Positions 1 through 64,000 of a stretch of DNA of 64,000 nt are shown in pieces. A model generated the notes under the pieces. That model worked only from the letters and a program-made list of their open reading frames with translations, made no database searches and had not been told where the DNA came from. Within the stretch, counting starts at the first letter, position 1. Every line of letters starts with the position of its first letter. A program made the position numbers and the translations under genes. The DNA comes from Takakia lepidozioides (lineage: Eukaryota > Plantae > Bryophyta), in contig CM060731.1 of assembly GCA_030704615.1 (NCBI GenBank), positions 71,486,001 through 71,550,000 of the forward strand, given 5' to 3'.

Positions 1-150
1 TAACAGGAGCCAACAGCCCACATTTGCAGGATGGACAAACTTCTTCACGTCGTACATTAAGGAAAAGCCACACCTTGCGATTGCGGTCGTCACACCATCG
101 TGAAGGATCTTTAAAAATCTCATGTCAGCTCTGCTCCGTGCTACAAATGA

Positions 151-395
151 AGGGCCGAGTCTGATGAGAAGGCAAAACAGGCTGAAATAGGTCGAAGAAG
201 AAGATGCCCTCACCACATTGTCCTCGACCTTGTGTCATGACCCATGGAGGATTTGACTGACCATGAACTCAAGAGGACCTCTTCAGTGTGCTGCTTGTTT
301 CTGTAGTCAGGTAATGTCGGATTGGTCTGTGAGAACCACCACGGTGCAACTGAGCGGGTAGAGATTGAAACACGGTCTGCTAAGACCAAGCTGAC
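151..395 (-). repeat. Inverted paralogous copy of 6412-6619
   Basis: AGGGCCGAGTCTGATGAG...TAAGACCAAGCTGAC is the reverse complement of 6412-6619, apart from substitutions and a ~40-bp insertion. Confidence 0.85.
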
Positions 396-979
396 TCTCC
401 CAAGAACGGCGAGCTCCCAGCCAAAATCTCCTCGCACACATACCCTAGTGTTTCTAGGGTTGCTTGCTTCAGATGCGAAGGTTGCTCCAACTGCGGCCTC
501 CCATGCATGTTTGCCTTCCCTCCCGCTCGCTCGCTCTAAGTCCTAGCCCTCTCTCTCTATCTCCCTTCCTCCCGCTCACTCTAATTCTATTCACGGCTAC
601 CGTGATGGGCAACTTTTTAAGTTTTTTAACCTTTTTGCAAACCCTATAAGCAACTTTTTGATTTTTGATTTTTTTTAAAGGAAGCCTTAGGCCTTTGAGG
701 AAGGGGAAAAATTAACCCCTTTCATTTGGGCCATGAGACCTACAGGACGATCAACGCCCACACATATCGTCATGAACAATCCCACACATGGGGTAGGGCA
801 GCGGGTTTGAACCTTGAACCACTGGGGCGACACACTGTGCACCTACCAGCCGATGTGTTTTTTTTTTAATCTTTTGCACTTTGATTTTTTTTAAAAAATT
901 CATTCTAGTGGTTAGAGTCTCCGACATTTTTTCAAAATATAAACACTGATATATTATATATATAACCAGAAAAGCATCT

Positions 980-1320
980 GTCGACACGTGCAGTCATGTA
1001 GTGATTCATCCATGTGATGATCTGGCAGAATGCATTAGAGTGAGAGTCATGAAGTCATATGTCCGTCTAGCAATTTGCACACATCATTTCAGTGTAGGCA
1101 TGACCGTGACTAGTAGTCATATCTGCCATGCCAATATTTGTGGTCAAACATGTTTGACATGTGTTGCGCAAAGTCCGAAGTCATGCAATCGCATATACGC
1201 CCTCCCCAGACCTGCGTTATGACTTCAAAAGGCATTTACGACTGCAAATGGCATTTCTGCCACAAATTTGTCATGACTGCGCAGCCATGGGAGTCATAAA
1301 AGCCGCAATCTGTTGTAGTG
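980..1320. mobile_element. CACTA (En/Spm-like) DNA transposon terminus with subterminal repeats
   Basis: Ends ...AATCTGTTGTAGTG (reverse complement CACTACAACAGATT). Repeated GCAGTCATG/TTACGACTGC motifs lie inward. Homologous to the end at 11933. Left boundary approximate. Confidence 0.75.
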
Positions 1321-1329
1321 GCAACCAAG

Positions 1330-2570
1330 GCGACGGTGATGGATGAGGTTGGACGCGCTTCATCTTTGAAGTAAGGCTTCAAAAGGGAGACGGCAGCTCC
1401 AATTCATACACATCCTCATTCATAACCTTCCGAATGCGAAAGGGTCCCGCATACGGAGGTACGAACTTCGGACTCACTTCCGGAGGTAGTCGGAAATTCT
1501 TGATGTTCAACCAGACCTCTGTGCCTGCCTCAAATTTCACTTCCCTCCGCTTCCGATTCGCCTGCCTTTCATACCGTTTCCTAGCATACTTTACGAGCTT
1601 CAACAAACGCTCGCGTTCTTCCAGTACCGCCGCTACTGCCGGTTCCTCAACGTCCTGGGCGGCCCAACTTGTCGGCACCAGAGGTGCTTTTCCATAGACC
1701 AATACGAAAGGGGAAACTCCCGTTGCAGAGTGTTCTGTGTTATTATAACATAACTCTGTCGCGTCTAAGTGTTCCACCCACCCAGTCTGTTTGGTCTGCC
1801 GACACGTAATTTCCGCAAGATCTGCTTCACTACGGAATTCACTCTTTCTGTTTGGCCGTCGGTCGTAGGTCGGAAGGCGGTGCTCATCTTTAGCCTCGTC
1901 CCCATCTTCTTCCAAAGTGCCCTCCAAAATTTACTCGTAAACTTTGGATCGCGGTCCGAGACAATATCCTTCGGGACTCCATGATGCTTTAAGACGTGGG
2001 CGAAATAAAGACGCCCTGTCTCCTGCGCCGTTGCCGTCTCCTTGGTGGGGATGAAATGGCCCATTTTACTGAACCTATCCACCACCACCATGATTGCATC
2101 GAATCCTTTTGACAGCGGCATAGCAGTCATGAAATCCATCGAGACGCTTTTCCAAGTCCCCTCTGGAATCGGCAAGGGTTGTAACAGCCCCGCTTGCTTT
2201 TTGTACTCGCTCCGGTTTTGTTGGCATGTGGTGCATGTCTTGACATACTCCTCTGCCTCCTCCCTCAGTTTGGGCCAGAAATACTTTCTTCTTCAAGAGT
2301 GCCGCAGTGCGCTTGGCTCCGCCGTGGCCTGCAAGCGGGCTATCATGGCATTCTCTCAAGAGGCTATCTCTGATCCCTCCCTTCGGCACGTAGAGGCGCT
2401 TTTGCTTATACCGGAGCAACCCATTTTGCAAGTGGAACTGCGATTTAACCCCCATTCTCAAGTCATGCATCACGGACTTTGCCAGCTCATCCTTCCGGCA
2501 AGCCTTCCGGATCTTCCTTTGGAGCGCCGTCTCGCCCTTGTACACCAACAAGAGCTGCTGCTTTCTACTT
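1330..2570 (-). pseudogene. Gypsy integrase, frameshifted
   Basis: Split over several frames: H-H zinc finger (ECHDSPLAGHGG), SVSMDF/IVSDRD/DGQTERVN DDE core, GPF motif (PPYAGPFRI). Confidence 0.9.
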
Positions 2571-3759
2571 AAAGCATCGGCCACCACGTTGTCTCTCGTC
2601 CCGGTTTGTACTGGATATCCACGTCGAACACCGCCAAAGTATCTTGCCACCTAAGTTGTTTTGGGGACAACTTGGGCTGCGTGGCAAAATACTTCACCGT
2701 GACATTGTCCGTGAACACCTTCACTGGGTTGGAACTAACATAGTGGCGCCAGAGCTCAAAACAGTGCACCACCGCCTTCATCTCTTTCTCGTGCGTCGGC
2801 CACCGTCGCTCCACTTCATTCAGTTTCTTACTTTCGTAAGCCACTGGACGTCCATCTTGCATCAGTACACCCCCAATCGCGAAGTCCGACGCATCTGTAT
2901 GTATCTCGAACAGACGATCGAACTCCGGGATTTTCAAGACTGGAGCTTCCGCCATCCGCTGCTTCAATTCAGCAAAAGCTTGGCCACAAAAGGTGTTCCA
3001 TGCCCAGACTTTAGATTTACACAGAAGGTCCGACAGCGGCCCCGCGATCTTGGCAAAATTTCTCACATACTTCCGGTAATAGGAGGCGAGTCCTAGGAAG
3101 GAACGCACTCCCGAGACCGAAGTCGGAGGCTCCCAGTCCAAGATCGCCCTCACCTTTCTGTCATCATTTTTGATCCCATCCTGTGTAATCACATGCCCCA
3201 AGAACTCCACTTTCGTGACCCCGAATTCGCACTTTGAAGCTTTGGCATACAGCTTCCCTTCTCGCAATTTTTGGAACACCCTTTTGAGGTGCTCCAGGTG
3301 CTCCTCATTTGTTTTCGAGTACACCAAGATGTCGTCGATGTACACGATCACAAAGTCATCCAACCACTCCTGAAAAAGGCTGTTCATCAGCGTGCTAAAT
3401 GTCACTGGTGCATTGGTGAGCCCAAAAGGCATCACCAAGAACTCATATGAACCATACCTTGTCCTGCACGCGGTCTTCTCCTCATCTCCGTCCGCCACCC
3501 AAATTTGATGATAGCCGGAGCGTAACTCGATCCGGCTGAAATACTTCGCTCCTGCCAACCGATCGAAGAGGTCGTCGATCCTTGGCAAAGGATACCGGTT
3601 TTTGATAGTCACCTTATTCAGAGCCCTGTAATCGACACACATCCGCAGCGTCCCATCCTTCTTGTCTGCGAATAGCACCGGGGCTCCGTAAGGTGACTTA
3701 CTCGGCCGGATGTACCCCTTTGACATTAGATCCTTGAGCTGAGTCTTCAGCTCGACCAA
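2569..3759 (-). pseudogene. Gypsy reverse transcriptase / RNase H
   Basis: [46 protein letters not shown]; frameshifts at both ends. Confidence 0.95.
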
Positions 3760-4007
3760 CTCCTGTGGCTCAACCGGTAGGGTGCCTTGGCAGGCGGTTC
3801 CGATCCCGGTATCACCTCAATCTTGTGGTCAACTCCTCTTCGCGGTGGCAAGCCGCTTGGTAAATCCTCCGGCATCACATCCTGGTATTTCTCCAAAATC
3901 CCCTTGGGCTCGGCTCCCCATCGCCTTCTCTTTTCACTTCTCTAATGTAAAGCAAAAATTGGGGCTCGTGTGCCTCCTCCACGGCCCACTCCTTTGCTGA
4001 CAGAAGG

Positions 4008-5630
4008 TTATATTATTCGCCCTCCCACGGATTTGGGCGTTTCCGACACTCGTAAGACCTCGCCACCATTCCCACATGGCAGCGTGACTACTCTCTTGCG
4101 GCCATCTATAACCGCTCCGGATTTGCTCAAAAAGGTCATCCCCAAAATGAGATCCACTCCATCGATCTCGCAGATGGTGAAGTTTTCACGTCCCTCCCAA
4201 CTCCCCAATTGAAGAGGAACATCAAACGCCAACCTTGTCGCCAACTGAGGTTCTCCTGTGGCAGAGCGCACCTCAATAGAGGCCCCCACGTCACTTGTCG
4301 GGAGTCCCAACTTTCGCGCCGCCGCCGGCGTCATGAAGGAGTGCGACGCTCCTGTGTCCACCAACAACGACACGTTAGTTCCGGATATTATCCCATCCAC
4401 GAACAATAACTGACTCCCTTTACGCAGAGCGCCAGTTTCCTGATACAACTCACAAGAATAGTTGTCTACCTTGCAAGTCCTGGCGACCACCGCTTCCACC
4501 AAGCGACTGATGGTATCTTCCGACAGCTCTGTGGTTGCCCGAGTCATGTTCAATTGTCGAGGTTTTGTGCACTTCTTGGCCATGTGCCCGGGCTCCCCGC
4601 AATTGAAACACACTCCATCAAAGGTTGTCTTCTGTCCGCCATAAGCCGCTCCACCCGCTTTTCCTTTCGAAGCACCGGGTGCCGCCTTGACGTGTGAAGG
4701 CCCTCCCTTCGATTTCCACGTGCCATTGTTGCCGCGTGGCCTATCCCACTTCTTTTCCGGTCGGAAGGAGTCACCTTCCCGCCGGGTCTTCTTGTGGTTC
4801 AGCTCCGTACGGCCTTGTCTCTCACCCCTAGGGACATCCGAGAAACATTCAGCCCTCTCAATTGCCTCGTTCAAAGTCTTGGGTGGCTTCTCCTCCAACT
4901 TCCGCCTGGCCCATGGGGCCAGTCCCGCCACAAAGTTGAAGACCATTTCTGGTTCTGCCATGTCCGCGACTTCGAGCAACAGCACATTGAAAGCCTGGAC
5001 ATACCCCCGAATGTCATCTGTTTGCTTCAAATTCCTCATCCTGTCCCGGGCAAGCCAGGACGTGTTGAGGGGCACATACTGTCTCTTCATCAATTCCTTG
5101 AACCCACTCCAGTTCAAGGTTTCCGGGCTTGGGCCTCGGTCGTGAAGGCGTTTCTGCCACCATTGTTGAGCATAGCCCCTCAAATAGGTGGGAGCCACTT
5201 CCACCCGATCCTCGTCACTCAACTTGGCCGCCCGGAAGTACTGCTCTAGCTCCAGGAGCCAGGTGTTGAGTGCCTTCCGATTTCGGACGCCCTCGAAGGT
5301 GCCGGGTTCCTTAGGCTTCACTTTAAACTTTGCCTTAGTGGAAGTGGCATTAGCCGCCTTCAACACGTCTTTCAACGTCCCGCCAAACTGCGCCAACAAC
5401 CCTTCCCAAAAGGCTGCCGGCATGGGAGGCATCTGTTGGTCGGTCGGAGCTCTCACGGATTCCTCGGGCTCCGACTCCTCGGATTCCTCCCGCTCTTGAG
5501 CGGCCTCGCTTTCAGAAACCTGCGTCGCTTCCTCAAACGGCCGCTTCGGTGACACGTCGCCCCCATCGGGCTCACCAGGATCATCATCTTTTGGGCCGTT
5601 CCGCTTTCGCTTTGGCTTGCCCGACCCCAT
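4008..5630 (-). CDS. Gypsy gag-protease ORF
   Basis: Zinc knuckle CFNCGEPGHMAKKC; protease LLVDTGASHSF and DLILGM. First ATG downstream of the PBS is at 5630. Confidence 0.9.
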   Translation of the reverse strand: MGSGKPKRKRNGPKDDDPGEPDGGDVSPKRPFEEATQVSESEAAQEREESEESEPEESVRAPTDQQMPPMPAAFWEGLLAQFGGTLKDVLKAANATSTKAKFKVKPKEPGTFEGVRNRKALNTWLLELEQYFRAAKLSDEDRVEVAPTYLRGYAQQWWQKRLHDRGPSPETLNWSGFKELMKRQYVPLNTSWLARDRMRNLKQTDDIRGYVQAFNVLLLEVADMAEPEMVFNFVAGLAPWARRKLEEKPPKTLNEAIERAECFSDVPRGERQGRTELNHKKTRREGDSFRPEKKWDRPRGNNGTWKSKGGPSHVKAAPGASKGKAGGAAYGGQKTTFDGVCFNCGEPGHMAKKCTKPRQLNMTRATTELSEDTISRLVEAVVARTCKVDNYSCELYQETGALRKGSQLLFVDGIISGTNVSLLVDTGASHSFMTPAAARKLGLPTSDVGASIEVRSATGEPQLATRLAFDVPLQLGSWEGRENFTICEIDGVDLILGMTFLSKSGAVIDGRKRVVTLPCGNGGEVLRVSETPKSVGGRII

Positions 5631-5671
5631 GATGAGGCCAATCCCAAGGATGATCGCGTACTGAACTCTAA

Positions 5672-5683
5672 GCTCTGATACCA
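5672..5683 (-). promoter_or_regulatory. Primer-binding site (initiator tRNA-Met)
   Basis: TGGTATCAGAGC on the minus strand, 2 nt from the LTR end. Confidence 0.9.
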
Positions 5684-5685
5684 AG

Positions 5686-6411
5686 TGTCGCGCACCTCAC
5701 TTCAGTAAGCTCCCCTTCAAGATATAGTTACTCGCTTTGATGCGCGCGCCTGACTCCCAACCTGGCCGCCGGGCCAACTTGGAGCTTCGGCTGCTCACCG
5801 GGACATAACGGTCCCCCCCTTCGCTTCCCACTAAACCCTCCACCTATTTGGGCCTAGAGGAATTCCCTTTAGTAGATGGCAGTCCGGAACAGCTCCCCAC
5901 TCTTTGGTCGCTTTCCGGCTCGCTCGCTTACTCACTAGTTTTTGGTCACCAACGGGCTTGCACCGTTCTCGGGTTACTACTCCCTATATATACTTCTGTA
6001 GCTGTCCGCGGGGGTTTCACAACCAGCCATGCCATTTTATGGCGAACCACCACGAAAACCCTCGACTCCCGGTGATGAGTCGCGGTGAGTCTTGGCCTGC
6101 TCACCACGGCCCCTATGGACCGTGATGAGTCCCAAGACTCCCCACGACTCCCACCACGAGGTCTCCGCCCCCATGGTGAGTCCTATGCCACCCCCACTAA
6201 GTCCCGCTAAGCTACCACCACCCCTTGTGGAGCCACCCCCACCGCAACCCGGTGTGCGGGGCTCCACCTAGTGAGCGCCTCCGCTTCCCTGAGTGCCTTG
6301 GGCGCTCAAGGGTGCTTCAGCCCCCCATACCTATCGCTGCCGCTGCCCCCACCACAGGGGCAGCCCCTCATGTGTCCCGACCCCCTGCCCTCAAGGCAAA
6401 GGGCCGCGACA
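5686..6411 (-). repeat. 5' LTR (726 bp) of the Gypsy element
   Basis: Bounded by terminal inverted repeat TGTCGCG...CGCGACA, adjacent to the PBS. Confidence 0.85.
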
Positions 6412-6764
6412 GTCAGCTTGGTCTTAGCAGGCCGTGTTTCAATCTTTGCCCGCTCAGCTGCACCGTGGTGGTTCTCACAGACCAATCCGACATTACCTGA
6501 CTACAAGACACAAGCAGCACACACAAGAGGTCCTTTTGGGTTGATGGTCGGTCAAATCCTCTATGGGTTCTTCTTCGACCTATTTCAGCCTGTTTTGCCC
6601 TCTCATCAGACTCGGCCCTGAGATGCATATTGAATTATGTAAGTTAGCTTGTTGCTCATTGATAAGTAGGGTTGGGGGTGTTTGCTGGAATGATTGTTGT
6701 ATGCATGATTTTGTGCAGAGGCATAGATAGCTGAAGGAGCAGGGATAGAGTGTGGGTCCAAATT

Positions 6765-7900
6765 CATCGAAGAGGGCCAGATTTCAAGCTCCAGATTACC
6801 TATGATTCCCTGTGGAAGGATAGATACAAGAAACCTGCATGGGTAGATGGTCAATTGGAAGCCGCAACAATAGCGGCACAATTGATAAAATCAAGCACTG
6901 CTAATGAAGGCACCTTTTGAAACACATTTCACCTATTTTCCCCTCTTATCAGAATCGGTCCTAAATTTTCATGTTGAATTCTGCAAGTTAGCTGGTTGAG
7001 TGAATCTAGTTGGAGTGACTTTGACATGATACTGCCAATGTGACAAGAATATGCATTGAACCCATTGGTAGTGGGATATTGGGATATCTCTTGGCCATGT
7101 GCCATCGTCAAAGCTGACATTGTACTAGTTGTCATTTTGACCACTGCCTTAGTGGACTCAAATGTGGGTGCAACAAGCCTGATGCAAAGGGAGAGTTCGA
7201 CAACATGGCTAAATGAGATGTGGTGTTGTGGACTGCCATGATTGTAAGGTGTGTGTAGCATAGGTGTGGGAGTAAGGCTTTGGAAACCTAAGAACAAATG
7301 ATGTAGGAAAGGATGAAACCAAACCAGGTCATGTTCATTTGTGTTTGTTAATATGCATATGCGAGCCTAGCAGCCCTGGGAAGGGGCCAAGAGGTTCATG
7401 GTGACATCATCAAAGGTGGAATTGTACCTGATGTCATTCTGAACATTCCCTTGGTGTACATGTCAAATGTGAGCCTGGTAGCCCTGGAAAGGGCGCAAAG
7501 GTCCATCATCAAATCTGGAATTGTACCACTAGATGTCACTTTAAACACTGCCTTGGTGGATATGTATGTCAAATGCAAGCCTGGCAGCCCTGGAAAAGGG
7601 TACAGAGGTCCACGGTGATATTGTCAAAGCTGGTATTGTATCTGATGTGATTCTGAACGTTGCCGTAGTGGACATATATGCCAAGGTTGCAGGGTGCAAC
7701 TACAAGGATACATGGCTGTTTTGATAATATGGCTGAATGAGATGTGGTACCAGCCTAGCCCATAATTGCACTTAACTAGAGTAGGCAATGAGTGGAGACG
7801 GGGTTTGTGATGACATCGTCCAAGCTGGAATTAAACAAATGTTGTTCCGAACTATGCTCTTGTGGACTTGTATGCCAAATTGGGGTGCATGGAGGATGAT
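6765..7900 (+). pseudogene. Degraded PLS-class PPR gene preceded by an OSB-type PDF-motif segment
   Basis: GPDFKLQI...LW...KPAWVD at ~6770-6850. Then PPR motifs: DVTLNTALVDMYVKC, EVHGDIVKAGIVSDVILNVAVVDIYAK, FDNMA..DVV.WTAMI. Many stops and frameshifts. Confidence 0.75.
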
Positions 7901-8406
7901 GATCCCAGGATATGCACAACAGTGGCGCGGGATAGAGGCCCTTTGGAGAGGTCTATGAGCAAGTGGTGTGGGAAGGGATACTGCAACGCAACCACATCGC
8001 GTTTGTTACGTTTGCAACATGTGTGCGAGCCTGGCAGCGAGGGCAGCAAAGCCGTGAGCAGAACCCGTGAGCAGATTCCTGGATGCGTGAGCAGATTCAA
8101 AGCGTGAACAGATTTTTGATGCGGACCCCAAAACCGTGGGAACAAGTGGGCCTATTGCCGTGGACGCCAACTTCACTACAACGGCGCAATCTCCGCTCCA
8201 TCGGACCGAAGACAGACATACTCCATGACGACAAAGTGGCACGAATGCACGATGAAACATTCACGGATGAATGGATTTGGAATGGACGTAAAAGTGAAAT
8301 GGATGAATGTTGGATGAAGCACGGATGAAAAGTTGTCCAGATGAGGGGACTATGGACGACTGTATGAGCATGTCTCGTGAGGGATTAGCAAGCGCAGGGA
8401 GCAGGC

Positions 8407-9800
8407 ATTAAGGTGTCGTCAACGACATCTTAATCCCATGCCCTGTTTGGACATGGGAATTTCACCAAACAGGATAAAACACTATATATATATATAAGCC
8501 CAAAAATGGAGAAAGATTTGGGTTTACTAGAACAAAGTGGATCCATGAAGAGTGACTGGTCTCATTTGCAAGAGAGTAGCTACCGTGTGAGCAGTTCACG
8601 TGAGCACGCTCACGCTTTAAGTGGTAAACGTGAGCAGAATCCCTTAAACGTGAGCAGATTAGTGATTGGGAGCCTACAACCGAGGGAAGAAGATGGTCTA
8701 TTGCCATGGACAAAAACTACACTGTACGGACACAATCTCCACCCCATCCGACATAAGAATCCTACATGGGTGACGACCGTATGGTACGAATGTGCGATGA
8801 AAAGCTGTCGGATGAATGAAAAAATGAATGGATGAATGTTGGATGACTTTGGATGAAAAATGAGCGACGTGAATGAACCATGGTGCGTGTGCAGGTGCTC
8901 GGGATTAAGGTGTCGTCAACGACATCTTAATTCCTAGTACGAGTTGGCACATGACAGCTTACGGAAAAACCAAAATCCCTGAATTGTTTTTCCCAAAAAC
9001 ATTCACCAAAAACATTTCAACCCAAAAAACTTTCAAGGCGAAGAAGCCTTGGCGGTAAGGCGGTGTGCAGGTGGTGGGGATTAAGGTGTCGTCAACGACA
9101 TCTTAATTCCCAGTACGAGTTGGCACATGACAATTCATAGAAAAACCAAAAACCCCAAAAAATTTCACCCAAAAAATTTCAACCCACAAAAATCTGATGG
9201 CGAACAAGCCTTGGCGGTAAGGCGGTGCGTGTGCAGGTGCTGGGGATTAAGGTGTCGTCAACGACATCTTAATTCCCAGTACAAGTTGGCATATGACAAT
9301 TCATGGAAAAATCAAAAACCCCAAAAAAATTCACCCGAAATTTTTTGATGGCGAACAAGCCTTGGCGGTAAGGCAGTGTGTGTGCAGGTGCTGGGGATTA
9401 AGGTGTCATGAACAACATCTTAATTCCCAGTACGTGTTTTGAGATGTTTATTTATAAAGCACGAGTTCACCTCTCTGCCTTCTTTAGATTTGGGTGTGAG
9501 CATTTCTCTCAACCTTGGATACCGTTTGATTCAAGGTGGCCTCAACTCTGCACCTCTGCTTTCAATTTCAATGTAGTCTTGTGTTGTTCTGTGTTATGCC
9601 ATTCTCTTGTTTGATTGCTATTTGAGAGATGGAATTAAGGTGTCGTTGACGATACCTTAAATCCATGCCCCCCTCTTGGGATGAGTTTGCCATGAATGAG
9701 GATCTTACATGGTCAGATTTTTTTGAAAGTTGCCAACATCAGTTATGGAGTCCTGCCTCTTAGTGCCTGGATTAAGATGTCATTAACGATACCTTAATCC
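8407..9800. repeat. Seven copies of a palindromic motif, four within ~150-175-bp tandem units
   Basis: ATTAAGGTGTCGTCAACGACATCTTAAT or variants at ~8407, 8904, 9080, 9246, 9398, 9634, 9770. Confidence 0.85.
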
Positions 9801-10499
9801 TGAGAGTGAATTGCAGCCATTTTGGGATCTTTTGGGATGAAGTGGGACGAGCAGCTCTACTCTCAAGTCATCGCACCTATGTCTGGGGGTTCATCGCATT
9901 CGACCCATACTGAGAACATTGTTATGGAGCAGGATCTGCAAAAGCCCAATGCTCTAGATGTTGATTCCGATTTCTCATGTGAGTAATTGCTAGTTCAGTT
10001 GTGGTACTTCACTGACACGACGGCGCATCCTTCTATTTCCATCTTTCCTGCACAAGTTGGGCCAGCAGAATATATGTGGACTTTACATTGTTTGTGTGTG
10101 TGTACAGGAGCCCAAGGTCGCCACGGTTCCTCCCTTTCTTTGCAAACCCGCAATTTTTCCCAAGTCCAAAAGCAGATTTTAAATTGTCATGTTATGCGGA
10201 GGCTGCAGCTTCGGAATTTAGTCTCTTCTCTTCTCCCCCTGCTGTGCTTTTAAACAGAAAGGGTTTTGTGCAAAGCAGGGCTAGTGTCTTCATAGACAGT
10301 TCTGCCTTCATTTTGGACGCCGACTCCAGTAGCATAGAATATTCTTCGTCGGAATGAATCTGCAGTTTTTGAACTATTTAGTTTGAAGCACCAAATGGCC
10401 TCTCCACCTTCTTTGCAATTGTGTGTCAGCAACTATGTCGACTTCTGATACCTGGTGAAAGGACAATCACAACCCTCACCACTGGGTAGAGGTTCACTC

Positions 10500-11330
10500 T
10501 AGAGCTAGGTGGATTTAGCAACCACTACTCAAAAATGCATCTTAGTTTTGCATTGATTACCTGTGGATCAATAGCTATAAGAAACCTGCATGGGTAGATG
10601 ATGAACTGGAAGCCGCAGGAGTAGCGGCACAATTGATAAAATTAGGCACTGCTAATAAAGGCACCTTCTTCAACACATTTCACCCTATTTTTCCCTCTTA
10701 TCAGAAACCGAACCTAAATTTCCATGTCTGCAAGTTAGCTGGTTGAGTGAATCTAGTTTGGAGTGACTTTGACATGATATTGCCAATGTGACAACAGGGA
10801 AGTATCGAAAAACAGTTAATTGAGATGAGGGGAAGCTGTGGAATGAATACTTTTTTGACCCCAGTCAATGGTGGGACAACCGAGGCAAAAAGGTAAATGC
10901 CTGTTGGATTACTGAGAGTAGCAGATGCAATTGAGAATAGGAACTAGTGTGATAAGTTGAGTTGGGTGTTTGTTGGAACAAATGTAGGCTGTCATTGTCA
11001 GCTGCTAACAACAATGCAAGGATATATGCATGATCCATGTAGAGGCATGAATAGCTGAAGGAGCAGGGATAGAGTGTGGGTCCAGATCATCCAAGAGAGC
11101 CGGATTTCAAGCTCCAGATTACCGATGATTCCCTATGGAAGGATAGCTACAAGAAATCTGCATGGGTAGATGGTCATGGGTAGATGGTAGATAGTTTGGA
11201 GTGACTTTGGTATGATACTGCCAAAGTGACAATAGGAAAGTATCCAGAAACAGGTAACAGAGATGAGGAGAAGTTGTGGAATGAACTTTTTTGACCCCAG
11301 TCAATGGTGGGACAACAGAGGCAAAAAGGT
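10500..11330 (+). pseudogene. OSB-like PDF-motif gene fragments (duplicated)
   Basis: LWNEYFFDPSQWWDNRGKK|gt at ~10835-10892, repeated at ~11275-11328; PREPDFKLQITDDSLWKDSYKKSAWVD at ~11090-11170. Segments duplicate 6715-7045. Confidence 0.7.
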
Positions 11331-11539
11331 GAATGCCTATTAGATTACAGAGAGTAGTAGATGCAATTCAGCATAGGCACTAAAGGCAAACTCACCTTCC
11401 CCGTAAGGGTGTGTTTTGGTATCTGAGCGAATAAATATTTTATCTAAGAATATAATTTCAAAAATTTGTTAATTAATAATGTTCCGTTGTCCCCTGTTGG
11501 TCAAAAGTAATAATAATAATTATAGTAATTATAATAACA

Positions 11540-11933
11540 ATAAATTAAATCCCCAACCCCCCACAGCGACGCGTGTCAATTGACATGAGGAACCACGTGT
11601 CAGAATCACGATGCGACACGTGTTGACGTCTGATTCCCTCCTCTGCAGTCAGGATGGCGTCGCAGTCTGACACGTGGCGTGTTCTGTAGAGAGCACGTGT
11701 CTCTCTTACATTGCGGCTGACATGGACCCGTTCAGTCATTCAGTAAAGCCAGCGTGTATGACTACCCCCATAGCTGCTCAGGCGCCACGTCACAGCAAGG
11801 CTGGTGAGTCATATCTGCCATGCCACAACTGACTAGGGTTTTACGACTGCAGAGTCATGAAGTCGTAAATGGCTTTCATAACTGCATTTGCAGTCATAAC
11901 ATAGAGTCGTAAAAGCTACAATCTATTGTAGTG
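11540..11933. mobile_element. Second CACTA terminus, same family and orientation as the one at 1320
   Basis: Ends ...AATCTATTGTAGTG (reverse complement CACTACAATAGATT) with the same subterminal motifs. Left boundary approximate. Confidence 0.75.
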
Positions 11934-14900
11934 TGCCAACTCCCGCTGAACCTCAAGCACCTCCCACGTGTGCCATGGATGTCTGCACCCCGTGGTCTTC
12001 ACCTGCTCACCCCTACTCACTGTCTGTACCGTCTCGGTAGGCAGGGAGCCTGTGGCTGAAGCATACTCTCCACCAGAGAGCTCCACCAAACTAGCCTCCC
12101 AGAGATCTTGAGTCCTCATCTGAATCAAAGACCTCTCCATGTCACTGTTTCTATAGGGTCTCTGAAAGATCGGCATGTCCGTGGCCAACTCAATACGAAT
12201 CTCTTGACCCTTCAGTGCTCCCAAATCCTTCAAACTGAAGGCAAAACAACTCCTGTAAGCCCTCAGGAAGCGCCGTATACGTCATCTCTCTCCTCTAGTG
12301 ACAATGGGTCCAATGTCAGACTCCCAATTGTCCTCCGTAACTGCAACCTTAAGTCCAGCAGACTTAGAGGTAGAGGACGCGTCCCGTGGTTGCTATGCTG
12401 CAACCTCTTGAGCAGTACTCCCTGCCTGCTCAGTCAATGACAAGGCCTCATCCTACCCCATCATCTCATCCGTGATGACCTCCTCAACCCGAGAAGAATC
12501 CCCAACCTCATCCATCACAGCCGCCTTGGCTGCCAACTCCCTCTGAACCTAGAGCACCTCCCACGTGTGCCATGAATGTCTACACCCCGTGGTCCTCACC
12601 GGCTCGCCCCCAATCACAACCTGTACCGTCTCGGTAGGCATAGAGACCGTCAAGGGAAGTGCACTCCACACTCTACGTTGCTCAGCCATAGCCAAGTTGA
12701 TAATCTATGTCAAGCAATTGAGATCCATCATTTGCCCCAACACCTGGCGACGTGATGCCTCAGAAAGAGAAGACACTGCCGTGGTCCCAATGGAAAAACC
12801 CATAGCCCGCTCTCGCTCATCGGCATTGGGCTCCACTAACTGCTGCAATTGAGCATCCCGCAGGAGGCCAGGTCCACTATCCCGGAAAGCATGCGATCAT
12901 GGGAAGCTTAGCAGTGTAGGTAGTGTTGCTCGTGGTTGACCCACCTTGTTGACCATTGCCAAAGGTGAACGGTCATCGTGTCTCACACGCTGAGACTGCC
13001 TCCCTGTGTCCAAAATGCTATCCACTGTGAGGTGTGCTAGCCGCTGCACCCCATCAAAGGCATGCTTGAGCAATGCGACCCAGCCACGATCGGACTTGAT
13101 GCACATTGGCCATCACCCTGGCCCGAGAATCGCCCATTAGTAGCACATTCTCCAAGATGTATGCTGGAGATACAGCTTGATGAAGCTGTAAGTGGCGCAA
13201 AACCCGTATGCACCATCTTCCAAAACAGACCCGACCTCGAGTCTCGCAATCCATTGCCATGCCCGGCTGATGAATGCCCTTGGCAGGGCCAACCTGCCAC
13301 TACCACATCAATGGAGCCAACCCGCTCCAAATCCTGCGCCCCCAGCAAAGAGATGTCTGCTGGCAAGGCCTGCTGATATCCACGAACCGCAAACACTGAC
13401 AACAACTCAGGGTACTACTGCACCAACTGAGCAACATGACGGAGTGAGACGCGTCGTGCAGTCTCATCCCTCTCCACATACAAGTAACGCCGTACCCGTA
13501 TACCCGGCTGTAGCACAACAGCCAATCTGGTGCTGATCCCGCCAAACAAGTCCAGAAAGCAAATGCCTTCATCCGGACACTACCACACGATCAGTGTCCA
13601 ATGGTGACAACAGAGATGGACCTGATGCAATCCCCGCACTGTCCTCCTCTCCTGATGGTACAAAAACCTTTATCCATGCTTGTTGCACCCATCGATCAGC
13701 AACCCGCTGCAAATCCTGCTCGAGCCCCACAATACAGTGTGAGCAACCATGGCAGGCAACTCCGCCATACCATATATATCATCCTGCTCTCCCGGAGGTG
13801 ACACATCCTCTAAATAAGCGTTGCCCTCAAGCAACACTCCAGGCCAATTCATTGTAGTTGTGAATGCTGCCAGTGTTGGCATCTTGCCTCACTGGGCAAC
13901 CGTAACTCCTCCTATGAACGTCATAGGAAGATGCACATGTCGGCCCTCCCCTGACTGCCATCCAATCCTCTAGGAAGCTGACTTCCCCCAAAAATCCATG
14001 GTGAAGCCTATGGGGTACAACACTGCCCCATCAACAATGACATCGTACGAGACCGCGTCTGTTACAATGGCCTTGGCTCTCATCACTGAGCCATATGTAG
14101 GATGATCCGGTTGTAGTCGGATAGCCAACTCACGTCGTGTCATGCCCCGAGCGTGCTCTAATCATCCCAGAGATGTCTGTATCTGGAAAGGGCACAGCTC
14201 CATATCCGCCTCCATGAGGCCCAAGCCTGCAATAGCAGCTCTGCCCAACATCAATGGCTGAGTTCCAGAGTCCAACAAGACTCGTAGTGGCCGGTACCTC
14301 TTGCCTGCCGGTCCTCTCAAACTGAAAAATGCCATCTTGGTTGTCTAACATGACAGCTCCAGGTGTCACCATGGCGCGCTCAATGGCTGGCTTAGTTGGC
14401 AGCTCTGCCAACCTGGCAGCTGCAGCTTGCCATGGCGCCGCCATGGCAGTCTTGACCCTCAAATCCGAGGATCCCTCCGGCACTACACCTCCCACTATCT
14501 CCGCAGAAGATGAAGTAACCTCCCCATTCTCATAGAGTGTAGCTGCCAGCCTGAACACCTCAGCTGGTCTTACCCCCAGCGTCGCAATCATGGTAGCCGA
14601 GAACAATGGAGCCTGGCACACAACTATGGCCGCCCCCAATAGCACACTAGCTGCCGTAGCCTTGACAACACAAGGTAGTGGTGCTGCCCGTGTAGCTCTC
14701 CCCAATGGCATAGTAACCTCCGCCTCAGTAACAGTCGGGTAAGAACTAGGTGCCATGGACGGCGTCGACATTGTCTCCACCAATGTGAATGACTGAGGAA
14801 GCCTGGCCTGACGGCTTGCCTCCCCACGCTGTGAATCCAACTCCACCTCTACACCTCGTGGCTCAGGAACTCGTGCTGCTCCTCGAGTCACTGCCGCAGC

Positions 14901-16000
14901 CGACTCCACTTGCACTAGTGGTAGTGCTGCCCCGCACATAGTGGTAGTGGTAGTGCTGCCCGACACTAGTGGTAGTGGTGCCCCACCCACAGTGGTAGTG
15001 GTAGTGGTAGCCCATACATAGTGGTAGTGGCAATGGCACCCCTCACTAGTGGTAGTGCTGCCCCGCACATGAATCCCATGCCTCCCATGTCTCCTCCCTC
15101 AAGAGCAGGAGGTGGACCATCCGGCCTTGGAGCCGGTACCACCTGAGCTATGGCCATGGCAGCGAGCCTCTGCTCTAGCTGCTGAAGCCGGTTGGCCATG
15201 CTTTGGTCAACACCCTGACCTCCGCGTCCTTGGCCATGTTGAGCTTGCCCTTGGCCTGCACCTCGTGCTTGGCCACCTCGTCCTCTCTGGGCTGCTCCAC
15301 CTCGCCCTCGGCCACCATTGTTCCCTTGGAACTGGCCTGGGCGCAACTCAGGATGCAAACCATAGCACTGGGCCTCTTCATGCCCGTACTTGCCACAATG
15401 CCCACACTGCAACTGTACAGGCTGTGCCGGTGCCAAACCATTGCCTCCCTCTGGGCAATCATTCTTGACATGGGGTCCTCCACATGTCTAACACACCACA
15501 TCTGCCTGTCGTTAGCTTACAAATGAAGGGAGAGACCCTTGCATCTGAGGTCCTCTCTGCCCTTCCCTGGGCTTCACCTGAGCCCCTTTGTTGCCTTGAG
15601 CACGTTGAGGTAGTGGCTGGCTAGGAGCACCACTACCCCGTGGTGCCTCCTTAGCAAATCCCACCATGACCACTCGTTCCTCCACCATGTTGAGTTCTAT
15701 CCGCTCTGCCAGCAAAAACACATTTGCTAAGGTGGGTTGGGCCGCTTGTAGGAGAGTTGCATCCCGCACCCTTCTCTTCAGCTGGACTTGTCCAATATCC
15801 CGTACCAGACACTCCTCAAACCGCCCTCCACGAGCTCATGAAACTTGGCTTCCAATGCCCCATGCAAGCCTCCACAGGGTCCGCCTCCTTACGTCCACCA
15901 GCCATTCCTCAGAATGGAACAACCTCGAGAAACCACGCCATTCACTGAAGGTTAAAAAATGGATCCAATAGAGGTACATATAGGCCCCAACAACATTCTG
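11934..16000 (-). mobile_element. Decayed Ty3/Gypsy-type retrotransposon: gag-PR-DNMT-RT(truncated)
   Basis: Zinc knuckle CGHCGKYGHEEAQC (~15365-15406); protease RVLLDSGTQPLMLG (DSG 14264-14272); C5-MTase domain; RT start IRIELATDMPIFQRPYR...EYASAT (~12050-12235). No LTR identified; 5' boundary uncertain. Confidence 0.85.
12700..13580 (-). pseudogene. C5 cytosine DNA methyltransferase domain within retrotransposon pol
   Basis: Motif I LDLFGGI (13535-13555); IV AGWPCQGHS (~13277-13294); VI YILENV (13144-13152); IX EPNADERERAMGF (~12795-12835); X RRQVLGQMMD (~12722-12752). Stops and frameshifts present; motif VIII not found. Confidence 0.88.
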
Positions 16001-17920
16001 TCCAAAGAATTACATGCACGTTGGTCTCCCCCATAGTTAAGAATTGGGCTGAAAACCCGAAAAGATTACCTGCAGGGGAGTAATCCCCTTTGTTAAAACG
16101 CAACAGGGAGGCAATTCCAACTTTTTTGCCGGATCAGCTAGCTCAAAACCGTTGTTCTTCAGAGCCCAGCCTCCCCATCAAGGTCCCACGAAACGAGTAA
16201 AAAATGAATGAATTAATTAATTAATTAATTAACTCTGACTGTTCGCGGCCATCCGTGGCCCAGCCGCCACGACTCCTCACGGCCCGCCCTAGTCGCTCGT
16301 TGGCCATGGGCTGCCCTGCGATACCCCGTGGTACCACGCCCACGAGCCTTCCCGGCCCGCCATCCCCACGATCTGGTCACTGTGCCAACCCGTGGTGTCC
16401 GCACCACGGCTTTCCACGGTCACGGTCAACGGTCACGGACAACAGTTCCCTGCGTTCCCAGGAACTCCACACGAATTCCCATGCGTTCTCGATCGCTCTC
16501 GGGACGTTCCCACGTGTTCTCGAGTTTTCCCCGAGCTGGGGTTTGCTCCTGCACCTGCTGCTGCTGAGCTATGGCTTCTGCGGAGCCATCAGCCCCATCG
16601 CCCTCCACTCCTGAGCTCTCATGGCCCACTAGAAGCGCCCCCAACTCAACAAGCAAGCTATATGCTGCCCAACAAGCTCTATTTTCTTCATGAAGCTCAC
16701 AAAAACAAATCTGAAAATATACACCTTTACAACCTTGGTGTACCTGCAGTTCTACTGCACGTTCCCTGGCTCTAGGATGCCTAGTTGCTGCCCTTCTAGC
16801 CCCACTCTTGCCACTCCAAGAGCCCTTACAGTACTAGAGTTTCGGATTGAAACTTCCAACTCAAGCACATGCTTCACAAGTGCACTGATTTGCACACAAG
16901 AGGGACTAGCCCTCTCTCTTCACTCATACCTCTTCATGAGCTTGGAGCTGAAGCTCCCAACGGGCTGCGATGCATCCCCTCGCAGCTCCACTATTCGGCT
17001 GCTCCTCATCTACCCGCAACATCTAGTTTCGGGCAGAGATACCTGGAGCTGATCATATCATCTCCAACCTGCAACATGCTAGCTTCCCATGCGCAGCCCA
17101 CATTCCTGCAGCTCCTTAACTCGCCCTGCAGCTGAAGAAGATGACCACCAGTTTGCCCACTCGTGGCCAACATCTCCTCCGCTTCACACTAGAACCGCAT
17201 ACTCAGTTGTCATAGCGTTGAGCTATGCAACACTGACCGCCTCTCCATTGCAAACCTGCAACCTATTCGCTTTTGCACTCTATCTGCTTTGGATAGGCTC
17301 ATGCACGGATCCCTGCACTCTAGGCTAAACCGTTTCTCATGATCTAAAAACACAAGTGCTACAACTAACTCGAACCTGACACTCACAGACTCGAGCTGAT
17401 CTTTCTCGAGTGATAAAGAAAGGAAGATACAAACACACAAGCTCTCTCAAACTCACATACTTGCACATGAAAACACCACTCATATATTAAGTCGAGCCAA
17501 GCGCACCCCACGCCATGGGGAATCCACACTACGGCGCCATAGCTAGACGCGGTGAGGCTCAACTCGAGAAAGATGAGCCCACTGCGATTTGCCGTGAAGA
17601 TAACAACGCCAGGTGCCCAAACATATATTGGCCCCTGGATTGACATTTGGGTCAATCCCAAATATCAATATATCAAAACTAACTATTTCCTAGCTAGTTT
17701 CACACTAGTGATAAAATAACTTGACAAAAAAAAATGAGAAAAATAGACCCCATGGGAGAGTGTTTTTTTTTGTTTTGTTTTTTTGTTCTGGTGGAAAATT
17801 GTCAAATTTGGGACCTAGAAAATGATGCGGCAGCTACTTGTACAAAGAAATTATGGGGTATAAAAATCAAAAATTTCGCCAAAAAGCGCCTAGTTGAATA
17901 TCAGGGGAAAACAATAGGAA

Positions 17921-20900
17921 CTAGGGTAGCCCGTGCCGTTGGCCCAAGTGTCCAATGTCATCTAGGTCCAAGTGCATCAATATATGAAGCAAGCCATATC
18001 TAATCTTTTTTTTCCACAGAGCCTACAACCACATTTGAACCGGAGACCTTTCTTCTGTCGAGGTTCCAATCATTGTGCAGCGACCAAAAGTACTTCAAAT
18101 TCGCTTTAGCCATACCTCATCTTTTTTCCCACAGAGCTTACGACCATATTTGAACCGGAGACCTTTATCTTGAGATCTCTCCTGTCGAGGCTCCAACCAT
18201 TGTCCCAGGAATATTGCCCATTTTGCTATTTTTTGCGAATTTCCAGCGACCAAAAGTACTTGGAATTCCACATCTCCCACACTGCATGTCCAAAAATCAT
18301 GAGACCAAGCCGGTGCACCCCTCCACATCGAGGGCTTTCCAACGGCACCAAGCACCGGGGCTGGGGCCCCGCGGTTTGGGAGATCTCAACAACGCTACAA
18401 ACAAAACAAACAAAACAAAATAAAACGTCTCGCTTCGTATATTGACTAGGGTAGCCGGTGTCGTTGGCCCAAGTGTCCACTGTCATCTAAGTCCAAGTGC
18501 AATCCCCTATGTATCTAGACACCCTCATCTTTGGGAGATCTAGGCCTAGGGTAGCCTGCGTCATTGGCCCATGTGTTAAGAATTGAGATCTATGTCCAAA
18601 TGCAATCCCCTATGTGTTTGAAGTAGCGTCTCCTATGTCAAGGCATATGTGTGAAGAATTGAAATCTAAGCCCAAGTGCAATTTCTCATGTATCCAAGTG
18701 GGTCTCCTATATCGAGGCCCAAGTGCGACCTCTAGTGTAGCCTATGCCGTTGGCCCATGTGTGAAGAATTGAAATCTAAGCCCAAGTGCAATCTTCTATT
18801 CATGTATCCAAGTGCATCTCCCATGTATAGCCCCAAGTGTCCAGTGTCATTTAAGTCCAAGTGCAATCCCATATCTAACCATTTTTTTTTTTTTTTTTTC
18901 CTCAGAGAGCCTACGACCAGATTTGAACCGGAGACCTTTCCCTTGATATCTCTCCTGTCGAGGCTCCAACCATTGTCCCAGGAATGCCCACTTTGCCATT
19001 TTTGCTTATTTTTGTGAATTTCCAGCGACCAAAAGTACTTGGAATTCCGTATCTCTCACACCTCAGGTCCAAAAAATTCATGAGACCAAGCTGGTGCATC
19101 CCTCCTTGTCGAGGGCTTTCCAACGGTACCCAACACCAGCGTTGGGGCCTCGCGGTCTGGGACATCTCAACGTGACAAAACAAACAAACAAACAAACAAA
19201 CAAATCATCTTAATTCATATACTGACTAGGGTAGCCTGTGCCGTTGGCCCAAGTGTCCAATGTCATCTAAGCCCAAGTGCAATTTCATGTGTATCCAAAG
19301 GCGTCTCCCATGTGCGTCTCTCATGTCGAGGCCTATCTAAGCCTAGTGTGCAATCTCCTATGTATCCAAGTACGTCTCCCATGTCAAAGCCCGATTCATT
19401 TTTTTCCATGAATTTATTGAGTGGTAATATATCATATCATTATTTGATGGCCTCTCATTGTTTAATAATAGGGTCATGAATGCATGGGCGGGCCCCACCA
19501 GTACGACCCTTGGGGTGAGCTCATAAGCCCACCGTCGGCGAGATTCTGAATTTTTTTTCTAAGTTCTTGTTAATCTACCGTGGCGGACCGTCTAGCGGAC
19601 TGGGCAGACCCTCCAAGAGACCGACACCAACCTTCTAGCAGACCCTCCAGCAGCCCTTCCAGACCCCCCTCCAACAGACCGGCTTAGACCCTCCAGCAGA
19701 TCGGTAGACCCTTCGACAAAATATATATTTAATAACACACATTATTACCACGGTACAACATAACAAGATTTGAACACCATACTTCATGTTTATCATTCAT
19801 TACTCTTAACCACCACACTACCCACCACTTTCTACAAACCCATGCAATAACTAATGCTTTATGTGCATATTGTGGGCCCAGCAGACCAGCTTGCCGGGCA
19901 AACCTAGCAAGCAGACTGGCGGGGATTGGCGGGGTCTGGGTAGGGGCGCTCCCACCCTCCACGACCCCCTCTGCCACACGCGGGCCCCGCCGCAGCCACA
20001 CGCGCGGGCATTCATGACCCTATTATTGTTAAATGAGAAGCTTATTGATATCTCATTCGTCTCTAGGGTAACTTGTGCCGGCGTTGGCCCAAGTGTCGTC
20101 TAAGCCCAAGTGCAATCTCCTATGTATCCAAGCGTCTCCTATGTCGAGGCCCAAGTGCGACCTCTAGGGTAGCCTGTGCCGTTGGCCCAAGTGTCCAGTG
20201 TCATCTAAGCCCAAGTGCAATCTCATGTATATCCAAAGCCATCTCCCATGTGCGTCTCCCATGTCGAGGCCTATCTAAGCCTAGTGTGCAATCTCCTATG
20301 TATCCAAGTACGTCTCCCATGTCAAGGCCCGATTCATTTTTTACCATGAATTTATTGAGTGGTAATATATATCATATCATTGTTGATATATCTCTCGTCT
20401 CTAGGGTAGCTTGTGCCGGCGTTGGCCCAATTGTCATCTAAGCCCAAGTGCAATCTCCTATGTATCCAAGCTTCTCCTATGTCGAGGCCCAAGTGCGACC
20501 TCTAGGGTAGCCTGTGTCGTTGGCCCATGTGTGAAGAATTGAAATCTAAGACCAAGTGCAATTTCCTATGTATCCCAGTGTGTCTCCTATGTCGAGGCCC
20601 ATCTAAGCCCAAGTGCAATCTCCTATGTATCCGTCTCCAGGGTAGCCTGTGTCATTGGCCCAAGTGTCCAATGTCATCTAAGTCCAAGTGCAATCCCCCA
20701 TGTATCAAAGTGTGTCTCCTATGTCGAGGCCCAAATGCAACCTCTAGGGTAGCCTTTGCCATCTAAGCCCAAGTGTCCACTGTCATCTAAGCCCAACTGT
20801 AAGATCTTATATGTATCCCATTGTGTCTCCTATGCTGAGGCCCAATGCGACCGCTAGGGTAGCCTATGCCATTGGCCCAAGTGTCCGGTGTCATCTAAAC

Positions 20901-23269
20901 CCAAGTCCAATCTCCTATGTCCAGTGCAATTTCCTATGTATCCAAGTGCGTCTCCTATGTTGAGGCCCAAGTGCAACCTTTAGGCCCTAGGGTAGCCCGT
21001 GTCGTTGGCCCAAGTGTCCAATGTCATCTAAGTAAGTTTTTTTCCATAGAGCCTATGACCAGATTTGAACCGGAGACCTTTCCTTTGATATCTCCTCCAA
21101 CCACTGTCCCAGGAATGCCCACTTTGCCATTTTTGCTATTTTTTGTGAATTTCCAGCGACCAAAAGTACTTAGAATTCCACATCTTCCACACCGCAGGTC
21201 CAAAAGTCATGAGACCAAGTTCGTGCTCCCCTCCTCGTCGAGGGCTTTCCAACGGTACCAAACACCCGCGCTGGGGCCTCGCGGTTTGGGACATCTCAAC
21301 GTGACAAAACAAAACAAAACAAACGTCTTGCTTCAAAGATTGACTAGGGTAGCATGTGCCGTTGGCCCAAGTGTCCAATGTCATCTAAGCCCAAGTGCAA
21401 TCTCCTATGCATCCAACTTTGGCGTCTCCCATGTGCGTCTCCTATGTTGAGGCCCATCTAAGCCCAGTGTGCAATCCCCTATGTATCAAAGTGCGTCCCC
21501 TATGTCGAGGCCCAAATGCAACCTCTAGGGTAGCCTTTGCCGTTGGACCAAGTGTCCAATGTCATCTCAGTAAGTTTTTTTCTACATAGCCTAGTGTGCA
21601 ATCCCCTATGTATCTCGAGACCCTCCTGTTTGGGAGATCTAGGCCTAGGGTAGCCTACGCCATTGGCCCATGTGTTAAGAATTGGTATCTAAGTCCAAGT
21701 GCAATCCCCCTATGTATTCAAGTAGCATCTCATATGTCAAGGTCCATGTGTGAAGAATTGAAATCTAAGCTCAAGTGCAATTTCTTATGTACCCAAGTGG
21801 GTCTCCTATGTCGAGGCCCAAGTGCGACCTCTAGTGTAGCCTATGCCGTTGGCCCATGTGAGATGAATTGAAATCTAAGCCCAAATACAATCTTCTATTC
21901 ATGTATCCAAGTGCATCTCCCATGTACAGGCCCAAGTGTCCAGTGTCATCTAAAGCCCAAGCGTAAGATCTTCTATGTATCCCAGTGCGTAGGGTGGCAT
22001 GTGCCTTTGGCCCATGTGTGTGAAGAATTGAAATCTAAGACAAGTACAATTTCATATGTATCCCAATGCGTCTTCTCTGTTGAGGCCCAAACCTGGAGTG
22101 TAGCCTACGCCTTTGGCTTATGTGTGAATAATTGAAATCTCAGACCAAGTGCAATTTGTATGTAGGCAAGCGCGTCTCCTATGTTGAGGATAGCCTGCGG
22201 CGTTGGCCCAAGTGTCCAGTGTCATCTAAGTCCAAGTGCAATCCCCTATGTATCCAAGTGCGTCTCCTATGTCGAGGCCCAAATGCGACCTCTAGGGTAG
22301 CCTGTGCCGTTGGCCCTAGTGCCCAATGTCATCGAAGCCCAAGTGTAAGATCTTCTATGTATCCCAGTGCGTCTCCTATGTCGAGGCCCAAGTGCGACCT
22401 CTAGTATAGCCTATGCCGTTTGCCCCATATATGAAGAATTGAAATCGAAGACCAAGTGTAATTTCCTATGTATCCAAGTGCAAAAGTACAATTTCATATG
22501 TATCCCAGTGCGTCTTCTATTTTGAGGCCCAAGCCTTGAGTGTAGCCTACGTTGGCCCAAGTGTCTAGTGTCATCTAAGTCCAAGTGCAATCCCCTATGT
22601 ATCCAAGTGTGTCTCCTATGTCGAGGCCCAAATGCGACCTCTACGATAGCCTGTGCCGTTGGCCCAAGTGTCCAATGTCATCGAAGCCCAAGTGTAAGAT
22701 CTTCTATGTATCCCAATGCGACTCGTATGTTGTTTGCCCCATATATCAAGAATTAGAATCTAAGACCAAGTGTAATTTCCTATGTATCCAAGTGCAATCT
22801 TCTATTCATGTATCCAAGTGCATCTCCCATGTAGAGCCCCAATTGTCCAGTGTCATCTAAGCCCAAGTCCAATCTCCTATGTATCTAGTGCGATTTCCTA
22901 TGTATCCAAGTGCATCTTCTTATGTCGACCAAGTAAGTTTTTTCCCACAGAGCCTATGGCCAGATTTGAACCGAAGACCTTTCCCCTGATATCTCTCCCC
23001 TCGAGGCCCCAACCATTGTCCAAGAATGCACACTTTGCCATTTTTGCTATTTTTTGTGAATTTCCAGGGACCAAAAGCACTTGGAATTTGACATCTCCAA
23101 CACGGCAGGTCCAAAAATTGTGAGACCAAGCCCGTGCACCCCTCCTCGTCGAGGGCTTTCCAACGGTACCAAGCACCAGGGCTCGGGCCTTGCGGTTCAG
23201 GACATCTCAACGTGACAAAACAAAACAAAACAAAACAAAACAAACAAATCGTCTTAATTCATAGATTGA
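17921..23269 (-). mobile_element. Head-to-tail tandem array of four non-autonomous Helitron units
   Basis: Minus-strand 3' end GGCCAACGGCACGGGCTACCCTAG|T at 17921; 5' end A|TCAATC at 23269; internal CTAG|TC junctions at 18445/6, 19225/6, 21343/4; A|T target. Confidence 0.8.
19449..20042. mobile_element. MITE (Mutator-like) inserted in the Helitron array
   Basis: ~35-bp TIRs GGCCTCTCATT..AATAATAGGGTCATGAATGC / GCATTCATGACCCTATTATT..AATGAGAAGCT. Imperfect TSD TATT(T)GAT. An empty paralogous site lies at ~20370-20395. Confidence 0.7.
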
Positions 23270-26200
23270 TATTGATAGGTAATGTAAGAACTCAATGCAT
23301 GCGTGCAAAGACGGTCCGTTGGTTTTTGGCACGTCAAATATTCCCCACCCGCTTTCTGAGTGACATGAAACGGAAGGGAGTGCAACTCCACTCAGGGTTA
23401 GACCGGGTTACACAACAGGAGTGTAACTCCACTCGGGGTTACACTAGATTACATGGAAGGCAGTGTAACTCTACTCGGTGTAATTCGCACTTGGTCTCGA
23501 AATTTTGATCAAGTATTAAATGGACTTCCAGGAGTTACACAAGACCCAGGATGACACTACCGAAGGTTACACTAGTTGGAGTTACAGAGACCCAGGGTGC
23601 TGCCACCTATGTGAGGAGTTAAACCCCACATCTTACCACCTACTCTGCAATCACCTTATGAGTAGGCTACTCACCACTGCTTGCAGACCTCTTCATTGTC
23701 GTTGACATCTTCAATGTTGCCCTTTCAATTGGCCTGTGTGGGGGGGGCATCAGACAATGCAAAGAGAACACGCACATTCCATAAGGTCCTGTGGCAACCA
23801 CTTCTCTGGCCAGAAGACTTGGTGACTAGTGACTACCGCCCTTCCCGGTAGGGTCTTGCTAAGGTCGCTCTTCATGGAGTCCAGGGAAACTAATAACATC
23901 CAGGTTTGTTTCACAGGGCTTATCGGGTGGCGGCCATACCTGACTTACAGGATAGATCTGAGAGAAAACATGGAGTTAGTGAGATGGCATTTTTGAGATT
24001 TTTCCTAGCCACGGACTGTTCTCAAGAAACTTTATGATTGACCAGTTTTGCAAATGGCAGCAGGGCTGTAACTATGTTATGATTTCTCATGAGTGCAGAC
24101 TTCCCTGAAAACACAAATTTATCACCTGAGGAGCAGGTTGTACATCCTATCAGCATGACTCTGTAACAGTAAGATAGGTTAAATGTAGTGCGCTGTGAAA
24201 ACTTGTGAAATTATTCCTCACGCCAAGAGAATCGGTTCCATCTGACACTCATCAGAAGCTCTGCTAGCATAGGATCCATTTCAGTCTACACTTCAAACCA
24301 CAGAGTAGAGTGAGGGGACTCTTCTGTCTCTCACATAGACTCCCCGAAACAGATACTAAGACATACTAGAAACCCTGTGCAGGCAGAGGTCCAGACAAGT
24401 CTTCTTTTCTGCACTGCTTTCTCCCCTTGTGCCACCCTGGTTCACCTTGGTTCCGCTGTTCGGTGACAGTTCTACACATAGCACCAGCAGTCTATGTCTA
24501 CATGGTCACATGAGAATAAAAACATCTAAAAAACTCGTCAGTGATTGTATTTACCCTCTCTTGAGCATTTATCTAACCGTGCCACCCGGATACCAATAGA
24601 TATCTGTAGCTTCCAAGGTTTCTTTTAAACCCTACAGCATCGAAGCTATAAGCTATCCCTCCACGACACTGGATATTTTTCCGCATCCACAGCTTTTCCC
24701 ACAGTAGCACCTTGACATTGCCATTGCAAACCAGAGAAATCTTTTAACTGTGGATAGCAGCCTTTGAGAGTGTTAGTGGTAAGGGCCAACCCTGATTTGA
24801 AAGTTTCGTTCAAGCCCTGGAGCTTGACTGTGAGTGCCTGCCAGACTTGTAGATATGATAACGCCTATGTAGCGCTGTTCATGTTCTTGTTGGCGGTACA
24901 AGGTGACAGGCCATCAATTCCAACATTTGTCCCCAAAGCAGGCAGAGGTTTCACTGGCGCTAGTACCTCTCCGTCTCACGTTTGCCACAAAATTTGAAGG
25001 CATACATTGAGCTTACAAGTCCCGTGAGCCCTCCTGTAGATAATCTTGTCCTTGATGCCTTAAAGAACAAAGTATCTTTGTTGAAGCAGCTGGTACTTTG
25101 AGCATGCTATGAAATTGTATGAGGCATGTCGATCCTTGTGACAGGCCATGACCTCAGGGAACCATCCACACAGCACATGACTTTCGAAGCCTTACCAGTG
25201 TCCTATACATCCAGCCAGACAAATATCTCTAATAACAAGATCAGGGATGGATATCTCGTGTAAAGTTTCTAAGTGGTGGCAAGCAATTTCTCATGGTAAT
25301 ACTACATGCACCATTTTACATACAGGGTAAGCGCCACTTACTCCAGAGTTTCATACTATCTACAAAGGTCGGTTCGTGTACTGCTCATGCTTTAACAAAA
25401 TAAATTTAGACGGTGTTGAAGGGATGCCAGACCATGCAGATAAGCAACCGGGGAAGAAATCAACCTGGAAGACAGAATGGACATGGTATAGAAGCTTCGT
25501 AGAGCACACTGAGACATCGAGAAAAACATTCCCAGTGAAGCCCTCCTTCCTTAACTGCTCAGCACCTTGTACGTTTCGAAGGCCACCTTGCAAGGTAGTT
25601 GTGAATATACTGATATCGCAGACGGCGTGAGCGTTGGCCTGCGTGCAATTGCAGCGGACTGTCTCTAAGGCACTCTCATCATGCTGCAGCAGCGCCTTAC
25701 GAAACTTCTCCTACAGCGCGGTCTTCATCCACATTTCCACACACGACAGGCTACTGATACCTTTGTTTGTTATACGTTCTTCTTCCATAAACCTGCTGAC
25801 ATGATAAAAAGTTGGTTTTTCACCGTTTTGTCTTTCTTCTCTCCATACTCTCACTATAGAATACCACAAACTCATGCAAATTGTCTTCCCGGCCCTTCAT
25901 CCCTCCCTTCGTCTCAACACCCTCGTTTTCTCTTATTTCAGAACAGAAATACGACTTCACACTCGGCCTCTTCCTACAGCTTCGACTCGTGCAAGAGCCT
26001 CTGGCGCCGATTGTGCTCAGGACATTCGATGGCGATGCCCGCCTCTCTCAATTGGAAACATCCAAGCGACTCTAATTTCCGAAAAAGTTTACGATCTGTG
26101 CACTAGCTGAATTGCTCTGCAAATGAGACGCTCAGCTTCGCACATCGTGTACAACGCGGTGTAAGAGAGAGGCTGCAAAGCTGGCTCGAGGCAAGTCATC

Positions 26201-27616
26201 ACTATGCTGTTGAAATAAATGTCCACTTGCGCCCACAGCAACAGCATTCCCAGCACGTCCATGATATCTCTGCTCCGTCTCTAATAATAATTCCTATCCC
26301 TCTCCGTCCTCCCCTTCCTCCTCCTTCCTGCGCCAGAGCTGTTCCTCTGCACTCACCAATCACACATCACGAGTGCGCTCAGGTTAACTATGGTTGACAT
26401 GGGTGGGTTAGCGTGCACCAATGCCCGCCCAGGCGGAAATATACGTAGTGCCCGCCCATTGAAATATCACCATTCGATCCTTTTTTTTCACGGTGAGGAT
26501 CTTCTACTTCTCAAATACACCATGGTAGATGTATTCGTATTTATTCACATAAACACAAGCGCCATAACGGACGGTTTCACGGACATCCGTACAGGATCGG
26601 ACGGCTCAAATGTCTGCTGTACAAGATTGAGGTTGCCTGCACGGTCATAGGTGCGTCTACGTTGTCTGAATCAGAAGGTGCATGTGCATGCACGGGCATG
26701 GGTGGCCGCGTACAGCAGGGAGCATTCTGGCGGTTATGGCGTCCGGGTGTGAGGAGGTTGCATCTTGGCGCTCTCTCTCGCCCTAGCGTGCGAGAGAGAA
26801 GGCCGGTTCTCACAGCTTCAGGCTAATAAGGGAGAACACTCTGGAGTGGAGGATGCAAGGAAGGGGAGCATCAGGATTGAATTGACATGTTGGAGGAGGT
26901 TTTGTTACATTGTTATCGGAAAAGTATTGTAGTTTTTGTGCCGAGGCGGAGCGTGGAGATGATAGTTTGGCATTGTGATTTGGTGGAGCTCGTCATCGAC
27001 AATCCTTCTTCGCGGAAAGTGCGCGCCATTTGTTGTTAGTATTTTTCTAACAGAGGCATTGGAGGTGAGTGTTGTTCTGTGCCAACTCAGAACGATGATG
27101 CTTGAATGCTAGTAGAGAACTTTTTAATAAAAAGGCGTAATTTTCCGCATTGCCAGAGTAGGCGCCTGCCAATCCCAGATGGCTGCAGGCCATCCTGGAC
27201 CGTCGTAGACTTACAAGAAGCAGAGCTTTGCATTGCAACTTCCAGGAGCGGTCCAAGTTTTCCTCAGCGATACTTGAGCCAAGAGTATGAGCATGGTTTT
27301 CTCACACTATTGTTTGTCATGACTGAATTGTGTGTCCGTCCGAATAGAGACGCTCCCCGTGTGTAATTGTAATTATAATTCCAGGCCAAATATACTCTGA
27401 AAGAAAGGATGTATTAGACACAACAATTACTCTTTTGTGACTATAATTGAAGATTACCTGATATGATGCCAGGAGAAGTACGAATCACTATTTCTTGGAT
27501 TTGGATTTTACTGGAGCCGGTCCCAGAGCAAGCAGAAGCCGCACATGCGTGACAGGGTGAATCTCTCAGCCATAAGATGCAAATAATGCCTTGGCTCTGA
27601 AATCAGCCTCTAATAC

Positions 27617-30600
27617 ATGGGGGAGTGTGGCAGAATGCAAAGCCTAAGCTATGCAACGTCGGTCGCAGATGACATGTCAGTGGCTCGTGACATTGCAAGG
27701 CGGTTTGAGCAGCTTGAGACCCAGGTGAGGTTGCTTAGTATTTTGCAAGCACACAGCACGAATGACATAACTTTCCTCCTTTCTTCTGTCAGCTACACCC
27801 TGTCTTTGCCTAGCCTGAAGGGTTTACATACCCTCAGAACTCGACTGAAGTTTGAACTCGTGCGGGGTGTCTACCTTTGAACAAAAGACAGTTTCGGAGA
27901 GGAAAGGGAGATTGTCAATCCCTGATGTACGGGCGGCCTGAGGACAATATCCATTTTCTGATACCATGTCCAGGGTATTCTCATCAGCGAGCGACCCCCT
28001 TCAGGGCCATCAAGAACATGATGTCCCTGCACCTCTGTCTAGTGATGTGTGCCTCATTCTAGCTCAATGGGTACTTTGTGAAGGGTGTTAATGATGTTTC
28101 TGTTGCAGGTCTTCACTAATGTACCCATGAGGCAAGCAACTCTCCACGCAAGCTAGCAGTATTGGACTGCCAGTGCTCACATAGAATCCATCTTATCTGA
28201 GTAGTATATGAGATTTGTCCAAATGCAGGAAACTGTATCAAAGTCACTCAATGCCTGTTGTGTTGTGTTGTGTTGTGTTGTGACAGTGGTTGAGTTTCCA
28301 GAAGAAGTCTGCAAAATGGGAACCAGATAAGGACACATTGCGAAAGGTGACAGGCAGCTTGCCACGTAGCCGCTTGCAAGACCATCCAGTTCCATCACCA
28401 GCATCCTCTTATTCCAACCCTTTATTCACAAACCACTCGTCTCTTAGGTCCTCTTGCATTGGGGAGAAGGCTTCATCGGCTTCCAGTAGGACAGGCAGCC
28501 CTTATGCTACTGCCTTGTCAAAGTCTGACAGACTGAGCTTCAGTACACGCCATAAACCTAAAGCACTTTCCACATCTGAGCAAGATGGGAATGTGAGCAA
28601 AGATGACAACTCGTCATCTCAAGTCTCTCCTTTGGAGGCCCAATCGACGCATTCTACACCTCTGGTTAGCTCCCCTCCCACCGCTGATGCAAAGCCCTCC
28701 AAGTCTTTACAATTGTCACCTCCCTTTGATGATGTTTCTGTTGAATATTCTAAGCCCAAAATTCCAGCATTTTACTATGACAAGCCTTCCCTTAGTCCTA
28801 CAACTGCTGCTTTGAAATGTTCTACAGGCAATGAACAGCATGTCAGTACGTCATTGTCCAGATTATCATCACTAACTGAGTCCAGAAAAGGCTGTGAAAG
28901 GAATCTTTCTCTTCAAGGCGATGTGATGGAAACTTGTCCACCACATCCCTCTTCGCAGGGAAAGGTACCGTCAAGAGAGTATGCAGGCCACCAGGGTGGT
29001 TTGGTTGAGAGCTTCACTGGAGCTCTTTCCACATCCAAGCCTGCAGCTTCAGATCCTGCAACCTATTCTTCGGGTAAGGGGCCTCCTGGATTGCAGATAT
29101 CATCTGTCTTTGACCAGTTGGAACAAACAGATGGTGCACACTGTGATCACCATCAACCCTGCCCCTCAAGATCTCCCCCCCCATGTACCTCCAGAACTTC
29201 CACGACTGAGACCGAGTTGCAGTTGGACACATTGTCCTATGCAGGAGGCCTGTCAAGGTGTGTTCCCTTTGCTCTTTGTACTTGCAGCTTTCTACTTAAC
29301 CCTTCTTTTGACAGGCATTACTATTGGATTCATCCACTTTGGTTCTGGGCTGACGTGTGAGCACCTGCTGGTGAAAATTTCTCATTGCACTGTTTAGAAT
29401 TCTAGGCCTGTCTCTCACTATGACTTTTTCTGGGATGTTTAGTTACTGTGGGAAGCAGGAAGGAAAATTGTATGACTGGAGGATACTGCTATGTTGTTTA
29501 TACCTTCATGTTAAAAAGATACTCAACTTACATGATTAGATAATGCATAGGCTTTTGACAGAGAGGAAGAAATGAAAGAAATCTATTACGTCCGTGGGGT
29601 GCCTGCAAAAAGATGAAAATAACATCACTGGAGACCCAAAGTGCCTACATGGGACAAAACCCAGTTTGAAATGAGATCTCCAAAGCCAAAACGACACTGA
29701 GAGTTCTGCGAGGGATGGATAGAGAAAGATTGAATAAGAAGAATCTTGGTATGTCCATCGGAAGATAAGATCTTTTGGCTCAAGAGTGGAACAAACAACA
29801 ACATGAAGGGCTTAACGGACCAAAACAGAAAAAGAATGTACTCTTATGACGTTTTCCGTAGCCTTGTGGCCATAGTCCAGCCAGTTTGGGTGGAGCAAGA
29901 GGGAACAGACACTACCGTTGCGAGGGGCTCACTCCAGTAGTGCGACTTACCTTGATATAAACAATGAGGTCGGGCTTGGCCAGGGCTTTAGGCTCAGCCC
30001 CAAGCTGGTGAACAGAGCTGCAGGGACTATGTTCTTGATGGTCCTGAAGAGGTCACTCTCTGATGAGAAGACCGCGGACCTGTATCAGAAAGCAAGAAAG
30101 AGAAATGAAATGAAATGGTATGGTGCTTTATAGTGTCCGCGGAAAGCTCAAAGAGCTTATCTGACAAAGAAATAACAAAGAGAATGTACTCATAAGATGT
30201 TGTTTGCCATAGCCTTGTGGCCATTGACCCCGCGCTCAGTTTGAGCGGAACACAAAGGGACAGAAACTACCTTTGTCAGGGGCTGACGCTGGTAGTATGA
30301 CATACCTTGGAACAGACAATTAATCCGAGTTTTCCAGATAACCTCTAGAAATCCCTTCACACAAGCATCAATCTGCTGTGTGTGGTTTGCCCAATAACTA
30401 GTCCCCAAAAGGGCCTGGGCTTTTGGCTCAGCCTCCAGTTGGTGAACAGAGGTTCAGGGACAAATCCCTTGACAATTTGAAGAGGGCGTCTCTCTCGTGA
30501 GAGTACCCAGGACAATGAATCATAAAATGAATTTTGTCTTCAGGTTTGCCCACACAACGGGCAATTGCAATCCCTCTTTCCTCTCTGCAACTGTTTGCTG

Positions 30601-33600
30601 TTCAAAGGTAGGCCTCCCACCCTGAGTTTAAATTTCAGTCTAGTGCCAAGGGTGGGTAAACCCTTGAGGTCATCCATGATGGCCTCTCCCATGTCACAGA
30701 TTGGAAACAAGTTCAGGGAAGTTTTCTGCCTAACTTCATTTTCATCAGACAATCTCCTGGCAACGGACATGGCTTTGGACACTACAGCCTCTAAGTCAGA
30801 TTTACCCAGGAGGGTCAAAACTTGCGGGCTAAGATTCAGATCCTTGAGAATCTCTTCTAATCTCTTCCGCCAGGACTAAGACTGTTTGACAGGGCGATCC
30901 TGCTTCCAAGATGTAGAGTCGATTAACTTAGGATATCTGATATTAGACATATGTTGCAGCTGACCCCACCATCTGACCTTGAATTCATCTCATCAATGCT
31001 TAAGGAAGGGATGCCAAACTCACCCCGAACAGCCATGTTGGCTGTTTTGGATCAGCCTGACATGCACTCCTTAGGCACCCCCACTTGATTGGATTCTAGA
31101 GCCTTAGCTTGGTTGGAGTTATCAACCCATATTGCAGCCTCACAGGGCAGTTAAGCGAAGAAAGGTAGGACTAGAAGACGCAGTCAAGTCTCTAGGACCG
31201 GGATTGTATGAATGCGAGTCTGATGCAGACTGCATCGCCTGGTTGTTCGGAGAAAACCAAGGCAGGGAAGTGATGGTACACTTGGTATCAACCGAGGCAC
31301 TTCCGGAGTTCGAGTCATTGACCGAAATTTTTTCCATATCTGCCGAACGGGTTGGTCTGCAGGAACAGGAGATTCCTCAGGAGGAAAACGGCGAGATTCT
31401 GGACATGAGAATTGTAGAGGATGTCGACAAGAAATGACATGGTACTTTATAACGTCCGTGGAAAGCTCAAGCTCAAAGAGCTTAAAAAGAGAGAGAAGAA
31501 AAGAGAGAGCCACAAGCAGTTATTGCTCAAGGGTTTGTATAAGAGTGAATGCCTCATGCAGGTAAGCCGCCGAGCATTTCTGCTCCTCATAATGGAAGAC
31601 CTTCGTAAGAGATTGGGTATCCCAGAATAGACACCCCAGAATAGACAGTTGAGTCTCCCATGGATCAGGAGGGCTTGAAACCAGCAGTTTTGAGCCTGAT
31701 GGATGGTGTGAGGGCCTGAGCTGTAAGCCCTGGAAGGGCTTCAAAAGTGTTAGAAAGATTGTAAGCCAGAAGCTGGCCTCGGTTTGAAGTGCAAATTCCG
31801 CACATAAGAATTTGTGATGGTGTTGTAGCTCCAAGCATTCCTTGGAGGACAGACTATTGCAGCGGCTCCAGGTTTCTCTCCCACCAGGTTGCCGAGAACT
31901 CACAGCCGTAAGTGGCAGCAGGGTTGACAACCGAGTTGAAACGCCACTTTTTGGTGAGGGGGTGCCGCAGGTTAATTTGTTTGCATATAGCCTGATAAAA
32001 ATAATATAGTATGGGACAAGAGATTGTACTCATAAGACGTTGTTTGCCGTAGCCTTATGGGACAAGAGAAACCAAGAAACAAGGGAAAAAGTGCAAAAAG
32101 AAGCCCAACACCTAGTCTAGAGGGAAAAGAATTTTATATTGCCACGGCACTTTATGGGAAGAGACAATTGAACAGAATAGTGGGGGCCAAACAAACCACC
32201 ACCACAACCATAACATCACCATTCAACCTCGAGTTCTTCCCTTGGTTGTAGAGCCTTGTGTAAATATGCTGCAAGGCATCTCTGCTCCTCACGATGGAAA
32301 ACATCTGAGCCAAAAAAGATTGTACTCATAAGACGTTGTTTGCCGTAGCCTTGTGGCCATTGACCCCGCGCCCAGTTTGAGCGGGAACAAAAGGGACAGA
32401 ACCTACCTCTGTCAGGGGCTGACGTTGGTAGTAAGACTTACCTCCATATATAGAATTAATCCGGGTTTTCCAGATATCCTCTAGAAATCCCTTCACACAA
32501 GCATCAATCTGCTGTGTGTGATTTGCCCAAAAACTAGGCCTCAGGAGGGCCTGGGCTTTTTGCTCAGCCTCGAGACTTTCAAAGTTGGTAAACAGGGGTA
32601 CAGGCACAATTCCCTTAATAGATTTGAAGAGAGCGTCTCTTTGGTGAGAGAACCCCGGACAGTGTATCAGAAAATGAATACTGTCTTCAGATTGCCCACA
32701 CAATGGGCAATTGCACTCTCCCTTTCCTCTCTGCTTCTGTTTGCTGTTCAAAGGTAGGCTTCCTGCCCTGAGTTTAAATTTCAGTCAAAAAAGAGAGAGG
32801 AAGAAAGGAAGAAGGAACTTTTAAACATTCACAGGAGCTCAAATAGTTTGAGACAAGAAAGCACTAGAAAGTGTCTTTGTGCTCATGAGCCTCTGCTTGC
32901 TGTAGCATCTGTCTGTGGACCCTGCACCTGGTCTGCACGGGAGCAGGAAGGAAGAGAGCAGAATGCTCGATAGAACTATCAGATGGAGTTCTCCTGACGC
33001 ATACATCACTGCCTTCTTCAAAACCTTTGATCTATGTATCTGGCCTTTCAAATTGCATTGTGGACCATGTGCAGGAGTGTATCGTGGCGAGTACTTGCAG
33101 ATCGGGGCATTTTGTCAGAGGGTTTCCTCCCTCAGAAAGTTCTTCCCTCTGAGGTTAGTTTTCCCCCATCCTCTCTTCTGCTATTGGATGAAAGCTATCA
33201 CCCTTGTTAGTGTTGCCTGCCAAACAAAACTTGTAATTAAGAGGTGTGGTTCTGTGGTGCACTTGTAGCATTTCCCAAATGTAATACTTGAGTCCTCATC
33301 CCCTTGGAATCCTTGACAACAAGAGATATAGTTCGTCCTTCCTTTGATGTATTGTGTTCATGAAAGATACCCACATGTTGAGTTTGAGACCTTGCTTTCA
33401 TAGCTCAGTGTTCTGCTTCACATGGATCAAATTCGTTGGTTGAAGCTCCAATTTACTGTGCAGATTGGCTCAGAGGTGAGCAGAATTCAATCACAACAGA
33501 TTGCAGGATTGGATGCAACAGATCTGCCCTCAAAGAAGGAGAATGTATTGAAGTTAGAAGTTCAGATCGACAAGAAGGATGTCTCTGAGATGGAGAATCT

Positions 33601-36600
33601 AAAGCTGGGCGAGAGACTTGGCAGGGTTTGTTTCATCTGCTTTAAGTCACGGAAAGGAGCTTGCGATGACTGTAATTTACCTTTATCTGGAGCAACTTAA
33701 GATTGTCAGACAGTGATAGTATTTGGCACTCTTAACATCTCGATGTTTTCTTTTGGGGAAGATTGCAAAATTATAAGCACCTGGGCCTGCATGCTTAATA
33801 CCAGTGCTCCAAATCGGCCTCCAATTCCTCACCAAGAGATTCCAGAATCCAGGTTTTTTGTCAGGTCCATCGTTATACAGCTGGATTTGTTTCTGAACAT
33901 GGGGACAGTACGACAGTGCCTACATGATTCTACTTGTAAAGTTTCAAAGGCTATGCAGATATCTGGGTCTTCCAGGGAAGGCCTTAGTTTCAAGTAACTG
34001 CTGTGAGGACTTGTGACGAGAACTTGATCAGGCTACGATGACCCAAGCAGACCAATTTATACCGGAGAGTTAAGATGATACAGAGCATAGTACAGCCTTT
34101 ACTCTACTTATAGCCCAACCTCTCTCATTAATCTTCTAGGATAATGAAGGTGAGTTTGACATGCAGGTGAATTGGGAGTTAAGACTATCCAAGAGGGAGG
34201 CAGCTCTAAGAATTGCGGAAGAGAGACTACTGGAGGAGCAACAGAAGCTCTCTGAAACACAGCTTTCAGTTGCTAGATGTGAGGAGGCTTTGTTACAGCG
34301 GGAGCAGGCCATTAAGCATGATAAAGAGGTGAAGACTCTCCAAAAAGGGCAATCTAGGCTAGAAGTATCACGTGGCTTGTTCTGATTTTCCAAATGCTTG
34401 GAAGTCATGTGTGTGGGGTGGTCCCATGCTGATTCTTAGGTTGCAGCTGTGGGCTACAGATACACCATCTTGTCTAAGTACATCTATCAGAACTTAGGTC
34501 CATTCTTGACAATTTCATGCAATGGAGTAAGACTATCTGTTGCTAAGCTTTTTGGGGCTCTAAGTAGCTTTTACTTGATGGATGGTGAGATCCCTTGGAA
34601 ATTGTCTAACTTGCAGGCCTCTTTTAAGGTGTTACAGCAGCACAAAGGTGAAATGGCAGAGACAGTTAAGTCTATGGAGACAGGGAAGGCAGTTATGAAG
34701 AAGCTGCGTGCAGCCTTGAAGGAGGTGCTACTGCAATTGGAACAAAAAGAAAAAGTGCTACAAAGTGCTTGGGTTGAGGTTAGTGACTCAAGTGACACTG
34801 GGTCACTGGTTAGAAATCACTCTTTTGGTTTTGAGCCAGATCTATCAGCAAGGATTAAAAAAACTGCCAGTTTTGATGGGGTTTCATTGCTGGCCGCCGA
34901 AGGCAAGTGTGAAGAATGGTGTACAACTGTAATTGGTATATGTGAGCGTCTGGTTGCCTTTATGGGGCGAGAGACCCACCTCCAAAAGTGGGCTATTATA
35001 TTAGAGAGAGAAGGGGTACGGATGTCCAAAATGGAGGAAGAGATGGCCAAAGCCAAGGAAGCTGCCACTGAGCGATCTGCAAGAGCAGAAGCCATGATAC
35101 TGTCTGCAAAGGAGCAAACCTCCAGGGTGGAAGACGAAAGTGTCAAGCTGGCCCAGGAGCGTGAGAGCCTGGTTCTTTGGGTCACCCATCTGCAGGAACG
35201 CCGCAAGGTGCTTGCCTAATGCTTGTGCCATTTTGCTTTATCTGTGTGCTGATTGCTGACTGGTTTTGCTACATCCTCATGTTAGAGAAGTGAAAACTGA
35301 GAGATTTGCAAGAGAAATGAAATAATACTTTATAACATCGATGGAAAGTTGAGAGAGCTTATGGGACAAGAGTAGTGGGAACACCTCATTGAAGAAAGAG
35401 ACTGTAAAACTTCTTGATTCGGTTCCTCGAGACCTTCTTTTCCAACGGCTCCATAGGATGGGAGTAACTCCGGACATCATATATGCCATCTTACCCATGT
35501 ATGAGATTGTCATTGGCATGGTCAACGTCCGGGGGGAATTCTCAGCAGAGGTGCATAGCAAGATTGGTCAAACAGGGCTGCCCCCTCTCACCTACCCTTT
35601 TTGGATCTACATTGATGCTTTGGAGGGTTACATCTCAAAAAATCATGGAGTTCAGGTGCTGTTGGATGGGGGACCAATGCAATCAGCACTCCTCTATGCT
35701 GATGATGCTGCCCTCTTGGCACAATCTCCTGTCTTCCTACAACGCCATCTTCGCATCTTGGAAGAGTTCTCCAAAGACTATGGGTTGCAGGTCAATCTTA
35801 GCAAAACTAGGATCATGGTTTCCAATGGCCAGGTGGACCACAGATTCATCTTCAACCAACAGGAGATTGCGATTGTCAAATCATACCAATACCTGGGTCT
35901 GGTTATCCAGTCTCCCAGATTCCAGTTTGCATCGACCGCCCTGGACAGATTGAGAAAGGGCAAGGCTGCCTCCATCCGCCTTCAGGCCAAATGCAAACAG
36001 ACACATCTGCACCACCCCCCAACCAAAAAGTGGCTATTTGACAGCGTTGTCACCCCGGCCGCCACCTATGGTTGGTGTCCCAGTTTCGTGGTGGGAAAAT
36101 AATCTGGAACCGTTGCAGTCATCTTTTCTCCAAGCAGGGCTTGGCGCCAGAGGCACAACTCCATCTCACATCCTATGTGCAGAGTGCCACTTCAAACCGA
36201 GGCCCTCTTCCGGCTTACAATCTTTCTTAGAAGCTTACAAGCCCTTCCACCCAAGGGGCTCGTGGCAAGAGCCCTCGCAACATCTATTAGGCCCAAAACA
36301 GCAGGTTTCAAGCACTCCTGGTATGCTTGAGTGTGCAGTTTTTTTTGAGCGCAATGGACTCTCTATTGCTTTGCTATTGCCACAAAATCCAGAAGGTGGA
36401 AATCACATCCAAACAGTATGGCAACAGACTCATTAGAAGAGAACTTATGGAACTACCTGTCAGGAGAACTTGGAAGCTACCCAATCCCCAACAAAACTCC
36501 ATTTCGAGAGACATTCTTAGTTCTCCGTGGTGATAGAATTTTGTGGCCCAATTACACTTCAGGCTGCCAGCACATAGGGCAATTACAATCTCCTTTTCCT

Positions 36601-39600
36601 CTTAGTTTCTTGTTCTTGTTTCTTGAATGGAGTCTCTTGCACAAAATTTCCGTTGTTGATTGGCCGTTGCCTCATTAGGTAACTTCTCATTTTTACCCTA
36701 ATTTGTTCACATTCCATCTTGGAATGACCACTAGGACTGCATATGTGGCAAAGGTTCCCCTTTTCCGGACGTGTAAAGTGTTCCGTTACCTGCACCTTTG
36801 GATGCATTAATGGGCTCGTAATAAATTTCGAAACTTATGCAGGGTTGACTGGACCAAAATGGACGTTACCAGCACAGTTTTAGATGACTGCAATTGATGG
36901 TGTCATCAATTGAAATTGAATTAACTCATTAAAACCTGTGCAAAGGTAGGCTTCCCGCACTCAGTTCAAATTTCAGTCTAGCGCCGAGGGAATGCTTGGC
37001 GGCTTACCTGCAGGAGGTCTTGACCCTTAGGCAATCCCTTGAGCAGTAGAAACTTTTGGGCTGCTTTTTGGCTTTGGTTTTGTCTCCTCTCTCTTGTTTT
37101 TTCCATTTTGTCCCATAAGCTCTTTGAGCTTTCCGCGGACGTTATAAAATACCATTTTATTTCATTTCATCTTCTTCAATAAGCTCTTTCAGCTCTTTGT
37201 GGATGTTATGAAGTACCATTTCATTTCATTGTCACAGCCTATCGGTTACATCCCTGCTACCCCAGAATCTGCAAGGTTTCGAGATTTCTTCCAGAAATGA
37301 TCCAACAAACTCATCAGGCAAGAACTGATGGAACTCCATGTCAAGCAGACCTGTAAATCACAATTCCCCCTTACAACCAAAGCTACTGTTCTATGATTAT
37401 ACCTTCCTGGTCCTCAACGATGACAGAATCATACAACCCAATTAACTTGTTTGCACTGCTTTCTACATCTCTATTGCGGTCATTGGCACAGTACAATCTC
37501 AAGGCCACGATTCTCCCTCCCTTCAACCCACCCGCAAAGGTCATACTTCTGTCACAGGCTGTTGAGAAGATCTCAGTCAGTTCTATATGCAACAATCATG
37601 GGACCAGAGAAATGAAATGGTGCTTTATAACGTCCGAGAGAAATTCATCACAGCTCTCAAATTATACAGAGAAATTTCCCTGAAATCAGACATAACCATG
37701 TACTTATGCCCTACCTCTTTGTCGGCGCCTTCCCAGTTGGCTCAAACAAGCTGTCGATTGAGCTGGGGAAATGGTCTAGGGAGGAAATATGAGAGGTTGC
37801 AATATGTCGAGTATGCACGTTGCAGGAGGAGAGCGCCACTTCCTCTCATATCCTGCATACTATGAGCTCTGCAGGAGATACTACTGTCTTTTCAGAGACT
37901 CCCAATCCTTAGGGGAGGCTTCAGCTTTGAAGGTCCGAAGTGCCTAGTGGCCTACGGGCTTGAGCCACTTAGCTAGGGGGCCACTTGATATCTCCTGAAG
38001 TAGTTCCTGGTTTGTTCTACCCTGTCCCATGGGACCTCGTGGATGTTATATAGTTTCTTTCTTTAAAACCCTTCCACCCAAACCCAGGCCCTCACAACAT
38101 CTATCAGGCTCAAAACAGCTGTAATTTCAAGCGGTCCTGGTATGCTCGGGTGTCCAACTTTTCTGAGCGCAATGGACTCTCCATTGCTTTGCTGCTGCCA
38201 CAAAATACAGAAGGGGTGGATAATGCCTCCAAATAGGACTGCAATAGATGCATCAGAAGAGAACTTCTGGGACTGCATGTCAGATGGACATGGAAACCAG
38301 CCACTCTAACAACAAAACTGCACTTCTATCGGGAGACATTCCTGATTCTCCGTGACGATAGGATCTTGTGGCCTGATTGCCTGTCTGCAGCTCTCTGTCC
38401 CTTCCTTCTAAGCGCATTGAGGAGGTTCAGGGTGGGCTCACACAGTCTGCGGATAGAATGTACTCATAAGACATTGTTTGCCATAGCCTTGTGGCCACCC
38501 CGCGCCCAGTTTGAGCAGAACACAAAGGGAGAGAAACTACCTTTGTCAGGGGCTGACGCCGGTAGTATGATTTACCTTAGAACAGATGATTGATCCGAGT
38601 TTTCCAGATATCCTCTAGAACTCCCTTCACACAAGCATCAATCTGCTGTGTGTGATTTGCCCAATAACTAGGCCCCAAAAGGGCCTGGGCTTTTGGCTCA
38701 GCCTCGAGATTTGGGAAGTTTTTAAACGGAGGTACAGGCACAAATCCCTTGATGGATTTGAAGAGGGCATCTCTCTGTTGAGAGGACAGTAAATCAGAAA
38801 ATGACTGTTGTCTAGTCTGCGGATAGAGACTGGTAGGTGGGAAAATCTGCAATGGGACGACTGCCTATGCCCCGCTTGTGCTGGGAACTACAGGGAAATC
38901 GGAAGTGAAGAAATTTCTTCTTTCACTGTCTTTCATACCATGAGATCTGTGGGAGATTCAACTGTTTATTTGGGGATACCCGATCTCTCAATGAACTTGC
39001 TCATCAGGCAGTCCCAGCAAGCTCTGAAAGATTGTACTCATAAGACGTTGTTTGCCGCCTTGTGGCCATTGACCCCGCGCCCAGTTTGAGCGGGAACAAA
39101 AGGGACAGAACCTACCTCTGTCAGGGGCTGACATTGGTAGTAAGACTTACCTCCATATATAGAATTAATCCGGGTTTTCCAGATATCCTCTAGAAATCCC
39201 TTCACACAAGCATCAATCTGCTGTGTGTGATTTGCCCAAAAACTAGGCCTCAGGAGGGCCTGGGCTTTTGGCTCAGCCTCGAGACTTTCAAAGTTGGTAA
39301 ACAGGGGTACAGGCACAATACCCTTAATAGATTTGAAGAGAGCGTCTCTTTGGTGAGAGAACCCCGGACAGTGTATCAGAAAATGAATACTGTCTTCAGA
39401 TTGCCCACACAACGGGCAATTGCACTCTCCCTTTCCTCTCTGCTTCTGTTTGCTGTTCAAAGGTAGGCTTCCCGCCCTGAGTTTAAATTTCAGTCTAGTG
39501 CCGAGAGTGGGTAGACCCTTGAGGTCATCCAAGATGTCCTCCCCCATGTCACAGACTGAAAACAAGTTCAGGGAGGTTTTCTGCCTGACTTCATTTTCAT

Positions 39601-42600
39601 CAGTCAATCTCATGGCAACAGACATGGCATAGGACACTACAGCCTCTAAGTCAGATTTATCCAGCAGGGTCAAGACTTGCGGATCCAGGTCCAGGACTTA
39701 GCCTGTTTGACAGGGCGGTCCTGTTTCCAAGATATAGAGCCGATAAACTTAGGATATCTGGTGTTGGGCATATGTTGCAGCTGACCCCACCATCTGACCT
39801 TGAATTCATCTCGTCGGGACCTTAAGGACGGAATGCCAAACTCACCCCGAACAGCCACATTGGCTGTTTGGGAGCATGCTGACATACACTCCTTAAGCAC
39901 CCCCACTTGAATGGATTCTAGAGACTTAGCCTGGTTGGAGTTATCAACCCATAAGGCAGATCCGTACTCAAAGGCAGGTCTAATAACGCGACAAAGCATG
40001 GTTTTCTTAACCTCAGAGTTGACCCCTCTGCAGTGGAAAAATTTAGTGAGCCCCAGAGCTTTGCCCTTGCCAGTTTGAACAACTTTCCGGATATGTGCAT
40101 CCCAATTACAATTGGAGGAGAACTCAACGCCCAGGTAAGTGTAGGAAGGGAGGACCGGGATCTCTTGGCTACCCCACTGCCACTTAAGATCACTTCCTCC
40201 CTCTCCTCTGTCGTTGAATGCTACCACTGCACATTTGCTGACATTAGCCTCTAGCCCCCAAAGATCAAAGTATCTCTTCGCGCAATCAATCAACTCCTGG
40301 AGATTGGTTGGAGTCTCCCCTATGCCTGCGAAGTCATCCGCAAACATAAGGGCTGGTATGGTGGTATCACCCACCCTTAACCCAAATCCCTCACTTTCCA
40401 CATCCTCGAGGAGTTGATTGATTTAAACATTGAAGAGCAGAGGGGAGAGAGTACATCCTTGAGCTACACCTTGGTCTATGTCAAAGAAGTTGGACTTCTG
40501 TCCGTTAACAGTGACACAGCTTTTGGTGTGAGCATACAAGTTGTGGACAACTCTCCACATCTTTCCCTTGATCCCACAAGACCAGAGGCGGAACCATAGG
40601 CCATCTCTCCACACTGTGTCATAAGCCTTTTTGACATCCAGGAAATAGACATAAGTGGGTTTCCCTTCTTTTTTCCTTCCCTGGATAATCTGGCTGAGAG
40701 TGAAGATATGATCCACACAGCCCCTGTTTCGCCGAAAGCCAGCTTGGCCTTCGTGGAAACAACCTCTAGACTCCAGATCAACCTCGAGACGAGTACTTAT
40801 AACTCTGCAGAATGTCTTGCCAACAGCATTGAGGAGCGTGATGCCACGGTAGTTCCCCGGTTCTTCTCTGTCACCCTTCTTGTATAGATTGACAATGACC
40901 CCCTGTCGCCAGCGAAAGGGGATCATTTCAGTCTTCCAGATAAGGTTAAAGAGGAGAACTAGGGCCTCTATCATGGGATCGCCACCGTGCTTGATAAGCT
41001 CGTTGACAATACCATCAGGTCCACCAGCTTTATATCCATTTAAATGTTCAATTGCTTCCACAATCTCAGAAGAACTAATGGGAGCATTATAAGCCATTGA
41101 AATATACTCCAGTTCATCAGGGCTGTTTTGAATCATAGGAACAGTTTTTCCAACTGTGTCCCTCCATTCAGCAGAAGACCCCTCACTGTTAGACCTAGAA
41201 GTTCTGCCAAGGATACTGTAGTGAGTTTCAAAGGTTTTGACAATGTCAACCGATGAAGTCACCACTGCACCTTTAGTAGTCTTCAGCGCTTGTACTTGCT
41301 GACCGTTTTTCGGCTTGTACAAACGTTGAAGGGCCAACCAGAATTTCTTGTCATTACCACCATGGTGGTTTGAGTTTATTTCACTGTATAACTTGTCCCA
41401 GTATAATTTCTTCTGAGACCTAACAAGCTGATTGATATCTTTACGGAGCTGGTAGTACCTCGTCCACAATTCTCTGTTGGTTTTCAAATTGCAGCACTCT
41501 TTATAAAGGGCTCGTCTCTCAGCTATCTTGAGTTTGATCTCATTGGTCCACCAATTAACAGCTCTACCGCAGACATTTAGTTTCCTCCCAAGCTCTGAAA
41601 GAGAAGGAAAGGAAAGAAATGATATGAAATAAAATGGTATCTTCTAATGAAATGAAATGAAATGGTACCCAGGCCCAGTGGACAGAACAGATATAGGACC
41701 AAAGAAATGAAATGAAATGGTACTTTATAACTTTATTCATAACTATATTAACTTTTTACTTTGTAAGAAATGACAAAAATGAAGTGGTAAACTTTATAAC
41801 ATCCACAGGGGCATCCGTGGGCCTGGAACAAAGTAGGAAGTAGGGGGAAAAATGGTAGGAATGATGTACAAGCTGTAAATTTGTATGGTTTTCTCAACAG
41901 GCTGTGACAGAATGTGAGAGAGAAGCAGCTGCGTCACTAGCAGAGGTGCAGAAGAAAGCAGCTGACCTGTTTGTTCATGAGTCATGCATAGATGGCAGAG
42001 CACTTGAAATATCTGCCTTACAGGAAGAGTTGAGAGCCACTTCCCAGAGATTGCATGATGATCAGGAGGTAGTGAATCGAGAGAGGAACAAAGTTCAAGA
42101 GAAACTGCGGCAAGTTGCTGCAAGAGAGAGGGATGCAGACTCTAAGCTCCTTGTCATCAAGAAATTGCAAGAGGAGCTGGACACTCAGAAGGAGCAGTTG
42201 GAGAGGGAAAAATTGGCTGAAGAGAAGAAGAAAGAAAGGCTTGTACTGGCCCATAGAGAGACGGAGGCAAGGCTTGGGGCAAAAGAAATGGCACTCCGAG
42301 AGCTTGAAAAGGAGTTAGTAAACAGGGACTCTGCAGGAGAGGAAATGGCAAATAACCTGAGTGAGAGGGAAAAAATGTTAAAGAGCTTGCAGAAGCAGTT
42401 GGAACAAGAAAGGCTAAAAATACGAGAGATGATGACTGATCTGGAGAGGGACAAAGTGCGGTTGAAAGAGGCAGAAGAGGCCATAGCCGAAGCACACATC
42501 TCAAAGAAGAATGCTGATGAAGCGTGGGAGCGTACAGCAAAGGAACGCCGTGAGGCTGCCGATTATCTCAAGTCAGTTGAGGAGCGTGTGATGCAGTGGG

Positions 42601-45600
42601 AGGACCGGCTGCGGTTGAAAGAGAAAGAGCTGCAGCAGCAGCAGAAGACTATACAAGAGGTGGAGAGTCAAGCGAGAGAGGAACAGGAGCAGTCAGAGGT
42701 GAGGTTGGGCTACATTTGATGCGTAGTCAAGGAGCACTTCAAGTGGAATAGGAAAGTATATTTTTCCTGAAATTAGATTCAGTGTTTTCCTCCTGAAGGC
42801 TTTGTATAATCTCCAACAGCTGAGTGCTCATGCACATTGGTGTTAGTTGCACACCTCCCCAAGCATGCAAAGCTCTAGCTCAGAGGTTTGTGATTTTTAA
42901 GGAGATTTGACATGATGCTTATAATAATATCTCATCAATGACGCTTTTTCACATGTGTTGCACAACGTTTGTTGCAGGCGCTCCATGCAAAGCTGGTACT
43001 TGAGCAGGAAACTTGGACTGAAGAGCTGAAAGCCAAGCAAGAAAGTCTTGCCAAGCGCAGCAAGATCTTAGAAACCAAAGAAGCAGAGATAAAGAATGAC
43101 TTGGAGAAGCTGACTGAAGAGAGAAGGCTTGCGATCGATGAGATCAAGCGGTTTGCAGAGATGGAGGCGCGGGCCTGGGCAGCTGAGAGAGATCTGCAGA
43201 CAAAACATGATGAGCACCTCCAGGAAGTGAGTGCCTTTCAACCAATGTGTGGGTCATTAAGGTGGGCCATTGATGCACAAATCTGAAAGGTTGTTGTGAC
43301 ACAATAACAATCTACTAGGGCACTTGCACGAGTTGCCTAAGCACTTCATTACAGGTCATTCTTGGAATGGTGGGCTCTGCATGGGGTCAGTGTTGGTAAC
43401 TGGAGATACTCCAACCACCCCTGGCCAGTACGGTTAGACTGATGCCACAAGACTGGCCTGATGCAGCTGTAGTGTTGTCCCTGTGCCTGCTACTAATCAT
43501 GTTCAGAGTTTTAAGGCTCTCATGCAAATTTAATCCGCCCTCACAAGAAACTGTCTGTTCTCTTTGGACAGGTACGTAAGCATGCCAAGGAATACCATGC
43601 ACATGTGGAAGACCTTGAGATAGCCAAAAAAGAGGTAGAGAAAGAGTTTGAGGAAGTCCATGCAAAGAAACAGGAGCTGCAGATTTGGCAGCGAGAAGCT
43701 GAAGAGACTTTGCAGAATCGGATTGATAGCTTCATCCAAGGAAAGGAGGAATTGACAGCACAAATACAAGAGCTGGTTGTCCGCCTCTATCTACATCTCC
43801 CTGTGGAATTGGGTGTATTTGTTGTGCTGTCACCTCCCAAGCTCTAACTGCTACCATCCTTTTCGTTAACACTAGCTCTTTCTTTAAACACATCCCACCT
43901 CTGTCTCCAGTTTGAGTATGTCTCTTTCTCTTGCTTTTGGGCTGCTTGTGGAGGGCCCCTCTCTTTTTCTTGTTTCTTCTTTAAACCCTAAACTTCTGTC
44001 CCTGTCTCCTGGTGGGATGTCTTTCACTATGAGGATCAAAAATGCGTGGCAGCCTACCTACACGAGGCCTTCACCCTTAGACAATTGCTAGAACATTAAT
44101 TGTGGTTTCTGGATTTGTTCCTCTCTCATGTTTTCTTCCATTTTGTCCCATAAGCTCTACGAGCTTTCCGCGGACGTTATAAACCACCATTTCATTTCAT
44201 TTCATTTCCTTCTCAGGGCATTGGGGCAGTTCAGGGTGGGCTCCCACAATCTATGGATAGATTGTACTCATAAGATGGTGTTTACCGTAGCCTTGTGGCC
44301 ATTGACCCCGCGCCCAGTTTGAGCGGGAACAAAAGGGACAGAACCTACCTCTGTCAGGGGCTGACGTTGGTAGTAAGACTTACCTTCATATAAAGAATTA
44401 ATCCTGGTTTTCCAGATATCCTCTAGAAATCCCTTTACACAAGCATCAATCTGCTGTGTGTGATTTGCCCAATAACTAGGCCTCAGGCCTTGGCTTTTGG
44501 CTCAGCCTCGAGACTTTCAAAGTTGGTAAACAGGGGTACAGGCACAATTCCCTTGATAGAGTTGAAGAGTGCGTCTCTTTGGTGAGAGAACCCCAGACAG
44601 TGTATCAGAAAATGAATACTGTCTTCAGATTGCCCACACAATGGGCAATTGCACTCTCCCTTTCCTCTCTGCTTCTGTTTGCTGTTCAAAGGTAGGCTTC
44701 CCGCCCTGAGTTTAAATTTCAGTCTAGTGCCGAGAGTGGGTAGAAGTTCTGCCAAGGATACTGTAGTGATTTTCAAAGGTTTTGACAATGTCAACCGATG
44801 AAGTCACCACTGCACCTTTAGTAGTCTTCAGCGCTTGTACTTGCTAACCGTTTTTAGGCTTGTACAAACGTTGAAGGGCCAACCAGAATTTCTTGTCATT
44901 ACCACCATGGTGGTTTGAGTTTATTTCACTGTATAACTTGTCCCAGTATAATTTCTTCTGAGACCTAACAAGCTGATTGATATCTTTACGGAGCTGGTAG
45001 TACCTCGCCCACAATTCTCTGTTGGTTTTCAAATTGCAGCACTCTTTATAAAGGGCTCGTCTCTCAGCTATCTTGAGTTTGATCTCATTGGTCCACCAAT
45101 TAACAGCTCTACCGCAGACAATTAGTTTCCTCCCAATGATCTTGTCAGCCACGGAGGAAACAAAACTTTCCCAAGAGTCCACTGCTCTTTCGACTTCATT
45201 TCTTGCGTTGTCAGAGCGAGACTGAAGTTCTTGGTGTTGGAGTGTCAAGGTTATAGCCCTTGCACGGCACTTTGAGAACAGAACGGGACGGGTAGCTCAG
45301 TGGTAGAGCACCCCACCTGAATGGGGGAGGTCCTAGGTTCAATCCCTAGCCCAACCACACGCCAGTGGTTTTCCAACATGGTATCAGAGCCAAGGTTGGG
45401 GCGGTGGTCAGAATGGGTGGGCATTAGCTATAAGGGCTATGCCTTGAGGGGGAGTGTTGGAGTGTCAAGGTTATAGCCCTTGCACGGCACTTTGAGAACA
45501 GAACGGGACGGGTAGCTCAGTGGTAGAGCACCCCACCTGAATGGGGGAGGTCCTAGGTTCAATCCCTAGCCCGACCACACGCCAGTGGTTTTCCAACACT

Positions 45601-48600
45601 TGGAGCGATTGGACAAAATGAGGGAGAGCCTCTTGCAAGGCCTGGACGTACTCAGCCTTGACCTCCTCATTATGGAATTTTTCTATCGCCACTTCCGAAT
45701 CGAACGTTTCACAGATCTCTTGGTGGTGGGAAAACACCTTTTGATCTCAGTCCAAACCAGGAAGTGGTCAGAGGTACCAATATCAGTTCTGTCGATCAAC
45801 ACATTGGCACACTGGGGAAACAAATTTTTGTCCATTATGATATAGTCCACAATGGAACGTTCCCCAGTTTGGGATTTCTCACGAGTCCACTGCACTTGGT
45901 CACCTCTTGTCCTGCTATTCAAGGTCAAAAGCTGAAGCTCTTCCAGACAGTTAATTAACCGTCTGCCAGTAGAATTCAGCTCGTCCTCACCAAAAGGCCC
46001 AATGATATCGTCCTGATGGAGACCCTTTGCCCACCCGGGCATTGAAGTCACCCAATAGCACTACCTGACCTTTGGCAAGGAACGAAGCACAGTCCAGCTT
46101 TACATCTTCGAAGGCTTTGTCTGCGTCAGCACTAAGGGTCCCCTCTGTGGGCATGTAAACACAACCCACAAAGAGGTCCTTCGTACTCATGCCGCCCTTC
46201 AGATTCAGTTTTAGCCAGATACTATGCTCGTACCTCAAATCCTTGTTGATAATTTCACAATTATCAAACAAGAAATCACGGACAAAGAATCCAACCCCTT
46301 TTTGACCGCGTTTGGCAGAGGCTGCCTTGAGAGTACACATCCTACCTGCCCATTTATAACCATTGACATGTCCAACCAGTTTATCCGACGTTTCCCATGT
46401 TTCTTGCCCAGCACAGATATGAATATCATTAGTCCGAAGGACTTGTCCCACTTCGAGTTGTTTCCTTTGGTTAGTAAGCCCTGAGAAGTTGAAAGTGGCC
46501 AGCCGCAAGCCAGCCCTTTGCATGTGAATTGTTTGTCGTCTAGATAGCTTGTGATTGCTCCTGGACGGCGAACCGTTCTGCAAAGGGGGGACAGTTACCC
46601 CATGTGTAGATTTTGCTCGTCTTGTGTAGACTTTGAGAATTGGTAAACCATTCAGGGTTACAAATCCTTCAGTTACACGACGCTCAGGCTCCGCACACTT
46701 AGGGGCATATTGTCCGTCAGACTGCTTGGGGACAATTACCCCGTGTATAGATTTTGCTCGTCTTGTGTAGACTTTGAGGATTGGTAAACCATTTAGAGTA
46801 CCAAATCCTTCAGTTACACGACGTTCAGGCTCTGCACACTTAGGGACAGATTGTCCATCTGACGGCTTGGGGACAATTACCCCGTGTATAGAATTTGTTC
46901 GTCTTGTGTAAACCTTGAGGATTGGTAAACCATTCAGAGTACCAAATCCTTCAGATTCAGGACGTTCAGGTTCTGTACACTTAGGGGCATCTTGTCCTTC
47001 TGGCTGTTTGGATTCCACCGCATCCAGAGCATCAAACCGATTAGAAACTCTCAAGTTGAAGTCCTTGCCCTTGGTTGTCTTCCTAGAGCGCCCCATTGAA
47101 TCACCAATGTCTAAGACCGCTCTCCAGCCAGTCAAGGGACGAACTTCTTTGAGATTGAATTGATGTGGGACTCTATTAGAAGCACTTTTGGACATTGCAA
47201 CCTTCAACGTACCCCTGTTATCAATTCTCGAGATGGAACCATTAGCCAAGAATCCAAGCCTAAGCTAGAGCATGTAGTTTTAAAGGACACATCGTCCATC
47301 CTGGGATTCACCCCAAAAACTACACATGAAGCCCTAGATTTGGCATAAGTAACCAATTCCCAGGAATCACCCTGGGGAGTGTTGATGTTGATAGGAGCTA
47401 AAATATTGATTGATCTCGCAGGCTATAAGTTTAAGCACAGGAACCAACCCGAGCCCAAGTGCCGAGTATGCTATACAGAGCATACGACTGCCCAAATTGG
47501 GCGGAGGGGCTGCCCCCAAGCGGTAGGGGTCCGCTTGTTACCATTCAGAGATCACACTCCAGGGAGTTGCAGGGAATGGCCCGTGTAGGCATATTCTAAA
47601 GAGGGAAAGGCCCCAAGCTTTCCAACTAAATCCAATGCACTACCTTACCTGGAGCAAAACGCTTCAGGTCGAAACAAACAAGGACACGAGGTCACAAGGC
47701 CGGCATTTAGTCACAGAGACATTAATGTACTCCCGTATCAAGTCCACCCAATGGCAATAGGCTTCCTAGAGGACAGGGAGAGAAATCTATGGATAGAGAC
47801 TGGTAGATGGGAAAACCTGCAACGGGAGGATCGCCTATGCCCAGCGTGCACCGGGCGGAACCAGGAAATCGAAACTGAAGAACAGTTCTTCTTTTATTGC
47901 CCTCTATACTATGAGATCCGTGGGAGGTTCAACTCTCTACCCAATCTCTCACTGAGGTCTTCCATTATGAGGATCAGAAGTGCTTGGCAGCTCATCTGCA
48001 TGAGGCCTTGGCCCTTAGGCAATCCCTTGAGCAGTAGGGTTCTTCTGGGCTGCTTTTGGCTGTGGTTTTGTCTCTTCTTTCTTGTTTTTCCCTTTTGTCC
48101 CATAAGCTCTTTGAGCTTTCCACGGACGTTATAAAGTACCATTTCATGTCATTTCTTTCTCTTGTCCCATAAGCTCTTTGAGCTTTCTGCGGACGTTACA
48201 AAGTTCCATTTCATTTTTTTCTCTTGTCCCATAAGCTATTTGAGCTTTCAGCAGACGTCACCGTTTCATTTCATTTCTTCTTCTTCTGGGCCCTCCTTAA
48301 TTCCATCCCTCCCTAAGAACTTCCACGCGAGTAAGTCCCAGAAGCCAATAACTGCCTCTTTTCCACCCTTATGCATTGTTTTATACTTGGTAAGTGCTGT
48401 GATCTGTCTTGAACAAGTATAATGATGCCGTATATGACTGAAAGATTGTGGAGATGACCTAAGGCAAGCTACGAGAGTGGTTGTGCGTAAGTTAAACGTC
48501 TCACAAAGTACAGCCTATCATAATCCCCTGTTTGATTTCGAAATCCAGTAGTGTGTGGAACACAGATAAACTTGCTCTGAGGCCTTAGTGTCTCTGATGG

Positions 48601-51600
48601 TTGCAGAAAAAGCTGCAAGTCGACATAGAGCAAGCAGGAGCACAGATTATTGACCGTGTGGCGGAACTGGATCAAGCCTCCACAAGGCTTGAGCGCCAGC
48701 GACATAAGGTTGAGACTTCCAAAAGCAAATTGGAAGTGTTGGCTGATAAGCTGGTCACACACCAGGAAGTCCTGAAACGGCGCGAGGGTGACTTGGCAGT
48801 GCAGGTAAAATTTGAAGTGTCTTAGTGACTTGGCACACTCATGTGATATATACATCTTCTCTATGCCCTTTGAGCATGCATGGTCCTCTTCGATGAAGTT
48901 TGTCAGGAGTGATGGTTTGCTGGTGGGGAGAGCAGGAAACAAAACTGGTGGCGTTGCAAAGTGGGGTGAAGCGGATGGCTGCAGAAGCTACAACAAAAGA
49001 GAAAAATCTGAGATTCCGTGAGCAGGCAGTCATTGACAGTGAGAATGACTTACATGTAGTCCCTAACCATGTCTCTGAGCTCACCCACTCTTTTCATCAT
49101 GAGTAATCTTCTCTGATATGGGGTGGCTTGCATTTGGATTGAATCTTCCACAGTGAAGAGCTTTCGTAATTGCACATAGCCACATCGTTGCAGAACACAC
49201 TAGATGAGATATTCTTAAAGGATGTAAGAGGCTGTTGGATGTAATGCTTGTAGCACACACGGTGGAGCTTACTAGATGTACTCATAAGACTGTGTTTGCC
49301 ATAGCCTTGTGGCCATAGACCCCGCGCCCGGTTTGGGCGCAGCAAAAGGGACCAGAAACTACCTTTGTGAGGGGCTCACTCCGGTAGTATGACTTACCTT
49401 GATACAAACAATTAGTTGGGGCTTTCCAGATAGGAAGCCCTTCACACAAGCATCAATCTGCTGTGTGTGAGCAGCCCAAAAGTGAGACCATCCTTAAGGT
49501 CCTTGCCCATGTCACAGACTGGAAACAAGTTCAGGGAAGTTTTATTCCTAACTTCATTCTCATTGGACAGTCTTTGGGCATCAGACATGGCTTTGGACAC
49601 AACCCCCTCCAGGTCAGCTTCATTGAGTAGGTTCAATTCATCAGGAGTAATATTCAGATACTTAAAAATCTCATCTACCTTTTTCCGCCAAGACTCGGCC
49701 TGTTTAACAGGATGGTATTGCTTCCAAGAAATAGATTTGATTATCTTAGGGTATCTGGTTCAGGCATGTGATTGAACTGACCCCACCTGACCTTGATTTC
49801 ATCACGTCGAGAGCTTAAGGGAGGTATGCCAAACTCACCCCAAACAGCCACATTAGCTGTTCTAGAACAAGCCGACATCTTTCTTTGAGCACCGCGGCCT
49901 GAATGGATTCTAGGGATTTTTAGCATGGTTGGACTTGTCGATCCACACAGCAGATGCGTACTCCAAGGCTGGCCTTATAATGGTCCTTTTAACTTCAGTG
50001 TTAATCCCTCTGCAGTGGAAAAATTTAGTGAGACCCAAAGCTTTGCGTTTAGCTGATCGAATCTCTTCTTGTACATGCGCATCCCAGTTACAGTTGGAGG
50101 AAAACTCAACACCAAGATAAGTGTAGGAAGGGAGTACAGGAATCTCTTTGTCGCCCCATTTCCATTTGAGATCCCCTCCTCCCTCCCCATGGTCGTTGAA
50201 TGCCACCACTGCTCATTTACCAAAGCTTAATAGATTGTACTCATAAGACGTTGTTTGCCGTAGCCTTGTGGCTTAATAGAAATTAAGTTTGAGCTCATTC
50301 TCAGCATTTCACTGAAGATTTTGATTAAAGGGTAGCAATATGGGCTCTACCACTTCGTGTATATATTGAAAGTTTAGTCTTGAGGCTGAGCCTAACAACC
50401 TGCCCAAACTGTGCGCAGGGTCTGTGGCTACAAGGCTACAGCAAACAACCTCTCATGAGTACATATAAATTGAAGGTTCAGTCAAACTGGGGTTTTTCTG
50501 ACACACCAATCTTCACCTATTTTGGCAGAATATGACCCGTGTTCCCCATAAGTAGGAGGATTGTTCCTGTTCTGTGGCAGTGCAATGAACATCTTTATCA
50601 CTCGTTTCAATGCCTGCTCTGTCCTCTGGGATATGTCAGAAAGTTTCTTGGCTTAGTGTGTTAGGCTGAAGGGCATGCCCAAGGCTTTAGCCCTCATTGC
50701 GGCTGAATGGTCTATACGTGATGCCTCCAGAAGACCATATGTGCAGAATTGTGGACTTAGAACCATCCTCCCTCCCCCCGGTACGGATCCTCTGGGGATA
50801 CCCCTGCCACCCACCAGAGGTGCTCAGCTTTGAGGACCTGACGTGCTGGGCACCTACATGCATGAGGCAATAGGTCTTTGGCCGTCGTTTCATGTAAAGC
50901 ACCATTTCATTTCATGTTTCCTGAAGTGGGCTCTTGTCCTTTACTTTGTCCTGTGGGCCCTTGGGCTCCCCGTGTAGGTTGTAAAGTTATTTTTTTATTA
51001 AGTCCCCACGGACGTTATAAAGTACCATTTCATTTCCTTTCTTGTCCTTCGGTCGACACATCCATTATGTCTACCAGTCAGGAAGGCGATTTCTAGAACA
51101 TGTTAGCATTTCTGCTGCAGAAAGGAAATAAACTGATATTATGGAATCAAGCAGGAGCTTGAGGCAAGGTTGGCAAACGAGAGAAAGGACCTGGAGAAAA
51201 TGATTGCAGAAGTGGAACAACATGCTGCCACTCTGAAAGAGGAAACAGCATCGGCTGAAGAAAGTACGCGGAACCGTACGCGTGAGGAACTCTTAATTGA
51301 AGAGAAACGTGAAAATCTGCAGGCCAAGGAGAGGGAGCTGGCAGGTTTTGAGATGGCTCTCAAGAAGAAAGCGAAGAGCTTGGAGGAACATGGCCAGACT
51401 ATTTCCAAGCTGGAAATGCAAGTGAAGGAACGCTTGCAAAGAGCTGCAGATTTGGAGGAGAAGTCTTCAGAGCTTGAAAAAGGTGGGGTGTGCTGTGCTT
51501 GTTGGGTCTGTAAACTGGGTTCCTGTTTCAAAAAAGAGGAAGGTTTGTACAATCTTACAGATGTATCATCTGAAGTCTTTGATTTCATGGTTTGTAGGAG

Positions 51601-54600
51601 CTCTTACCATTTGGTCTCAAACTCAAGCCAGTGTCTTGGACAGTGTTCTGATCTCTGACAGTCCAAACTCAATCACTTACTGACAGACATTCCTATATTT
51701 CCCTCTCCCTCTCCCTCCCCCTCCTTCTGAAACCTCCACCTATGTAGGTGAATTTGGTTTCAGCAATGTGGTGCTCTCCTTGGTCAGGGTTGGACAAATT
51801 AAAAGAGGAGCAATCTGCGATTGCCTATCAGAGGGAATCATTGACTATGGCCAAGTCTGAAGTCCAAAGGGCAGCAGCAAGCCAGAGAACTGAATGCCTA
51901 CAATGGAAGGCAGATCAAGAGCGGCATGGAAAGGAGGATATTGAAAGAAAGGTTAACACTCATGCCTCATGCATTACCTAATTAAAGCACAACTAGAATT
52001 AAACAGCATAGTATCACTCTCCTTCATCTTGAAACCTGTTTCTGCACACCTGCGGTTGACCATCGCTGCAAGGTGCCTAGTACTTCGCTCATTCTAGCAT
52101 CACTGGATATGAAATTGCTTAATGAGTGGCAGGTGTGCAGTGTAAAGTGTTGTGCTCTTTGCTTCATCTTGCCTTGGCTAGTGAATGATTCATAGTGACA
52201 ATCGGACTTCTATCGGTCACACTCAATACATTTTCGCTGAGAATCTTTATGTGCTAATGTTGTGAAATACAAAGGCATGGCTGAGGGAGGAGATGGAAAA
52301 GCATCGCACAGAGATGATGGCAGTGCTGCTTGCAAGGGAAGCAGCCATCGATGCTCGTGAGGCCAAAGCAGGTGAAAGGGAGGCAGCTTTGCTGAAGCTC
52401 GAGCGACAAGCCAAAGAGCAGATTGAGAGAGATGCGCAGGAGCTCAGGCAGCAGTTGACTGGTGCACGTGCTGAGCTGGAAGACCAGCGCCACTATGTTG
52501 ACGAGAAACGGAAAGCGGCAGAAGCAATTGCAGCAACAATAGAGGAGAGGGAAACCAAATTGAAGCTCAAGGAGAAAGAGGTGGACAAAAGAGAGAATTT
52601 GCTGATGGAACGAGAGAGAAAGAGTAGTTCAATCTCTGATGGGACGGAGAATCGAGATCCCCTCATATGTTCAAAAGAGATACATGTGCAAGGCAATGGA
52701 GTGGGGGCTGGTGCAGACTACTGCCGCCTGCAGGAGCTGATGAGCTGGCGGCTTTCAGGCACAGAAATTGCAGTGAGAATTTTCTCTTTTTCATTGCTTG
52801 TTCTGTGATGAGAAGAGGGAGTTATGACACACTGACACCTGTTGATGAATGTTGTGTTGATGTGTCACAAACTGGAAATCAATGTACTCTGAGCTAGTGC
52901 TGACTAGGCCATATGCAGGAGTTGCTGAGTTAGTATACTTCTGATAAAGAACTAAAGAAACAAAGACAAGAAGGCAGGAAGACTACGTCTCCTCTTGCTT
53001 GCTTGTGTCGGGACTAGAAAAGGAAGATGAGGTGTGCTGATACTTATTGATACAAAAGACATGGCTTGGCATGCATTCAAACTGCACCAACCCAGTGATG
53101 TATTTCTCTTCTCTTATGTTCCTTCTGTTGCTGACTCCTGGGCCCTACCCCTGTTCTCTCTTCCCACACGTTATGAAGTACCATTTCATTTCATTTCATT
53201 TCATTTCTCTACCCACATTTTTATATATCAGTATGTGTTTCAAGTAAACACTTCACAGTGACAAGGTGTGGACTGTTGCAGGCTGAGATGGTGCACGAAA
53301 CAGACAAAGAACAGGGTGGAGACCCCTTGGAAAATGGGTCAAGAGAGATGCAAGCATGGTTATTCTCACAAAAGCAAGAGGAGGAAGGAATGGGAGGACG
53401 GCTAAAGCAGATAGATGAAACTTTCCAGAAGGAGTCTGCGAAAATTTTGCAGGAGAGAGCCAATTTGAAACTTCAACAGCAGGATCTGGTAGGGGAGACC
53501 ACAGCTAATGACTTTCTTCCCTTCCATTCTCTACCCTAAAACTTTGAAACCAACTCAACTGCAAGAGGACATGTTTTGACCGACAAAGGCATATTCAACA
53601 TATGAATAAGTGGCAGCATGGTGATCAGTTCATAAACACTGGTGTTTGACAAATGTGAGTGCGCACAAAGTGTCAGCTAACAGAGGTCTCATTGTTTGGA
53701 CTTTCTGGCTATGGACCTTGCCGTTCGTCCACAGCAACCAACCGTCTAACAGCCCTTATGGGATTGGGTAAAGCTATTCCAGTTATGTGTTGTCTCTCAT
53801 CTGTTGCGTTGTGTTGTACAGGAGGAGACTAGGAAAGCAGTGCAAGAAGTGAAGGTGACACTAACAGCACAGCTCAAGGCCACCAAGCAAATGGTGGCAG
53901 ATGCTTCTCTGACTGCCCAAAATGCATCCAGGTATTTCAGTTCCTCCACTTCCATTGAACTTATCTCAATGTGTGGAAGTTCCATGGTAGAGTCATTGTG
54001 TCACCTGGAAGAAGCTAAGCATAGCTCTAGTGATTAGTATGAGCAAGAAGGAAGAGAAATGAAATGAAATGAAATGAAATGAAATGAAATGAAATGGTGC
54101 TTTATAACGTCCGCGGAAAGCTCATAGAGCTCATGGGACAAAACGGAAGGAAGAACATGAGAGAAAATAGGAAAACCAGAGTCAGAGAAAAGAACTATTG
54201 TTCGAGTGATTGTCTAAGGGTGAATGCCTCGTGCAGGTAGGCTGCCAAACATTTCTGATCCTCATAGTGGAAGACTTCAGTGAGAGATTGGGTTCCACGG
54301 AATAGACAATGGAATCTCCCACGGATCTCATAGTATAGGGGGCAATAGAAGAAGAAGTGTTCTTTGTTGGAGGTGTCAAGGCTATAGCCCTTGCACGGCA
54401 CTCTGAGAACAGAACGGGACGGGTAGCTCAGTGGTAGAGCACCCCACCGGAATGGGGGAGGTCCTAGGTTCAATCCCTAGCCCGACCACACGCCAGTGGT
54501 TTTCCAACATGGTATCAGAGCCAAGGTTGGGGCGGTGGTCAGAATGGGTAGGCATCAGCTATAAGGGCTATGCCTTGAGGGGGAGTGTTGGAGGTGTCAA

Positions 54601-57600
54601 GGCTATAGCCCTTGCATGGCACTCTGAGAACAGAAAGGGACGGGTAGCTCAGTGGTAGAGCACCCCACTGGGGGAAGTCCTAGGTTCAATCCCTAGCCCG
54701 ACCACACGCCAGTGGTTTTCCAACATGGTATCAGAGCCAAGGTTGGGGCGGTGGTCAGAATGGGTTGGCATTAGCATAAGGGCTATGCCTTGAGGGGGAG
54801 TGTTGGAGGTGTCAAGGCTATAGCCCTTGCACGGCACTCTGAGAACAGAACGGGACGGGTAGCTCAGTGGTAGAGCACCCCACCGGAATGGGGGAGGTCC
54901 TAGGTTCAATCCCTAGCCCGACCACACGCCAGTGGGGTGCTCTACCACTGAGCTACCCGTCCCGTTCTGTTCTCAGAGTGCCGTGCAAGGGCTATAGCCT
55001 TGACACCTCCAACACTCCCCCTCAAGGCATAGCCCTTATGCTAATGTTCACCCATTCTGACCACCGCCCCAACCTTGGCTCTGATACCATGTTGGAAAAC
55101 CACTGGCGTGTGGTCGGGCTAGGGATTGAACCTAGGACCTCCCCCATTCCGGTGGGGTGCTCTACCACTGAGCTACCCGTCCCTTTCTGTTCTCAGAGTG
55201 CCATGCAAGGGCTATAGCCTTGACACCTCCAACATTCTTCAGTTTCAATTTCCTGGTTGCGCCCTGTGCAAGCAGGACATAGGCGGTCCTCCCGCTGCAG
55301 GTTTTCCCATCTGCCAGTCTCTATCCGTAGGTTGTGGGAGCCCACCCTGAACCGCCCCAAAGCCCTCAGGAGAGAAGGAGATAAAGAGGCCGGAAGGTAA
55401 TTGGGCCGCAAGATTCTATCACAAGAATGTTTCTCGATAGAAATGGAGCTTTGTAGTGAGGTTGGGTAACTTCCAAGTTCTCCTGACATGTAACTCCATG
55501 AGCTCCTTTCTAATGAGTTGGTTGCGGTCATGCCTGGATGTGATTTCCACCTCTTCTGGGTTCACTGGCAAAAGTGAAGCTGTAGAGAGTCCATGGCGTT
55601 CAAAAAAGGTATCCACACGAGCATACCAGGATTGTTTGAAGCCTGCATTTTTGAGTCTCATAGATGTTGTGAGGGCCCTGGCCACAAGCCCCTTGGGGGT
55701 GTAACCTATGCAGGAAAACTGTAAGCCGGAAGAGGGCCTCAGTTTGGAGTGGCACACAGGCGAAGTCTGCATTCAATATGTGCGATGGAGTTGTGCCTCT
55801 GGTGCCAAGCATTGCTTGGAGGAAAGATGACTGCAATGGTTCCAGATTGTTTTCCCACCAGGAAACTGGGACTGCAGGTGCCCAGAATTCACAACCAAAA
55901 GTGGCATTTGGGGTGACCACGCTATCAAACAGCCACTTCTTGGTCGGTGGGTGGCGCAGGTGTATCTGCTTGCAGTTGGCCTGAAGGCGGATGGAGGCTG
56001 CCTTGCCTTTTGTCAATCTGTCCAGGGCAGTGGTTGCAAAGTGGAATTTGGGGGAGTGGATAACCAGCCCCAGATACTGGTAGGAATTGACTATCTCCAC
56101 CTCCCGATTGTTGAGGAAGAATCTGCAGTCGGCCTGCCCATTGAAAACCATGATCTTGGTTTTTGTAAGGTTGACTTGCAACCCATAGTCATTGGAGAAC
56201 TGTTCCAAGATGTCGAGATGGCGTTGTAGGAAGATAGGAGAATGTGCCAAAAGGGCAACATCATCCGCGTAGAGGAGATCTGATTGTGTTGGTCCTCCAT
56301 CCAATGGCACACCAACTCCATGGTTTTTTGAGATGTAGACTTCCAAGGCGTCAATGTAGATTCCGAATAGGGTAGGCGAGAGGGGGCAGCCCTGTTTGAC
56401 CCCAATGTTGCTATGGACCTCAGCTGAGAATTCCCCTGCGACATTGACCATGCCAGTGACGATCTCATACATGGAGGAAATAGCATAGAGAATGTGTTGA
56501 GGGACTCCCACCTTCTGGAGCCTTTGGAAAAGAAGGTCGCGAGGAACCGAATCAAAATTTAAAGAAAGAAAAAGAAAATTTATTACTGGCAAGTTCAAAG
56601 TGAACCAGCCTTGCCAGATCTATTTACACATTAATAAGTATAAAAGAGGGATAAACACTGTTGTGTTGTATATGCAGGGAAAGGGAAGCACTGGAGGAAG
56701 AGCGGAAACGGTTGTCAAAGGCTCAGAAAGATGCAGAGACTGCTTTTACTGTGAAAGAATCAAAACTGGCCATTGAGGCAAAGCAGCTGGAAAACATGAA
56801 GTGTATGCTGGAGCATGAGAAGGCCCAAGCCATGGAGATAATACAGCAGGCTGCCAAACGGGCAGTGGATGCAGAGCGTGCAAGGGCTATGGGGAGCACC
56901 ACACAATGGGATTCATCCATGATGCACAAGGAAATCCAATGTGATGCAGATTTGAAGGAGAGGGAGAGGGAGCTAAGTTCAGCTGCTGGGGCCATTCGCA
57001 GAGAGAAGATGAGCCTTGAGGATGAGAGAGCACGGGTGAAGATGCTGCATGCTGCACTGGAGAGAGAGCAGACGGAACAATGCCATGTTAACATGAAGCA
57101 GGCTGCGAAGGCAGAAGCCCAAATCAAGGATGCTGAAAACAGACTGGCATGGGAGGAAATCCATAAGAGAAGAGAGGAGACGAGACTGATTGGGGAAGCT
57201 CATGGCTGGCATCCTAACTCAGAGATACCTCTGAAAGAGAAAAGAACCATACTGGACCAGGAATTTGCTTTTCCGACATTGAATGGTGTTGGCAATCTTG
57301 GGGGTGTCCTAGGTGAGAGTTCCAGCAGACCTACATATGACTATCAGCCAAGTGAGATACTGGGCCCCAATCACAACACCAACAATAACATCTGGGATGA
57401 CTCGTTTGGCTCCATGATGCTGCTCTCATCACCAAGTTCAAGCATGACAGCAGCAGCCCAGATCTCACCAGAGAAAATGATGGCGGATTTTAGTGGTGTT
57501 CATATGCACGAGGGAAGTGGGGTGCCTAGCAGAAAGCGACTGGAAAACGTAATGACGAGCCTCATGCATGCAAGGCAAGCCAGCCGCAGTCGGCTGCAGC

Positions 57601-58316
57601 GCACTGAGAATGCTCTCTTGGCATTTCCACCCTCCGCTGGATTCACTGCACAGGTACAGCAAGCTCTCAATGCGTTGTCTGCACGATTGAGCCTGATGGA
57701 GCAGATTGAAGAAGGGCTGGCAAGCCACCTGCGAAAGGCGTATGAGACAGAGACCCCAGAATCTGAGGGAGTGATTGTTGACAAGGTGCAGCTGCTGTGT
57801 CGCATGGAAGAGCAGCAGAGCTTACGTGCTGAGTGGGAAGAAGACATGCAACGACAGTTAGAAACCATCAGCATGCTTCAGGCGGCCTCCCGAAACTCAT
57901 CCAATTTCAACACCCCAGTGAAAATGACCAATTCAAGCCCACCAAACATGAATGACTGGCAAAACCATGGTAGCAGTGGGAGCAATGGTTTGCAGGGTGG
58001 CAAGTCACATGCAGGTTATGACATGGGGGGACGGATTGGCAATAATGGAGTTGGCCCTCCTGTACCACAAAATCACAGTGCAGGAGGGTCCAAGCCTTCT
58101 CGACAATTCTCGTCGCCAGAGTGGAACACAACATTTGAACCATTGCTAGGAGTGGATTCTAAAGGGCTGTCTTACTCTCCACTTGTGGACTTCAACTACT
58201 TAAATAGCCCAGCCGAACAACATCAGCCAGAGTTTGGGGGAAGGGAAGGGGAGGGTCATGAAAGGAGTGCGCGACGCAAGCTTCACTTGTCCCCCCCGCA
58301 TGTTGCCTACAGTTAG
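27617..58316 (+). CDS. Large coiled-coil protein of unknown function, ~17 exons, ~2,190 aa
   Basis: Phase-consistent exon chain: 27617-27724, 28287-29257, 33075-33153, 33464-33625, 34140-34328, 34617-35207, 41901-42698, 42978-43226, 43572-43775, 48607-48804, 48936-49025 (GC donor, uncertain), 51155-51482, 51788-51951, 52275-52772 (3' edge uncertain), 53282-53488, 53822-53931, 56678-58316. Ser-rich N-terminus, E/K/R/Q-rich heptad body. Confidence 0.8.
27815..28060 (+). mobile_element. LINE family A degraded 3' fragment (sense to host)
   Basis: LKGLHTLRTRLKF...NKRQFRRGKGDC...IHFLIPCPGYSHQR is homologous to the C-terminus at 39038-39673. Confidence 0.7.
30184..31130 (-). mobile_element. LINE family A 5'-truncated copy
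   Basis: Homologous to ~39032-39950; shares the 3' end ...TCTTATGAGTACATTCT. Confidence 0.85.
31432..31995 (-). mobile_element. LINE family B degraded 3' portion
   Basis: VFHYEEQKCSAAYLHEAFTL plus the GAGCTTTCCACGGACGTTATAAAGTACC terminus. Confidence 0.75.
32320..32785 (-). mobile_element. LINE family A 3' fragment with 9-bp TSD
   Basis: TSD CAAAAAAGA at 32311-32319 and 32786-32794; near-identical to 39032-39495. Confidence 0.9.
35413..36570 (+). mobile_element. LINE family B RT fragment (RTE/RTEX-like)
   Basis: DSVPRDLLF, KQGCPLSPTLFG, LLYADDAAL, YQYLGL; frameshifted. Confidence 0.9.
38085..39010 (+). mobile_element. LINE family B 3' fragment interrupted by a LINE A fragment (38458-38813, minus)
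   Basis: RFRVGSHSLRIE|TGRWENLQ is split by the insertion; 14-bp TSD AGTCTGCGGATAGA at 38444-38457 and 38814-38827. Confidence 0.88.
39032..41588 (-). mobile_element. LINE family A 5'-truncated copy containing RT and C-terminal CCHC
   Basis: GNYRGITLL, FLDVKKAYDTV, QGCTLSPLLF, MFADD, CPLC...H...C; two frameshifts. 14-bp TSD CAAGCTCTGAAAGA at 39018-39031 and 41589-41602. Confidence 0.95.
45235..45598 (+). mobile_element. TRIM (364 bp) with tRNA-derived LTRs
   Basis: 144-bp LTRs TGTTGGA...TCCAACA (45235-45378, 45455-45598; 1 mismatch); PBS TGGTATCAGAGCC; PPT GAGGGGGAG; 5-bp TSD CTTGG. Confidence 0.95.
45286..45357 (+). ncRNA. tRNA-like cassette inside TRIM LTR (second copy 45506-45577)
   Basis: A box TAGCTCAGTGG, B box GGTTCAATCC, D stem GCTC/GAGC, T stem CTAGG/CCTAG. 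Acceptor stem is imperfect and the anticodon loop non-canonical. Confidence 0.8.
46585..46995 (-). repeat. Three 141-bp (47-aa) coding tandem repeats in LINE A N-terminus
   Basis: PKC.EPER...EGF.TLNGLPILKVYTRR..S.HGV.VP; ACTTAGGG recurs at 46697, 46838, 46979. Confidence 0.95.
49277..50220 (-). mobile_element. Older diverged LINE family A copy
   Basis: EIPVLPSYTYLGVEFSSNCNWDAH, NEVRNKTSLNLFPVCDMG; same 3' terminus. Confidence 0.85.
54056..56557 (-). mobile_element. LINE family B 5'-truncated copy with (ATTTC)8 tail
   Basis: RT (GVKQGCPLSPTLFG, LYADD), HNLRIETGRW...CPAC...HFFFYCP, perfect GAAAT array 54056-54095; interrupted by the TRIM composite. Confidence 0.93.
54365..55234. mobile_element. 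Tandem plus inverted composite of the tRNA-LTR TRIM
   Basis: LTRs 54365-54509, 54586-54725, 54801-~54935; then inverted partial LTR to 55014, internal region to 55089 and LTR 55090-55234. TSD TTCTT at 54360-54364 and 55235-55239. Confidence 0.93.
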
Positions 58317-61300
58317 CTCTTGGCTGACATGGGCAATGATGAGATGTCTCCCCTTCCCATTTGAGGAACACAAACCACTGCCAAGAAAAGTGCTTTTCTG
58401 GTCTTCTAATCAGCATCCGAAACCACCATTGCTGGTAATGTTCCTCATTGAATTGTAAGCTCAAATGGTGCTCTATTTTGTACTTCAGTCCTGCTTTAAA
58501 CTGACATCAACTTGTCCTTCTTATCAACAGAATGACCATGAGTAGCTAGCAGAGAATGTTCTAGGTTGCTTGTTGGAAGCAACATAGTGTGGTACTTTTG
58601 GATAATTCCTTCCTATAAGCACATGGCAATCATGTTTTAAAGGCTGGACCCCAAGCTCTGGGAAGGCTTGATACAGAAGGATGTGGTAGTCATATAGAGA
58701 AACTCAATGTAAATCATGATTTCAACCAGACTTTCATTTTACACCTAGCTGCAAATTACATGGCTGTTCGACCATGTAGTCACTTGCCAGCTGTCAACTT
58801 GAAATGTTCCAGGATGGAGCATCACTCTTTTTGCCACCTATAGATGCCTGTATCTTGAAGGGCTGGCTGGAAAGCAACTACCATGGACTAGTCGATAAAA
58901 TTGCTATCATTTTGTCACTCACGATGATAGAAATTTTCTGGTTTTCATAACTTATAAATTGTAAGTATTTCCTGGCAGGTGATTGTGTATGAAGGATTGC
59001 AGGTGTTCCCAATGAAACAAAGGCAATGAGGTATATCAAGTCTCTCTCTGATCACCGGAATCATTTGGAATCTAGCTCATCACATTAGCTACTATCAAGA
59101 CACTATATATTCACATAGTAATGGTCAATGTGATTGATCCTACTGGTCACGAGAACCTTATTCATAGCATGTCTGCCATTTGAGCTTACAGCCTAATACA
59201 GTGCAATTGTGCTTGGAAGAAGTCCCAATCTTGCCACTTTCTTTCTTTGCCGACATCATCTATGAATGACGGTATGGGTCCCATGTAAGTTCCCAACCAG
59301 ACTCTGAAGAATCTTTAATCCGTGTCACAGAGCCATGGGGTAGTACAGGACAACATAAAGGCTAACTTTGACTTGTAGACTTGCTGCCTAGACTAAGTTG
59401 AGCACGGTTTTCAAACCTTTCAGGCTGTATGTTTTGAGGCGAACACGTTATAGGGTCATCTGATATGCTATCAGTTTTTGTTTCATCACTCTGCTTTAAA
59501 GCAACGCTTGCAGATTCAGTCTTTAACTTTCTTCAATCTGACCATTTTATTTGTGTCTTTGTCACAGAGACAATGATTTCAAAGATCTTTCAAATAGCCT
59601 GAAGGACTCGTACAAAAAGAAGACAGTCATTTTGGTAGGTGTGTCCCAGTTTTATCTTTAAAACTGGACAGAAAACTAAATTCCTCCAAGAAAGTTACAT
59701 TCCTGTAGGTAGTATTATTTCCCCTGGCTGCAGCTTTGTGACTTAACTAACTTGTGAAAACTGGGATGTGAATTTGAAGGCAGCAAAATGAATAGATACT
59801 ACATCCTCCAGTAAAGTAGCAAGGTCCTGTTCTGATCCTTGCACTAACTCCAGTTTTCTGATGAAGTCTGCACTCGGTTGGTGCAGAAGTCAGGCCCTTT
59901 CGGAATCCTTCTGTCACCACTTGGCGGAAGATCGTCTGCTCCAACTCATGAAGGTGAGAAGGTTGTTAGTATCTCAATGATACTATTAACATATGTGGTA
60001 TGTCAGCACTGAAATGGGTGGGCTATGCCTTCATAACCCCACCCACTCCCATCCAGAAGGTCATAGATACTGTCCAATTATGTTGTCCATCAATCGAAGG
60101 TGATGAGTGCAGAGGTGTGGGTTGGACAAGTACTTGTCTTGTCTGGTACTGAAAGTACGAAACTTCAGTGTAGCAGCTTTCAATAAAGCACTCACTGCCC
60201 TGCCCAGTGGGCACCCTTCAAGTAATTACCAGCTTTGGCACACAAAAGGCTGGATGGTTAGTGTCAATAGAGGCGAGGCTCCTGGGCAGCTGCATACACC
60301 CTCTTATGACTAACCTTATCAGTGTTTGGTATGACATCTTGAATGCAGGAGTTGGGTTCACAGAAAGATGACATCAAATCTGTAAAAGTCCACCAGGTCC
60401 TCAGACAGCAATATGAAGTGTCAGAACTTACATCATGTTCCTAATGGTTCACCGTCAACGATGCAGCGGGGAACGACATCTATCCGTCTGGTGACTGAGT
60501 TATCATGGTAACATCAGCTAGAACTTTAGTGGCCCAGAATGGAGTGGTGTTACCTTGGTATGTCAACTGATTTTTTATGCCACCTAATAATCAAGGATTA
60601 TCGCCCAGATGATTACACAGTAGATTCTGAGTAATCAAACAACATGTTTGAAATCTGATTGGCGTAAGGAAGCAGCCCAAATTCTTTGCCCGAAGTCTAT
60701 GATCGCCATATCATGTAAGAGAAGGCTCGAATTTCAAGGAGCTGGACACAATACAAACTCTGCCGAAAATTTCTTATAAAATCAGCAACATGGTTTTATG
60801 GGTACATGCTCCTGTCATGGCAGTTTAGTCCCGTATTAGCATTTGGGCCTAGAAGGAAGACAACAGCAGCAACTAAGGGAAAGTGAAGTGAAAAATCCCT
60901 CCCTTAGGGACAGCCAAATAATCTAGTATTCATTGACAGAGGGCTTTGGCCGAAGCAATGTACATAACCCTTCTGGCTGGGCACCTATCGCATTCCTTCA
61001 TGATTGTCTGAAGGATGTGGGAATCACCAAGTACATTGCAGTATGTTCCAGACTTAACTCACGAGTGTTCCATATGCTTATGGGGTTGGTATGAACCGAG
61101 GTGGGACAGAGCTACAACGCAACATGGATTTGGTCCCTCACAAGGCTTGTCTGTTCTCTGGATGTATCACTTGCACATCTGTGGTGTGTCTTGTCTCATG
61201 GCCAGGATCACTCCCAGGTCTCCTTAGAAGAAGTTCAAATAATAGTGCTTCCTGCCTTTGCCCTGGGTTCTCCTGCCAGCTTTCTTCAGACAGCTTCTCT

Positions 61301-62167
61301 CAGACATGGATCATAGGCTTCCTAGAATATAGGGATCTGTGGTCTTCTATCTTAGTCTTCCAAGTGTGGGGACCAGGGTATGTTGATGCAAAGCCTAATG
61401 GTACCTCACAAGTTTATTGTTCCCTGTTTCCTCCCCAAAGAAAAACCTAACCAAGAAATCTGGCAACCTAACAATATATGTAGCAGATTTTGGGGCACTA
61501 GCAAGGACACTACAACCCTACCCCTAGCTAATGGTGTCAAGATGCTAGCTGATAGGGGTCTTGATGGTGTTGAAGTCTAATGCTTGCCCCACCTTTAGTC
61601 TGTTGTACTTTGCTTACTCTTGTGCTTGAGTTTGCCAGGCAGCTGACACCTTCGACTTTTCGCTGGACAAGAAAATGATATGTAGACACACATCAGATTC
61701 TAGGCTAACATACTCAACAACCTTCAAGAGAGCCTCTTTGGTCTCGGATGTTCCAACCAGCAGATACATCGTAACATTGGGCAAATTGATGAAAAGATGT
61801 CACATGAAGGAGCAATATTGGTGTAGCTCGTGAATTACACGAAAGTTTATTGTCTGCAAATTGCTAAACTCTACAGTACCTGGACGACAAAAATGCCTAC
61901 CCAACAAGACCAGTGTGTCAGTGTGGGCCTAGGATGGCTAATAGGGGGGGCTTGTCATACCTAGCCCTAGGAAACTACACAATTTGCCAGATCTCCCTTA
62001 CCTTCTACTTGTTCCACAGACCTGGAGATAGAATTGATCAATTGAATAAAAAATTTGGCCCCCAAACAATTGGCTGAACACTACCCTCATGAATTAACCA
62101 GCTCGGATCTAACTACCACTGAGAAAAGACCGCAATACTAGGGCCCTGTTGTACCCAAAGAGTTGGT

Positions 62168-64000
62168 TTACCACAACCCCAAGAACTTCCACCAAACACC
62201 ACCAATTCCAAGCCAGATAACAATGTTTACAACACTGCAAAGGAATCCATAGCCCCACCACTTTGATAGAGGCACGTAGTTTGCACCATAAAAGACAGGT
62301 GCAGACCCAATGCCGTAATGTGTAAGCCCGCCCATGAGGTTCGAGAGGAAAGCCAGGACCAAAGCCCCAAACAGAGGGGGCGTCCCAAGGGCTGTTGATA
62401 CAGAGAGGAATGCTGTGAACATGGCTCCAATGTGAGCGGCACCACTAGCAAAGAAGTAGTGTGAATAAAAGTAGAGAAGCACCAGAATGCCAAACGAGGC
62501 CTGCCATGCGAGCCCCAGGCCCCCCACCACCTGCACAATACCAAGCCCCAAGTAAGAAGTTTACCTCAATGTTTACTTTCGAATAGAAAGATACTTGTTG
62601 CTTTTCAAGGTGGCCTTCCAAAATTTTCCAAAAGGACAGGAGATATCCATGACTTCAGGAACAGGAGGCGTTAGAGGAGTTGGCCCAACTCCTATAAGCT
62701 TTTACGCTTCAGTCGAAATGCAGTTAAGTTCAAGGCACCTTGGCATGGAATGCTGTTCAGGGCATCCCTGCGGGTATTCCAGAAACCAAATGGCACTGAG
62801 GCAGATGGTGTATGACAAAGGAAGGAGGCTTGTGTAATCTGCCCCTTGATTGCATACACATGAAAGCCTAATAGGGGAGATGCTTCTCTCCATAAAGTTG
62901 AATCCTCACTAGATTTCCTCGAAGTATATGAGATTGTGAGTACTATTTTGACATAGAAATTCGTACAAAATCAACAACAGAAAACCAAACACAACATAAC
63001 ATAGATACTAGTGATGTGTAGACAACATCAGCAAGCCAACTGGGGGGCCAAGAATTGTTCAGGATCTCACTTTTGTACTGAAGTGGCAGCAGTGTGTGTC
63101 CCTCCAAAGACCTCTTTCCAACGTAACATATGTATAAGTGGCTTGTGAGCTTGCCCAATAAGATTTTTCTCGGCTTTGAAAGAAGGTTAAATATTCTTTA
63201 ACACTCATTCCATTTGCCATGCCAGTTGGAGTCAACATAGGCATGGCTGTCCATCACCAGCCTCTTACCCAACTGTATCAGTGACTGGACTGTTGTGACT
63301 CTAGAATTCTCGTATAGTCAGTAGCTTTGCAATCAGAAGAGAGCTCTCACCTTCACAACAGTCTGGCTGAACCACGCAATGAGACCATACTTGTTCAGAT
63401 AGCTCGCCATGGCAATCAGAGCAGCAAACCATGTGAGTGTATCCCATGCAACTGCCTCACCCAGACACTCCTTCCATGTCACTACACCTGTTGTAAGCAG
63501 CACTGAAAGACCTAGAATAGCAGCTGTCACTGCATCGACCTTGATCAAGCTCCCAAATATCCACAGGCCCACCTTCGCAACAAAGGGGGAGAGAGTTATT
63601 CCACTGATCCATGCTTGATTATTCAAGATCCCATATTCTCCCTGATGAATTAGGTGGGGGAGGACAAGGCAGGAGGGATTTCTTTTGCAAGGAAATAAGC
63701 CACAAAATAATACAATTAGCCACAATCCCCAACCCACCCCCCCACCCGGCAACCCACTCCAACCACTCCCTTCCAACTCTCCAAACCATGACAAAAAAAG
63801 CCTGAGGTGATCAACTTACTGTAACTAAAAGGGTGCCAGCCATGATCTTCTCATTCTTGCTCATGGGCCCCATCTTTGCCAGGTTCTCCTTAGCCAATTT
63901 AGGAGCATCGGGGCTGCTCTTCACGGTAGGAGGGTAGACCACATATAGTAGTGCTGGTATAACAAGTAAAGATATCAGGCCAGGCACCAAAGCAGCAACT
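62168..64000 (-). CDS. DiT1: Plastid 2-oxoglutarate/malate translocator (DASS family), 3' exons
   Basis: Exons >64000-63820, 63572-63351, 62530-62168 with GT-AG borders; AWDTLTWFAALIAMA, HYFFASGAAHIGAMF, THYGIGSAPVFYGANYV, WWKFLGLW*. Confidence 0.93.

Follow-up and report, generated by a model that had tools for sequence, protein, structure and literature searches.

Introduction

Why should a retrotransposon carry the very enzyme that normally silences it? No answer has emerged since it was posed in 2018, and the carriers described so far belong to algae, in which experimental manipulation is difficult. DNMT3-bearing Gypsy elements are already known in the form of KnitGypsy-Dnmt3 of Klebsormidium nitens, which has the same repeat layout as the family described here. 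According to an opinion paper of 2019, land plants such as tracheophytes have no transposon-encoded methylases, and their loss forms the basis of a hypothesis put forward there (PMC6338049). The locus analysed here raises the question in a bryophyte: in a 64,000-nucleotide stretch of Takakia lepidozioides DNA (the window), an original prediction had placed a Gypsy-type retrotransposon with its own C5 DNA methyltransferase (DNMT).

Results

A truncated Gypsy-type copy with a DNMT3-like domain

On the minus strand, positions 17704-11934 of the window hold a truncated Gypsy-type copy with a DNMT3-like C5 methyltransferase between protease and reverse transcriptase (RT). The predicted order of gag zinc knuckle, protease, C5 methyltransferase and RT start was recovered, with every named feature found in its place. 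The limits had to be redrawn: the element begins not at 16000 but near 17704, where the 5' repeat and priming site are located, and 11934-12043, within the range first assigned to the element, is not RT but a second piece of linker. The copy consists of the following parts.

17411-17704, minus strand: 5' terminal repeat A, 294 nt, TG...CA, abutting the priming site, an arrangement shared with relatives
17563-17574, minus strand: 12-mer of repeat A that can pair with the primer-binding site; predicted RNA 5' end for self-priming
17399-17410, minus strand: primer-binding site, putatively of the self-priming type, directly after repeat A
15785-17398, minus strand: 5' leader and a stretch in which most capsid-coding sequence is missing or replaced
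15677-15784, minus strand: last helix of the capsid domain (gag profile, E 1e-7)
15365-15493, minus strand: two CCHC zinc knuckles (nucleocapsid), 15455-15493 and 15365-15406; PF00098 in relatives
14913-15064, minus strand: local tandem expansion within gag that shifts the frame
13967-14305, minus strand: aspartic protease with LLDSG at 14264-14278; PF13975/PF13650 in relatives
12690-13576, minus strand: DNMT3-type C5 methyltransferase domain with frameshifts and stops
12396-12689, minus strand: ORF1 C-terminal tail, poorly conserved
12387-12395, minus strand: conserved in-frame stop TAG followed by CAA CCA, which fits the TMV readthrough consensus CAR-YYA
12051-12386, minus strand: start of the RT ORF, PIFQRPYR at 12150-12173, in the frame of the DNMT end; breaks off near 12051
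11934-12043, minus strand: second ORF1-tail piece, an 88% identical copy of 12531-12640

The 5' end of repeat A was taken from its TG start, without a target-site duplication (TSD) at this truncated copy, and the repeat has no significant DNA similarity to repeat A of the relatives. A Pfam search of the window left the protease, knuckle and RT pieces all unrecognised; these assignments rest on 40-68% identity to relatives, in which Pfam finds the domains. The predicted gag is present as zinc knuckles, the first of which contains a stop in this copy, but most of the capsid region is absent: the gag profile has no match over 15785-17398, contig depth there is about 1/20 of that over the coding part, and a loose contig end at 15809 runs on into gag in another host copy. 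The copy had also been described as broken by stops and frameshifts, which is correct for the DNMT, but a stop at 12395-12393 is normal for the family and no sign of decay.

Evidence on other host copies comes from contigs aligned to the window. The family is high-copy in the host, and depth is high at 17316-17883, around repeat A. Other host copies go on into RT at 12050, as seen from a loose end and a contig piece; the second ORF1-tail piece stops at a CACTA-like terminus at 11933. The window element is a dead copy of an abundant Gypsy-type retrotransposon family.

Relatives in liverworts and mosses

Relatives of the element occur in Marchantia, Calypogeia and Sphagnum and at 80 metagenome loci, and the close relatives in liverworts and mosses support the land-plant setting of this DNMT-bearing retrotransposon. 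A host tree places the window outside the liverwort clade, with Sphagnum nearest by path; its Physcomitrium rows aligned poorly. Some copies in Marchantia polymorpha have an intact-looking Gag-PR-DNMT ORF, such as those whose proteins are annotated as Mp_4g09160 and Mp_8g17980. Full-length relatives consist of repeat A, capsid, zinc knuckles, protease, DNMT, stop, RT, RNase H, integrase, PHD finger and B-A-B, and thus show the Ty3/Gypsy-like order GAG-PR-RT-RH-INT, of which the window copy reaches only the RT start. Their integrase has rve and H2C2 domains, and the PHD finger sits on it. Two distant relatives, P0230 and P0270, have the same domain order in a single unbroken ORF, indicating that ORF1 and the RT part form one frame. 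In a sister clade (75 of 144 proteins), RNase H and integrase flank the DNMT. Viral contigs gave only 8 weak matches at 30-40% identity, no Klebsormidium-named sequences were among the protein matches to the family, and the accessible part of the Kuafuorterviruses description held nothing relevant to it.

The N-terminus of the relative L041 gave a predicted model (pLDDT 77.5) that folds as a retroelement capsid. In a wide structure search with this model, the best match was a Copia capsid (Z 12.5, rmsd 11.7, 155 aligned) and the first 35 rows were all retroelement capsids or their derivatives; the capsid C-terminal domain aligned with PEG10 (Z 11.5, rmsd 2.5, 84 aligned). Foldseek with the same model returned no capsid match at E ≤0.001, the best being PNMA2 at 4.7e-3. 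As modelled, the ORF1 N-terminus of the family is a capsid fold.

Split terminal repeats and a putative self-priming site

The relatives lack the two matching flanking LTRs that define Ty3/Gypsy elements. Six complete ends show an A-internal-B-A-B layout and eight others A-internal-B, the ends are TG..CA, and a G-rich tract precedes B. The family is therefore Gypsy-like by its proteins and atypical by its termini. Ten full-span relatives yielded six exact 4-bp TSDs, three with one mismatch and one unclear case. The window copy retains the 5' repeat alone of this layout. A symmetric two-LTR-circle model also predicts A-B-A-internal-B copies, yet B precedes A at none of the 25 5' ends of relatives, so the simple form of this model is insufficient.

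Two other identities were rejected. By the criterion of PMC5890265, the family is not a DIRS/Ngaro (YR) element: relatives have a DDE integrase (rve, H2C2) and 4-bp TSDs and no tyrosine recombinase. Troyka elements, which occur in animals only and are without split repeats, have CG..CG termini and a 3-bp TSD (PMC12440569), as opposed to TG..CA and 4 bp here.

The longest inverted pair between repeat A and the priming site of the window is 13 nt, and a length of at least 12 was reached in 0 of 200 shuffles. A related family has the same pairing in different letters. We infer that the primer site directly after repeat A is of the self-priming type.

Identity and conservation of the DNMT

Motifs I (LDLFGGI, 13535-13555), IV (GWPCQG, 13277-13294), VI (ENV, within 13135-13152), IX (12795-12821) and X (12720-12740) are in place on the minus strand as predicted, and motif II is present too. 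Motif VIII (28 residues) is deleted in the window copy at 13073-13078 and present on loose ends of other host copies. The motif I-IV frame of the window matches PF00145 (E 4.3e-8, 33.4 bits, cutoff 22). Among solved structures, DNMT3A is the closest (E 1.1e-11); motifs I, IV, VI, VIII and IX align with it, and the motif order of the family is unrearranged and of the DNMT3 type. A single-sequence fold model of the DNMT had a pLDDT of 32.6 and was left out of our conclusions.

Even among 47 decayed family copies, the motif IV Cys is conserved in 46 and the ENV Glu in 44. The motif VIII Arg residues are conserved in just 27 and 31 of the 47; the replacement is mostly His or Cys, the outcome expected from CpG decay. 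All motifs (I, IV PC, VI ENV, VIII RxR, IX and X) are intact in 7 of 7 near-intact relatives, which were picked for being intact. Between subfamilies, the dN of the DNMT (0.16-0.33, with dS at least 1.4 or saturated) lies below that of the protease (0.38-0.42) and above that of RT (0.13-0.15), and the comparison across copies indicates purifying selection on the DNMT. From its sequence, a catalytic C5 DNA methyltransferase function of the family DNMT is predicted.

The DNMT might instead be kept chiefly for DNA binding or as a structural component, holding for instance the B/A junction or the cDNA ends, with methyl transfer weak or incidental. KnitGypsy-Dnmt3, the nearest published enzyme, gave no methylation in yeast, a test that its authors call inconclusive (PMC5890265); EC replaces PC at motif IV in many distant relatives, and the unusual repeat layout requires unusual end-processing. 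We nevertheless consider such a role highly unlikely, given that near-intact copies retain the SAM-binding motif, catalytic Cys, ENV and RxR throughout, across subfamilies in which synonymous sites are saturated.

The DNMT is also colinear in the retrieved loci, and host contig depth over it is about the same as over the protease and RT start. Because DNMT patterns served to pick these loci, sister copies without a DNMT could have escaped notice, which would leave room for a one-off capture without a role for the element. A recent capture from the host could likewise go unseen in the DNMT tree, since it comprises element sequences without host DNMTs and tests a host-gene origin indirectly. However, the DNMT shares 60-77% identity with most element copies and is distant from DNMT3A, and its protein matches are element-type or unlabelled, none being named as a cellular DNMT (MET1, CMT, DRM or DNMT3). 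It occupies the same position in liverwort, moss and host subfamilies, under purifying selection; 346 clusters at 50% identity match it (E up to 1e-30), and the DNMT and RT trees separate the two architectures (DNMT after protease versus between RNase H and integrase) alike. To either form of capture we give a near-negligible probability.

A conserved in-frame stop after the DNMT

An in-frame TAG CAA CC, absent from the original prediction, follows the DNMT at 12395-12387. Of 47 family copies, 44 have a stop at this position; elsewhere among the 511 codons the maximum is 13. All 43 of 43 non-redundant copies have CAA next, and L041 and the window keep it despite the diverged linker around the stop. 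Among 1029 host contigs, 12387-12395 shows no difference at a level of at least 4%, while 12385, 12398 and 12399 do vary: host copies are uniform in having the post-DNMT stop. ORF1 proteins annotated in Marchantia, Calypogeia and other sources terminate at the same position; for Marchantia, the stop is known from protein ends and the TAG CAA CC context from other copies. The conserved stop means that the DNMT closes the Gag-protease ORF. It had been regarded as part of the polyprotein; it shares the frame of RT but is not an ordinary Pol domain.

The TMV-type readthrough consensus is UAG CAR-YYA (PMC2194720). The window and L041 match it exactly; CAA CCC, the form in the main metagenome family, is one base off. 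RT is probably reached by TMV-type readthrough of the stop. On its 3' side the stop has no conserved RNA structure (z -0.3 to -2.2), and a search of the literature on the readthrough motif in retrotransposons found no paper; in the accessible part of PMC2194720, the in-frame stop of Tca2 is not shown to be read through. TAA variants of the stop are scattered across the copy tree, which fits decay and hence does not separate readthrough from splicing. One contig from a sequencing run only guessed to be RNA crosses the stop without a gap; it was counted neither for expression nor against splicing.

Ogre-type elements splice between protease and RT, a precedent at the same junction for a route in which the enzyme keeps its role and Pol arises either by reinitiation or from RNA spliced at the AG within the TAG, with the DNMT lost from Pol. 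The TAG does end in AG, and in the main family a T-rich run lies upstream of it and an ATG two codons downstream. Both are missing in L041 and the window, which retain CAA CC. The frame is open on both sides, a single stop is the majority state of the family, and some relatives have one continuous ORF, making this route unlikely.

Proposed role of the DNMT

Since the DNMT lies inside ORF1 ahead of the conserved stop, the enzyme is likely made in capsid-like amounts. We propose that ORF1 is a Gag-PR-DNMT3 protein ended by TAG, with the DNMT at capsid level methylating the cDNA in the particle and RT, RNase H and integrase supplied by occasional readthrough, a reading whose chances we regard as even. 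The RNA would begin in repeat A and self-prime at the site immediately after it. Low-rate ribosome readthrough of TAG CAA CC would give the full Gag-PR-DNMT-RT-RH-IN-PHD protein, and the protease would release the DNMT inside the particle. There it would add 5mC de novo to the cDNA, most likely at CG like DNMT3-type enzymes, before or at integration. New copies would thereby arrive marked like host heterochromatin, the DDE integrase with its PHD finger inserting them at TGTC-type ends.

DNMT3 domains of Symbiodinium retrotransposons methylate CG de novo in yeast (PMC5890265). As a footprint of self-methylation, the CG pattern is mixed: L041 is very poor in CG, its observed/expected ratio at codon junctions being 0.09, but a host ORF in the window has 0.12, and CG and CHG are lost alike in the main metagenome family, so that composition may simply follow the host.

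Alternatively, abundant ORF1 product could bring the DNMT in trans to the host's chromatin, so that the targets of methylation would be genomic copies or competing elements rather than particle cDNA; variants of this idea are copy-number control and interference with host silencing. The stop gives the DNMT a large excess over RT and integrase, beyond the need of one cDNA, the ORF1 DNMT has no targeting module of its own (the PHD finger is on the integrase), and host-level effects have been raised before (PMC5890265). However, fusion to capsid and nucleocapsid links the DNMT to particles, and its place between RNase H and integrase in the sister clade points to a job on cDNA or in integration. 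We therefore think a role in trans unlikely.

Discussion

We compared the bryophyte family with KnitGypsy-Dnmt3 as described in the literature. Both have Gypsy-type domains and a DNMT3-type domain with unrearranged motif order, DIRS-like A-coding-B-A-B repeats and purifying selection on the DNMT (PMC5890265). The bryophyte family differs in living in land plants, with its close relatives in liverworts and mosses, and in that its DNMT is separated from RT by a stop in the same frame, whereas the DNMT of KnitGypsy-Dnmt3 shares an ORF with RT and RNase H (PMC5890265). The self-priming site, 4-bp TSDs and integrase PHD finger documented here are unmentioned in the accessible part of its description (PMC5890265). 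SymbioDIRS-Dnmt3 likewise has a DNMT3 domain in a retroelement polyprotein and split direct repeats (PMC5890265), but it is a DIRS element with a tyrosine recombinase, in contrast to the DDE integrase, capsid, protease and TSDs found here; its de novo CG activity in yeast is demonstrated (PMC5890265), whereas activity here is predicted. DAM-LTR/EpiLTR elements are Gypsy-like with a DNA methyltransferase in the polyprotein, but theirs either methylates adenine or is a DNMT4-sister C5 enzyme placed last in pol; their preprint describes them as distinct from streptophyte Gypsy-DNMT3, and its accessible part does not mention Marchantia, moss or bryophytes (bioRxiv 10.64898/2026.05.21.726589).

An in-frame stop between two ORFs is shared with TMV, SIRE1, MuLV and Tca2, and the TMV-type 3' context is common to the window and L041 (PMC2194720). 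Unlike in those systems, the stop here follows an accessory enzyme (Gag-PR-DNMT / RT) rather than dividing gag from pol or pol from env, and its readthrough is predicted. Self-priming Gypsy clades such as plant Tcn1 also have no tRNA primer site and have a site after the 5' repeat that pairs with the predicted RNA start, but they are chromoviruses with two ordinary LTRs, in contrast to the split repeats and PHD finger of this family (PMC6317226). Our literature search found no report of land-plant copies, the conserved stop or the self-priming site; supplements (PMC5890265, PMC12344493), Repbase and the Marchantia genome paper may hold bryophyte copies.

Many of the 'DNA methylase genes' annotated in bryophytes are transposon ORFs, as the 19 Marchantia matches in our DNMT protein search warn. 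The Marchantia polymorpha copies bring the question of the retrotransposon DNMT into a genetic model, and the conserved stop yields a prediction on stoichiometry, namely that the element makes far more DNMT than RT. More broadly, the family may belong to an old, large and mostly undescribed superfamily with a PHD integrase, split repeats and DNMT3 in two positions, one that persisted into the land plants and in which a leaky amber stop would give the bryophyte members capsid-level DNMT and pre-methylated integration; we rate the chances of this wider reading as a little short of even. If it is true, a self-methylating retrotransposon is open to experiment in Marchantia, and bryophyte methylomes may owe part of their marks to element DNMTs.

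Structure and decay of the window copy

Six-frame translation shows, on the minus strand, the order that the original prediction had claimed: gag knuckle, protease, C5 DNA methyltransferase (DNMT) and reverse transcriptase (RT). The frame carrying DNMT motifs I-IV matches PF00145 above the cutoff (E 4.3e-8); Pfam alone does not recognise the protease, knuckles or RT start of this copy, which were identified via relatives. Aligned to a near-intact relative, the DNMT runs through three frames at 60-68% identity and lacks motif VIII, 28 residues being deleted at 13073-13078. The capsid region is mostly missing, the RT is broken off near 12051, and the copy is indeed dead, with several stops and frameshifts. 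Beyond the RT break lie a second piece (110 nt, 88% identical) of the linker (the weakly conserved ORF1 tail between DNMT and stop codon) and then a CACTA-like terminus at 11933. An element is present in the predicted span, 11934-16000, but its 5' start lies near 17704, as judged from the terminal repeat and a pairing site.

Full-length relatives begin with a 338-nt terminal repeat unit, A, and end with a purine tract followed by B-A-B, B being the second unit. Six 3' ends carry the complete B-A-B and eight a single B, which may reflect recombination or assembly collapse. Element ends are TG..CA, and the ten full-span elements have an exact 4-bp target duplication (6), one with a single mismatch (3) or an indeterminate one (1); ends and duplications together indicate integration by a DDE integrase. 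In relatives keeping the site, the 12 nt that follow the 5' repeat pair with an in-repeat stretch about 30 nt behind a TATA box. The window has the same arrangement in different letters (17410-17399 with 17574-17563), forming a 13-nt pair where 0 of 200 shuffles gave at least 12, and its position after the 5' repeat puts the element start near 17704. Such pairing suggests that the element RNA could prime itself. The A/B junction (CA-GT-TG) resembles cDNA ends that have been joined, while paired integrase sites are what the B/A junction (CA-GC-TG) resembles, suggesting a possible circular intermediate; A-B-A-internal-B copies, also expected from a symmetric circle, were seen at 0 of 25 5' ends.

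Surroundings of the element

Other features of the window are as follows.
1379-5696, minus strand: second Gypsy element, without DNMT, little decayed (capsid, knuckle, protease, RT, RNase H, integrase, SH3)
17900-23250: degenerate tandem repeats, unit about 110 nt, array about 5 kb, directly upstream of the element 5' end
35353-36102, 39038-41643, 45987-47264, 55600-56619: LINE-type RT and endonuclease remnants
34440-35219, 41865-42719, 56655-58316, plus strand: coiled-coil ORFs, interleaved with the LINE remnants
62171-64000, minus strand: plastid dicarboxylate transporter (DiT1-like), last three exons

Two similar CACTACAA termini lie at 11933 and 1320, both on the minus strand. Next to them lie the two halves of the family linker, the left one at 11934 and the right one, in opposite orientation, at 1321-1352; both adjoin a GCA triplet. 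It looks as if a single CACTA element had inserted into another copy of the family, duplicating 3 bp, with a later split or inversion. No LTR pair was found for the Gypsy element at 1379-5696. The coiled-coil ORFs may belong to a single host gene, as exons between introns filled with TEs. The last transporter exon is 93-95% identical to moss proteins, and all 34 labelled matches among the best rows, like all later labelled rows, are from land plants. A three-exon tree places it outside the liverwort clade (99/99), with Sphagnum nearest by path though unresolved, in a set without hornwort or charophyte. By this gene, the host would be a land plant that bears no seeds, probably a moss.

The DNMT is a regular part of the family

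A 117-residue DNMT piece matched 64 proteins, and all 25 organism-labelled matches are from bryophytes (19 Marchantia polymorpha, 3 Calypogeia fissa, 3 Sphagnum). Of 325 candidate stretches in a metagenome scan, 126 were confirmed; the best 80 of these, which were retained, are colinear for gag, knuckles, protease, DNMT, RT, RNase H, integrase and PHD. Since these loci were chosen by DNMT patterns, DNMT-less sisters would escape detection. In the host's own runs, the summed depth of contigs on 11920-15895 mostly exceeds that on 15896-17315 by a factor of 10-40, and loose contig ends reveal other copies with motif VIII and with continuation into RT. This shows that many host copies carry the domain, contig depth not being equal to copy number. 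A one-off insertion would leave paralogues without DNMT; the domain is instead colinear in relatives, and its host depth is about that of the protease and RT start.

A conserved stop separates DNMT and RT

Counted from motif X, annotated ORF1 proteins (capsid-knuckles-protease-DNMT) run on for 87-107 residues in the bryophyte clade and for 109-155 in a sister group. One codon is a stop in 46 of 49 DNMT-to-RT DNA sequences (TAG 31, TAA 15). In the main family, a metagenome subfamily, it is a stop in 44 of 47 copies, as against at most 13 copies at any other of the 511 codons. The codon directly after it is CAA in all 43 non-redundant copies, a feature shared by the window and L041, a near-intact divergent subfamily, despite otherwise diverged linkers. 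At 12387-12395, which holds the window stop and its context, differences among 1029 host contigs all stay below 4%, while adjacent positions vary.

The reading frame runs on past the stop into RT, and distant relatives P0230 and P0270 have the same domain order in a single ORF of 2188-2300 residues. TAG CAA CCA fits the TMV readthrough consensus, CAR-YYA (PMC2194720, accessible text); CAA CCC, the form in the main family, departs from it at one base. From these sequence features we infer that RT is probably reached by stop-codon readthrough. Pol could instead be made by splicing onto the AG of the stop or by reinitiation, but the T-run and the ATG that these would need are absent from L041 and the window. 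The conserved stop after the DNMT would make the enzyme part of the abundant Gag-protease product. The predicted model of the ORF1 N-terminus folds as a retroelement capsid (pLDDT 77.5; Copia capsid Z 12.5; PEG10 C-terminal domain Z 11.5, rmsd 2.5).

Type, selection and possible role of the DNMT

Among solved structures, DNMT3A is closest to the L041 DNMT (E 1.1e-11); DNMT3B, the permuted plant enzyme 4onj and bacterial enzymes rank behind it. Catalytic motifs are complete in 7 of 7 near-intact copies aligned. Comparisons among the window, L041 and the main family, the three subfamilies with DNA, give a DNMT dN of 0.16-0.33 with dS at least 1.4 or saturated; dN is 0.38-0.42 for the protease and 0.13-0.15 for RT. 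The DNMT is under purifying selection, tighter than that on the protease.

The favoured reading, to which we give an even chance, is that this DNMT3-type enzyme, made in capsid-level amounts, would methylate element cDNA inside the particle. Alternatively, it could act in trans on host chromatin or be kept for a non-catalytic role. In the accessible text of PMC5890265, DNMT3s of Symbiodinium elements produced CG methylation in yeast, and that of a Klebsormidium element produced none, a result its authors call inconclusive. Base composition gave no clear self-methylation footprint when L041, the main family, a host ORF and the DNMT-less Gypsy (CG-rich, o/e 0.76-0.88) were compared. CG o/e at codon junctions is low in both L041 (0.09) and the host ORF (0.12), and the main family is depleted in both CG and CHG. 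L041:618-6809, nearly intact with one extra stop, is the best candidate for such a footprint (10 junction CGs observed, 109 expected; CHG not reduced). Across the whole window, CG o/e is mostly 0.25-0.55 beyond 20 kb and CHG mostly about 1.0-1.3; this depletion of CG but mostly not CHG, unlike the main family, hints at weak host CHG methylation.

A wider family with two layouts

Searching 1.84 billion representatives with a profile yielded 346 clusters with E values up to 1e-30. Among the 144 new proteins in its best 150, the DNMT lies after RNase H or before integrase in 75, after protease or before RT in 17, and is alone visible in 52. The 75, together with P0172, P0176 and P0178, form a large sister clade from environmental eukaryotes (RT-RNase H-DNMT-integrase-PHD), many with EC rather than PC at motif IV. 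Trees built without the window copy, host DNMTs or Klebsormidium separate the layouts (DNMT 99/88, RT 100/99) and group the bryophyte copies (98/99, 100/100). Between the two layouts, the DNMT has moved to another position in the polyprotein. One related protein, P0062 (1417 aa), combines RT, a C5 DNMT of the same group and a Dam-type adenine methyltransferase, and may represent a DIRS-like element that carries both enzymes.

Relation to known elements

Element-borne DNMT is already known as a concept: such retrotransposons occur outside land plants, in Klebsormidium and Symbiodinium (PMC5890265, accessible text), which fits the charophyte algae and dinoflagellates named in the original prediction. 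By the same text, KnitGypsy-Dnmt3 shares Gypsy domains, a DNMT3 and A-B-A-B repeats with the present family, but has its DNMT in the RT ORF, whereas here it precedes the conserved stop. The available part of PMC6338049 states that land plants, tracheophytes for example, lack elements of this kind; those of PMC12344493 and bioRxiv 10.64898/2026.05.21.726589 say only 'streptophytes', citing the 2018 paper. The accessible portions of PMC10952607, PMC6453930, PMC11982613, PMC8566409, PMC5784723, bioRxiv 10.1101/363937 and PMC6317226 contain no such element. Neither the bryophyte copies nor the conserved stop is described in the literature searched, whose coverage lacks many subscription papers and Repbase and leaves absence unproven. 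The family is a land-plant radiation of the known concept, in which the DNMT has shifted to a place before a conserved and probably leaky stop, and the Marchantia copies open the question of its function to testing.
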